50,711 nucleotides of DNA from the NCBI GenBank assembly GCA_046757025.1, contig JBHHXN010000017.1:1-50711 (forward strand), written 5' to 3'. Numbering within the stretch: position 1 is the first letter of the stretch; each line of letters begins with the position of its first letter. The translations under genes and the position numbers were made by a program. Of this stretch, positions 1 through 50,711 are shown one piece after another. This stretch comes from a bacterium. GTDB lineage: Bacteria > Zhuqueibacterota > Zhuqueibacteria > Oceanimicrobiales > Oceanimicrobiaceae. The notes below the pieces were generated by a model. That model was given only the letters and a program-made list of their open reading frames with translations, did not search any database and was not told where the DNA came from.

Positions 1-415
1 TGATAACCGATGTCTATTCCCGCAAAATCGTCGGCTGGGATTTAAGCCAGAGTTTGGCCATAGAAAAGGCTGTCAAAGATCCCTTAAAATGGCCTTAGCA
101 GGCGTTACAGAGCCTCAAAAGCTTACGCATCACTCTGATCGAGGCATTCAGTTCTGCAGCAATGGTTATATCGAAATACTCAATAACCACGAAGTACAAA
201 TCAGTATGACTGAAGAAAACCATGTCTATGAAAATGCCATTGCTGAAAGGGTCAACGGTATTCTCAAAGACGAATTCATGCTCGGTGAAACGCTTAAATC
301 ATTTCAAATTGCCAAAGAACTTGTTAAACAATCCATTGAAATTTACAACAAAGAACGGTTACATACGAGTCTTAACTATCAAACACCCGAAAATAGGTAT
401 CGCAGTGCAGCTTGA
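1..415 (+). pseudogene. IS3-family transposase, C-terminal integrase core; truncated by the window edge and frameshifted at about 64-67
   Basis: Frame 3 reads ITDVYSRKIVGWDLSQSLAIE. Frame 2 continues GCQRSLKMALAG...HHSDRGIQF...ENAIAERVNGILKDEF...YNKERLHTSLNYQTP, the typical rve/IS3 motifs. Confidence 0.85.
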
Positions 416-522
416 AAAAGTTATCCACATATTCACAAAAGAAAAAGAAAGAAAGAACCAAAAAAAGAAAGAAAAAGAAAAATGACTACTACTAATTTTG
501 TCAACTTTTTTCAGGACGGCAC
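1..522 (+). mobile_element. Right part of an IS3-family insertion sequence; putative right end at about 499-522
   Basis: The transposase 3' end is followed by an A-rich spacer and TGTCAACTTTTTTCAGGACGGCAC, which resembles IS3-family right ends. Confidence 0.65.
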
Positions 523-688
523 TTTCACATGTGATTCCGAAATCCGCCATCCCCAGTCCGCAATCGGAATGTTTCAGATTTCACTTTCCCCATATTGCGT
601 CCGCCCTCCATTCGTTGCCGCAACAGTCAAAAGACATAGGTTATTTGTTCTAAATTTCTCAGAGAAGGTCTCTGACTTTTTTATCAAA

Positions 689-1146
689 TATGGATGCAGG
701 TTTGATTTTGGGTATCAGTAAGATATCATCCAGACCCATCGGGAGTTTTGGGGGATTTAGGATAATATTTTTCTATAAATATCCCACCCCTTCGGGGTTC
801 TCTAATGTAACAATGCGACGTTTAGATATCAATCACCCCGTAGAGCCCACCCTGAGCGAAGTCGAAGGGGGTGGTATGTTTATAGCGATCAGCAAAACAG
901 AAAACAATAAAAATCCCGACGGGTCTGCGATTTTTAACGCCATTTTTATTTTACATTGGAGGTTGTTTACTATTAGAACATGGATCGAACGGATTCGACG
1001 CCTGCCTGGTAGCCAACAGGCAAGTGTCAAATGCGTGTTCTAAAGAGTTACTGAAGTGTCAAATAAAATATAGCTGAAAAATCGCTGACGGGTCGGGATG
1101 AAATATCATGAAAATGTATTTAGGTCAAATCGAACCTGCATCCTTA
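689..1146. mobile_element. TA-bounded MITE-like composite element with internal REP-like repeats
   Basis: 692-708 GGATGCAGGTTTGATTT matches the reverse complement of 1127-1143 at 16/17 positions. A second imperfect inverted pair lies at about 722-749 / 1077-1107. No credible CDS inside. Confidence 0.6.
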
Positions 1147-1233
1147 AAAATTGAGCACGTTATTGATGGGTGTTTGTAACTGACCATACCATGATTTCAA
1201 GTTTTGATATTCATTAGTTTCAAATATTTTTGT

Positions 1234-2694
1234 CTAGAATTTCAAAGTAAAAAGATAGCCCTTTTCATCAAAACACAGTTTTTTACCAGTAGGAGAAAGA
1301 GTAAAATACGTTGAGTTGAAACTGTCAAGCAACTGCGGTTCGCCTCCGTTTATATCACATCTCCAAAAATCATGACCGGCTAAATAAAGCAGCGTATTTG
1401 AATTTGTCAGCGTAAAAGCTCGGATGAGCGATTCAATGGACGGGGTTTCAACCACGGTCTGTTCTTGACCGGATTGCAGGTTCAGTTTGAGTATTTTTAA
1501 ACGCTGGCTGTAATATAAGGCTTTGTCTTCTGACGCCAGTCCAATTTTCTGAAATTCCTGCATAAAATGACCGCTCAGCAATTTTTTCCGTTGGCGCGAT
1601 TCAAAATGGTAGCTCCAGATTTCGCGAATTTCGTCTGAGGAGCCCAACGGGAGATAGTGGATAGTCAGAAACAGGAGCTCGTTTCGATTACGCCAGCCAA
1701 GGGCGCAATTGTTGCGATCCAGGTGGGAGGGCTCGTGAATAAATCGGGAATTCACCCTTTGCGGCTGGAAATTTTGTTGCCCCAGCATTTCATGAACTGA
1801 CAGAATGAGCACCCGTTGAATCAAGTGTGAATAGTCGGCTCCTCTCTCATATTTTGCATTAAAAGCTAAAGCGCGTCCATCCGGTGACCACATCAAATCT
1901 TGAATTTTAAACGGGAAGTTGTCCTGTGTGAGCAGAAGTTTAAGGTTGGAACCGTCTTTGTTGATGAGGTACAAATTTTCAACCGGCTCCCACCCCTTGT
2001 TAAGTTCTCTGGCAACGAAAACAATTTTATCGCCTCTTGGCGACCAGATAAATTGTGGCGTAATTTCACGATTGTCGCTGCTTTCGATGATTTTGGAAGC
2101 AAAACCGCCGCCGGTTCCGATGGAATAAATCCCAGAAACTTGCTCCGAGGTTTTGTAGAAGGCGATTTCTCGTCCCGTGGGCGACCAAAGTGGGTGCGAG
2201 CTGACGCCCCCAAAAGTGAGCTGTTTTTTAACGTTTTCTACCGTGTCGATTTCGCTGGCACTGGAATCGTGGGTGAGCAGGATGTTTACCAATTCCGGGT
2301 TGAGCAGGATGTAGGCATCTGTATATCCAAGGTTCTGCAGGGTTGCCACTCGGGTTTGAGCTTGCTCTCTTGAAGTAAAAGGGCCAATTCTCAAACGGTA
2401 GAAAGTTTCTTGTAAAGGATTTTCCCCAGCCACTACATACGCTGGCAAACCAGATTCTTGCAATTTCCGTCTTAATTTTTCGGCATTTTCCGGCTCAAGG
2501 AAAGCAGCCACCTGCACAAGGTAAGTCGGAACCGTTTGGCTAGAATCCTTGACGGTGGTGGTGTCGAGCTGCGCGGAAACCGATTTTACCGAAACATTTT
2601 GTGTTTCAAACTTTTTACAGCTTTGCTTTAAAAAACAAACTAAAATGAACATGAACAAGATGAACTGGCCCGGGTGCCGTGTATTATTTTTCAT
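1234..2694 (-). CDS. Exported SPOR-domain protein with a TolB-like (PD40) beta-propeller
   Basis: Hydrophobic N-terminus; SPOR motif YLVQVAAF...FYRLRIGPFTSREQA; repeated WSPxG motifs (WSPTGREIAF, WSPRGDKIVF, WSPDGRALAF, LSPTGKKLCF). Confidence 0.8.
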   Translation of the reverse strand: MKNNTRHPGQFILFMFILVCFLKQSCKKFETQNVSVKSVSAQLDTTTVKDSSQTVPTYLVQVAAFLEPENAEKLRRKLQESGLPAYVVAGENPLQETFYRLRIGPFTSREQAQTRVATLQNLGYTDAYILLNPELVNILLTHDSSASEIDTVENVKKQLTFGGVSSHPLWSPTGREIAFYKTSEQVSGIYSIGTGGGFASKIIESSDNREITPQFIWSPRGDKIVFVARELNKGWEPVENLYLINKDGSNLKLLLTQDNFPFKIQDLMWSPDGRALAFNAKYERGADYSHLIQRVLILSVHEMLGQQNFQPQRVNSRFIHEPSHLDRNNCALGWRNRNELLFLTIHYLPLGSSDEIREIWSYHFESRQRKKLLSGHFMQEFQKIGLASEDKALYYSQRLKILKLNLQSGQEQTVVETPSIESLIRAFTLTNSNTLLYLAGHDFWRCDINGGEPQLLDSFNSTYFTLSPTGKKLCFDEKGYLFTLKF

Positions 2695-3049
2695 AATTAA
2701 ATATATGATGATTATAGAAAAGATGTGAAATTCAAAAATAGAATAGAATTGTTTTGAACAAATAAATAAATCTAATTGTGTTCTATACTTCTTTTATCTG
2801 TTAGAGGTTTCCAAATAAAAAAAAGTTTTAAAGCACAGGTAGTTATTTTTTGAAAAGTACACCGGTCTGAACCTGTTTTTAACTTTAAAGGAAGTACGCC
2901 ATTTTTTCGAGAGATTTTAGACCCGGAGCAAGTCCTTGCGACTTTAATTTTATGCGATTGTCTTTTTTTTTGAACTTGCGGGACAAGGCGGCTTTCTGGG
3001 TTGAGAACCCTTCGATGGTACTGGGCTGCCGATTTCAAATTAATAAAGC

Positions 3050-3078
3050 TTGACTTTATTTCACCTTGTTTCTACTTT
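3050..3078 (+). promoter_or_regulatory. sigma70-type promoter
   Basis: TTGACT-N17-TACTTT upstream of the gene at 3103. Confidence 0.55.
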
Positions 3079-3102
3079 ACTCAGAAAATCACTTGATGGA
3101 TT

Positions 3103-4071
3103 ATGAAAGATGACCACGATAAAACGACTCTCCTGAATATCGTTTCTGCAAGGAATCGAATTACTGAATTCATTCAAGAGACGCCTCTGGAGCTTTCTCT
3201 ACACTTGTCTGAAAAATACCGCTCTCGAATTTTCCTCAAGCTCGAAAATTGTCAGCTCACAGGCTCATTCAAATTAAGAGGGGCGTTCAATAAAATACTA
3301 TCGCTTTCAAAAAGTGAAAAAGAAAAAGGCATCATAACGGCATCTGCTGGCAACCACGGCCTGGGAGTGGCTTATGCTGCTCGAAAATTGGGCATCGCCT
3401 GCAAAATTGTGACGCCGCAAAACGCTTCACCGGCTAAAATCCAGACCTTGCAGGGACTGGAGGTGGCGTTAGTGCAAGAGGGGAACGACTACGACGAAGC
3501 CGAACAGGCGGCCTGGGAAATTCAAAAACGGGAGGGACTGAGTTTTATCCATGCATTCAGCGATCCGCAAATCATGGCCGGACAGGGTACGATTGCACTG
3601 GAAATCATCGAAGCGTTGCCGGAGGTGGGAAGCATCGTGGTGCCCATCGGTGGCGGCGGTTTGATCGCCGGGGTGGCGGTGGCGGCGAAAGCCTTATATC
3701 CTAAAATCAAAGTCATCGGCGTGCAGTCAGAGGCTTCGCCGGCCATGTACAATTCGTTACAGGCAGGCAAAATTGTGGAGACCCCCATCGCGAAAACCGT
3801 GGCCGATGGACTGGCCGGTCGGTTTGTCACCGAGCTGACTTTGAATCTGACTCAGCAAAATGTGGACGAGGTGGTGTTGGTTTCCGAGAGTTCGATTAAA
3901 TCCGCGATGAAAATGATGATGGAAAAGGAACATTTCATCGTGGAAGGTTCCGCTGCTGTGGGGCTGGCGGCTTTGCTGGAAAATAAAATTCAGGCGAGTG
4001 CTCCCGTCGTGCTCATTGTGACCGGCCGAAATATCGACTTTAACTTGCTAAAGAAAATCATGTTGGAATAG
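3103..4071 (+). CDS. PLP-dependent threonine/serine dehydratase (no ACT domain)
   Basis: FLKLENCQLTGSFKLRGA, SAGNHG, PIGGGGL and EGSAAVG motifs; 322 aa. Confidence 0.92.
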   Translation: MKDDHDKTTLLNIVSARNRITEFIQETPLELSLHLSEKYRSRIFLKLENCQLTGSFKLRGAFNKILSLSKSEKEKGIITASAGNHGLGVAYAARKLGIACKIVTPQNASPAKIQTLQGLEVALVQEGNDYDEAEQAAWEIQKREGLSFIHAFSDPQIMAGQGTIALEIIEALPEVGSIVVPIGGGGLIAGVAVAAKALYPKIKVIGVQSEASPAMYNSLQAGKIVETPIAKTVADGLAGRFVTELTLNLTQQNVDEVVLVSESSIKSAMKMMMEKEHFIVEGSAAVGLAALLENKIQASAPVVLIVTGRNIDFNLLKKIMLE

Positions 4072-4102
4072 TTATTTATGTTTTAAGTTTTATTAATTTA
4101 AC

Positions 4103-4131
4103 TTGACATTGGACGAATCGAATTTTACTTT
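4103..4131 (+). promoter_or_regulatory. sigma70-type promoter of fbp
   Basis: TTGACA-N17-TACTTT; AAGGAG RBS before the ATG at 4275. Confidence 0.6.
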
Positions 4132-4274
4132 ATAGCATCACAATTTGCAAACAGTGGCAGATAGGCATTTTTACTCAAAACAATTTCTGCATCCCCGCGC
4201 TAAAGCCTGTAACTTTGACATAAAGGACGTTCAATTCCAACGCCATATTCTTCCACAAAAAAGGAGTTTTCACC

Positions 4275-5279
4275 ATGAGTGCCAAGTTAGTTACCATTGA
4301 GCGCCACATCAGTGAAACCCAACGCAGATTTCCTCAAGCCACCGGTGAGTTTTCAATGCTTTTGAATGACATTGCGCTGGCAGCGAAAATCATCGGCCGA
4401 GAAGTCAACAAAGCCGGTCTGGTGGATGTGCTTGGTTTTACTGGTTCAACCAATGTTCACGGCGAGGATGTGAGGAAGCTCGACGAATATGCCGATTCCA
4501 TCATTTTTAAGGCACTGGATCACACGGGGCGCCTGTGTGTCATGGCCTCCGAAGAGAGGGAAAAGATCATTCCGATTCCGGATAGATTCCCCTGCGGCAA
4601 TTATGTGCTGCTGTACGATCCCCTGGACGGGTCTTCCAATATCGATGCCAATGTCAGCATCGGTACGATTTTTTCCATATTTCGAAAAGTGAGCCGTGGC
4701 GAGCGCGGGTCGCTGGAAGATTGTCTGCAAAAAGGTTCCGAACAGGTGGCGGCCGGGTATATCATTTACGGTTCCTCCACCATGCTGGTTTTTACCACGG
4801 GTAACGGCGTTCATGGTTTTACCTACGATCCCAGCGTGGGGGAATTTCTGCTTTCGCACGATAACATTCGCATCCCCAAACGGGGAAAAATTTATAGCAC
4901 AAACGAGGGCAACGCAAGTCGTTGGGAGGAGGGCACCAAAAAATACATCGAGTACCTCAAACAAACCGACAAGGAAACCAACCGTCCCTACTCATCTCGC
5001 TATATCGGTTCTCTGGTTGCGGACTTTCATCGAAACTTGCTTTACGGCGGCATATTTCTCTACCCCGCAGACAAGAAAAATCCCCAAGGCAAGCTGCGCC
5101 TCATGTACGAAGCGAATCCCTTAGCTTACATTGTGGAACACGCCGGCGGATTTGCCAGCGACGGTACACAGCGCATTCTGGATATTCAGCCGGAAACCAT
5201 TCATCAACGGACGCCGCTAATCCTCGGCAGTTACGACGATGTGAAGGAAGCCGAAGAATTTATTCAGAACCGGCGCTAA
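4275..5279 (+). CDS. fbp: Class I fructose-1,6-bisphosphatase
   Basis: [44 protein letters not shown]. Confidence 0.97.
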
Positions 5280-5300
5280 TCTTCGATAACACAAAATTAC

Positions 5301-5332
5301 AGCCTCTTCGAAGAAACTCGAAGAGGCTTTTT
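5301..5332 (+). terminator. Intrinsic terminator after fbp
   Basis: 11-bp stem AGCCTCTTCGA/TCGAAGAGGCT followed by a T tract. Confidence 0.75.
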
Positions 5333-5347
5333 ACGTTTAATGCTTAA

Positions 5348-7714
5348 ATGAAATTGACCATCCGAAAATTTTTACTGATTGCTTTTTTAGTACTTATTGC
5401 GGGCTCACTCCTCTACCTTCAGTCATTCAATGAGAGTAAATCTGAGGAGACGGGCGGCAATCATGATGCGTATTGGCCCACACGAAGTGAGCTGCACAGC
5501 AAATTGAGAGAGATTCGGAAAGAACTGTTGGTGTACGGCACGAACCGTCCCGAGGCGTCCGAGTCATACAAACGATTTGCTGAAAATTATTCCAGGCGTT
5601 CCCGCTGGCTGGAAATCGTGGTCAAACCGGATAGCGCCGTCACGGAAGCCGAGATCTCTTCTCTGCCGCTGTGGCTGGTGGGTACCCCGGCCTCCAACAG
5701 CGTGCTGAGCCGGATAACATCCAGACTGCCGCTCAAAATCGAAAAGCACCGCTTTGTTTTTGGAGATTTCATCTACGACCATCCAACGGATGTCTTTGTG
5801 ATTTCTTCGTATCCCAATCCCTTGAATCGTAAAATGGCCCTTTCCGTGGTATCTGGAAACCGCGATGAACATGTGGCCGATTTTTTGTTCACGCGAAATC
5901 GCCGCTACATGAGAGCCGGCGATATTCGCGTGTTTCGGGAAGGACAAGGGGTGGCCTTCAGTTTTTTTAAACAGGAAAATAATCAACCCTGGCAAATCGA
6001 TTGGGAAAATTCCAGAAATTATCTGAATCTCGCCCGCACAGTTTTTGAGAGCGAACATTTTGTTTTTACTTATCACGGTGACCGTGTTCCTGAACAGAGC
6101 ATTCAACAATTTAGCCAAAAGCAGGAACGACGACTGGCCAAACTGCTGCAAAACCTATCCACCGCTACCCAATCTCGACCTTCTTTTCCAAAAATAAACT
6201 GCCAGCTTTATGAGTCCATGGAAGACAAAGGTCTCATGACCGGCAACACCGATTTGTCGCATTTCGATCTGGATAAATGGCAAGTACACCTCATTTTCAA
6301 CGAAGATTTAAAAGGCGATGATTTTTATTCGGAAGCCGGCCTCCTGTGCGAGAAATATCTTGGCAAGACGTCTTCGCCGGCTTTGCGGGATGGCCTGGCC
6401 ATGTACTTTTCAGAAAATTGGGCGCAGAAAGGCTACCGCTACTGGAGCAAATTGTTTTATGAGATCGGGCAGAGCAATTCCCTGAACGAGCTGCTGGATG
6501 CGAATATTTACCGTCAGGAATCCTATTTGTTCATGCGACCGCAGGCTGGGAGTTTTGTGGGCTTTTTGGTCGATAAATACCCGTGGCCAAAATTTGTGAA
6601 GCTGTATTCGATTTGGCCAGCCCGCGGTTTGCCAAAACCTCTGGAAAAAGAGATTGAATTGCAGTCTTTGGAAAAAGCCTGGCTGAATTATTTAGATGCC
6701 ATGGAAGTGAAAACATCGCCAGCAGCGAGCCGGCCTCAAAAGCAGCATCCCACATTTCAAAAAGGCTTTTGCTATGCCCACGAAGGCTACCAGATCTACA
6801 ACGGGTATTTGTCACGCAAATCTGCCGCTTCCCTCAATAAACTGTGCAAACTGGGTGCTGACTGGATTTCTTTGACGCCGTTTGGATATCTGGCACATCG
6901 CAACCAGCCGAGTTATTTTCGTTTCTCGTTTGGAGCGGGCTCGGAAAACGATGAAAGCCTCATCGTCGCGGCCAGAGCGGCTGAAAAGTTAGGAATGGGT
7001 GTGATGCTCAAACCGCACGTGTTGATGCACAGTATGGGCTGGGGCTGGCCGGGTGATGTACAGATGCTGAATGAAACCGACTGGCAATTGTTTTTTTCTT
7101 ACTATTCCAAATGGATTCGTCATTATGCGCTGCTGGCGGAAATCTACGATATTGACATGTTTAGCATCGGGGTGGAGCTCATGCAAACCACCCGCGACCA
7201 TGCGGAGAATTGGCGCCAGATCATCAAAATGGTACGGCAAATTTATCACGGGCCCCTCGTTTACGCCGCAAACTGGTACCAGGAATTCGAACAGATTACC
7301 TTCTGGGATGAGCTCGATTACATCGGTTTGAATTTATATTATCCGCTGTCGCAAAAAGACACGGTGACGGTGGCAGAGCTGAAACACGGCATGGCAACGG
7401 GCCTGCCGATTGTTGAAAAAGTGGTGCAGAAATACAAAAAACCCCTTCTGCTCACGGAGGTCGGTTTTACCAGCTCTCCACAGAGCTGGAAAGTGCCGCA
7501 CGAAAGAAAGCGAAGAACGCCGGTGAATCTCGAGCACCAGGCGCTGGCTTACCAGGCTATTTTTGAGTCTTTCTGGGACAAAGAGTGGTTTTACGGCTTT
7601 TACTGGTGGAAATGGCCTACTTACCTGGAAGACGGCGGCGAGTACCACAACGGATTCACGCCCAATGGCAAGCCGGCTGAAAAGGTGGTGCAGCAGTGGT
7701 ATTCTAAAAGATGA
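5348..7714 (+). CDS. Membrane-anchored/secreted protein with peptidase-associated N-terminal domains and a C-terminal GH113-like glycoside hydrolase domain
   Basis: N-terminal TM segment. From about 6755: VMLKPHV, IGVEL, YAANW, FWDELDYIG..YYPL, LTEVGF, GFYWWKW, FTPNGKPAE (GH113-type motifs). Confidence 0.75.
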   Translation: MKLTIRKFLLIAFLVLIAGSLLYLQSFNESKSEETGGNHDAYWPTRSELHSKLREIRKELLVYGTNRPEASESYKRFAENYSRRSRWLEIVVKPDSAVTEAEISSLPLWLVGTPASNSVLSRITSRLPLKIEKHRFVFGDFIYDHPTDVFVISSYPNPLNRKMALSVVSGNRDEHVADFLFTRNRRYMRAGDIRVFREGQGVAFSFFKQENNQPWQIDWENSRNYLNLARTVFESEHFVFTYHGDRVPEQSIQQFSQKQERRLAKLLQNLSTATQSRPSFPKINCQLYESMEDKGLMTGNTDLSHFDLDKWQVHLIFNEDLKGDDFYSEAGLLCEKYLGKTSSPALRDGLAMYFSENWAQKGYRYWSKLFYEIGQSNSLNELLDANIYRQESYLFMRPQAGSFVGFLVDKYPWPKFVKLYSIWPARGLPKPLEKEIELQSLEKAWLNYLDAMEVKTSPAASRPQKQHPTFQKGFCYAHEGYQIYNGYLSRKSAASLNKLCKLGADWISLTPFGYLAHRNQPSYFRFSFGAGSENDESLIVAARAAEKLGMGVMLKPHVLMHSMGWGWPGDVQMLNETDWQLFFSYYSKWIRHYALLAEIYDIDMFSIGVELMQTTRDHAENWRQIIKMVRQIYHGPLVYAANWYQEFEQITFWDELDYIGLNLYYPLSQKDTVTVAELKHGMATGLPIVEKVVQKYKKPLLLTEVGFTSSPQSWKVPHERKRRTPVNLEHQALAYQAIFESFWDKEWFYGFYWWKWPTYLEDGGEYHNGFTPNGKPAEKVVQQWYSKR

Positions 7715-7817
7715 TCCGCCTGTTTCACTAAAACCCATCACTTCATTTGAATTTACTTGTATGGAAATTTCAAATTAATCAACCGGCTCAGATTGGAGGT
7801 TTTTCACCATTAAATGA

Positions 7818-10196
7818 ATGATTTTATCTGTGAATCTGTCTTTGAAAATACCGTTTAAACGACTTTTACTTTTGAGCGGTCTATGTTTTGCAGCCCTGTC
7901 AAAACCCTTGTTTGTAGTTTCTGAAGAATCCCGCCTAAGCTCACCATCTGCGATTGAGCAGATTTACGACCGTCTCCAGAATTTAACTTTTGATGTCAAT
8001 CACACAGCCAGAGTGCAAAATGTAACCATCCAAAAAGATCGCGCGCGTTTTACCCTGGAGGATGGCACGATCTATTTCTCCACAGAAATCGGCGGTAAAA
8101 TTACCGCAGCGGTATTTTTAGGGAAAGGTGTTTTTCGGTTAACACCGCCGACGGAAATTGAGCGCGCGCAGGTTTTTCGATTTCTGGAAAAAGACTCTAT
8201 CGATCAGCCATTTACCGCGGGGTATTTTCGATTCACAGATGAAACCGCGCAGCGCCTGATGCATGATTTGGCGATGACGCCTGCGCCCGTTCCCGGCAGA
8301 GTCGAAAAAATGCACGAAAAAATTGTGGGCCTACTGTTGGAAAAACGGCGTTACAATCTCACCAGTCGGATTTTAAGCGACCTGGTCAATGAGGTTGACC
8401 AGGGCTTTTTTTTCGCAGTGCTGGAGTACCCGCAGCCGCAGTTGAATTTCCCCGGTTTTGTTATTTTCAATTACGATCCCAAATTAACGGAAGAAGTGGC
8501 GGCTTATCAATTTTTACCGCATCGCGCGAAAAAACCTTTTTATACGATGTGCTCATTTCGTCGCTTAATTGCGAATGAGGCCGCGAACAAATTTTTACTG
8601 GCAAAAAAGCCGCGTCCGGAAGCGTTTCAAATTTCCCACTATAAAATGGATCTGGATTTACAGAGGAACGGCAAGCTGCAGGCCGCTTGTGAACTAACTT
8701 TACAACCCGCCCGCGACAGCTTGCGTTTTTTGACTTTCGATCTGTTTTATGAACTGAAAATCGATTCGGTGAAAAACGCGGCTGGCGACGCCTTGTCTTT
8801 TTTTAAAGAAAAACAGGAAGCGGGCTTTTCCGTAGCATTGAATCAGCCCGCCGTTTCCGGACAGGAAAATAAAATTACTGTTTTCTATTCGGGCAAGGCG
8901 ATGCAGCCGATGGGGGATCACTTTTATTTGAAAGATAAATTCAACTGGTATCCGCGCACGGGGTATCTTTTGCCGGCCACTTACGATTTAAATTTTAACT
9001 ATTCAAAAAACTGGCAGGTGATCGCCACCGGCAACCAGGTGAAGTACGCTGAAAAGGCCGGAGACGCTGCGGCGCACTGGGTGGAACAGGCGCCGGCGCT
9101 GGCTGCGGCTTTTGCCTATGGCAGTTTTGATTCCACCGTGTTCGACGTGGGGAGTCCCGTGCCCATCCGAATTTATTCCACGCGTCAAAGAACGAAATCC
9201 ATGCGCAAGAAAATCGCCGGCGACGCCGCCAACAGCCTGCATATTTTTCAGAGCCTGCTTGGCGGCTATCCCTACAACCACTTAAATATTGTAGAAACCG
9301 CGGGTACGGTCAGTCAGGGCTTTCCTGGATTGCTGTTTTTGTCCTCTTTGACTTTTGCGCGGGAAATGGCCGGGGTCATGGAAGAATTGCGCGGTCACGA
9401 AGTGTCGCACCAATGGTGGGGCAATTTGGTGGGCTGGCAGAGCTATCACGACCAGTGGTTGAGCGAAGGGTTCGCTGAGTACTCCGGCGCCCTGATCACG
9501 CAATTTCTGCTGAAAGATGACACCATGTTTCTTCGAATTTTAGAAGGCTGGCGCAATGACCTTCTCAAGCGCGGGCACATCGGAGTCAGCGCGGGCTTGC
9601 GGCGATTCGGTTTCTCCAAAAGCGACCTGGTTCGAAGTCAGGGCATGCAAGCCGGGCCCATCTGGATGGGAAAACGACTGGGCGACAAGTTTCCGGTGGA
9701 TTATTATTTGATCACTTACGAAAAAAGCGCCTATGTGATGCACATGCTTCGCATCCTGCTGCGCGATTTTGAGACCGGCAGCGACGAAAAATTCTGGGCC
9801 ATGTGGGCCGATTTTGTGAAGACTTTCGCCGGCCGACGAGCCAACTCCGATGAATTCAAAAATGTTGTAGAAAAACACGCCGATCAGGAGATGACCTGGT
9901 TCTGGAACCAGTGGATTTACGGAACGGAAATTCCGACTTTTCATTGCGCCTATCAGATCAAAACCGACCCGCCTGAATACGTAGTGGAAGTGCAAATTCG
10001 GCTGGAAGACGTGCCCGCCAATTATAAAATGTTCCTGCCGGTAGCGGTGCAATTTGAAAACCACTCAAAACAATCGCAATTGCTCTGGCTGCAGGAAACC
10101 GAACAATCCTTCCGTTTGGGTCCCTTCGAACAGACTCCCAAAAAAGTCATATTTAACGACTTCGCCGGCGTGCTGGCGCACATCAAGCTGAAATAG
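7818..10196 (+). CDS. M1-family (gluzincin) aminopeptidase, exported
   Basis: GHEVSHQWWGN and WLSEGFAEY zinc ligands; YEKSAYVMHML; WFWNQW. Confidence 0.88.
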   Translation: MILSVNLSLKIPFKRLLLLSGLCFAALSKPLFVVSEESRLSSPSAIEQIYDRLQNLTFDVNHTARVQNVTIQKDRARFTLEDGTIYFSTEIGGKITAAVFLGKGVFRLTPPTEIERAQVFRFLEKDSIDQPFTAGYFRFTDETAQRLMHDLAMTPAPVPGRVEKMHEKIVGLLLEKRRYNLTSRILSDLVNEVDQGFFFAVLEYPQPQLNFPGFVIFNYDPKLTEEVAAYQFLPHRAKKPFYTMCSFRRLIANEAANKFLLAKKPRPEAFQISHYKMDLDLQRNGKLQAACELTLQPARDSLRFLTFDLFYELKIDSVKNAAGDALSFFKEKQEAGFSVALNQPAVSGQENKITVFYSGKAMQPMGDHFYLKDKFNWYPRTGYLLPATYDLNFNYSKNWQVIATGNQVKYAEKAGDAAAHWVEQAPALAAAFAYGSFDSTVFDVGSPVPIRIYSTRQRTKSMRKKIAGDAANSLHIFQSLLGGYPYNHLNIVETAGTVSQGFPGLLFLSSLTFAREMAGVMEELRGHEVSHQWWGNLVGWQSYHDQWLSEGFAEYSGALITQFLLKDDTMFLRILEGWRNDLLKRGHIGVSAGLRRFGFSKSDLVRSQGMQAGPIWMGKRLGDKFPVDYYLITYEKSAYVMHMLRILLRDFETGSDEKFWAMWADFVKTFAGRRANSDEFKNVVEKHADQEMTWFWNQWIYGTEIPTFHCAYQIKTDPPEYVVEVQIRLEDVPANYKMFLPVAVQFENHSKQSQLLWLQETEQSFRLGPFEQTPKKVIFNDFAGVLAHIKLK

Positions 10197-10654
10197 CTGG
10201 TTACCGTGATTCAGAAAAGTGCTTGAGATCGCAACCGAACGCCGTCGAAAAAGGTCTGCCGCAGCCAGATTGGAAGAATACAATCGTCATCACTACCCAC
10301 TGGTCTCGGGTACCATGTGCACTATCTCTCGGCAATGATCTGGCGCTTATACCCTTGGGACGGTTCTCGTGACGCCGGTTACGACTGGCTGTTCAAATGA
10401 GATGAAAATTAGGAAAGCGCGGGTGCGATGAATCAGGGGAAATTAGCTTTTTCAAAAGTGAGCGATTCATCGTCGCTGGAATTTCAGTGTTCAAGCCGGG
10501 ATGTGGGAAGGCACCTGTTGAAGCGTCAGGAACAAAACGGTTTAATAATAAGGAGCGCTTTCATTCGAAGCGAAAAATCTCCTGAAATATTGTAGATCAA
10601 ACTGAGAGAGACCCCTCTCTCCTACCCCCAACAATATTGCTTCATTACAAATAA

Positions 10655-11041
10655 TCAGTCCAAGACCAAATCGGCGATTTGCTGCGTAACTTTTCCCACC
10701 GAGTAGAACGGTTTTTTGAAAAACATGGCAGCGCCGTTCATCTTCATCTCGTTGATGTAATCCTCCGGAAACAGATGACCGGACATGGCCACGAATTTCA
10801 CTTCAGGGTTTTGACTGCGGGCGATTTGCAGGACCTCCAGGCCGTTGATGCCTTCGGGCATTTTGATGTCGCAGACCACCACGTCAAACCGGTCTTCTTG
10901 CAAACGCCTGATGCAATCCTGCCCATTGAATTCAGATGCCACCGTGAATCCCATTCGTTCAAAACGTCGCTTCAGAATGTCAACGATGATTTCTTCATCA
11001 TCGACAATTAAAATTTTTTTTGTGGGAGATGTCATTTTCAT
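10655..11041 (-). CDS. Single-domain response regulator (CheY-like receiver)
   Basis: ILIVDDEE, VVCDIKMP, MSG, KKPF. Confidence 0.92.
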   Translation of the reverse strand: MKMTSPTKKILIVDDEEIIVDILKRRFERMGFTVASEFNGQDCIRRLQEDRFDVVVCDIKMPEGINGLEVLQIARSQNPEVKFVAMSGHLFPEDYINEMKMNGAAMFFKKPFYSVGKVTQQIADLVLD

Positions 11042-11918
11042 TGCCCTTCGATTCGGTTTCCGTTTTTCTTCGTTCTGTTGGGAAGGTCATGGTAAATTTA
11101 GTACCCTGCCCCTTTATAGAATGCAAATGGATTTGACCTTGAAATTCGTGTACAATACTTTGCACGATAAACAGACCTAACCCCGTCCCTTTGTTTCGGG
11201 CTTTGGTGGTGAAAAAGGGTTCAAAAGCGGATTGCTGGGTTTTGCGAGACATGCCGTTGGCGTTGTCGGAAAAAATGATTTTAACAGTGTTTTGACAATC
11301 GATCAGGGTGGAAATGGTCATCTGTTTCTGGCGACCGTCCTTGACGGATTTGAACGCTTCGTTGGCGTTCGCGATTAAATTTTGAAACACCGATTCCAAT
11401 TTGTTTTGCTGTCCCCAAATTTTCGGCAAGTCGGCAGTGAACAAAAGTTTAACTTCGATACCGGCTTTTTGCAATTGCCCGTTAAACAGAATAAGCGAAT
11501 CTCGGATGGTTTCATTGACGTTGATTTGCGTCCAGTTCGCGTTTGAATCGTTGCGGGTGTATTGCCGGATGTGATCGATGATAGCCCGCATACGCTGTGC
11601 CGAGTTTTTGATGTTTCGCGCGGATTTCTGTACCAGTTTCTCATCTAAAAAACGCTCATCAAATCCGTCTAAAAGCTCATCGGCTTCTGCACTGATTATG
11701 GTCAATGGATTGTTGAGCTCGTGCGCAATGATGGCGCCTTGTGTGCCCAGCGCCGCTAATTTTCCCGCCTGAATAAGCTGTGCCTGCAGCTTTTGAATTT
11801 GGCCATCACTTTCATTCAGAAGCTGCATCAGGGTTTTATTCATTCGTAAAACCTCGTTGTAGCTTTGGTTATTATTCAAATCGGCGTGGCGGATATTTTT
11901 GTTATACGACTTGGGCAA
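10998..11918 (-). CDS. Cytoplasmic histidine kinase (HisKA + HATPase_c) with no sensor domain; alternative ATG start at 11843
   Basis: AHELNNPL (H box), NLIANANEA (N box), FEPFFTTK and GTGLGL (F/G2 boxes). Confidence 0.9.
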   Translation of the reverse strand: MPKSYNKNIRHADLNNNQSYNEVLRMNKTLMQLLNESDGQIQKLQAQLIQAGKLAALGTQGAIIAHELNNPLTIISAEADELLDGFDERFLDEKLVQKSARNIKNSAQRMRAIIDHIRQYTRNDSNANWTQINVNETIRDSLILFNGQLQKAGIEVKLLFTADLPKIWGQQNKLESVFQNLIANANEAFKSVKDGRQKQMTISTLIDCQNTVKIIFSDNANGMSRKTQQSAFEPFFTTKARNKGTGLGLFIVQSIVHEFQGQIHLHSIKGQGTKFTMTFPTERRKTETESKGNENDISHKKNFNCR

Positions 11919-12120
11919 TTTGAAATATATGGAATTTTTTTGGAAATTATTTTGTTTGCGGAATAATTGCGTTAAATTAAGTAATTATTATTCAAACTTA
12001 AGGTGTAGTAAGTACTTAAAGTGCGATTGACAACCCATGCACGAATATCGACTTTTTGGCTCACATTCTAAAGCAGAATTAAAAAAATATCAATGAAATA
12101 AAATATTTGTGAAATATATC

Positions 12121-12149
12121 TTGACAACCCCTCATTTCGATGTTATATT
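12121..12149 (+). promoter_or_regulatory. sigma70-type promoter upstream of sigA (extended -10)
   Basis: TTGACA-N17-TATATT with TG at 12141-12142. Confidence 0.65.
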
Positions 12150-12505
12150 AGTGGCTGTTCAAAATTGAACGTTAACGTGGGAGAGGATGGGCAATTTTAC
12201 GCACGGAAAGTATAAATTGGCCACCGTTGTAACGGTTTACCCTGTTTCTTCAACCCGCGATTGCGGAACGACAGACAGAACAGTTTCCGGCCGTATAATT
12301 ATTAATATCAATAGGTTATTTGATAATTATCGTTAAATTAAAGCTAAAGGTTAGTATATAAGCGGAGCCATAAGTCCACATTCGCAATTACACTTAGAAA
12401 TGAAACAAATAGTGGCAGCGAAAAGTATAAAGAAACAAAATAATAGTTATAAATTGTATTAAAAACTTAAACTTATATAATTGAAAAGGATACGTAAGCT
12501 CGAGT

Positions 12506-13363
12506 ATGGCGAAAAAGCAAAAGAAAGGTGACAATAGACCCAAGCAATCTATTGAAAAATATTTGGAAGAAATCGGTGGATTTTCACCGCTGCCGCCGGC
12601 AGAAGAAATTGAATTGACCCGCCGAATTCGTAAGGGTGATTCAATCGCTCTGGACAAATTAGTGAAAGCAAACTTGCGTTTTGTAATCAGTGTGGCCAAA
12701 GAATATCAAGGCCAGGGGCTGCCTCTGCAGGATCTCATCAGCGAAGGCAATCTCGGATTAATCAAGGCGGCTCAGCGTTTTGATGAAACGCGTGGATTCA
12801 AATTTATTTCGTATGCGGTCTGGTGGATTCGGCAATCGATTCTACAGGCGCTGGCCGAGCAATCGCGCGTGGTGCGCTTGCCGCTGAACCGCGTGGGCGC
12901 CATCAACAAAGTCGGTCGGGTGCTGGAAAAGCTGGAAAAAGTGTACGGCCGCGAGCCCAGCATGCACGAAGTCGCCGACAGTATGGAAATGACCGACTAT
13001 GAAGTAGCCGACGTGCTGAAAACTTCTGCACGTCATCTATCGCTGGATGAGCCCTTCAAAGAAGAAGAAGGCAACAACTTACTGGACATTCTGGAAAGCG
13101 ACAAATACGCACCCCCGGATGATTCGCTTATGCAGGAGTCGTTAAAAGAAGAAATCGATAAAGTGCTGGTGACGCTCAAGCCGCGTGAGGCGGAGATCAT
13201 CCGTTTGTATTTTGGCCTGGAAGGCGACCGTCCGTTGACTCTGGAAGAAATCGGCGAGCATTTTCAGTTGACCAGAGAACGGGTAAGGCAGATCAAGGAA
13301 AAAGCCCTGCGCCGCATGCGGCACCGCTCGCGTCTGGAACCGCTCAGAAAATACTTGGGCTAA
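12506..13363 (+). CDS. rpoD: RNA polymerase sigma factor, RpoD/SigA family, short form lacking region 1.1
   Basis: ANLRFVISVAKEY, DLISEGNLGL, GFKFISYAVWWIRQSI, TLEEIGEHFQLTRERVRQIKEKAL; 285 aa. Confidence 0.93.
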   Translation: MAKKQKKGDNRPKQSIEKYLEEIGGFSPLPPAEEIELTRRIRKGDSIALDKLVKANLRFVISVAKEYQGQGLPLQDLISEGNLGLIKAAQRFDETRGFKFISYAVWWIRQSILQALAEQSRVVRLPLNRVGAINKVGRVLEKLEKVYGREPSMHEVADSMEMTDYEVADVLKTSARHLSLDEPFKEEEGNNLLDILESDKYAPPDDSLMQESLKEEIDKVLVTLKPREAEIIRLYFGLEGDRPLTLEEIGEHFQLTRERVRQIKEKALRRMRHRSRLEPLRKYLG

Positions 13364-13382
13364 CCTGATTTTGAATGAAACA

Positions 13383-13417
13383 GGCCTCTGGTGAGAATTC
13401 GCCAGGGGCTTTTTTTT
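13383..13417 (+). terminator. Intrinsic terminator after the sigma gene
   Basis: GGCCTCTGGTGA-GAAT-TCGCCAGGGGCT hairpin followed by a T run. Confidence 0.85.
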
Positions 13418-13582
13418 GCTAAAACCTGGTGAATAAAGATATTCAAGGTTTGACATGAGCTGAGAAAAAATGTTTGGCTATTGTCTAAAAAAGGAAGGAT
13501 TTTAGACACATATACCTAATGCAGTGGAGCCGCAACCAAAAAGGCAAAATGATTATGGGCAAAATAATTTTAACTTAAATTG

Positions 13583-13929
13583 AGCGATTCGCTATTGGCT
13601 GTTGGCTGTTAGCCAATAAAACGCAATTAGCTAGCGATTGAACGAAAACGACCCATCTTCCTGAAGGCCTCCTTGCTTAGGGTGAATATCTGCCTCGCTC
13701 GGCGAGGACGCCTTCGCGAAGGGGTTTTTAATTGGCCCATTTCGCGAGTTTTCGATCAAACACTAAATAACCACTCAATCACTCTAATTTTGGAATAGTT
13801 GGGTAATCTCTTTCATAGCAATTGCTTAAATACGAATTCATCGGCCGCACCTCATTTGATTTTGTTTAAATTATCTAACTGCGAAACGTGAGTTAAATAC
13901 CAATAGCCAAAAGCGAAAAGCCAATCGCT
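13583..13929. repeat. Inverted pair of degenerate heptamer arrays enclosing a MITE
   Basis: 13583-13614 AGCGATTCGCTATTGGCTGTTGGCTGTTAGCC versus 13900-13929 CCAATAGCCAAAAGCGAAAAGCCAATCGCT. Confidence 0.6.
13632..13765. mobile_element. MITE family A, empty copy (134 bp)
   Basis: Imperfect terminal inverted repeats TAGCGATTGAACGAAAAC / GTTTTCGATCAAACACTA; colinear homologue at 42988-43169. Confidence 0.75.
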
Positions 13930-14162
13930 GGTTTCGAGTGTAAATAAAAGCTCATGCAAGTAGGCAATGTATTTAAATAGAATTGTTCTTTTCTTTGCGA
14001 GCTTAGCGGCTTTGTGTAAGATTTTTACAAACTTTGCTAAAAAAACAACGTTTTTCGGGACAATAGAATATAAAACAATTCAGGAAACAGGGGAACAACC
14101 GTGGGAACTTTACATGACTAACTGAAAAGTATCTGACAAAACAAGAGCGAATTAAAAAATAA

Positions 14163-14322
14163 GCGAGCGCACGCCACGGTATGGGGCCGCTATCTGATCG
14201 AGAAAGACGGCAATGTGGCTGCGGTGCAACGCCAGTTCGAACACCAGAACGCCGCTTACTCGCTGCAATACACCCGCATTACCAGGGAGGAATTAGATGA
14301 AGTCTTGGATGATCGAGAATGA
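14163..14322 (+). pseudogene. Tyrosine recombinase C-terminal remnant (frameshifted)
   Basis: ASARHGMG, then +1 frame RYLIEKDGNVAAVQRQFEHQNAAYSLQYTRITREELDEVLDDRE*: RH motif, LGH-like FEH, and Tyr nucleophile region. Confidence 0.7.
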
Positions 14323-14429
14323 GTATCTTGAATTTGAAAGTCAAGCCCCAACCCCGGACGATAAGTATAATCGTCGATTGCTTCAAACGGTTGCTGGGTA
14401 AGAAAACGATTAAGCAGCTTGACTAAAGA

Positions 14430-14603
14430 AAGCTGGATAAGTTTCGCCCCGGGATCGAATCTCTGATGGCGAATGGCTCCTTGCAGAAGTTCATCACCAA
14501 TCGGTACAGAACAACAGAGGCGAACCTGTACAACTTGATGAAGAAAAGGGGAATCGGCAGGGCTAACCTGGTTACAGGGAAATCCTCCGTTGTTGATAGT
14601 TAA
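14430..14603 (+). pseudogene. Serine resolvase/invertase C-terminal HTH remnant
   Basis: KLDKFRPGIESLMANGSLQKFITNRYRTTEANLYNLMKKRGI with no start codon; resembles resolvase HTH tails. Confidence 0.55.
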
Positions 14604-14715
14604 AGACTCGCACGTGCCTCAGAGTGGTGCGCCCTTGAATTTCGAATGTTTTCCGCTGTATCTTTAGGGTAGTCGTTTTTCATTGAAGGCCCTTCGAGCA
14701 AAGAGGATAAAATAA

Positions 14716-14964
14716 TTGGCAGAAGAAATAATTGCAAAACGAATCATTCGTCCCCACGAAGAGGCAACGTTGAACGCTGGCGAATTCGATGTAAAAACTA
14801 GCACGCCAGCAGTTAATTTAAAACTTGACTTTCCTCAAAGCGTGCAAAATCTTATCACATGGAAAGAAGAGGTAGTAGGCAGCGAAGAACATTGCACCAA
14901 GATTTTCAAAATTCACAACCGAAGCAATTTTCTTGTTTATGCTAAGTTGATCAAACAGTATTGA
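14716..14964 (+). CDS. Small hypothetical protein (82 aa)
   Basis: TTG start with GAGGA RBS at 14703-14707; plausible globular composition; no motif recognised. Confidence 0.5.
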   Translation: MAEEIIAKRIIRPHEEATLNAGEFDVKTSTPAVNLKLDFPQSVQNLITWKEEVVGSEEHCTKIFKIHNRSNFLVYAKLIKQY

Positions 14965-15070
14965 GACATGACCGTTAGAGTCAATACCTTTTTTAGTTGA
15001 AATAGAAAAATTTTTTTGTGTAGACATTATTGATTTATTATCAATAACTTATAGAGTCACTTTCTAAAAA

Positions 15071-15086
15071 CAACCGGACACTAGTG
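15071..15086. mobile_element. Orphan IS4-like terminal repeat
   Basis: CAACCGGACACTAGTG resembles IS4-family ends; no partner end or transposase in the window. Confidence 0.35.
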
Positions 15087-15389
15087 AGACCAGATGATAA
15101 AATTGTGAATAGCTTGCTTAAACATTAGAGGATCAGGAAAGTTATTTCCACTCTTCATATCAAAAACATTTTACGCATTTTTTCCTTTCCAACTTCTATT
15201 GCTTATTTCAATCTAATCGCGTTTTACCATTTTTATTATTGTAATAATCTGCGTTTACTCAACCAGAATTAAAGTTCAGACAAAAGGCACTATGTTCAAC
15301 TTTATTCAAAAAAATTGCTGCCCTGGCACCTTCTCTTACTAAGAATCTTTTTTGAATATGATGACAGAAAAGCTGCCTTCCCATTCAGG

Positions 15390-16565
15390 TTAAGACTTTT
15401 CCCACAAATCAACTTCAAACCCGATACCAGCCAATTTATTAGCAAGCGAAGTTTCTACCGCAGCCAGTTGAATGGTTGTATTGTGAAATTCCCGGCGCAC
15501 TGGATAGTCTTTGCGTAGGGAATCAAAATAGCGGCCTCTTTCGGCTGGCGGTATTTTGAACATCTGCCGCAGAGCAAAATCGTCTTTACGAATATCATAA
15601 GCCGCTAAAACGCTTTTTGTCAGAAGTTGGTTTTCGTCTGTGCCGGCGGGCAGGGTCAGTTGTGACACCGGCGACTCGGGCAGGCTTTGTTGGGCATTCC
15701 AGGTGGACAGCACCCCAAAAAAGCGGCAGGCGGCCTCGTAGATCATGCGGGTGCCGTTGACTTTGCCGTCCAGGCTGTAGCCTGCGATGTGCGGCGTGGC
15801 CAGCTCCACCCTTTCCAGCAATGCCGCATCGATATTGGGCTCGCCTTCCCAGACGTCCAGCACCGCGGTCGTGGAGGTTTTCGCCAGCGTGCGTTTTAAA
15901 GCGGTTTCATCCACCACGGCGCCACGGGAGGTGTTGATCAACAGTGCGTTTTTTTTCATTCGACTCAAAAACGACTCATCCACCAGATGGTAAGTGGGGT
16001 AGCGGCCGCTGGTCTGCAACGGCACGTGAATGGAAACGATGTCGGCTTCCAAAACTTGCTCCAGCCCCAGAAATTGTGGGTCGCCGGTTTGTTCCTGCAG
16101 AGGCGGATCGTTCACTAAACAGCGGACACCCAACGCGTGCAGTTTTTTCTGCAAGCGGGAGCCCACATTGCCGCAGCCGATGATGCCTACGGTTTTGTCC
16201 TGCAGGGTGAATCCCTGGCGCTCGGTTAACACCATGAGCGCGCTCAAAACGTACTCGGCTACGGAGTTGGCGTTGCAGCCGGGGGCACTGGCGAAACCGA
16301 TGCCGCGCTGCTGCAGATACTCCACGTCCAGGTGGTCCAGACCGATTGTGGCGGTGGCCACAAACCGCACCGGGCTTTTATGCAGCAGCTCATGGTTCAC
16401 CCGCGTAACCGAGCGCACCAGAAGCATGTCGGCATCGACCAGATGTTCTGCTTGGATTTCCCGGCCCGGCAGTGTGGCGACCTGGCCTAGCGTGGTAAAG
16501 GCTTGCCGCACAAACGGGATGTTTTCATCAGCGACGATTTTCAATTTACTTTCTCTGTTATCCAT
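15390..16565 (-). CDS. pdxB: Erythronate-4-phosphate dehydrogenase
   Basis: KIVADENIP, LLVRSVT, TATIGLDH, APGCNA, GCGNVG, DVWEGEP, TPHIAGYSLDGK, LRKDYPVRREF. Confidence 0.96.
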   Translation of the reverse strand: MDNRESKLKIVADENIPFVRQAFTTLGQVATLPGREIQAEHLVDADMLLVRSVTRVNHELLHKSPVRFVATATIGLDHLDVEYLQQRGIGFASAPGCNANSVAEYVLSALMVLTERQGFTLQDKTVGIIGCGNVGSRLQKKLHALGVRCLVNDPPLQEQTGDPQFLGLEQVLEADIVSIHVPLQTSGRYPTYHLVDESFLSRMKKNALLINTSRGAVVDETALKRTLAKTSTTAVLDVWEGEPNIDAALLERVELATPHIAGYSLDGKVNGTRMIYEAACRFFGVLSTWNAQQSLPESPVSQLTLPAGTDENQLLTKSVLAAYDIRKDDFALRQMFKIPPAERGRYFDSLRKDYPVRREFHNTTIQLAAVETSLANKLAGIGFEVDLWEKS

Positions 16566-16784
16566 TCAGGTTTCATTCCGCTCGACCTGCTGTTAAAATT
16601 GAACACTGAATTGCACCGAATTGCACCGAAGGATTTTTTCGCTCCATCCTAATAAAAAAATCATGGTCGGTTCGTTTTATCTGCAAAATGGTTGAACCGC
16701 TATGGCGCGAATTACGCTAAACTCCAAAATTGAAATAAATGAGGAGCAGATGGCTTGAAAATCTTGGATGAGAATTTGAGCAGG

Positions 16785-16818
16785 ACACCCCCCTTCCCCC
16801 CCCTCAAGGGGGGAATCC
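16785..16818. repeat. C/G-rich REP-like hairpin
   Basis: ACACCCCCC-TT-C run-TCAA-GGGGGG-AATCCC in an intergenic region. Confidence 0.5.
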
Positions 16819-17057
16819 CACTAAGCGGGAGAGAGGTTCTTGCCTGATGATAAACTCACATTCTGTTCTGTGCACTAAAACCACGGGATAACAACTCTGA
16901 GCCGTTGTGTTGCTCACATTAGACATTTTACAGTCGTCGTGTAATGTAAGAAAATTTATCCTGAAAAACAACGCTGCGTTGAAAATTAAATTCCATTTTG
17001 AAAGGAAGAAAATAGCCAAAGAAAGCAGGATTTTGGTTTACAACCTTTTTCTATGAC

Positions 17058-17086
17058 TTGCATTTCCAAATATTTTTAAGTAACTT
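17058..17086 (+). promoter_or_regulatory. sigma70-type promoter of the alpha-2-macroglobulin gene
   Basis: TTGCAT-N17-TAACTT. Confidence 0.45.
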
Positions 17087-17173
17087 TTACAAGCCTTTCT
17101 ACTTACCCTTTTCACAGCATATTTTTATATCAACCACGGTCTGGTTTTTTCACTTTTAACAAAAGGAAAAATC

Positions 17174-20100
17174 ATGAGCAAAACCAATTCTTCCCAATCC
17201 CCCAAAAACCAGGATGACAACGATTCCAAAAATGACCACTCAAAATCAAAATTCCTTTTTCTGAAATATCCCTATTACATCATTGCCGTTTTGTTGGCGA
17301 TCATTTTGGTGGGACTGCTGTACGTTCTCTTTTCCGGCCGCGGAAGGGAAACCGTGCAGGTGACGGCTTTTACGCCGGAGGGCGAAGTTCAGCAAACCAC
17401 GAATTTCACGGTGGAATTCAGCAAAAACCTGGCGCCGGATTCATTGCTGAACGTGCAGTTAGACGGGGCTTTTATCGAATTCAAACCGCCCCTGCCGGGC
17501 CAATACCGCTGGATCGAAAAGAACAAACTGCGCTTTTATCCGGACGTGCAACTGGCGCCCTCCACGGCATACCGTGCTGAGGTTTCATCGCGAGTCGCCA
17601 CCGATTACGGCTACTCTCTGGCCGGCGCACGGGAGTTTCTATTTTACACCACACGCTTCCAAGTGAACAGCGCCATCCTGACGTTTGAGTACACGCCGGA
17701 ATCGTTTGAAACTGTCAAGCTGTTGTCCACCATCGAATTCAACTATGACGTGGATCCGCTGGAAGCTCAGCGAAGCATCGCGCTGTTGAACAAGGCCGGC
17801 AAAAGTCTGCCGTTCACGCTGCAAACCACGGCGCCAGACCGTATTTTGCGTCTGGAAGCGGAAAACATCGAGCGCGGCGAAGACAAAAAGGAAATCCGTC
17901 TGAAGATCGCTCAGGGTTTGCTCTGCCTGGGCGGCAATCTCGGTCTGGAACGCGATTTCATCAAACCGATGATTTTGCCCGGTCAGATGGATTTGAAAGT
18001 CGAGCGCATGCTGCCAAAAAAATCCGCGCCGTCAAAAGGTTTCGTGCAAATTCAGTTTAACCTGCCCATCAACATCCAGAACGGCGGGCAATTCATCCGC
18101 GTGCAACCGCCGATCAAGTACCAGATCACGGCTTCCCACCGCTACCTGGAGTTGAAAGGCGATTTCAAGATGGGCAGCACCTACCAGGTGTCCATTCGCA
18201 AAGGCCTGCAGGCTGTGGACGGCTCGCCGCTGGAACGGGATTTTTCCAGCGCGGTCACGTTCCGGAGAGAACAGATTCCGCCCCAGATCGATTTTGTAGG
18301 CGAGGGATTTTATCTCACTCGCAGCGGCAAGCTCAATCTCGGGCTGTCCACCATCAACGTCAACAAGGTCAATTTTGAGGTGGAAAAAATTTATGCCAAC
18401 AATCTGGCCTATTTACTGAACCGCAACGATCTGAGTCAAAAGTGGGCCTCCTACAATTTGCGCACATTGGGACGGCGGATTCACCAATCGGATCTAGTGG
18501 TGCAAAGCGTGGAGAACGAAGAGGTGGTGACCCCCATCAACGTCAAAGAATACTTAGCTGGCGAGCGGCTGGGCATTTTTAAATTGACCGCGCGGTTGAG
18601 CGAGCAGCGCTGGCGCCACGCTTCGAAATGGGTCATTGCCACCGACATGGGCCTGCTGACCAAAAAAGCCGGCGACGACCTCTGGGTGTGGGTGAATTCC
18701 CTTTCGATGCTCGAGCCGGTGACCGGCGCGGAAATCACCCTCATCAGTCAGAACAACCAAATTTTGATGTCTGCGAAAACCAACCAGGACGGCATCGCGG
18801 TGTTCGAAAATTACACCCGCTACACCGAAGATTTTGTGCCCTACTTGATCACAGCCTCCCTGGGAAACGATTTTTCCTTTTTAGAGCTGCATCGGCGGCG
18901 CATCCCCACTTCGGATTTTGACGTGGGCGGCGCAGCTTATTTGCAGCACGGGTACGAAGCGTTTATGTACAACGAACGCGGGGTGTACCGGCCAGGCGAG
19001 CACGCGCACCTGGCGGCGGTGGTGCGCGGTGAAAACATCTCCGTACCCACCGCGTTTCCAGTGAAGCTGCAGGTAAAAGGCCCGGACGGCAAAATTCTCA
19101 CCGAGCAAAAATCCCGGCTCAACGAGGCCGGCGCCGCGGAGTTCGATGTGGCCGTTCCGGAGTTCGCCATGACCGGCGGCTATCTGGCGCGCTTGTTCAT
19201 TGGCGACAAACAGGAAATCGGGCGGACGTCTTTCAACGTGGAAGAATTCATCCCCGACAGAATGAAAGTCAAACTCAGCACGAACCGGAAGGAATACTCG
19301 GCCGGCATGGAAATGCAAATCAACGTAGAGGCGGTAACGCTGTTCGGGCCGCCAGCGGCCGGACGTCAGGTGGAAGCCGAACTGCAAATCGAGCCGTTCG
19401 TTTACTCCCCGCCGGACTGGCAATCGTTTACATTCTACGATCTCAGCAAATCGTACAGCACGGTAAAAATCAACCTCGGCGCCCGCACCCTGGACGCCAG
19501 TGGGCAGCACACTTACACGCACCAAATTCTTAAAAATCTCAATCCGCCCTCGGCCTTGCGCGCCGTGATCTACACCACGGTTTTAGAACCCGGCGGCCGC
19601 GGTGTGAGCGCCAACAAAGGCGTGCTCATTCATCCGCACGAAACCTATGTGGGCATGCGCAAAACCCAGGAGGGCTACGCCAAACCCGAAGAAGAAACCG
19701 AATTTGATTACGTGGTGCTGAACCAGGAAAACCAACTGCTGGCGCAAAGGAGCGTGGAAATTTCACTCTACCGCATTTACTGGCACAGTATTTTGAAGCG
19801 CGTGGATTCCCGCCGCGGCTATCGCTACGTTTCGGAGAAAGTGGAAGAATTGCAGCACAAATTCACCACTACTTCAGAGGCCAAAATCAACCGTTTCAGC
19901 GTAACCCCGGACCAGTACGGCCGCTACCGCGTTCTGATTCGTGACCTGGCTTCCGGCGCATCAACCTCGCTGAGTTTTTACTCCAGCGGCTGGGGGTATT
20001 CACCCTGGGCCATGGCTCATCCAGACCGCATCGAGTTGGATTTAGACAAAGAAGTGTATTCGCCCGGCGAAAAAGCTCGAATTCAAATCCGGGCGCCGTT

Positions 20101-22645
20101 TGCCGGAAAATTGCTGCTTACACTGGAAAGAGAAAAAATCTTTGATTCCTATGTTTTGAATCTGAAGGAAAACACGGCCGAGTTTGAAATTCCTGTGACG
20201 GATATGTATAAACCCAACGCGTATATTTCAGCGCATTTAATTCGATCGACCGAAACTCTCGAACGGGATACGCCGGCGCGGGCATTTGGGGTCATCCCGC
20301 TGAAAGTCAACACCGAAGAAAATCGTTTATCCGTGAAGCTGGACGTGCCGGATGAAATTCGCCCCCGATCTCAACTGGAAATCAAAATTAAAATCGGCGG
20401 CCACGAAAACCGCCAACCGTATGTGACTGTCGCCGCCGTGGACGAAGGCATTTGCCAGCTAACCGACTTTCAAACGCCCGATGCCCACCAATTTTTCTTT
20501 GGCAAAAAGCGATTGTCGGTGGAATCGTACGACATCTACGGCGTGGTGCTGCCGGAGATCGAATCCACCTTGTCTTCGGTTTCCGGGGATCTGGAAGCCC
20601 GGCGTAAAACGCATCTCACGCCGGTGAGCGTGACGCGGGTGAAGCCAGTGGCCTTCTGGTCGGGACTGGTGCAATGCGACGACGACGGCCGCGGTGAAAT
20701 CCGCTTTGACATTCCGCAATTCAATGGCAGCGTGCGTTTGATGGCCGTGGCGTTTGCAGGCGACAAATTCGGCCATCAGCAGAAAAACGTGTTTGTGCGC
20801 GAGCCCATCGTGCTCACGCCCACCTTCCCACGCTTCATCAGCAGTCGGGACGAATTCACGGTACCGGTAAGCGTGTTTAACGGCGCCGGCAAAGAAGCAC
20901 AAATTGAAGTCACCTTGCAAACGGAAGGGCCGGTGCAGGTGCTCGAGTCGCAGCCGCAGCAGTTAACCATTGCTCCAAACCAGGAAAAACTGGCGTATTT
21001 CAAGATTCGAGCGGGCGAAAACACGGGTCGTGTGAAATTTCGCGTGGCCGCCCGCGGCGGCGGGGAGCAGACAGACATGGAAGTGGAGGTGCCGCTGCGG
21101 CCGCCGGTGCCTTTTGTGACGGTTAGCGGAAACGGCGCCGTGGAAGAGAACAAACCCGCGAGTTTTGAGTTCCCCTCGAATTGGGTGGCAGGTACCACCG
21201 ATTTCAAACTCACGCTGTCTTCCTTTCCCGCGGTGAATTTCGCCCACAGTCTGCAATATTTGCTGCGCTACCCTCACGGTTGTGTGGAGCAAACCACCTC
21301 CAAACTTTTTCCGCTTTTGTATTTCAATGAGATTGCCCGGCTGGCGGAACCGGAGCTTTTCAACCGCAACAGCGCAGACTATTTCATCGACGAAGGCATT
21401 GCCAGGTTGGAAAGCATGCAGTTGGTTTCCGGAGCGTTTTCGTACTGGCCAACGGGCAACTACATCAACAACTGGAGCTCCATTTACGCGGCGCATTTTC
21501 TGGTGGAAGCCCGCAAAGCCGGCTACGCGGTATCGGACAGGGTGTACGATCGCCTCATTGACGCGCTGCAAAATTTCACACGAAATTATCACACGCGCGA
21601 CCGCTACAGCTATCAAACCGCGGTTTACGCTTGCTACGTACTTGCTCTGGCGGGAAAACCGGACAAGAGCACCATGCTTTATTTGAAAAATTCGTTGCTG
21701 GATAAATTGAACCATTATTCCAAATTTCAATTGGCCGGCGCATTTGCGCTCACTGGCGACCTGCAGACGGCTCTGACCATGCTGCCGAAATCGGTGATCT
21801 CGGTCAAAACCGAAAAACGCGAAACCGGCCGCAACTTCAATTCGCCTGTTCGCAGCCAGGCCATCATGCTGGATGTGCTGGCGGAAGTCGATGAGAAGCA
21901 CCCCATGGTGCCGGTGCTGGTGGAGAACCTCATCAACGCCGCAGCCAAACGGGGAAGGTGGTACTCCACTCAGGAAAACGCCTTTGCTTTTTTGGCGCTG
22001 GGTAAAATTATGAGCAAACAGCCGGACGCCAACTACACCGGCTCGGTTGATATCGACGGCGAGGTCTATTCTACGTTTGACACGGACAATAAAATCTTGA
22101 GCGGTAAGGACTGGGCAGGCAAAAATGTCACCGTGACCATAAAAGGCACGGGCGCCTGTTACTACTACTGGCGGGTGGACGGCATTCCGGCAAAACTCAC
22201 CATCGATGAATACGATAACGACCTGATGGTGCGGCGGCGCTATCTGGATGAAAACGGCAACGCCATCCACTACAACAACTTTCAGCAGGGCGAGATGGTG
22301 ATTGCGGAAATCTCGGTGAAAGCCCTCAACGAATCCCTGCAAAACGTCGCCATCGTGGACATGCTGCCCGCGGGCCTGGAAATTGAAAATCCCCGCCTGC
22401 AGTCACGAAAAGGCATCGACTGGATCGGCAACCGGGCCTACCGCCCCATGTACATGGACATCCGCGACGACCGGCTGATTCTGTACGGCGATTTTCGATT
22501 TGGGCAATCGGTGAAATTTTATTACGGGCTGCGGGCGGTCACTCAGGGTAGCTTTATTTTACCGCCCATTCGTGCAGAAGCCATGTATGCACCGGACAAA
22601 GCCTCGGTGGCCTCCAGTGGCAGCATCACGGTGAACAGTCTGTGA
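17174..22645 (+). CDS. Bacterial alpha-2-macroglobulin (YfhM family) with thioester motif
   Basis: YNERGVYRPGE, VEEFIPDR, VAAVDEGI, YPHGCVEQ (CxEQ thioester at 21281-21292), WYSTQENA, DMLPAGLEIENP, AEAMYAP; 1823 aa; upstream of pbpC. Confidence 0.96.
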   Translation: MSKTNSSQSPKNQDDNDSKNDHSKSKFLFLKYPYYIIAVLLAIILVGLLYVLFSGRGRETVQVTAFTPEGEVQQTTNFTVEFSKNLAPDSLLNVQLDGAFIEFKPPLPGQYRWIEKNKLRFYPDVQLAPSTAYRAEVSSRVATDYGYSLAGAREFLFYTTRFQVNSAILTFEYTPESFETVKLLSTIEFNYDVDPLEAQRSIALLNKAGKSLPFTLQTTAPDRILRLEAENIERGEDKKEIRLKIAQGLLCLGGNLGLERDFIKPMILPGQMDLKVERMLPKKSAPSKGFVQIQFNLPINIQNGGQFIRVQPPIKYQITASHRYLELKGDFKMGSTYQVSIRKGLQAVDGSPLERDFSSAVTFRREQIPPQIDFVGEGFYLTRSGKLNLGLSTINVNKVNFEVEKIYANNLAYLLNRNDLSQKWASYNLRTLGRRIHQSDLVVQSVENEEVVTPINVKEYLAGERLGIFKLTARLSEQRWRHASKWVIATDMGLLTKKAGDDLWVWVNSLSMLEPVTGAEITLISQNNQILMSAKTNQDGIAVFENYTRYTEDFVPYLITASLGNDFSFLELHRRRIPTSDFDVGGAAYLQHGYEAFMYNERGVYRPGEHAHLAAVVRGENISVPTAFPVKLQVKGPDGKILTEQKSRLNEAGAAEFDVAVPEFAMTGGYLARLFIGDKQEIGRTSFNVEEFIPDRMKVKLSTNRKEYSAGMEMQINVEAVTLFGPPAAGRQVEAELQIEPFVYSPPDWQSFTFYDLSKSYSTVKINLGARTLDASGQHTYTHQILKNLNPPSALRAVIYTTVLEPGGRGVSANKGVLIHPHETYVGMRKTQEGYAKPEEETEFDYVVLNQENQLLAQRSVEISLYRIYWHSILKRVDSRRGYRYVSEKVEELQHKFTTTSEAKINRFSVTPDQYGRYRVLIRDLASGASTSLSFYSSGWGYSPWAMAHPDRIELDLDKEVYSPGEKARIQIRAPFAGKLLLTLEREKIFDSYVLNLKENTAEFEIPVTDMYKPNAYISAHLIRSTETLERDTPARAFGVIPLKVNTEENRLSVKLDVPDEIRPRSQLEIKIKIGGHENRQPYVTVAAVDEGICQLTDFQTPDAHQFFFGKKRLSVESYDIYGVVLPEIESTLSSVSGDLEARRKTHLTPVSVTRVKPVAFWSGLVQCDDDGRGEIRFDIPQFNGSVRLMAVAFAGDKFGHQQKNVFVREPIVLTPTFPRFISSRDEFTVPVSVFNGAGKEAQIEVTLQTEGPVQVLESQPQQLTIAPNQEKLAYFKIRAGENTGRVKFRVAARGGGEQTDMEVEVPLRPPVPFVTVSGNGAVEENKPASFEFPSNWVAGTTDFKLTLSSFPAVNFAHSLQYLLRYPHGCVEQTTSKLFPLLYFNEIARLAEPELFNRNSADYFIDEGIARLESMQLVSGAFSYWPTGNYINNWSSIYAAHFLVEARKAGYAVSDRVYDRLIDALQNFTRNYHTRDRYSYQTAVYACYVLALAGKPDKSTMLYLKNSLLDKLNHYSKFQLAGAFALTGDLQTALTMLPKSVISVKTEKRETGRNFNSPVRSQAIMLDVLAEVDEKHPMVPVLVENLINAAAKRGRWYSTQENAFAFLALGKIMSKQPDANYTGSVDIDGEVYSTFDTDNKILSGKDWAGKNVTVTIKGTGACYYYWRVDGIPAKLTIDEYDNDLMVRRRYLDENGNAIHYNNFQQGEMVIAEISVKALNESLQNVAIVDMLPAGLEIENPRLQSRKGIDWIGNRAYRPMYMDIRDDRLILYGDFRFGQSVKFYYGLRAVTQGSFILPPIRAEAMYAPDKASVASSGSITVNSL

Positions 22646-22696
22646 CGGATTTTTGAATTTTTCCATGTTCTAATTCGGTTGTCCCAAAAGCACAGT

Positions 22697-22940
22697 CGCA
22701 CGCAAAGACGCCGAAACGCAAAGAATACGCAAAGTTCTTTTTGAAATTCCGTATTTCATCAAATTATCTATGTTCAAGGTTGCATACCCGGTACGGCGAA
22801 TCCGCAAATGCAAATTGAAAATTTGAAAGTGCAAAGTGCAAGATTACTTTTGGGAAACACGCCCGGACGAAAATTGCAAAAAGGGAAGGGATAATCGAGC
22901 AACTTTGAAATTTGCATTTTTCACTTTGCATTTTAAATTC
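22697..22940. repeat. ACGCAAAG-type short repeats plus an inverted pair of heptamer arrays
   Basis: 22697-22734 has repeated ACGCAAAG. The (TGCAAAG/TGAAAAT)n array at 22804-22843 is mirrored at about 22901-22940. Confidence 0.6.
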
Positions 22941-23039
22941 TTAAATGGCTTTGGGAATTTTTTGCATTAAAATACAAAACAATACTTTTGTAATTTTTTA
23001 GCATGGTTCCTGGTTTAGCAGAATATTTATTATTTTAAT

Positions 23040-23190
23040 TAGTGTCCATCCGAATTCGTCATTCCCGAGTGCTCCCTGCTTAAAACATGCAGGGACAAGC
23101 TCATCGGGAATCTCGTGCCGAACGGACCAATGGATTCCCGCTTAAAAATTGCGGGAATGACAAAAAAGGGCTCTTTACGGATGGACCCTA
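23040..23190. mobile_element. MITE with an internal GTCATTCCCG...CGGGAATGAC palindromic repeat
   Basis: Terminal inverted repeats TAGTGTCCATCCG / CGGATGGACCCTA (12/13); nested hairpins inside. Confidence 0.7.
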
Positions 23191-23192
23191 AT

Positions 23193-23246
23193 TAGTGATT
23201 GACCGAAAACGAGCATCTTCATGTGAGCGGAGTCGAAGCATGAAGA
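23193..23246. mobile_element. MITE family A-type end followed by a TGAGCGGAGTCGAAG hairpin
   Basis: TAGTGATTGACCGAAAAC matches the ends at 13632 and 42988; stem TCTTCATG/CATGAAGA. Confidence 0.55.
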
Positions 23247-23306
23247 CTGATGGAAAAATGGACTTTATCAACAGGATCATATATTTTTACTAGAGTAAAA
23301 TATGCC

Positions 23307-25607
23307 ATGAAAAAAATATTTTGTCTGTTCATCATAGTTAATCCTCTGACCATATTTTTGCTGTTGAACGAGCTCTTTCCCCTGCCCGCTGACAAGCTGC
23401 ATCCAACCGTTTCGACCATCATACTCGACCGAAATGACAACTTGCTGCGCGCTTTTCTGGCCGGGGATGACATGTGGCGGATTCCCGTTTCAGTCGATGA
23501 AATCTCCCCTACTCTTAAAAAAGCGGTCCTGACTTACGAAGATAAATATTTTTACAGGCATTTTGGCATCAACCCCATTTCGATAATCCGAGCTGCCAGG
23601 ACCAACCTGCGCTCCGGCCGCATTGTACAGGGCGGTTCCACCCTCACCATGCAGGTGGCGCGCCTGTTGGAGCCGAAATCCCGCTCCTATTTAAACAAGC
23701 TCAAAGAAGCCTTTCGGGCGCTGCAACTGGAATGGCGTTATTCCAAGGATGAAATTTTAGCGTTCTATTTCAACATGGCGCCCTACGGCGGCAACCTTGT
23801 GGGCGTAGGTGCGGCATCGTATGCTTATTTTAAAAAAAGCCCGGACAAGCTTAGTCTGGGAGAAGCGGCTATTCTGGCGGCGGTGCCCAATTCACCCAAC
23901 CGTTTTCGTGCAGATCGCTACCCAAACGCTGCCAAAGAGGCGCGTGCAAAAGTTCTGCGGTTGCTGCAACAGCAGAATCAGATCGACGCTCAGCAAAGAA
24001 AGGAAGCACAATCGGAGCCGGTGCCTGCCAAACGCTTTGCTTTGCCATTTGAAATCCCGCACCTGTCCACCGAACTGCACAAACGCCATCCTTTTCGACC
24101 GTGGCTGACGAGCACCATCGATCGGCAACTGCAGATCAAAGCCGAATCGATCTTACAGACGCATTTAAAACCGCTGCAAAAAAAAGGCATTTACAACGGG
24201 GCGGTGGTGATTATCGAAAACCGCACACACGAGGTGCTGGCCATGGTGGGATCACCGGATTTTTTCGATAACCAAAATCAAGGTCAGGTCAACGGCGCCA
24301 TGTCGCCCCGATCGCCGGGATCGGCGCTGAAGCCGTTTGTGTACGCGCTGGGACTGGAACAGGGAGTGATTTCGCCCAGCACCCTGCTCAAAGATGTGCC
24401 AGTGGAATACGCCGGCTACCGACCCGTCAACTACGACGAACGCTTTCACGGCGCCGTCAGTGTCCAGGAAGCGCTGGTGCATTCCCTGAACGTACCGGCG
24501 GTGAATCTTTATGCGGAGCTCGGTGACAACGGCGTTTACTCATTTTTAAAACGAGGGGGTATTTCCACGCTTCCCAAACCAAAAGAGTATTACGGTCTAT
24601 CACTGATTTTGGGTGGCGGCGAAGTGACCTTGTTAGAGCTAACCAATTTGTATGCCGGGTTAGCCAGCGGCGGTAATTTTACATCCTACCGTTTGTTGAA
24701 ATCCGATGCAGGGGAAGCGGAAAATACTTTGCTCAGTCCCGGAACCTGTTTTATTTTAACGGATATTCTGAGCCAGCTACGTCGGCCGGAGTTACCGGCG
24801 GTTTGGGAGTCCACGCTGGACATGCCGAAGGTAGCGTGGAAAACCGGCACTTCCTATGGCCACCGCGACGCCTGGAGCATCGGTTACACGCCGCAATTAA
24901 CCATCGGAGTATGGGTAGGCAATTTCGACGGCCGGGGGGTACCGGAGCTCGTCGGCGCAGAAGCCGCGGCGCCGATTTTGTTTGCGTTGTTTAACGCGCT
25001 GGAAGAGCGTGACAGCCACCGCTGGTTTGTGCAGCCTGAAAGCGTGGAGATGAGGCAAGTGTGCGCAGTCAGCGGCATGCCGGTCTCTCAAATTTGTGCT
25101 GCCGTCAAAAATGAGCTCTTTTTGCCGGGGGTTTCGCCAAATCAAACCTGCACCATCCATCAGCGCATTCTGGTGGATCGGAAAACCGGACAGCGTTTGT
25201 GCTCCCATTGCCGCATTGGCCGCACCTATTGGGAAAAAGTCATCGAACACTGGCCGGCCGAAATTAGTAGCTGGAAAATGCGCAACGGGCAACCGCTTGC
25301 ACCTTTCCCTGAACATTTTCAGAAATGCGTCAAAATCGCCTCGGGAGAAAAGCCGGTGATTCACTCACCGGCCATGAATACACAGTTTAAAATTCGTTCA
25401 GGCGTTAGTTTAAAATACCAGAAAATTCTACTGCAGGCGTCGGTTTCCAACCACACGCACACGATTTACTGGTTTATGAATGGACGGCTCATCTATTCCG
25501 GAGACCCGAACCACCCACTGTTCATCACACCACAAAAGGGCCGCCACACCCTGCTGTGTATGGACGAAGAAGGGCGATCTTCAGAAGTCGAGATAACCAT
25601 CAATTGA
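23307..25607 (+). CDS. pbpC: Penicillin-binding protein 1C
   Basis: Transglycosylase motifs EDKYFYRHFG and QGGSTLTMQVAR; transpeptidase SALK, SLN, KTGT; C-terminal Ig-like domain. Start at MKKIFCLF preferred because the longer start at 23250 lies next to the repeat remnant. Confidence 0.95.
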   Translation: MKKIFCLFIIVNPLTIFLLLNELFPLPADKLHPTVSTIILDRNDNLLRAFLAGDDMWRIPVSVDEISPTLKKAVLTYEDKYFYRHFGINPISIIRAARTNLRSGRIVQGGSTLTMQVARLLEPKSRSYLNKLKEAFRALQLEWRYSKDEILAFYFNMAPYGGNLVGVGAASYAYFKKSPDKLSLGEAAILAAVPNSPNRFRADRYPNAAKEARAKVLRLLQQQNQIDAQQRKEAQSEPVPAKRFALPFEIPHLSTELHKRHPFRPWLTSTIDRQLQIKAESILQTHLKPLQKKGIYNGAVVIIENRTHEVLAMVGSPDFFDNQNQGQVNGAMSPRSPGSALKPFVYALGLEQGVISPSTLLKDVPVEYAGYRPVNYDERFHGAVSVQEALVHSLNVPAVNLYAELGDNGVYSFLKRGGISTLPKPKEYYGLSLILGGGEVTLLELTNLYAGLASGGNFTSYRLLKSDAGEAENTLLSPGTCFILTDILSQLRRPELPAVWESTLDMPKVAWKTGTSYGHRDAWSIGYTPQLTIGVWVGNFDGRGVPELVGAEAAAPILFALFNALEERDSHRWFVQPESVEMRQVCAVSGMPVSQICAAVKNELFLPGVSPNQTCTIHQRILVDRKTGQRLCSHCRIGRTYWEKVIEHWPAEISSWKMRNGQPLAPFPEHFQKCVKIASGEKPVIHSPAMNTQFKIRSGVSLKYQKILLQASVSNHTHTIYWFMNGRLIYSGDPNHPLFITPQKGRHTLLCMDEEGRSSEVEITIN

Positions 25608-25616
25608 TGGGCAACA

Positions 25617-25671
25617 GAATTATGAATTACAAATTATGAATTAGGAATTACAAATTATGCATTCTGAATTT
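25617..25671. repeat. Degenerate heptamer tandem repeat (about 8 x RAATTAN)
   Basis: GAATTAT GAATTAC AAATTAT GAATTAG GAATTAC AAATTAT GCATTCT GAATTT. Confidence 0.75.
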
Positions 25672-25916
25672 TCTTTGCCGGTGGATGAAAATTCACTTGC
25701 AGTAAACTCAAAGAATCAACTTTTCACATTTTTTTTGAATTGTATGGAACTCAACGCTTGGTTCAGGCGTTTTTTATTTTTGAATTTCTTACCACAATTC
25801 TTAAATACTCAAAGTGTTGTTATTTTTTGAATTTATTAACAATCGTTTTAAAAATAAATTCGCGTTGCAAAATGCTGGATTCAAATATCAAAGTTAATCA
25901 AAGCAAGAGGTAGATT

Positions 25917-26684
25917 ATGGCAAAAAACTCAAAAGTAATGATCGAAACCAAAGGATTGAGCAAATTTTACGGTCCTTTTGTGGCCATCAAAGACATTACC
26001 TTTTCCATCACCGAGGGTCAGATCGTGGCGTTTTTAGGCCCCAACGGGGCGGGTAAATCCACCACCATGAAAATTCTCAGCGGATTCCTGGCGGCCAGTG
26101 AAGGTTCCGCTGCCATCGCGGGCTACGACGTCCGAAAAAACCGACTGGAGGTTTCCAGGAAATTGGGTTATTTACCCGAAAACGGGCCCCTCTACCAGAA
26201 TATGACGCCGCTGGATACGTTACAATTTTTTGGAGAAGCCCGCGGCATGGAACCCAATTTGCTATCCAAACGGCTGGACACGGTGATCGAGCAGTGCGCC
26301 CTGGAACTGGTGCTGGAAAAACCCATCGACAAGCTCTCGCGCGGCTACAAACAGCGGGTGGGATTGGCGCAGGCTCTGCTGCACGACCCGGACGTACTCA
26401 TCATGGACGAGCCCACCGCAGGATTGGATCCCAACCAGATTCGTGAATTTCGCGATAACATCAAAACGTTGAGCAAAACCAAAACCGTGCTGCTTTCCAC
26501 CCATATCCTGCAAGAAGTGGAAGCCGTGGCCGATCGGGTTTTGTTCATTCACAACGGCCAGCTCATTTTCGACGGCGCCACCGAAGATTTGAAAGAAAAC
26601 GGCTCCCTGGAAAAGCCTTTTTATCGCTTAACCAATCACGGTCGACCGATTAAAGTTGAATCTAAAAAGGAGGCGGTAGCATGA
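25917..26684 (+). CDS. ABC transporter ATP-binding protein (GldA-like)
   Basis: [27 protein letters not shown]. Confidence 0.95.
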
Positions 26685-29374
26685 ATCTAAATGTGAAAAA
26701 CATAGCTCCCAAAATCAATTTTAATGTCATTCAGTCCATCGTAAAAAGGGATCTGCGCATGTATTTCAGCAATCCCACGGGTTACGTTTTCATCACTTTG
26801 TTTATTTTCCTGAGCGCAGCAGCCGCTTTCTGGCAGTCGGGTTTTTTCAGGAACAATCTGGCAAACCTCGACCAGTTAAACATCCTGTTTCCTTATTTGC
26901 TGCTGTTTTTTGTCCCGGCCCTCACCATGGGCATCTGGGCTGAAGAACAAAAACAAGGTACGGACGAGCTGCTGCTGACCTTACCGGCCACAGACCTGGA
27001 AGTAGTTTTGGGTAAATACTTGGCCGCCCTGGGAATTTATTCCGCTTCGTTATTTTTGTCTCTCAGCCATATTCTCGTGCTGACCTGGCTCGGCAGTCCG
27101 GATATCGGACTGATGTTCGGCAACTACGTCGGCTACTGGTTGATCGGCGCGGCGCTGGTGGCGGTGGGGATGTTAGCTTCACTGCTTACCGCCAACATTA
27201 CCATCGCGTTTATTTTAGGCGCCATTTTTTGTTCGCTGTTTGTGTTCATCGATTCAGCGGCCTTTGTCATCAGCCAGGGTTTAAAAAATTTAGTGGACCC
27301 CATCGGTGTATTCGGGCATTTCGGAGATTTTGCCAGAGGCATCATCAGTTTTTCAGGTGTGCTGTATTTTCTTTCCGTGGCCGGGCTCATGCTCTATTTT
27401 AACGTGCTTATCATCGGGCGCCGGCACTGGCCGTTGGAAGCCGACGGTTTCAAAATGTGGGTACACCACACCATTCGTTCCGTGGCCATCGTGGCAGCGT
27501 TGATCAGTCTAAACGTCATTTTTCATTGGCCGACTTTCCGGCTGGACGTTACCGCAGAACAATTGCATTCGCTTTCCGATGAAACCAAAAAGTTGATCGA
27601 TGAAATACCTGACAACCGGCCGGTATTCGTGCAGGCTTTCATCAGCAAAGAAGTGCCGCAATCGTATGTTCAGACCCGTTCAAACCTCATCGGTACGTTA
27701 AAAGAAATCGATGCCGTAGCGGGTAACCGCGTGGAAGTGGTGATTTACGATACCGAACCATACACACAGGAAGCGCGCGATGCCCGGGAAAAATTTGGCA
27801 TTCGGCCGCAGGAGATTCCCAATTTGGCCGGCGCACAGGCCAGTTTTTCCAACGTGTTCCTGGGCGTGGCGTTTACCAGCGGTGCCGAAGAGCAGGTGAT
27901 TCCGTTCTTCGATCGCGGTTTGCCGGTGGAATACGAGCTCACCCGCAGCATCCGGGTGGTGGCCAAAACCAGCCGCAAAAAAATCGGTATGCTCAACACC
28001 GAAGCCAAACTGTTCGGCGGATTTGATTTTCAAACCATGCGCAGCAATCCGCCCTGGCCGGTGGTGGACGAGCTGAAAAAACAGTACGACGTTGAACAGG
28101 TGTCGGCTGCCGAACCCATCAACGAAGTTTACGATGCGTTGCTGGTGGCGCTGCCTTCCTCCCTGCCGCAAGAAGAAATGGACAATTTAAAAAAATACAT
28201 CGAAGCCGGGCACCCCACACTGTTTTTGGTTGATCCGCTGACCATCGTGAATGTGGGGCTCTCCCCTTCCGAAGAAAGCGGCGCCAACATCAATCCCTTC
28301 ATGCGGAATCAGGGACCGCGGCCCAAACCCAAGGGCAATATTCACAGCCTGCTGACCGACCTCGGAGTGAGCTGGAACAAGGCGCAAATCATCTGGGATA
28401 CCTACAATCCGCATCCCGATTTGGCGCATTTACAGCCGCAGATCGTTTTCGTCGGACACGGCAATCAAAATCCTGAATCGTTTAATCAAGAGCATAAAGG
28501 CAGTGCCGATTTACAGGAGCTGGTCTTTTTGTACCCGGGCAGCCTGCAAAAAGCCGCCAACAGCCATTTTGAATTCACGCCGCTGGTAAAATCCAGTCAG
28601 GTTTCGGGTTCACAGAATTACAGTCAACTGGTACAGCGTTCGTTTTTTGGCATTCAACTGGTGCAGCCGCGAATCCGATTGCGTCCCAACAGTCTGGATT
28701 ACATCATTGCCGCCCACATCAAAGGAGAATCGGTTCCGGAAGATTCCACCGAGAGTCCAAAGAGTGTCAACGCCATCGTCATCAGCGATCTGGATTTTAT
28801 TTCGCAGGAATTCTTTGAGATTCGGAAACGTGCCATCGGCAATCTCAATTTCGATAACGTGACTTTTTTCCTGAACTGCATCGATGTGTTGGTGGGCGAT
28901 GAATCGTTCATTTCACTCCGGAATAAACGAGTCAAACACCGAACCCTGGAAACGGTGGAAGAACAGAAGCGGCAATTCATGGAAAAAAGTCGACAAGAGG
29001 AACAGGAAGCGGAAGCGGAAGCCTCAAGAGCCCTGGCCGAAGCGCAGCAAAGACTCAATGAAAAAGTCGCAGAAGTGCGGCAGCGCACCGACCTCGACGA
29101 TCAGACCAAACAAATCATGGCCCGCAACCTGCAGGAAGTTGAAAACCGAAAATTTGAAGCGCTAAAAGCCAGTATCGAAGCCGAAAAAGAAGCCAAGATT
29201 CAGCGCAGTAAAGAAAACATGGAGTCGCAAATTCGCAGCATTCAGAGCAACATCAAAACCCTAGCGGTCCTGCTGCCGCCCATTCCGGTGTTTGCACTGG
29301 GCGTGATGATATTCGTACGCCGGCAAAAACGTGAAAAAGAAGGCGCGGCGGCAGCGCGAAGGCTGCGCAGTTAA
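26681..29374 (+). CDS. ABC-2 permease fused to a GldG-like domain (GldF-GldG-like)
   Basis: Multi-TM N-terminus with [51 protein letters not shown]-terminal coiled coil and TM; 4-nt overlap with the ATPase gene. Confidence 0.88.
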
Positions 29375-29492
29375 TAACTTTTTTGTGTTAAAAATACGAT
29401 AACAGATGACCATTTCTTGTACATCAAGAATTTCAAACATGAAACCCGTAATTGCAGATGACTTCTTGAATTTCAAATAATAGGAGTAGAGC

Positions 29493-30860
29493 ATGAACGA
29501 AACTCAAAAAACCATGATTTTTGGCGGCGCAGCGGTGCTGCTCGTCCTCATCGCTTTTTTGTTGAATTTGCCGTCGGGCGGCACACCCGAAGCCTTTTCG
29601 GACAAAGGGGAATATTTCTTTCCGGATTTCACCGATCCCAATGTCGCCACCACCCTGGAGGTGATCGATTTCGACAGCGAAACCGGTTCCGCGGTGCCAT
29701 TTAAAGTCACTTTTAAAAACGGTATCTGGACCATTCCCTCGCATCACGACTACCCTGCTGACGGCAAAGATCGCCTGGCGAAAACCGCTGCCGGCGTCAT
29801 CCGCATCAAGAAAGATGACTTCCGCACCGACAACGTGTCGGATCACGTAGCTTGCGGCGTGATCGATCCCCTGGATGAAACCGCTACCTCTTTAACCGGC
29901 CGCGGACAAAGAGTGACCATCAAAGGCCAGAACGATCAGATTTTAGCGGACTTTATCATCGGCAAAAAAATAGAGGGCCGGGATAAATTTCGTTTCGTGC
30001 GCATCCCCGGCCAAAAACGCGTGTACGCCTCCCGTATTGACATCGATATTTCAACCAAGTTCAGCGATTGGATCGAGGCGGATCTGATGAAGGTAACCAA
30101 AGCGGACATCAAGCAGGTGATCTTGAAAGACTATTCCATCAATGAGCGCACCGGCGTGGTGAATCAACGCGACGTGGTGGTACTCGACAAAGTGGATGAC
30201 AATTGGCAAGCGGACAAGACGCGCGACGACCAGGAGGTGGATAAAACCAAAATGGACGACCTGTTGAAGGCGGTGGACGAATTGTCCATCGTCGGGGTAC
30301 GGCCAAAGCCAGCCGGACTGTCACAAAATCTGACTAAAATGAGCGACGGCATCTCCATTACACAGGAAGCCGCGTTGTCTTTGCAAAGCAAGGGATATTA
30401 TTTCACCCGCGACGGCCAGCTGCTTTCCAATGAAGGTGAATTGCAAGCGCGCACAAAAGACGGCGTCACATACACGTTGAGATTTGGAGAAATCGTTTAT
30501 GGCTCCGGTCTGGCGGTCACCGCCGGCACCGACACCAGCGACACCGAGGGTCCGGGGGAAAATCGTTACCTGTTCATCACCACCGATTTTGATGGCAGCG
30601 AATTCACCGAACCACCCAAACCCAAAAACACCGACTTTCAGTCCAAACCAGATAGCTTGTGGACCGATGCCGATAAAGAAAACAAGAAGCTGCAGGATGA
30701 ACATGACAAATGGCAGAAGAAGATCGAAAAAGGCCAAAAGCTTTCGGACGATTTGAACGCACGCTTTGCTAACTGGTACTACGTCATCTCTGCCAACAGT
30801 TTCGACAAGCTGCATTTGAAACGCAAAGATCTGGTGAAGAAAAAAGAGAAAGGCACTTAG
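29493..30860 (+). CDS. DUF4340-type membrane-anchored protein
   Basis: N-terminal TM; WTIPSHHDYPAD; third gene of a GldA/FG-like operon, the usual DUF4340 position. Confidence 0.75.
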   Translation: MNETQKTMIFGGAAVLLVLIAFLLNLPSGGTPEAFSDKGEYFFPDFTDPNVATTLEVIDFDSETGSAVPFKVTFKNGIWTIPSHHDYPADGKDRLAKTAAGVIRIKKDDFRTDNVSDHVACGVIDPLDETATSLTGRGQRVTIKGQNDQILADFIIGKKIEGRDKFRFVRIPGQKRVYASRIDIDISTKFSDWIEADLMKVTKADIKQVILKDYSINERTGVVNQRDVVVLDKVDDNWQADKTRDDQEVDKTKMDDLLKAVDELSIVGVRPKPAGLSQNLTKMSDGISITQEAALSLQSKGYYFTRDGQLLSNEGELQARTKDGVTYTLRFGEIVYGSGLAVTAGTDTSDTEGPGENRYLFITTDFDGSEFTEPPKPKNTDFQSKPDSLWTDADKENKKLQDEHDKWQKKIEKGQKLSDDLNARFANWYYVISANSFDKLHLKRKDLVKKKEKGT

Positions 30861-30875
30861 AAGAACCTGTCTGTA

Positions 30876-30933
30876 TGACGGATTATTGCCTGTGGATGCA
30901 GCCTCGCCAACAGGCAATAATCAGTCACTTTTT
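30876..30933 (+). terminator. Long hairpin, probable terminator of the ABC operon
   Basis: TGACGGATTATTGCCTGT / ACAGGCAATAATCAGTCA stem (17/18) followed by CTTTTT. Confidence 0.55.
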
Positions 30934-31047
30934 GATTTGTTCGATTCCGCCTGTGTTTACTTCTTAAATCAACTGTCCGAAGAATAGCCATTTGCCTGGT
31001 AAAACATCTCACACAACTGGATTCTGCCTGCACACGTCGCAATTAGC

Positions 31048-31076
31048 TTGACATTCAAAACAGACTTTTGTAAGTT
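31048..31076 (+). promoter_or_regulatory. sigma70-type promoter
   Basis: TTGACA-N17-TAAGTT. Confidence 0.5.
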
Positions 31077-31122
31077 TTTGTTCATCGTTTATTTTAACTC
31101 TTGTTGAAAATAAGCAGAAGAA

Positions 31123-31704
31123 ATGAAAGTCAAAGAAACTTCGCCCGTTTATGCTACCTGCAAAAAGTCTTACACTTACCAGGACTATATCGACCTGCCG
31201 CAAGATGACAAACGATATGAAATATTGAACGGAGAGCTCAATATGGTTCCAGCTCCATCCACGTATCACCAGGATGTAAGCGGTAATTTAGAATTTGCGA
31301 TACGAAAATTTCTCGAAGCAAATCCTTTAGGTAAATTTTATGATGCGCCCGTCGATGTGGTACTGAGTGAAGAAATCGTGATCCAGCCAGACTTGTTATT
31401 TATCCGCTATGAAAATTCAAAAATCATTACTGAAAAAAATATATCCGGAGCGCTCGATTTAGTCGTGGAGATTCTGTCGCCGGCCTCCGCATATTACGAC
31501 CTCATCGAGAAAAAAGAAATCTACGAACAATTTGGCGTACAGGAATATTGGATCGTGGATCCCAAAAAGCAGTGGGTGGAAATCTATGAGAATAGCAAGA
31601 ACAAATTTGAGCTCGATCAGCGGCTTGAAAAGACCGGAACGCTGAAGTCACCGCTATTTGAATCTTTCCAGATTTCCCTGCCAGAAATCTTTGACACCAA
31701 TTAA
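31123..31704 (+). CDS. Uma2-family (DUF820) PD-(D/E)XK endonuclease-like protein
   Basis: RYEILNGEL, PAPSTYHQ, QPDLLFI, DLVVEILSP, KKEIYEQFGVQEYWIVDP. Confidence 0.93.
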   Translation: MKVKETSPVYATCKKSYTYQDYIDLPQDDKRYEILNGELNMVPAPSTYHQDVSGNLEFAIRKFLEANPLGKFYDAPVDVVLSEEIVIQPDLLFIRYENSKIITEKNISGALDLVVEILSPASAYYDLIEKKEIYEQFGVQEYWIVDPKKQWVEIYENSKNKFELDQRLEKTGTLKSPLFESFQISLPEIFDTN

Positions 31705-31734
31705 AAAAGCCCTGAATTCTTTCAGGGCTTTTTT
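31703..31734. terminator. Bidirectional intrinsic terminator
   Basis: A6-GCCCTGAA-TTCT-TTCAGGGC-T6 between convergent genes. Confidence 0.9.
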
Positions 31735-31757
31735 AGTTTCAAAACCAAATGGCTGAT

Positions 31758-34700
31758 TTATTTGACCAGCAACATTTTGCGTGAGATAGTTAATTTATCG
31801 GTTTCCATTCTCAGGAAGTAAATTCCCGCAGCTACTTGCTCACCGCGCTCATTGCGGCCATCCCACTGAACTTTGTACTCACCCGCCAGTCTGTGGCCAT
31901 CAAACAAGGACCGAATACGCTGACCCAGCAGGTTGTAAACATGCAATTGAATGGTTGCCGCTTGCGGCACGGTGTAATTGATAACCGTGCTCGGGTTAAA
32001 CGGATTCGGGTAGTTTTGCGCCAGTTGAAATCTCTCGGGCGCGCCAACAACTCCCGGCGATTCATCCACGTCGGTGAGCAGCCCGCCCAGATCAACCGCG
32101 GGCAGCTTGAAATCTTTACCCGTTGCCAGGCCCGGGCTGGTGACGGTTACCTGCATGGCTTCGCCCGGAACGTCCTGGAAAAACGGCAAAAGCGCCTGCG
32201 GATCACCGGCGAACAACAAATTTGCGAATATCGAAAACAAATCTAAATTCGCCAATTGCACTCCGACAAATTGATTGGGATTGTACCAGGCGTCGCCAAA
32301 CAACTGCACATCCAGCGAATCCAGAACGCTGTCATCGCCCAAAAGCAGAGCTATTATTGCGCTCAAAGGATCGCCACCGCCGTCATCTCCTAAATTGGCC
32401 TCATCTAATAAAAGTAGAAATCGAAACAGGGAAACGGTGCGAAGAAAATAATTCCCGGACACCAGTCCTGGAACGGCATAAGCGCCTGAAGTGGGATCAA
32501 GGCCACCGGAATTCAAATCCAGTCCGGCTAAGCCACCCGAAACAACGTGGCCGGATTCATCATAAGCGAGAACCAGTGTGCCCGGAATAGGGGTTTGCCC
32601 GTCTTCCTGATAAACCGCGCCCATGATCACACCCTGGCCTTGAGCTAAGGCAATGTCCGCGGTGGTGGTTCCGCCTGCCGCAACGTTTACTGTCACGGAA
32701 TTGGGATCATTAAACGATGTGCCGCCGCCATGATAAGTGGCTGCTAAATCTGGCGCGCCCACAAAAGCCTGAACTTTGTAATTTGCAGGCCACAAACCGA
32801 TAAGGCTGTATGTGCCAGTGGCAGAATCGGCATCCACAATACCGGCTACGGTTTGCGTAACTGCGTTGTAAGCCAGAACGGAGATTTCAAGCCCTAGCTC
32901 AGCGACATTTTGACCCGGCACCGAAACCGTACCGGCAATCGTACCCGTTCGCACCATTTTGAAATCGATATTTGGTGTGACAGTTGGGGCCGTCACTTGC
33001 ACCGAATCGGCGGACTCAAAACCTTTGCCATCATAAAATTGCGGTAAATAAAGAACATCGTCGCTGTCCACAAATCCAAACAGTTTAAAATAACCGGTGG
33101 GCAGAGGACGCAATTCATACGTGCCGTTGATGGAATCCGAAACCGCAAAGGTCAATTCAGGCAGGTTATTGGCGGCATTGAGCGCGATAACCGTACCGGT
33201 ACCGTTCACCGGTGTGGTACCGTCGCTGGCTTCCACAAACTTACCGTTGATGCCGCCCGCCAGGTCGAGCACGAAATTGATGCCGCCGGTGTTATCCGGC
33301 GAAGTGACGGAAACCGGTGTGGCCGAACCAGGATCATAAATACTTTGAACGTTGGGATAGTAAGCATCCAAGACTTCGCCGAAGTGCTTTCCGGTTCCCA
33401 ATTCATCACCGAAAAGTGACTGAAAATCTGGATTCAGCAGAGACACCGTGCGTAACACGTAATCGCCAGAGGAAAGACCTGACACAAAGTAGTTACCTGT
33501 GGTGTCAGAAAATCCAACGCCGAAATCGATGTCATCTGCAAAAAAACTGCCGACTTCATCAAAAGCAAATTTCTTCACTGCCACCACCACCACCGAGTCT
33601 AAAATGGCGCCGTTGGCATCGGTAATACGGCCGCTGATGGATCCGCCGGTTTCAAGATAAAAATCGATGCCGCGCAGGGTGTCGCTTTCAGCCAGCACCA
33701 ACGGGGTGGCGTCTGCCGATACTTTGGCGTCATCATAATATTCACCTTGTGTGGCGGGCGAACCCAGCAGAAAGCTCAAATAATTATTCGCATAAACCAC
33801 AAAGGTACCTTGATTCAACTCAGGGAGTTCATAAGAGCCGTCAAATCCCGAAATATTAAAAGTCGCGATGGAGGTGTCCTGGGTATCAAAAGCAAAAATA
33901 GCCGCAAAAAACAATGCCGTGGTATCGTCCGCTACTGTATCAATAAAATTGACCATTCCCTGAATGCTGGAATCGTTGGTCTGCAAAATATTGTTTTTCC
34001 GAATGTTCGAGTTTAAATCCGTCTCAGGATACAATCGATCGGTGATGCGGATACTTGCTTCGGTCTGCTGCTCACCGTCGAGATCAAAGGCAATGCCGTT
34101 GGTGGTTTCGCCATTTCGCACGGTCACCAACTGGGCGTTCTGCCAGCTTTCATACAGATTTGCCGCCAGGCTGTTTTCTTTCTCGAAGAATTTGTCTCGG
34201 TAGCGGCTGACCGTAACCAGATAGTAGCGGCCGGCCGGCATGTCGGAAAAAGTAAATTCCCCGGTCAGTTTTTCCACTTCAGCAGCGCCGGCAAAAAATC
34301 CGTATCGGTTAAAAGACAGCACCGTGATTTCCGCATCGGTTGCGCTCGAACCGCTCACCGAAACCACGCCGGCGATGTTTCCAGATGGTTTGCCTGCCAG
34401 CACGGCGCGTTTCTCATCCGACAACGATTGAAAAATAGCGCGCAACTGCAAACCCTCTTTTTCAGCTTCCACCAGCGCTTTGAGATAAGCATCGATTTTC
34501 ATTTCAGCCGGATACTGCCGCATTTTATGCTGATACAGCTCCTGGTACCTGAGTCGATTGACTTTGTTTTGTAAACGAGCCATCATCTCCTGATTTAGCC
34601 GGACCGCATCAAACTCACTGATCAAGATTTTGCCACTTGCCAGCTTTGAAATGACTTTTTGGATATTTTTTTCTCCAGCCATAAGTGGGAAAGAGCTGGT

Positions 34701-34790
34701 GGTTAAAAACAAACCCATCAAAAATACCGTAAAGCACAAACCAGTGATAACGGCTTTCTGATTCTTTGAAAAAAGTCCCATATTGTCCAT
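31758..34790 (-). CDS. Large secreted protein with tandem carboxypeptidase-regulatory-like beta-sandwich repeats and a FlgD-Ig/T9SS-type C-terminal domain
   Basis: AGGAGG RBS before the ATG at 34790; signal peptide; 6-7 repeats of G.I.G.V...G.Y....L..G.Y.L...YY...V.V...GI.F.L; tail LAQNYPNPFNPST...WDGRNERG...RKMLLVK. Confidence 0.85.
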   Translation of the reverse strand: MDNMGLFSKNQKAVITGLCFTVFLMGLFLTTSSFPLMAGEKNIQKVISKLASGKILISEFDAVRLNQEMMARLQNKVNRLRYQELYQHKMRQYPAEMKIDAYLKALVEAEKEGLQLRAIFQSLSDEKRAVLAGKPSGNIAGVVSVSGSSATDAEITVLSFNRYGFFAGAAEVEKLTGEFTFSDMPAGRYYLVTVSRYRDKFFEKENSLAANLYESWQNAQLVTVRNGETTNGIAFDLDGEQQTEASIRITDRLYPETDLNSNIRKNNILQTNDSSIQGMVNFIDTVADDTTALFFAAIFAFDTQDTSIATFNISGFDGSYELPELNQGTFVVYANNYLSFLLGSPATQGEYYDDAKVSADATPLVLAESDTLRGIDFYLETGGSISGRITDANGAILDSVVVVAVKKFAFDEVGSFFADDIDFGVGFSDTTGNYFVSGLSSGDYVLRTVSLLNPDFQSLFGDELGTGKHFGEVLDAYYPNVQSIYDPGSATPVSVTSPDNTGGINFVLDLAGGINGKFVEASDGTTPVNGTGTVIALNAANNLPELTFAVSDSINGTYELRPLPTGYFKLFGFVDSDDVLYLPQFYDGKGFESADSVQVTAPTVTPNIDFKMVRTGTIAGTVSVPGQNVAELGLEISVLAYNAVTQTVAGIVDADSATGTYSLIGLWPANYKVQAFVGAPDLAATYHGGGTSFNDPNSVTVNVAAGGTTTADIALAQGQGVIMGAVYQEDGQTPIPGTLVLAYDESGHVVSGGLAGLDLNSGGLDPTSGAYAVPGLVSGNYFLRTVSLFRFLLLLDEANLGDDGGGDPLSAIIALLLGDDSVLDSLDVQLFGDAWYNPNQFVGVQLANLDLFSIFANLLFAGDPQALLPFFQDVPGEAMQVTVTSPGLATGKDFKLPAVDLGGLLTDVDESPGVVGAPERFQLAQNYPNPFNPSTVINYTVPQAATIQLHVYNLLGQRIRSLFDGHRLAGEYKVQWDGRNERGEQVAAGIYFLRMETDKLTISRKMLLVK

Positions 34791-34886
34791 TTTGCCTCCT
34801 TTCACTTTCAATAATAAAATATGGTTTAATTATTGGTTGATTAATTACACCTTTTGAAGAATTGAGTAATGGGGGTTAAAAAAACC

Positions 34887-34915
34887 AAAATACTAAGTAT
34901 AATTACAATAGTCAA
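34887..34915 (-). promoter_or_regulatory. sigma70-type promoter
   Basis: TTGACT-N17-TATTTT on the minus strand. Confidence 0.5.
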
Positions 34916-35057
34916 GAGTTTGTTTTGCAAAACTTTTATTTTCTATAAGCCAATTATTTCACCGGAATAATTCACAAACTCACCAATTAAATTCAAAATT
35001 ATTGAATCCGGGTGCCACTCTGAAGATGTCCGTTTATTAAAGCAATCTTTTCTTAAT

Positions 35058-35207
35058 TAGTGTCTCTGTTGCTGAAGCCGAAGAAAGATACAACCTGAGT
35101 CCCGAAGAGGATCTTAGAAAGGCCGTAACCTATCGTTTTTTTTATTCATGCGTTCCCGAATTTACTTGGGACTCAGCATGAAGACTTCCGTTTTCGATCA
35201 GAGACTA
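35058..35207. mobile_element. MITE related to family A
   Basis: Ends TAGTGTCTCTG.../GTTTTCGATCAGAGACTA. The reverse complement of the right end aligns with 23193-23246. Confidence 0.55.
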
Positions 35208-35247
35208 AATAAGTAACTATTCAGCATCAACCGTCATGCGGTGCGTA

Positions 35248-35386
35248 GTACGGTTATCCAGTTAACTCAGCAAAATTCCAGAATGGTCATTCTGAGGAAA
35301 TTGGATAACCGTACCCTTCGACGTAGTCTATCCTGAGCTTGTCGAAGGACTCAGGGCGAGGAAACAGGACATTATGGACAGCCCCT
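35248..35386. repeat. Long palindrome plus nested CCTGAGC...GTCGAAGG hairpins
   Basis: Perfect 13-bp inverted repeat GTACGGTTATCCA/TGGATAACCGTAC (35248-35314), then CCCTTCGAC[...CCTGAGCTTGTCGAAGGA]CTCAGGG. Confidence 0.65.
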
Positions 35387-35548
35387 GACAAAGAACCGGG
35401 GATGAAATTATGGGGGGACATCCGATTCACCATAATAATAAGACTTGCTTTAATTTTTTTTCTTTCTTAGCTTCCTCAATCTGTTCGACTGTCTCTATAA
35501 TACGGATAACTCAAAATGATTTTGAAATAAACTGGAGTACTCATTTTT

Positions 35549-37189
35549 TTGCACCTACGTTCGCTCCCGGGAAAATTCCTTCCGTTCGTACTCGGCTTAG
35601 CCTGGTTTCTGGGCCTGCTGACGCCCGGTTTTGCTGGCTCTGGCCGCGCCAAAAAACCCATCGATTTAAAGCCGGTCCGCGTTCCCATGCTTTCTATCAC
35701 CACGCGCGAGGCGCGATTTCATGTTGCCATGCTGGCTTCGGAACCGTTCCAGGGCCGGGCAAGCGGCACTCCCGGCCAGTGGTTAGCCGCCAAGTACATC
35801 GCCACGGAGTTCGCCGATTTTGAATTAGAAGCGGCAGGTGACCATGGGAAATTTTATCAAAATTTTCAAATTGAGCAAACTGTACTAAAACAAACGGAAT
35901 TCTGGACCATCGAAAGTCCTACGCTTGCAAAAACCGAATTTTCATACCGAGCGGACTACGCTCTTTTCCCGTACAGCGGCGCCGACACACTCACTGCCCC
36001 GATTGTTTTTGCCGGCTACGGCATCACGGCACCGGAATATCAATATGACGACTACCAGGGCGTGGGAGTCCAAGGCAAAATCGTACTGGTGCTGCGTCAT
36101 GAGCCGGGCGAAAACGATCCTAACAGCCTTTTCAACGGCCGCCAACTGACCCGGCACGCCCTGTTTGAAGAGAAAGCAAGAAATGCCTTAAATCACGGCG
36201 CGCGAGCGCTGATTTTAGTCAACGATCCCGACAGCGTCAAAAGTACGCCGGCAAAGCACGGTTTCTGGCCAAATTACTTCCCCAACCATTTCGCGCGGCA
36301 ATCGTGGCAGATACAAAAAATATTCAGTCGCAAGCAATTTCCCATCCTCTGGGTGAGTTTGAAGCTGGCGCAGAAATTATTGGAACATACCGGCCATTCT
36401 TTAAAAAGCCTGATGCTGGCCATCGACCGCCGCCACAAACCGGTGAGTTTTGAAATTCCAAACAGATACGCCCACATCAAAATTGGCATGGTTAGAAATA
36501 TCCGTCAAACACAAAATGTGCTGGCAAGGCTGCAGGGAAGCGACCCTCGGCTTCGCGAACAAGTAGTGGTGGTGGGCGCACACTTTGACCACATTGGCGT
36601 TGTCAACGGCCAAATTTACCCTGGCGCCGATGACAACGCCTCCGGCACCGCCGGCTTGCTGGAAATTGCCGAAGCCTTCAGCGAAATGCCCCGCAAACCC
36701 CGGCGCAGCGTTTTGTTCATTGCGTTTGGAGCGGAGGAGCTGGGTTTGCTCGGCTCCGAATATTATGTGGAAAACCCCGTGGAACCGCTGGCGAACACCG
36801 TCGCCATGCTGAATTTAGATATGATCAGCCGAAACCAGAGCAACACCGTCTCGATAATCGGCAGCGATCGCAGTCCCGAACTCCACTGGATGAATATCGC
36901 CGCCAATGAAATGATCGGTCTGGATTTAAAATATGACGGCGAAAAATTTTTCAACCAAAGCGATCATGCGAATTTCGCAAAACACCGCATTCCGGTTATT
37001 TTCTACAACACGAACATTCATCCGGACTATCATCGCGCCACGGATCTGGCCACGAAAATCGATCCGGAAAAACTAACCCGCATTGCCAGGCTGGCTTTTC
37101 TAGTGGCGTGGGAAGCGGCTAATTCGGAACATCCGCCCACGTTTCACCGATTCAAAATTCACCGCCAAGCCCTTGATACAAAGAATTGA
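35549..37189 (+). CDS. M28-family aminopeptidase with PA domain, exported
   Basis: GAHFDHIG, GADDNASG, GAEELGLLGS, NLDMI, SDH, HPDYH; PA insert VFAGYGITAPEYQYDDY. Confidence 0.92.
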   Translation: MHLRSLPGKFLPFVLGLAWFLGLLTPGFAGSGRAKKPIDLKPVRVPMLSITTREARFHVAMLASEPFQGRASGTPGQWLAAKYIATEFADFELEAAGDHGKFYQNFQIEQTVLKQTEFWTIESPTLAKTEFSYRADYALFPYSGADTLTAPIVFAGYGITAPEYQYDDYQGVGVQGKIVLVLRHEPGENDPNSLFNGRQLTRHALFEEKARNALNHGARALILVNDPDSVKSTPAKHGFWPNYFPNHFARQSWQIQKIFSRKQFPILWVSLKLAQKLLEHTGHSLKSLMLAIDRRHKPVSFEIPNRYAHIKIGMVRNIRQTQNVLARLQGSDPRLREQVVVVGAHFDHIGVVNGQIYPGADDNASGTAGLLEIAEAFSEMPRKPRRSVLFIAFGAEELGLLGSEYYVENPVEPLANTVAMLNLDMISRNQSNTVSIIGSDRSPELHWMNIAANEMIGLDLKYDGEKFFNQSDHANFAKHRIPVIFYNTNIHPDYHRATDLATKIDPEKLTRIARLAFLVAWEAANSEHPPTFHRFKIHRQALDTKN

Positions 37190-37199
37190 CAACCTTTTC

Positions 37200-37228
37200 T
37201 TGACAATCATTTTTCAGTTCCTTATTTT
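37200..37228 (+). promoter_or_regulatory. sigma70-type promoter
   Basis: TTGACA-N17-TATTTT. Confidence 0.5.
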
Positions 37229-37387
37229 TAAACAATTCTTTTTTAAAACAGCCGTCCGTCGTATATCATTACCAAATCTCCGTCGCTAAAACATGAGCGC
37301 TTCAGAATGGATGATTTCATTAGAAATTTTTTGCGCGTGAATGAAATCCGGCATGATTGAAATTGAATTACAAACCTCTCAATTATC

Positions 37388-38317
37388 GTGCAAAATAAAA
37401 TCAATCTGATCGGGAATCCAACCGCGGGTAATCATAAACTGACCAAAAACTGGTCGGATATCGAACAACAATTAGATAAACTATTGATCGATTCGGCCAT
37501 GCACCTGACCACCTGCCGCGGCGACGCCACCGTTCTCACGCGCCGGGCTCTGCATGATGGTTACGACACCATCGTGGTACTCGGCGGCGACGGTACCATC
37601 AACGAAGTCGTCAACGGTTTTTTTGAAAACGGCCGCCAGATCAACTCAGACGCCTGTCTGGGAATTATTTCAACCGGTAGCGGTGGCGACTGGATAAAAA
37701 CCCTGAATATTCCGGACAACATCGAAGAAGCAGCCGCCTGCATCGTCGAACACAAACTCAGGAGATGTGATGTGGGATGGCTCGAGTGCCAGAATGCGCA
37801 GGGCCAAACTCAGTCCAGCTATTTTATCAACATTGCGGACGCCGGTTTTGGCGGAACGCTGGCCACGCTGGCAAATCAATCCACCAAAGCCCTGGGACCG
37901 TTTTTTGCCTACTTGACAGGCTTGCTGCGCACACTGGCCTTTTATCAGAATCAGCGCGTTCGCATTCAGGTCGATGACACCTTTGAAGAGGAGCTCACGG
38001 TCAATTCCGTTGTGGTGGCCAACGGTCAATTTTTCGGCGGCGGTATGTGGATTGCACCCGAAGCGCAAATCGACGACGGACTTTTTGAAATCGCCATCGT
38101 TGGTGACGTCAATCGTGCGGAAGTGCTAGCCAATATATACCGAATTTACAACGGCACCCTGGCGCAGCATCCCAAAGCCCGATATTTAAAAGGCAAAAAA
38201 ATCACCTTGCAGCCAGCCGAAGAATCGGCTATTTTGATCGAAGCGGATGGGGAACAGCCCGGCCAGTTGCCCGCGACATTTGAGATTGTTCCCAAAGCCA
38301 TTAACATAATTTGTTAG
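37388..38317 (+). CDS. Diacylglycerol kinase-family (YegS/DAGK) lipid kinase
   Basis: NPTAG, GGDGTINEVVNG, ANGQFFGGG, EADGE. Confidence 0.93.
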   Translation: MQNKINLIGNPTAGNHKLTKNWSDIEQQLDKLLIDSAMHLTTCRGDATVLTRRALHDGYDTIVVLGGDGTINEVVNGFFENGRQINSDACLGIISTGSGGDWIKTLNIPDNIEEAAACIVEHKLRRCDVGWLECQNAQGQTQSSYFINIADAGFGGTLATLANQSTKALGPFFAYLTGLLRTLAFYQNQRVRIQVDDTFEEELTVNSVVVANGQFFGGGMWIAPEAQIDDGLFEIAIVGDVNRAEVLANIYRIYNGTLAQHPKARYLKGKKITLQPAEESAILIEADGEQPGQLPATFEIVPKAINIIC

Positions 38318-38350
38318 GGTCGTTCAAACTCTTTTGGAAAGGAGGAACCA

Positions 38351-38905
38351 TTGAACCGAGAACAAGCCTGGGCACTTATGACCGAATACACTAAATCGGA
38401 AAATTTGCGCAACCACATGTTGGCCGTGGAAGCCGCTATGCGTTTCTATGCAAAAATATTCGGCGATGACGAAGAGAAATGGGCCGTGGTGGGATTGCTG
38501 CACGATTTCGATTATGAGCAGCATCCAACCAAAGAAGCGCATCCATTTGTGGGCGTACAAATTTTACAAGAAAGAGGCTGCACAGAAGAAATTACCCGCG
38601 CCATCTTATCCCACGCCGATTATACCGGCGTGAAGCCTGAGAGCAACCTGGAGAAAGCACTTTGCGCAGTAGATGAGCTCACCGGCTTCATCGTGGCGGT
38701 GGCGCTGGTGCGACCCACAAAAAGCCTCCAGGATGTAAAAGTGAAATCCGTTAAAAAGAAAATGAAGGACAAGGCTTTTGCACGCAACGTCAATAGAGAA
38801 GACATTCAAAAAGGTGCGGAATTGCTGGGGCTCACGCTGGAAGAACACATCAATAATGTCATCACTGCCATGAAAACCATTGCGCCACAGTTAGGCTTAG
38901 ATTAA
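38351..38905 (+). CDS. HD-superfamily hydrolase (HDIG type)
   Basis: HMLAVE, GLLHDFDYE, AILSHA, AVDELTGF; AGGAGG RBS before the TTG start. Confidence 0.9.
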   Translation: MNREQAWALMTEYTKSENLRNHMLAVEAAMRFYAKIFGDDEEKWAVVGLLHDFDYEQHPTKEAHPFVGVQILQERGCTEEITRAILSHADYTGVKPESNLEKALCAVDELTGFIVAVALVRPTKSLQDVKVKSVKKKMKDKAFARNVNREDIQKGAELLGLTLEEHINNVITAMKTIAPQLGLD

Positions 38906-39179
38906 AACCAAATTTTGTTTGAATGAGTAGGAAGTTTCAGGAATTGCGGGATATATTGCGTTGATTGAAAATCTAATGTTGCATATTATAAATTATTCAT
39001 TAAATTTACAATCATAGAAATGGTGATATTAATTTTTACAGGTTCCATGTAAATAGAGAATGCTGCAGACCTTGAAGTAAATTTGCACCTATTCTGCGAC
39101 TCTTGCGGTGTCAGCGGTCCACACGTTTTAGAAACGCGAATTGTAAATACTGAAATTATAAATTGAATCGAAATCGAAG

Positions 39180-40259
39180 ATGAAGTCTCCCACGAAACTT
39201 CGTGCTGGTATTATTGGATTGGCGCTGTCTTTTTATTTACTCATACAACTCTTGTCGCAATTTCCCAATTTCGTGGAAAGCTATTATTCAAATGGTCTCT
39301 ACCCCATAATCACCTTAATTTTATCTAACCTGTCGGCGCAGGTTTCCTTTTCCATTTCCGAGCTTGCCCTCTGGTTTGTGCTGCTTTTTGGTATCCCTTT
39401 CATTATCAACCGCATCAAGAAAAAGCGATTGCCTCTGTCACGAATTTTGTTAAATCTGATCACAACGCTTGCGGTCATCTACGTTTGGTTCTATTTGTGC
39501 TGGGGTATCAACTATCTGAGGCCTTCTCTCAGAACCAAGCTGGCGCTAGACGAAGTCAACCTCGCCATCGACTCCTTTGATTCTACTTTTGTGCAGATCA
39601 TTAAAAAAAGCAACCAGCTTAATTTAGCCTATTCTATCAAAAAAATCAGTTATATCGATTCGGTGATCGATGAATCGTACGATGAAATTATGGATTTGTT
39701 GAATCTGCCGCAGATCCCGGGTAATCGCAAAAATAAATCATTCACTGCCAACTGGCTTTTGAATAAAACCACCACCAGCGGCTGGTTCAGTCCCTTCTTT
39801 CATGAATTGCATCTAAATTCCGACCTGTTTATTTTCGAGCTGCCATTCGTTCTAGCCCATGAGAAAGCGCATCAAATGGGCATAACAAGCGAAGCCGACG
39901 CCAATTTTCTGGCGCATCTGGTTTGCACCAACGCCTCGGAACCCCTCTGCCAGTACAGCGGCAACTTTCAAGTTCTCGGACATTTTTTCCGTTATTTGCG
40001 TACCGATTCGGCACGAACCCATTCCTACGCAAACCTGCTCAACGATGGGGTAAAACTGGATTTAGAAGCGGTAAAACAACGATTGAAAAGCCATGTGGGG
40101 ATCATTTCCAAAGTGTCCAATAAAAGTTACGACCTCTATTTAAAAGCCAACGACGTCAAAGAAGGCATGGCCAACTATTCACGAGTGGTGAGTATGATCG
40201 TCCGTTTTCAAGAAAAACAGAAATTACGGCAAAAGCAGGCCACGAAGAAATCATTTTAG
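39180..40259 (+). CDS. DUF3810-type membrane protein with a zincin motif
   Basis: Three TM segments, WGINYLR, SPFFHE, AHEKAHQMG..SEADANF. Confidence 0.85.
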   Translation: MKSPTKLRAGIIGLALSFYLLIQLLSQFPNFVESYYSNGLYPIITLILSNLSAQVSFSISELALWFVLLFGIPFIINRIKKKRLPLSRILLNLITTLAVIYVWFYLCWGINYLRPSLRTKLALDEVNLAIDSFDSTFVQIIKKSNQLNLAYSIKKISYIDSVIDESYDEIMDLLNLPQIPGNRKNKSFTANWLLNKTTTSGWFSPFFHELHLNSDLFIFELPFVLAHEKAHQMGITSEADANFLAHLVCTNASEPLCQYSGNFQVLGHFFRYLRTDSARTHSYANLLNDGVKLDLEAVKQRLKSHVGIISKVSNKSYDLYLKANDVKEGMANYSRVVSMIVRFQEKQKLRQKQATKKSF

Positions 40260-40357
40260 ATCTTAGATATAGCCGGTATTCGCGCTCCTAATTTGGGGCG
40301 CAAACATTTTCTGCCCCTAAATTTCAGTGGATCAAGTTGACCAAACCGGAGAAAACC

Positions 40358-40825
40358 ATGAATCCCGACATTCTCAAGCAATTATTTGAATACAACAAAT
40401 ATTGTATCGAGGTAAACACCGAAGGCCTGACACAAGCAGACAGTTTGATTCAACCGCAGCCGGCGGGCAATTGCCTGAACTGGACACTCGGACACATCGT
40501 GGCTTCACGCCAGGGCATCCTTGCGTTGCTACAGCAACCGCAAAACTGGGATAAAAGAGACTCCGCCCGCTATACCAGAGGCTCTCAGCCCATCGTCCAT
40601 GCTGACGGCGCTTTCACCCTGGAAAGGCTGCTCACGGATTTCCAGTGCTCGCAGGATGGCGTCCTCCGGGGCTTGAGTAAATTGACTCAGGATGATTTCG
40701 ATAAACAATTGGATCAAAAAACCCTGGGAGAAAAAGTATCCTTCCTTTATTTTCACGAAACCTATCATGTGGGGCAAGTCGGTTTGCTGCGAAGAATGGC
40801 AGGTAAACCGGGAGTGATTCGCTAA
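40358..40825 (+). CDS. DinB-family protein
   Basis: NWTLGHI and HETYHVGQV His triad; GGAG RBS before the ATG at 40358. Confidence 0.88.
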   Translation: MNPDILKQLFEYNKYCIEVNTEGLTQADSLIQPQPAGNCLNWTLGHIVASRQGILALLQQPQNWDKRDSARYTRGSQPIVHADGAFTLERLLTDFQCSQDGVLRGLSKLTQDDFDKQLDQKTLGEKVSFLYFHETYHVGQVGLLRRMAGKPGVIR

Positions 40826-40847
40826 CGGCTTTGGGTGTTCACGCTTT

Positions 40848-41009
40848 AGAGCCTGTGTGAAAAGTCAACTTCCAGGCTTTTGTCATTTCCCGCTTTGCGG
40901 GACAGGCATGAGGAATCTTTTTAGTTTTGAAGTAAAGTGTTGTTTATTAAAAAGATCCTTCGGTTGCGGGATGACAGACACAGAGTTTGCGCGTTTTCAC
41001 ACAGTCTCT
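40848..41009. mobile_element. MITE family B between convergent genes
   Basis: Terminal inverted repeats AGAGCCTGTGTGAAAA / TTTTCACACAGTCTCT; internal TGTCAT...ATGACA repeat; an identical 19-bp end occurs at 50601-50619. Confidence 0.75.
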
Positions 41010-41071
41010 TTAGCGTGCTGTCCCCACCTACCCCAGCACCCCGAAAAACGGTTATTCTGAAAGCCGCAATT

Positions 41072-41668
41072 TTACGGTCGCTGCTGTTGAAAATCATAAA
41101 TTCCTTTTTCCGTGACCAGCCTGTCCACGCACATGTCCTGCGACCTCGTGGGTATGGAATCCAACACCTGAAACTCAAATGCCAGGCCGATCTTTTTGCA
41201 AGTAATCTGACTCAAAAAGGCATCGTAAAAGCCGCCGCCGTAGCCCAGCCGATTTCCCTGCCGGTCAAACGCCACACCGGGCACGATCACTAAATCGATG
41301 CAGGAAACCTCCACGGGACGAATGAGATCAGCTGGGGGCTCCAATATTCCGTATGCTCCGGGCCGCAGCTCATCAAAATCGCGGATTTGAGAGTGAAAAA
41401 GGGTGTGCGCTGCTACGTTGACCACCGGCACCACCACTGTGCGATTTTTAGCCAGCAAATTTTTAATGAGCGCATGCGTGTCGACCTCGTTTTTCCAGGC
41501 CACGTAACAGTGAATGGTTCGCGCTGCTTCAAATTCCGAAATGGCAGGTAGTTGGTGGAAGATGGTCCGACTTCTGGCCACAACCCACTCGTGTGACAGA
41601 CTCGCTCTTTTTTGTGCAATGAAACGGCGCAAACTCTGTTTCTTTTGTGTGATTTCGTCGAGAATCAT
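41072..41668 (-). CDS. ygfA: 5-formyltetrahydrofolate cyclo-ligase
   Basis: K..LR, NEVDT, YGILEP, IVPGVAFDRQGNRLGYGGGFYD. Confidence 0.95.
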   Translation of the reverse strand: MILDEITQKKQSLRRFIAQKRASLSHEWVVARSRTIFHQLPAISEFEAARTIHCYVAWKNEVDTHALIKNLLAKNRTVVVPVVNVAAHTLFHSQIRDFDELRPGAYGILEPPADLIRPVEVSCIDLVIVPGVAFDRQGNRLGYGGGFYDAFLSQITCKKIGLAFEFQVLDSIPTRSQDMCVDRLVTEKGIYDFQQQRP

Positions 41669-41970
41669 GCCATAATCTCACGAATACTTTTAGCAAATTG
41701 AGTGTCTCCCACGCCGACGATTCCGACTTCGTTGCGCCCGAACAATTTTCCCAGCTCGTTTTTAGTGCTGCAGGGAAACACCGCGATGTTCAGCGGTTCC
41801 GTCAATTCATGAATTTTCATGGCGGCATTTGGGGACAGATCCTCTGCCAGTATCACCAGGTAGATTTTTCCACGCTGCAGCCCCTTTTGAGTGGCGCTCA
41901 TGCCGAGCGTTAATTTGCGCGCACGATTTGCAAAGCCCAATATTTTAGTGAGCCGGTTAATTTTCTCCAT
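41665..41970 (-). CDS. ylxQ: L7Ae/YlxQ-family RNA-binding protein
   Basis: LGFANRARKLTLG, LVILAEDLS, ELGKLFGR, VGVGDTQFAKSI. Confidence 0.88.
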   Translation of the reverse strand: MEKINRLTKILGFANRARKLTLGMSATQKGLQRGKIYLVILAEDLSPNAAMKIHELTEPLNIAVFPCSTKNELGKLFGRNEVGIVGVGDTQFAKSIREIMA

Positions 41971-41971
41971 T

Positions 41972-42130
41972 TCAAACGATTGCTTTTTTTGAATATAAAG
42001 AGATTATCGGCCATGCCATCTTTTGGAAGCCGGCAGGACCAGAACCTCTGTTCGAATGCCCGTCCGCAAAATGTTGCTTTAAAATTCTCGGCGGGGTCGC
42101 TGGAAAAATTTTATTTTGCGCTTTAACCAT
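41972..42130 (-). CDS. Possible 52-aa bridging ORF between ylxR and L7Ae
   Basis: Its ATG overlaps the ylxR stop (ATGGTTAA) and its TGA lies 1 nt before the L7Ae ATG. Confidence 0.3.
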   Translation of the reverse strand: MVKAQNKIFPATPPRILKQHFADGHSNRGSGPAGFQKMAWPIISLYSKKAIV

Positions 42131-42392
42131 GGTTGCTTTTTTCATTTAAAAAACCCAATAATTGATCGACAAATGGTGGCTTAGGGTGGATTCTTAAATT
42201 TCTTTCAAACCGTTTTCGTTCGATGGCCATTTTTGCACACTTTGAATCCCGGCACAGGTAAGCGCCGCGTCCTGGTTTCATGGCCTGACTATCTATTTCG
42301 AGCTCGCGTCTGGCAGTCCTGACAATCCTCAGCAGGTCTTTTTTGAGCGTTTTTCTGCCACAGCCGATACACGTTCTCACGGGTTGATGCAT
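42123..42392 (-). CDS. ylxR: YlxR (DUF448) family RNA-binding protein
   Basis: PVRTCIGC, LLRIVR, GRGAYLC...C. Confidence 0.93.
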   Translation of the reverse strand: MHQPVRTCIGCGRKTLKKDLLRIVRTARRELEIDSQAMKPGRGAYLCRDSKCAKMAIERKRFERNLRIHPKPPFVDQLLGFLNEKSNHG

Positions 42393-42404
42393 AAGCCAAT
42401 TCTG

Positions 42405-42926
42405 CTACGGTTCCGTGTTCACAGCTTCATCGTTCCAGAATTTTTGCCAAGCCTGCACGAGCGCTTCATTGCGGTCGATCAAATGCAGCTCTTTTAAATG
42501 GCGGGTCGCTGAGCTGGAAATTTTGATCGATTCGATCATAGTTTTCGCAGCATCGTCTATGGCAACCCTGCCGGTGCCGGTGCCCATGCCGGGCACGGCC
42601 AGTACTTCGATTTCATATTCCGCAGCCAGTTGCAGAGCCGCCTTCATGGCGTTGGCGATGTTCACCACATTTGTGCGTTGTACCGGCATGGCCATGGTCG
42701 GAGCGTGAATCACATAATCGCAGTTCAGGGACCCAGCGGTAGTTAGTACCGCCTGACCGATGGGGATGGGGGCTTGCCGCATGCATTCTTCTTCGATAAT
42801 TTTACCGCCGACTTTTTTTATAGCCCCGGCGATACCGCCGCCCATCTCCCCTTCAGAATTTGCTGGATTGACGATGGCATCCGCTTGAACTTTCGTCAAA
42901 TCGCCCACTAAAAACCTCACCTCCAT
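42405..42926 (-). CDS. Macrodomain protein (ADP-ribose binding/hydrolase, AF1521-like)
   Basis: GDLT, DAIVNPANS, MGGGIAGAI, YVIHAPTM, PGMGTGTG. Confidence 0.93.
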   Translation of the reverse strand: MEVRFLVGDLTKVQADAIVNPANSEGEMGGGIAGAIKKVGGKIIEEECMRQAPIPIGQAVLTTAGSLNCDYVIHAPTMAMPVQRTNVVNIANAMKAALQLAAEYEIEVLAVPGMGTGTGRVAIDDAAKTMIESIKISSSATRHLKELHLIDRNEALVQAWQKFWNDEAVNTEP

Positions 42927-42987
42927 AGAAAACCCTCCTGTGTTAATGAAAATTAATCAGGTTCACAATTCAAAGAAGTCAATTAAA

Positions 42988-43169
42988 TAGTGATTGAATG
43001 AAAACGATCCTATCTTTCCGAAGGCTTCCAGGCCGAGGATGAATTCCTGCCGGGCGCGGAGGACCTGTCCTGAGCTTTGTCGAAGGGCCTGTCCTGAGCT
43101 TTGCCAAAGGAACACCTTCGCGAAGAGGTTTTAAAATCGCGCATTTCACGAGTTGTCATTCAGACTCTA
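42988..43169. mobile_element. MITE family A, filled copy with a 2 x 24-bp hairpin insert (43064-43111)
   Basis: Terminal inverted repeats TAGTGATTGAATGAAAAC / GTTGTCATTCAGACTCTA; 182 bp = 134 + 48. Confidence 0.78.
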
Positions 43170-43216
43170 AATAGTTTATTTTAAAGAATGAAGTAGAGAG
43201 GGCGTTGATATTGGCA

Positions 43217-43245
43217 AAATTAACATTCACTGTTTAAAAAGTCAA
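43217..43245 (-). promoter_or_regulatory. sigma70-type promoter of the macrodomain-ylxR operon
   Basis: TTGACT-N17-TAATTT with an extended -10 TG on the minus strand. Confidence 0.55.
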
Positions 43246-43899
43246 GTTAATTTCAGAAGTCATTTTACCATTGTTGAATGGAAGCAAAACTTGAGAGTAA
43301 AAATTCGTAAAATGTACATTTATTTAATCGCTAAGGTACTGAAAAATTTCTTCACTATCTTGTTCCGCAAATTTTCATATTGCTGGTAATACTACCCATA
43401 CACACAATTTAAACAACGGGATATTAAACTTTAGTTGCATCGAAAGAACTTGCAGCAGTGCTGAGCATTTTTATTACACTCCCATTCGTATGGATTCACT
43501 TTCCAAAAGGCAATCCTAATTCTCCTGGGCATGCTGGATTCTTTTTCAGAGACAATCCAAAGAATCCATACACTTCCACATTTAACTTTCTTTGTTCGAG
43601 TTAATAATTGGGGATGTCTGTGCCAAGCCCTCAAAATGCTGCCGTTTACCATTGATGCACACCTGATTCGAACGGATTATTTCATATTGATTTTTCAGTA
43701 ATTTTGCCTGGTAGTGAATAAATCATTTCTCGACTGTGGTATTCTCATCCAAATGTGTGCGCGCTGATTCTGCTGGTTTGAACTGATTACTGAGTTTTGG
43801 CAATCGTTTCGACATACCATTCCACCAAATTACTGAGCTAACAAAACCTTTATTAACGACAATTTACGGGGGGAATTTTATTTGTGAGGAGGTTAAAAA

Positions 43900-46800
43900 A
43901 TGCAAAAAACAATCGGTTATTTTTTGATGGCAACACTCGTGCTTTTTGCGGGTGGCTTTTTAACCAACGGTAACGCGCAGCCTAATCTCATCCCTCCCGT
44001 CGTTCACGGTCCCGACACGCTGGTGGGCACCGGCAACATTGAAGTTTTCGAGTTTTTCACTCAAACCGACACCCTCTGGAAAGGCGATATCGGCGGCATC
44101 GCTGCCGGCGACAGTTACTGGGTTTACATCGTCGGAATCGACGCTTCCGGTTTGACCGGACCCAATGGCCAGCAAATCCAGTTCAATCTTCAGGATGCCG
44201 CGGACAATTCGACATTCAAACATCTAGGCATCAGTTTCTCTTTAAGCAATCCCGATGCCGGGGGAGGGGGTTTGTTAGAATGCTACCAATCCCTGGGAAA
44301 CGAAGGGTTGTCCACACAGGGTTTGGCGCCCGGCATTCTAACCGCCGATAAATTCGACCTGCGTTTTAAATTCAAAAAAACTATCCAGGACACGGGCTGG
44401 ACTGTCACGCCTTACTACCGCCTGAGCGGCGGCGATTGGATTGTATTTTTTGACGGCACCTTCACCGCCAGCATTGCCTTTGACTTCCTCGGCGCTAAGC
44501 TGATCGTCCGATTTGATAATCCCATCGGCGCCCCGGCGCAAGGCACTTTAACCTTCGATAACTATTTCGTGTTGGGTCCTTTAAACCAACCCATTACGAA
44601 AACGTTTGTGGATGACGACTGGTCGAATCTGGAGCTTGGCGACGCCGTGCAATTTCCGGGACAGGACAGCAGTATCCAGGTGTTTGGCGTCAACGCCTTT
44701 GCCTCCATTCAGGAAGGATTAAACGGTGCGTTCGAGGTGCAGAACCTCTCAGTAAAATCGGATTACCGTTTAGCCTCGGAGACGTCTGTTATCGACACAG
44801 TCTGGGTGGCCGCCGGCACCTACAATGAAAATATCATCATCGACAAATGCGTCACCCTCATCGGCGCGGGCAACGGCGAGAACCCGTTGTTGAATACCGT
44901 CATCAACTCACAAACCGATGACTTTCCCGTAATTTTAATCGACGGGATCAATGGCGGCGGAACCTCCCCAACCGACCGATTGAGCATTCGCGATCTGCGC
45001 GTGCAAGGAGCCAATGCCGCGTCCGGTTCTCCTGATGTGAGCAGCGGGATTCTCATTACCAACGGCCCCATTCCTTCTGTAAATTTTGCTAAAAATGTCA
45101 TCGGCACAGCACCTGTACCCAACACCGCTCCTGGCGATTCCACCGGCTTTATCACTTTCGAGAACGTGACCGCCACGAATAATTCGGGCTGTGGAATAAC
45201 CATGCAGCATTCCGGAGTTGTGCACGATATCGAAGTAATAAATTGCACGCTATCGAACAACCAGGACAGCGGCATTCGTATTCCTTCCACGCTCAGTGCC
45301 TTTGACAGCTTGTTCGTCACCGACGGCAGTGTGGATGAAAACGGTGTCGGCGGCATCATCGTCAATTTTCTGAATATTAATCCAAATAATATTTTAGCGC
45401 AAACAAACGACCAGGAGAGCTCGAAAAACACGATAATCCAAGGCCCGAGCTATAACAACATCCACGTCAATGGCACAACCTTTTCCGGTAACGGCACGAG
45501 CATCATGATGGCTCTGGGCTCCGGCGACATCGGTTTGTACGATTTTAATGGCGACGCTTCCTTTACCAACGTCAGCATCACCGGCGACACTTCCCAATAT
45601 GGCATTCTTCTGGAAGGCCAGGTGACGTCGGCTACGTCCCCTTCTGGCACGGTCACCTTCAACAATGTGCAGATTGACGGCGTCTATCAAACGCAGAGCG
45701 TCAATAACAACAAGGCCGCTAGGCTGCAGCAGCCCCCGATCATGTACGTGGGTGCCGGCTTGCACATCGCCGACTACAGCGATGTAACAGCCATCAGTTT
45801 CAGCGGTGTGCAGCTCGATGTGCTGCCAGCTTCTACGGAAGATCCCGCAGTCAACCTGTTCCTTTATGACGTGGATGGCACCATGAATCTGGGAAACACC
45901 ACCTTTGGCGGCCAGGCCACCGAAGACATTCGCAACTTTGCCGCTGTGGACATCGATGCCACATCGGCTGACTTCACCAATTCCGGAGGCGACAATTTTG
46001 CCATCGAAGACCGCGTCGTTCACATCATCGATCTGGAGCAATTGTCGCCAAGTAATCATTTCGAGCCGATCAGTGGCCAAAGCCCCCAGCTCAACTCGGG
46101 CGCGCAGATCGGTCTGGTGACCTGGGTGGCAGACAATGTGTATATGACCAAGATCAGTTTTTTTCCACCCGACACCTCCGCCAGCATACAGCGCGCCATC
46201 AACGCCGCTGCCACCAGCGATACGTTAAACATCGGTACCGGCACTTTTTTTGATGGCCCACAAATCTTAATCGACAAAAACCTGGTGATCGCCGGCTCTG
46301 GAAAATCCAACACCACGTTTAAACCCACCGCACCCACCAGCGACGTGGGAGAAGGCCGCGCGTGGTTTTTGGTGGATACGCTGCTAACCGTGGAAGTGCA
46401 GGACATGACGTTCGATGCAAAAGACAGTTTGATTTACTACGCCTTTTATGTCAAAGGTCAGGGTACGTTTTCAAATGTGTGTTTCAATGAAATTAAATAC
46501 AACGAGAGCGGCCCGGATTACGCCGGCAGCGCCATCTATGCGGCCGGCAACGGTCCCGTGCACGTATCAAACAGCGTGTTCACGGAAATAGGCCGAACCG
46601 GTGTGATTTATTCCGGCAGCGGCGTAAACGGCTCCGTTTTTCAAAAAAATCATTACACCGGGAAAGGCGCGGGCACCTGGCTCGACTACACCCTCGATAT
46701 CGGCGCTGGCGCCAACGTGCAAGTGAAAAACGACACCATCAGCGCAAATCGTGGTGTTGTTAGTACAGACTCATCTGCTGGCATATTAATGGCAACCTCC

Positions 46801-48369
46801 TCAGGAGCCGGAACAAATGTTACCGTCACACAAAATGAAATATCCGATTGCATCAACGCCATCCTGGTGGGACTTGACGGTACGGACCAATCCTTCACGC
46901 TCATTCAAAATAACGACTTACACGACAACGACTACGCAGTAAATGCCCGCTCCGGTCTGTTTATCAAAGTGGAAAACAATCAGATCTACAATCAATCGGT
47001 CGCCGGCGTGAAATTGGACTCGGTCACGGCTTACGACATCGACAACAACGATATCTTTGACAACGCCGATGCCGTGCTCATATCCAAGTCGTTTGGCGAG
47101 CTGGACAACAACATCATCTACGACAATACCAACAACGGCTTAACCGTTTTAGATGAAACCAGTACCGGCGTCACCGTTCACAATAACGAGTTCTGCAACA
47201 ACACCATTTACGCTATTGAAAATAAGGGCAGCACCACCATCGATGCCACCCTGAACTGGTGGGGTGCCGCCGACGGTCCCGACGGCGCCGGCAGCGGCTC
47301 CGGAGACAGCGTCAGTGTTGGTGTGGACTTTTCATCGTTTGTCACCAGCCCGCTGTTCCAGGATTCTCCCTGCACCGAGCCCGTGCAGTGTTTGAGCGAC
47401 GGCGACGTGAACAACGACGGCTCGCTGACACCCGGTGATGCTTTGTGCGCATTTCAGACGTTTTTGAACGGCGGCGTTCTGGCCACCGAATGCGACGTGG
47501 TGGATTTCAGCTGCGAAATCGTCGCTGCCGATGCCAATTGTGATGAATCGGTGACCCCCGGCGATGCTTTGGCCATTTTCCAGGGTTTTCTGGACAGCAC
47601 GCCGCCGGCTCATTGTTTTGCGGCGGTGAGCGATAACAAGCTGGCGCAACTAAGTTCAAAAATACCGCCGTTCAAACTCGTTTGGAACCAGAAAACCATG
47701 AATCCTGCAACCGAACAGGATAAACGTGAAAAGATCGTGGTATCGCTGGCCCTCGAAAAACCCGCCGCGCTGCACGCCTTTGGCTTGCGGCTGCATTTTC
47801 CAGCAGACCAGCTTGAATTTCTGAGCGTGGAACGCACATCGCTGACTAGCAATTGGACACAGCTCGACGCGCAACGGATCGAACCCGGATTGCTGGTCAT
47901 CGGCGGATTTGACGCCAAAGACCGCAAACCCAATTCGGATACAGAGATTTTGAACATCGTCTTTTTGCACAAAGCGAAATCTGAAGGCGATTTAACCATT
48001 CACGTCACCGAGCTCACCGACGATCTGGCCAATGCGGCGTTGGAGCCGTTGACCCTCGAATCGGCGAACGCGTTGCCAACTTCGTTCCAGCTACATCAGA
48101 ACTTCCCCAACCCTTTCAATCCGGAAACGCAAATTCAATTTGAGATTCCAGCGACCCAAAATGGCAAAGTAGCGGTGGTGCTGGCCATTTACAACATGAC
48201 CGGGCAACTGGTCACCAAATTAATCGATGAAGAAAAATCAGCGGGCGTCTATAAAATAAAATGGGACGGTAAGAATGCTGCCGGAATTCGTGTACCATCA
48301 GGAACTTACTTCTACAGTATCATCGCCGGTGAATTTAAAGACACTAAAAAGATGCTGTTGTTGAAATAA
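43900..48369 (+). CDS. Large secreted protein: parallel beta-helix modules + dockerin + cohesin-like domain + FlgD-Ig/T9SS-type tail
   Basis: GAGGAGG RBS; signal peptide; beta-helix caps ASIQ...VAAGTYNENIIIDK.VTLIG and ASIQRAIN...IDKNLVIAG; NWWG; duplicated Ca-loop dockerin at 47401-47595; LHQNFPNPFNPET...KKMLLLK. Confidence 0.88.
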   Translation: MQKTIGYFLMATLVLFAGGFLTNGNAQPNLIPPVVHGPDTLVGTGNIEVFEFFTQTDTLWKGDIGGIAAGDSYWVYIVGIDASGLTGPNGQQIQFNLQDAADNSTFKHLGISFSLSNPDAGGGGLLECYQSLGNEGLSTQGLAPGILTADKFDLRFKFKKTIQDTGWTVTPYYRLSGGDWIVFFDGTFTASIAFDFLGAKLIVRFDNPIGAPAQGTLTFDNYFVLGPLNQPITKTFVDDDWSNLELGDAVQFPGQDSSIQVFGVNAFASIQEGLNGAFEVQNLSVKSDYRLASETSVIDTVWVAAGTYNENIIIDKCVTLIGAGNGENPLLNTVINSQTDDFPVILIDGINGGGTSPTDRLSIRDLRVQGANAASGSPDVSSGILITNGPIPSVNFAKNVIGTAPVPNTAPGDSTGFITFENVTATNNSGCGITMQHSGVVHDIEVINCTLSNNQDSGIRIPSTLSAFDSLFVTDGSVDENGVGGIIVNFLNINPNNILAQTNDQESSKNTIIQGPSYNNIHVNGTTFSGNGTSIMMALGSGDIGLYDFNGDASFTNVSITGDTSQYGILLEGQVTSATSPSGTVTFNNVQIDGVYQTQSVNNNKAARLQQPPIMYVGAGLHIADYSDVTAISFSGVQLDVLPASTEDPAVNLFLYDVDGTMNLGNTTFGGQATEDIRNFAAVDIDATSADFTNSGGDNFAIEDRVVHIIDLEQLSPSNHFEPISGQSPQLNSGAQIGLVTWVADNVYMTKISFFPPDTSASIQRAINAAATSDTLNIGTGTFFDGPQILIDKNLVIAGSGKSNTTFKPTAPTSDVGEGRAWFLVDTLLTVEVQDMTFDAKDSLIYYAFYVKGQGTFSNVCFNEIKYNESGPDYAGSAIYAAGNGPVHVSNSVFTEIGRTGVIYSGSGVNGSVFQKNHYTGKGAGTWLDYTLDIGAGANVQVKNDTISANRGVVSTDSSAGILMATSSGAGTNVTVTQNEISDCINAILVGLDGTDQSFTLIQNNDLHDNDYAVNARSGLFIKVENNQIYNQSVAGVKLDSVTAYDIDNNDIFDNADAVLISKSFGELDNNIIYDNTNNGLTVLDETSTGVTVHNNEFCNNTIYAIENKGSTTIDATLNWWGAADGPDGAGSGSGDSVSVGVDFSSFVTSPLFQDSPCTEPVQCLSDGDVNNDGSLTPGDALCAFQTFLNGGVLATECDVVDFSCEIVAADANCDESVTPGDALAIFQGFLDSTPPAHCFAAVSDNKLAQLSSKIPPFKLVWNQKTMNPATEQDKREKIVVSLALEKPAALHAFGLRLHFPADQLEFLSVERTSLTSNWTQLDAQRIEPGLLVIGGFDAKDRKPNSDTEILNIVFLHKAKSEGDLTIHVTELTDDLANAALEPLTLESANALPTSFQLHQNFPNPFNPETQIQFEIPATQNGKVAVVLAIYNMTGQLVTKLIDEEKSAGVYKIKWDGKNAAGIRVPSGTYFYSIIAGEFKDTKKMLLLK

Positions 48370-48422
48370 CCGAGCCAACATTTGAATTTGCAGAACGTGA
48401 TCAAATTAAGGAGAATAAGGAA

Positions 48423-49463
48423 ATGCAGAAAATAATTAAAAATGCGGTACTTTTGGTTTTTAGTCTGATTTTTGTGACTCAGGCGGTGGGACAATTGGAT
48501 CTCAGTCCGCCATCCAACGTCGATGTCACCGACCCGCCGGGGCAAACCATCGTCATTCCGTTAAATTTAACCAACGGCAGCGCAGTCGCCATCGACGCAT
48601 TTGGTGTGACATTCACCTATCCCACTGATAAACTCACATTTAGCAAGATACTCAGCACCGGTACTCTGACGGATGGCTGGCAATCTGTCGGCGGCCAGGA
48701 AAACACTTCAGGGGAAATTACAATCGGTGGATTTAACGCCTCGCCTACCACAACATCCGGTGTACTTGTAAATGTAGAATTTATCATCGATACCACACCA
48801 GGAGTCGGTTTACTGCAGTTAGGCACCTTTATCGACGATCTGGCAAACGCTTCCACCACGCCTGGCATTCTCAACAGCTCGGTCCCTGTGGAGCTGACTT
48901 CCTTTTCCGCAGAAATTCTGAGCAACGCGGTGAAACTCAACTGGCTGACCGCTTCCGAAACCAACAATTTCGGCTTTGAGATCGAAAAGAGCTTCGACGA
49001 CATCGTGTACGAAAAAATCGGCTTTGTGAACGGACACGGCACCACCACCTCGCCGCAGCGATACCGTTTTGAAGATCAAAAATTAAATTTCGCCAAAAAG
49101 CTGCGCTACTATCGATTAAAACAGATCGACACCGACGGTTCGTTTGAGTACTCTGGTTCCTTGAAAGTCACGCTGGCACCACCAGACAATTTCGTATTGC
49201 AGCAAAACTATCCCAATCCCTTCAACCCGGAAACCAGCATCGGCTACCAGCTACCCAAATCCACCCGGGTGAAGCTGGTGATCTTCAACCTCATCGGGCA
49301 GGAAATTCGCAACCTGGTGGACTCGGTGGAACCAGCGGGATTTCACAAAATTATCTGGAATGGTAAAGATAATTTTGGCAGAGAAGTTCCCAGCGGCACT
49401 TACATTTACCAGCTCAAAACCGCGGAATTCACCGGCGTCAAAAAAATGACGCTGCTCAGATAA
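48423..49463 (+). CDS. Secreted cohesin-like + Ig/FN3-like + FlgD-Ig/T9SS-tail protein
   Basis: Signal peptide; cohesin-like AFG..YP..LTF...IGGF...DDLANA; PVELTSF...W.TASETNNFGFEIE; QNYPNPFNP tail. Confidence 0.88.
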   Translation: MQKIIKNAVLLVFSLIFVTQAVGQLDLSPPSNVDVTDPPGQTIVIPLNLTNGSAVAIDAFGVTFTYPTDKLTFSKILSTGTLTDGWQSVGGQENTSGEITIGGFNASPTTTSGVLVNVEFIIDTTPGVGLLQLGTFIDDLANASTTPGILNSSVPVELTSFSAEILSNAVKLNWLTASETNNFGFEIEKSFDDIVYEKIGFVNGHGTTTSPQRYRFEDQKLNFAKKLRYYRLKQIDTDGSFEYSGSLKVTLAPPDNFVLQQNYPNPFNPETSIGYQLPKSTRVKLVIFNLIGQEIRNLVDSVEPAGFHKIIWNGKDNFGREVPSGTYIYQLKTAEFTGVKKMTLLR

Positions 49464-49495
49464 TTTTAACAGGGACGTTAACACAGGAAGTTTTC

Positions 49496-50266
49496 ATGAT
49501 CAAAAGACTTTTAAGCATTTCCATATTCTGCTTGTGGGCGGGTGCGGCGAGTCAGGTCTGGAGTCAGCTCGATCTCAGTCCGCCCGCTATGATTAACCTG
49601 AGCACACTAAATGACACCACCGTCGCCATTCCCTTAAACTTGCAGAACCCCGACTCCAACGCCATCAAAGCTTTCGGGCTGCGAATCATTTATCCGACGC
49701 AGCTTTTGACCTTTAAACACACCGACAACGCCAACACCCTGACCGATGGCTGGATCACCGCCAAGGGTCAGGAAAACGAGCCCGGTGTCATCGTCGTTGG
49801 CGGGTTTAACACCACGGCCATCACCGCATCGGGCGTTTTGATGAAGGTGGTATTTGCTGTGACCGGCACCGTGGGTTCGGATACCCTAAAACTCACCAAC
49901 TTTGCCGACGACCTGGCCGAAGCCACCACCACAGACGGAGCCGTTTTCCACCTGTTTACTTCAGTTGAGAACGCACCCGAAACGCCCGGCCAGTTTGCGC
50001 TTTTGCCAAACTACCCGAATCCCTTCAATCCGCGGACCACCATCCGCTACTTCCTGCCCAGAACTGCGCAGGTGGAATTGAAAATTTTCAACATGGTGGG
50101 TCAGCCCATCAGGACGTTAGTGGAGGCTGAACAACCAGCGGGTTTACAATCCGTGGTGTGGGATGGTAAAAATGACCGGGGTGAAGGGGTAAGCAGCGGT
50201 GCTTATTTTTACAAAATCGTGGCAGATGATTTCACGAAAATTAGGCGGCTTCTTTTTTTGAAATAA
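49496..50266 (+). CDS. Secreted cohesin-like + FlgD-Ig/T9SS-tail protein
   Basis: Paralogous to the previous gene (QLDLSPP, IPLNL.N, AFG, TLTDGW, GQEN, GGFN, DDLA); NYPNPFNP tail. Confidence 0.88.
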   Translation: MIKRLLSISIFCLWAGAASQVWSQLDLSPPAMINLSTLNDTTVAIPLNLQNPDSNAIKAFGLRIIYPTQLLTFKHTDNANTLTDGWITAKGQENEPGVIVVGGFNTTAITASGVLMKVVFAVTGTVGSDTLKLTNFADDLAEATTTDGAVFHLFTSVENAPETPGQFALLPNYPNPFNPRTTIRYFLPRTAQVELKIFNMVGQPIRTLVEAEQPAGLQSVVWDGKNDRGEGVSSGAYFYKIVADDFTKIRRLLFLK

Positions 50267-50516
50267 TAGCCCACACTCTGCTCAATTTCATTTCATCATT
50301 TTAAACAAAGAAGTGTCAGAGCACGGAATCACCTCAACACTACGACCAAATAAACTGACAGTCCTACCTTTTTTGAAGCAGATGGCTGCACTTTAATATT
50401 TTATCCGTTAGATTTATTTGTGAATTGATATTTGCTAATCGTATTCATTTTGCTTATATTTAATTTGTAGTGCATAATTCCTATTAGAGGTTAATTTTCA
50501 AAAAAGAAACCCTTGA

Positions 50517-50711
50517 TGTCATTCTGTAAGAATCTTTTTACATTTACAGCATCCTTTGAATCAAAAAAGATTCCTCCTGAATGACAAAAGCCCGGAATCC
50601 GACTTTTCACACAGGCTCTGAAGAGGCTGTGTGAAAACATGGTAATACAAGCCTCTGGTTTGTTTAAACAGATCTATGCGTATCTCGTAATAAGCACTCC
50701 TGGCTGTCATT
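50517..50711. mobile_element. Two abutting family-B MITE ends; the second element runs off the window
   Basis: TGTCATTC...GAATGACA repeat, then GACTTTTCACACAGGCTCT (50601-50619) and AGAGGCTGTGTGAAAA (50622-50637). Confidence 0.65.

Follow-up and report, generated by a model that had tools for sequence, protein, structure and literature searches.

Protein A of a Zhuqueibacterota bacterium (GCA_046757025.1) carries a dockerin that, on model evidence, is predicted to be occupied in cis by its own downstream cohesin (Coh'). We consider it probable on balance that the dockerin is self-capped in this way and that two small neighbouring proteins, B and C, are surface sockets which catch it after export, once the cap has been displaced or cut off. 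If true, a self-capped dockerin with sockets would be a safety-catch variant of the fastener of cellulose-degrading complexes.

Few protein fasteners are as strong as cohesin-dockerin pairs, and engineered enzyme display makes wide use of them. To our knowledge, the known pairs snap shut on first contact. A dockerin that is born capped and armed after secretion, by proteolysis or exchange, could share the periplasm with its sockets without jamming the secretion pore. It would also provide a switchable fastener for biotechnology and give insight into the surface organisation of abundant uncultured bacteria. Without the cap mechanism, the locus would be one further non-cellulosomal cohesin-dockerin pair.

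Three secreted-type proteins with a common cohesin domain

The locus (positions 43900..50266) lies in contig JBHHXN010000017.1, of which the whole analysed stretch of 50,711 nucleotides is called the window. The ORFs of A, B, and C share their orientation and are separated by 53 bp (A-B) and 32 bp (B-C), and their N-termini, judged by eye, are signal-peptide-like. The closely spaced trio of secreted-type proteins with a paralogous domain, as proposed in a sequence-only reading of this DNA, was borne out by the ORFs, the alignment, and the tails (Table 1). A purine-rich stretch is located upstream of each start. The promoter and terminator scan stayed at chance level (13 vs 8.5 ± 3.0; 11 vs 10.1 ± 4.0). 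Orthologues of A with 45% identity are present in three other genomes and, as a partial copy, in one more.

Table 1 Features of the locus (window coordinates)
Feature	Position	Strand	Description
Gene A	43900..48369	+	1489 aa; signal-like N-terminus, N-terminal domain, beta-helix, dockerin, Coh', sorting tail
A passenger	43978..47382 (aa 27-1161)	+	Right-handed beta-helix; PF13229 66.3 bits, PF05048 29.9 bits
A dockerin	47383..47622 (aa 1162-1241)	+	Two Ca-loop/helix repeats, GDVNND...TPGDA and ADANCD...TPGDA; six conserved cysteines
A dockerin-cap linker	47623..47673	+	Lys1247 at 47638-47640; candidate processing site
A post-dockerin cohesin (Coh')	47674..48069 (aa 1259-1390)	+	Predicted cis cap (AlphaFold, fold match, tree group)
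A sorting tail	48085..48366	+	T9SS type-A-like/FlgD-Ig; TIGR04183 35.6 bits, PF13860 40 bits
Gene B	48423..49463	+	346 aa; acceptor-class cohesin 48507-48884, extra domain, sorting tail
B extra domain	about 48873-49196	+	PVELTSF...YYRLKQID type, ~105 aa, between cohesin and tail
Gene C	49496..50266	+	256 aa; acceptor-class cohesin 49580-49951, sorting tail
C Thr-Ser-Val cleavage-like motif	49958-49966	+	Sequence motif

The T9SS-type/FlgD-Ig tails expected on all three proteins were recovered: TIGR04183 (cut-off 23 bits) scored 35.6 bits in A, 29.8 in B, and 36.1 in C, and PF13860 was passed by each, which supports an assignment as T9SS type-A-like tails. The NYPNPFNP motif claimed for them was accurate only in part, as the sorting tail is present on all three but A reads NFPNPFNP. 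A check for T9SS core genes was positive, with SprA above cut-off, PorU at 843.8 bits (cut-off 420), and 17 of 25 PorV-family matches above cut-off. Two C25 peptidases are encoded as well. In the same genome, which is 94.8% complete, GldK reached 79.4 bits at best vs a cut-off of 350, and the GldM search gave no match, as in the control genomes.

The repeated domain is confirmed as a cohesin. The elements AFG, P, L-x-F, LT..W, G, GGF, and DDLA.A are all invariant between A, B, and C, and among the 36,480 six-frame ORFs of the genome, the copies match only one another (E 1e-7 to 1e-26). Their length is about 125-130 aa and not ~100 aa as first estimated. The HMM check with PF00963 (cut-off 24.1 bits) was successful for B (26.2 bits) and C (24.4 bits), but Coh' went undetected in the Pfam search of A. 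In a structural search (VIA) with the model of Coh', the best 20 rows were all cohesins (Z 13.3-9.8), the best one with 128 aligned residues and an rmsd of 2.8, and Foldseek agreed. Pilin and adhesin Ig folds ranked below them, with Z values of 9.5 and lower. The identity to the leading cohesin matches is 9-18%, and PDB sequence searches with the cassette of dockerin, Coh', and tail and with the cohesin profile (best E 0.17) gave no significant match. For B and C, the fold is a putative assignment by homology to the modelled A copy.

The passenger of A may serve in carbohydrate binding or adhesion. A PDB sequence search with it returned no match, and an Atlas search with the N-terminal domain (aa 27-232) gave weak or unassigned leads only. 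The extra domain of B is common to seven other ORFs in the same genome.

The dockerin, its predicted cap, and the linker

As had been claimed, the duplicated dockerin motif is limited to A among the three proteins. Its repeats are identical at 14 of 22 positions with invariant Asp residues, and the model has helices at 17-28 and 59-70. Among dockerin chains, the fold matches 8ajy_D with Z 8.2 (74 aligned, rmsd 2.9) and 4fl4_A with Z 7.8 (68 aligned, rmsd 3.0); for a domain this small, these Z values are intermediate. The fold upheld the naming of both modules, although the PF00404 check of A failed with 13.2 bits (E 0.1; cut-off 22.9). The A dockerin is a divergent subfamily. Since it is the only one of its type in this genome, any complex would be limited to a 1:1 pairing.

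AlphaFold modelled the 229-aa dockerin-Coh' chain of A, only 58% of which is the larger domain, with a pTM of 0.90 and a Coh' pLDDT of 93.2. The pTM, from this one construct, stands for a confident domain arrangement and does not imply the canonical cohesin-dockerin interface; a domain-swapped dimer would give the identical alignment signal. The linker is helical in the model (pLDDT 77-87).

The tail of A is a portable cassette of dockerin, Coh', and sorting signal (CTD). A-type dockerins were found on unrelated passengers in 29 of the 167 phylum genomes. Complete modules (n = 70) are arranged as Doc-Coh'-CTD in 63 cases and once with a shortened tail; in six, the dockerin ends the protein without Coh' or CTD, and in none is it placed directly on the CTD. 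The 51 passengers scanned comprise peptidases (S8, C1, M14, M64), CotH, beta-helices, and propellers, and none of them belongs to a glycoside hydrolase family. A quick IQ-TREE run (127 columns) gave a branch with 95% SH-aLRT that has all 69 post-dockerin cohesins on one side and, on the other, 103 of the 105 cohesins that are free, pre-dockerin, or part of a scaffold; of the two exceptions, one is truncated by a contig end. Post-dockerin cohesins keep AFG, GG, and DD at 89% at least, and this class essentially never occurs away from a dockerin. About 20 Doc-Coh-Coh proteins of unspecified taxon have no CTD, which uncouples the cap from T9SS export. Adaptor- and scaffold-like architectures occur among the relatives; adaptor-like proteins couple a type-1 cohesin with a type-2 dockerin, and three tail-less S8-peptidase-dockerin genes (two Pfam-scanned) are directly upstream of Coh3-Doc-Coh'-CTD genes.

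Lys1247 of A is positioned 8 residues past the last dockerin cysteine. In 68 linkers, Lys is found at +8 in 28% and at other offsets in 0-9%. The linker lysine motif occurs in 18 of the 62 linkers between Doc and Coh', compared with 3 of the 62 junctions between Coh' and CTD. A second dockerin subfamily has it in 9 of 20 cases (background windows, 41 of 1132), and among 100 new cassettes it is present in 31 (vs 39 of 4172). These counts suggest a candidate cleavage site. The motif may also be structural, given that the same linkers brought it to notice and that the model shows the linker as a helix. A has neither the strict lysine motif nor the strict junction Thr motif, and both are missing in 30 of 62 cassettes and 57 of 100 new ones. 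A mutual exclusion of the two motifs was rejected: in the first set, no cassette had both (p 0.006), but 4 of the 100 new cassettes did (p 0.77), as did 2 of the 20 second-subfamily cases. In ordinary cargo, a narrower motif gave a null result (3/154 vs 47/1940), and the wider one was present in 11 of the 91 proteins that lack the Thr motif and in 3 of the 58 that have it (p 0.25). Of 149 ordinary cargo proteins, 58 have Thr-[SGAD]-[VI] ahead of the tail; among background windows, 217 of 4061 contain it.

Proposed capture by B and C and the alternatives

It is plausible from the distribution of the genes that B and C capture the A dockerin. An acceptor-class cohesin is encoded in 27 of 29 genomes with an A-type dockerin vs 4 of 138 without, a co-occurrence that may reflect operon linkage among genomes that are related and not independent. 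Acceptor cohesins follow the dockerin across seven families. In four of four other genomes with A, the B orthologue is directly downstream of the A orthologue, and in these genomes both the PG pairs of the dockerin and the AFG/GG residues of B are altered; this concerted change falls in one clade and counts as about one event. In one genome with the cassette (G012, 95% complete), the search found no acceptor, and two (G011 and G018, 96-97% complete) encode an acceptor and lack the dockerin. In G011, the orthologue of a G002 cassette protein misses Doc and Coh' and keeps its upstream cohesin. Complex prediction for the A dockerin with the B cohesin scored 0.15 and 0.11 (mark 0.32), uncalibrated values that speak neither for nor against binding. 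With one dockerin client and two single-cohesin sockets, the set of this genome is not a multi-enzyme complex.

The self-capped reading starts from the module identities, the tails, and the SprA, PorU, and PorV genes. As established for T9SS, cargo folds in the periplasm and passes SprA, and PorU cuts the tail and can anchor the protein. The A dockerin is predicted to fold onto Coh' in cis, which would block pairing with B and C in the shared periplasm. Outside the cell, C, cut at Thr-Ser-Val, and B would be anchored as single sockets. In the weakest step, the unit of Coh' and tail would be cut off close to or directly at the linker lysine, or it would be out-competed. The freed dockerin should then bind B or C, and the beta-helix passenger would be tethered to the surface 1:1. 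A far broader version is conceivable but doubtful: a pro-dockerin checkpoint in KSB1 and other uncultured FCB-associated phyla, with a cohesin cap in a long cleavable secretion tail and a cut at the lysine motif that arms the dockerin outside the cell. Two orthogonal specificities, single sockets, adaptors, and multi-cohesin scaffolds would then form a programmable, non-cellulolytic surface layer.

The same modules could be combined differently. Dockerin and Coh' may form a permanently closed dyad, a mechanical clasp or spacer, next to B and C as independent Ig-like surface proteins that do not bind A. The confident cis model, the near-universal Doc-Coh' adjacency, the G012 cassette without acceptor, and the G011 orthologue in which both modules are absent and the upstream cohesin is retained are in line with this. 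We regard it as unlikely, because six complete proteins terminate in a bare dockerin, mature C would consist solely of a cohesin, acceptor cohesins accompany the dockerin across seven families, the B motifs are altered together with the A dockerin, and adaptor-like proteins fuse type-1 cohesins to type-2 dockerins. Alternatively, Coh' might act as an ordinary acceptor that takes the dockerin of the next A molecule. Chains running head to tail, or a lattice, would result, and B and C would anchor or terminate the chains. Such self-polymerisation, also raised in the sequence-only reading, would fit the retained AFG/GG/DD residues, an alignment-based model that is blind to cis vs domain-swapped contacts, and the tail-less Coh-Doc-Coh-Coh proteins. 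It is disfavoured, and we hold it to be improbable: in the model, the linker of ~19 residues allows closure, a tethered partner should beat a free one, and Coh' essentially always accompanies a dockerin. A cap in cis is favoured here by the confident model and by the separate grouping of the post-dockerin cohesins.

The cap might also never be removed, so that a two-fold symmetric dockerin binds Coh' and B or C by separate repeats, or pairing takes place in the periplasm for co-export. The repeats are symmetric (TPGDA/TPGDA; 14/22 identical) and altered jointly in relatives, the strict linker motif is missing from most cassettes, and tail-less dockerin proteins adjoin tailed scaffolds. In type I complexes, however, the two binding modes occupy overlapping surfaces, and two dockerin subfamilies conserve the lysine motif of the linker. 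Both points make a retained cap a rather poor candidate. One could argue from the PF00404 score of A and the non-significant PDB sequence matches that the paralogous domain has an Ig or carbohydrate-binding fold other than cohesin, with the dockerin being a mere Ca-binding EF-hand-like repeat. This is largely refuted and extremely improbable, given PF00963 above cut-off in B and C, structural matches led by cohesins with Ig folds at Z 9.5 or less, and dockerin chains that match the N-terminal module of the model.

Comparison with known systems

For T9SS cargo of Prevotella intermedia, T/SLE and T/GIN cleavage sites were mapped, and "long" CTDs have 69-82 aa (PMC11969387, PMC10202324). The present proteins resemble type A cargo in their TIGR04183 tails, in SprA, PorU, and PorV, and in Thr-[SGAD]-[VI], which is similar to T/SLE and T/GIN. 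As to the ring and motor genes, GldK scored under its cut-off and GldM gave no match here or in the control genomes. The available parts of these sources describe no counterpart to the proposed removal of a whole cohesin with the CTD. Our literature search, which covered main texts and few subscription journals, yielded no cis-capped dockerin and no KSB1 cohesin-dockerin system.

A proposal for a CTD-anchored cohesin-dockerin complex in a diderm lineage is already in the literature. In Ca. Stygibacter (Cloacimonadota), a cellulosome-like complex was suggested in silico, in which enzymes with C-terminal dockerins dock onto a 3,755-aa scaffoldin that has multiple cohesins and CBMs (Williams et al. 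2021, PMC8542988). Both sets combine cohesin and dockerin in an uncultured lineage, have peptidase clients, and are known in silico only, and there, too, a CTD on the cohesin-bearing protein is the proposed surface anchor (PMC8542988). In contrast, the present sockets have single cohesins, and downstream of the dockerin the same protein carries a cohesin and a CTD. Such a cap is not described for Stygibacter in the accessible portion of that article.

The clostridial and ruminococcal cellulosome pairs (PF00963, PF00404; PDB 5nrk, 3ul4, 8ajy) share the cohesin fold (Z 13.3) and the two-repeat dockerin fold (Z 8.2). Unlike them, the present set has six dockerin cysteines, T9SS-type tails, a built-in downstream cohesin, no glycoside hydrolases in 51 passengers, and one client with two single sockets. 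A cellulosome is defined by a scaffoldin with at least two cohesins and a dockerin-fused glycoside hydrolase (PMC13487519). B and C have one cohesin each and A has no GH domain, which places the set outside this definition. The non-cellulosomal cohesins and dockerins are similar in that their parent proteins are mostly non-cellulolytic, too; the Archaeoglobus fulgidus cohesin (PDB 2xdh) is a fold match with Z 12.6. They were reportedly the subject of a study by Peer et al. in 2009. Beyond these, the present set is distinguished by a recurring dockerin-Coh'-CTD cassette and a distinct acceptor class.

The A-B-C locus and its modules

Genes A, B and C lie 53 bp (A-B) and 32 bp (B-C) apart in a genome of 5.96 Mb and 94.8% completeness, of which the window is contig C17. 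Our alignment agrees with the sequence-only reading on a domain common to the three proteins, and in a genome-wide search the copies retrieve one another only. The sorting tails it had assigned were also borne out, as A, B and C all pass TIGR04183; this T9SS-type tail (CTD) is common in the genome (161 ORFs by motif, 184 by profile). The core genes SprA, PorU and PorV, on which the proposed export depends, are present, together with two C25 peptidases and a GldK match under the cut-off; GldM gave no match, here or in the control genomes. PorV-family loci number 25, with 17 matches over the cut-off, an expanded shuttle set within what may be a variant T9SS.

In the genome-wide profile census, the A-type dockerin occurs once. 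PF00404 is passed by three other ORFs of a different kind and without a sorting tail, whose partner is possibly the one additional, distant cohesin found on contig C144. One A-type dockerin and the two single cohesins of B and C thus make a minimal set of one predicted client (A) and two predicted sockets (B and C).

Coordinates of the genes and proteins discussed (window positions, or contig or fetched region: positions)
Feature	Position	Setting	Description
Gene A	43900-48369	co-oriented with B, C	1489 aa
Gene B	48423-49463	co-oriented with A, C	346 aa
Gene C	49496-50266	co-oriented with A, B	256 aa
Short repeat	43064-43110	upstream of A	two tandem copies; relaxed motif form 98 times in the genome; REP-like
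Alpha-2-macroglobulin (bacterial), then penicillin-binding protein 1C	17174-25607	window	a familiar gene pair
ABC ATPase, GldF/GldG-like fused permease, DUF4340 gene, then sorting-tail protein	25917-34811	window; sorting-tail protein on minus strand	sorting-tail protein 1017 aa
Tail-less Pfam-type dockerin proteins	C71:21719-23422, C98:179-1816, C45:12867-13988	genome of the window	two N-terminal, one C-terminal dockerin
Adaptor-like proteins	L078:2083-3756, L082:12707-14815, L085:8547-10226		type-1 acceptor cohesin, type-2 dockerin, cohesin-sized domain, CTD
True scaffoldin-like gene	L118:6132-12860, L119:4084-10805	G065, G066 (another class of the phylum); adjoins a dockerin-bearing CTD protein	2243 aa; eight cohesins alternating with Fn3-like domains

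Pfam supported the module assignments in part: B and C narrowly exceed the cohesin cut-off, A's dockerin falls under its cut-off and A's cohesin was undetected. An AlphaFold2 model of A's dockerin and cohesin, built from 66 relatives, reached a pLDDT of 93.2 and a pTM of 0.90, which is not attributable to a single domain because the larger one makes up 58% of the modelled chain. Compared with 48,161 PDB representatives, its best 20 matches were all cohesins (Z 13.3 to 9.8), and residues 3-84 match the dockerin chains 8ajy_D (Z 8.2) and 4fl4_A (Z 7.8). The non-cohesin Ig or CBM fold that the earlier reading had named as an outcome against its own proposal is hence hardly credible; pilin and adhesin folds appear lower (Z ≤9.5). 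In A-type dockerins, the Ca-loop aspartates are invariant, the TPGDA repeats symmetric and six cysteines 95-100% conserved; the latter may form disulphides.

Cohesin classes and the spread of the cassette

Regions were fetched around all 66 dockerin matches. Setting aside 6 modules cut by contig ends, 64 of 70 complete dockerin modules are followed by a cohesin (Coh') and a tail (one shortened), and six are C-terminal with neither; a dockerin directly on a CTD was found in 0 of the 70. A quick maximum-likelihood tree was built from 174 cohesins over 127 columns, leaving out rows below 70 bits and four tail-only rows; in it, a branch with 95% SH-aLRT separates all 69 post-dockerin copies from 103 of the 105 others, including B and C (the acceptor class). 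AFG, GG and DD, which by general cohesin anatomy are located on the dockerin-binding face, are retained in both classes. We read the model as A's dockerin being occupied by its own cohesin; a domain-swapped dimer would give an alignment-based predictor the same picture. Two FG-GAP orthologues with 46% identity (L107:7029-9575 of G011 and L072:4375-7242 of G002) end differently, one with Coh-Doc-Coh'-CTD and the other with Coh-X-CTD; in that pair, dockerin and cap are thus either both there or both missing.

The evidence for B and C as trans partners of A's dockerin is indirect and comes from genome comparisons. Acceptor-class cohesins occur in 27 of 29 dockerin genomes versus 4 of 138 others (E <1e-20 for the latter), counts that include non-independent kin and a contribution of operon linkage. 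A same-strand neighbouring cohesin gene without an A-type dockerin accompanies 15 of 75 dockerin genes. Four other genomes carry an orthologue of A, full-length in three (45% identity) and partial in one, each followed by a B orthologue. Their TPGDA pairs read SGQD/SAAD, TALD/TALD, SADD/GAQD and TPQD/TPQD, and the AFG of B reads AVT, AVT, AIK and AFK; because the four genomes form one clade, these changes amount to about one event. Tail-less bare-dockerin proteins also occur, three directly upstream of three-cohesin scaffolds. In one family, an acceptor cohesin is fused to a second dockerin type, resembling an adaptor scaffoldin; these proteins suggest two orthogonal specificities within one genome. 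Counter-cases are G012, with a cassette (Doc-Coh'-CTD) and no acceptor, and G011, G018, G020 and G162, with acceptor-like cohesins and no A-type dockerin.

The dockerin profile matches 29 of 167 phylum genomes, patchily over seven families, and cassettes related to A's are found in records labelled candidate division KSB1, Krumholzibacteriia and Latescibacteria. Among 111 distinct proteins, the commonest architectures are Coh-Doc-Coh'-CTD (32), Coh-(X)-CTD (22), Doc-Coh'-CTD (20) and Coh3-Doc-Coh'-CTD (8). A Pfam scan of 51 of the 76 passengers returned S8, C1, M14 and M64 peptidases, CotH, beta-helices, propellers, VWA, PA14 and CBM9, and no glycoside hydrolase family. A's own beta-helix suggests polysaccharide binding or adhesion. 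In a library of 1.84 billion proteins, the cassette profile retrieved 389 clusters (E ≤1e-30); Atlas look-alikes, with few taxon records, fall in Latescibacterota, Fidelibacterota, Poribacteria, Zixiibacteriota and Bacteroidota. A complete cassette at L036:1056-3614 stands on a contig titled Thermoplasmatota archaeon, a likely mis-binning since its Coh' clusters with copies of G047.

A second dockerin subfamily is present in 88 of the 167 genomes. Of 23 test loci, 20 could be parsed, and in 19 of these a detected cohesin comes after the dockerin; the 19 loci in which the CTD is visible leave room for a cohesin, 135-150 aa, in front of it. In G008, the A-B-C gene order is rebuilt with this subfamily.

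Proposed opening of the predicted cap and alternative readings

We hold with moderate confidence that A, B and C would be co-expressed and exported with A's dockerin capped in cis, that B and C would become anchored single sockets, and that the cap would be cut or exchanged, so that A's beta-helix is tethered via B or C. Excerpts from PMC10202324 propose that T9SS cargo folds in the periplasm before export, and state that PorU cuts the CTD. Sites mapped in Prevotella intermedia include T/SLE, T/GIN and one K/GVT, possibly tryptic (PMC11969387, excerpts). Ahead of the tail, Thr-[SGAD]-[VI] is found in C and in 58 of 149 ordinary cargo proteins of the genome versus 14 of 62 cassettes (p 0.026). 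A hydrophobic-x-Lys motif lies in the Doc-Coh' linker of 18 of 62 cassettes versus 3 of 62 at the Coh'-CTD junction. Both the second subfamily (9 of 20 versus 41 of 1132 windows) and a set of 100 new cassettes (31 versus 39 of 4172) show it again, against backgrounds mostly of folded domains rather than linkers. A has a lysine at the peak position +8, and the strict motif is absent.

Cap cleavage at the linker is only a lead, because most cassettes carry neither motif, a mutual exclusion of lysine and Thr motifs failed to replicate in the 100 new cassettes, the linker is helical in the AlphaFold2 model, and Doc-Coh-Coh without any CTD is kept in about 20 proteins; all four points count against cleavage. 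These proteins read Coh-Doc-Coh-Coh, with no recorded source taxon (P0069, P0071, P0089, P0101, P0105 and others). In P0044, listed with them, five cohesins are accompanied by a hydrophobic stretch at the C-terminus with basic residues after it, resembling a membrane anchor. A checkpoint in which the dockerin is made with its cap inside a cleavable tail, and armed outside the cell by the lysine-motif cut, is rather doubtful. The confident cis model would suit a permanently closed dockerin-Coh' dyad, which we judge improbable given the co-occurrence of dockerins and acceptors. A head-to-tail polymer of A, suggested earlier from the dockerin and cohesin in one chain, has a similarly low probability, as the tree sets A's cohesin apart from the acceptors. 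Marginally lower still we place a retained cap with binding at a second site or in the periplasm; it would accommodate the tail-less dockerin proteins next to tailed scaffolds, and the linker lysine motif, shared by both dockerin subfamilies, speaks against it.

Comparison with known systems

Under the tethering model that we prefer, the locus is predicted from sequence to work like other cohesin-dockerin tethers, but it falls outside the definition of a cellulosome quoted in excerpts of PMC13487519. A term search of the main text of the Zhuqueibacterota phylum paper gave zero occurrences of cohesin or dockerin (PMC11683472), and the terms searched in a 2025 cellulosome review returned no passage on a dockerin cap (PMC12484212, excerpts). 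For Ca. Stygibacter, PMC8542988 has already proposed dockerin enzymes on a cohesin scaffold that is anchored by a CTD, and its excerpts also cite the 'planctosome'. To these we add the split of cohesins into caps and acceptors, the model of the cis arrangement, the rule for domain order around the dockerin and the motif in the linker.
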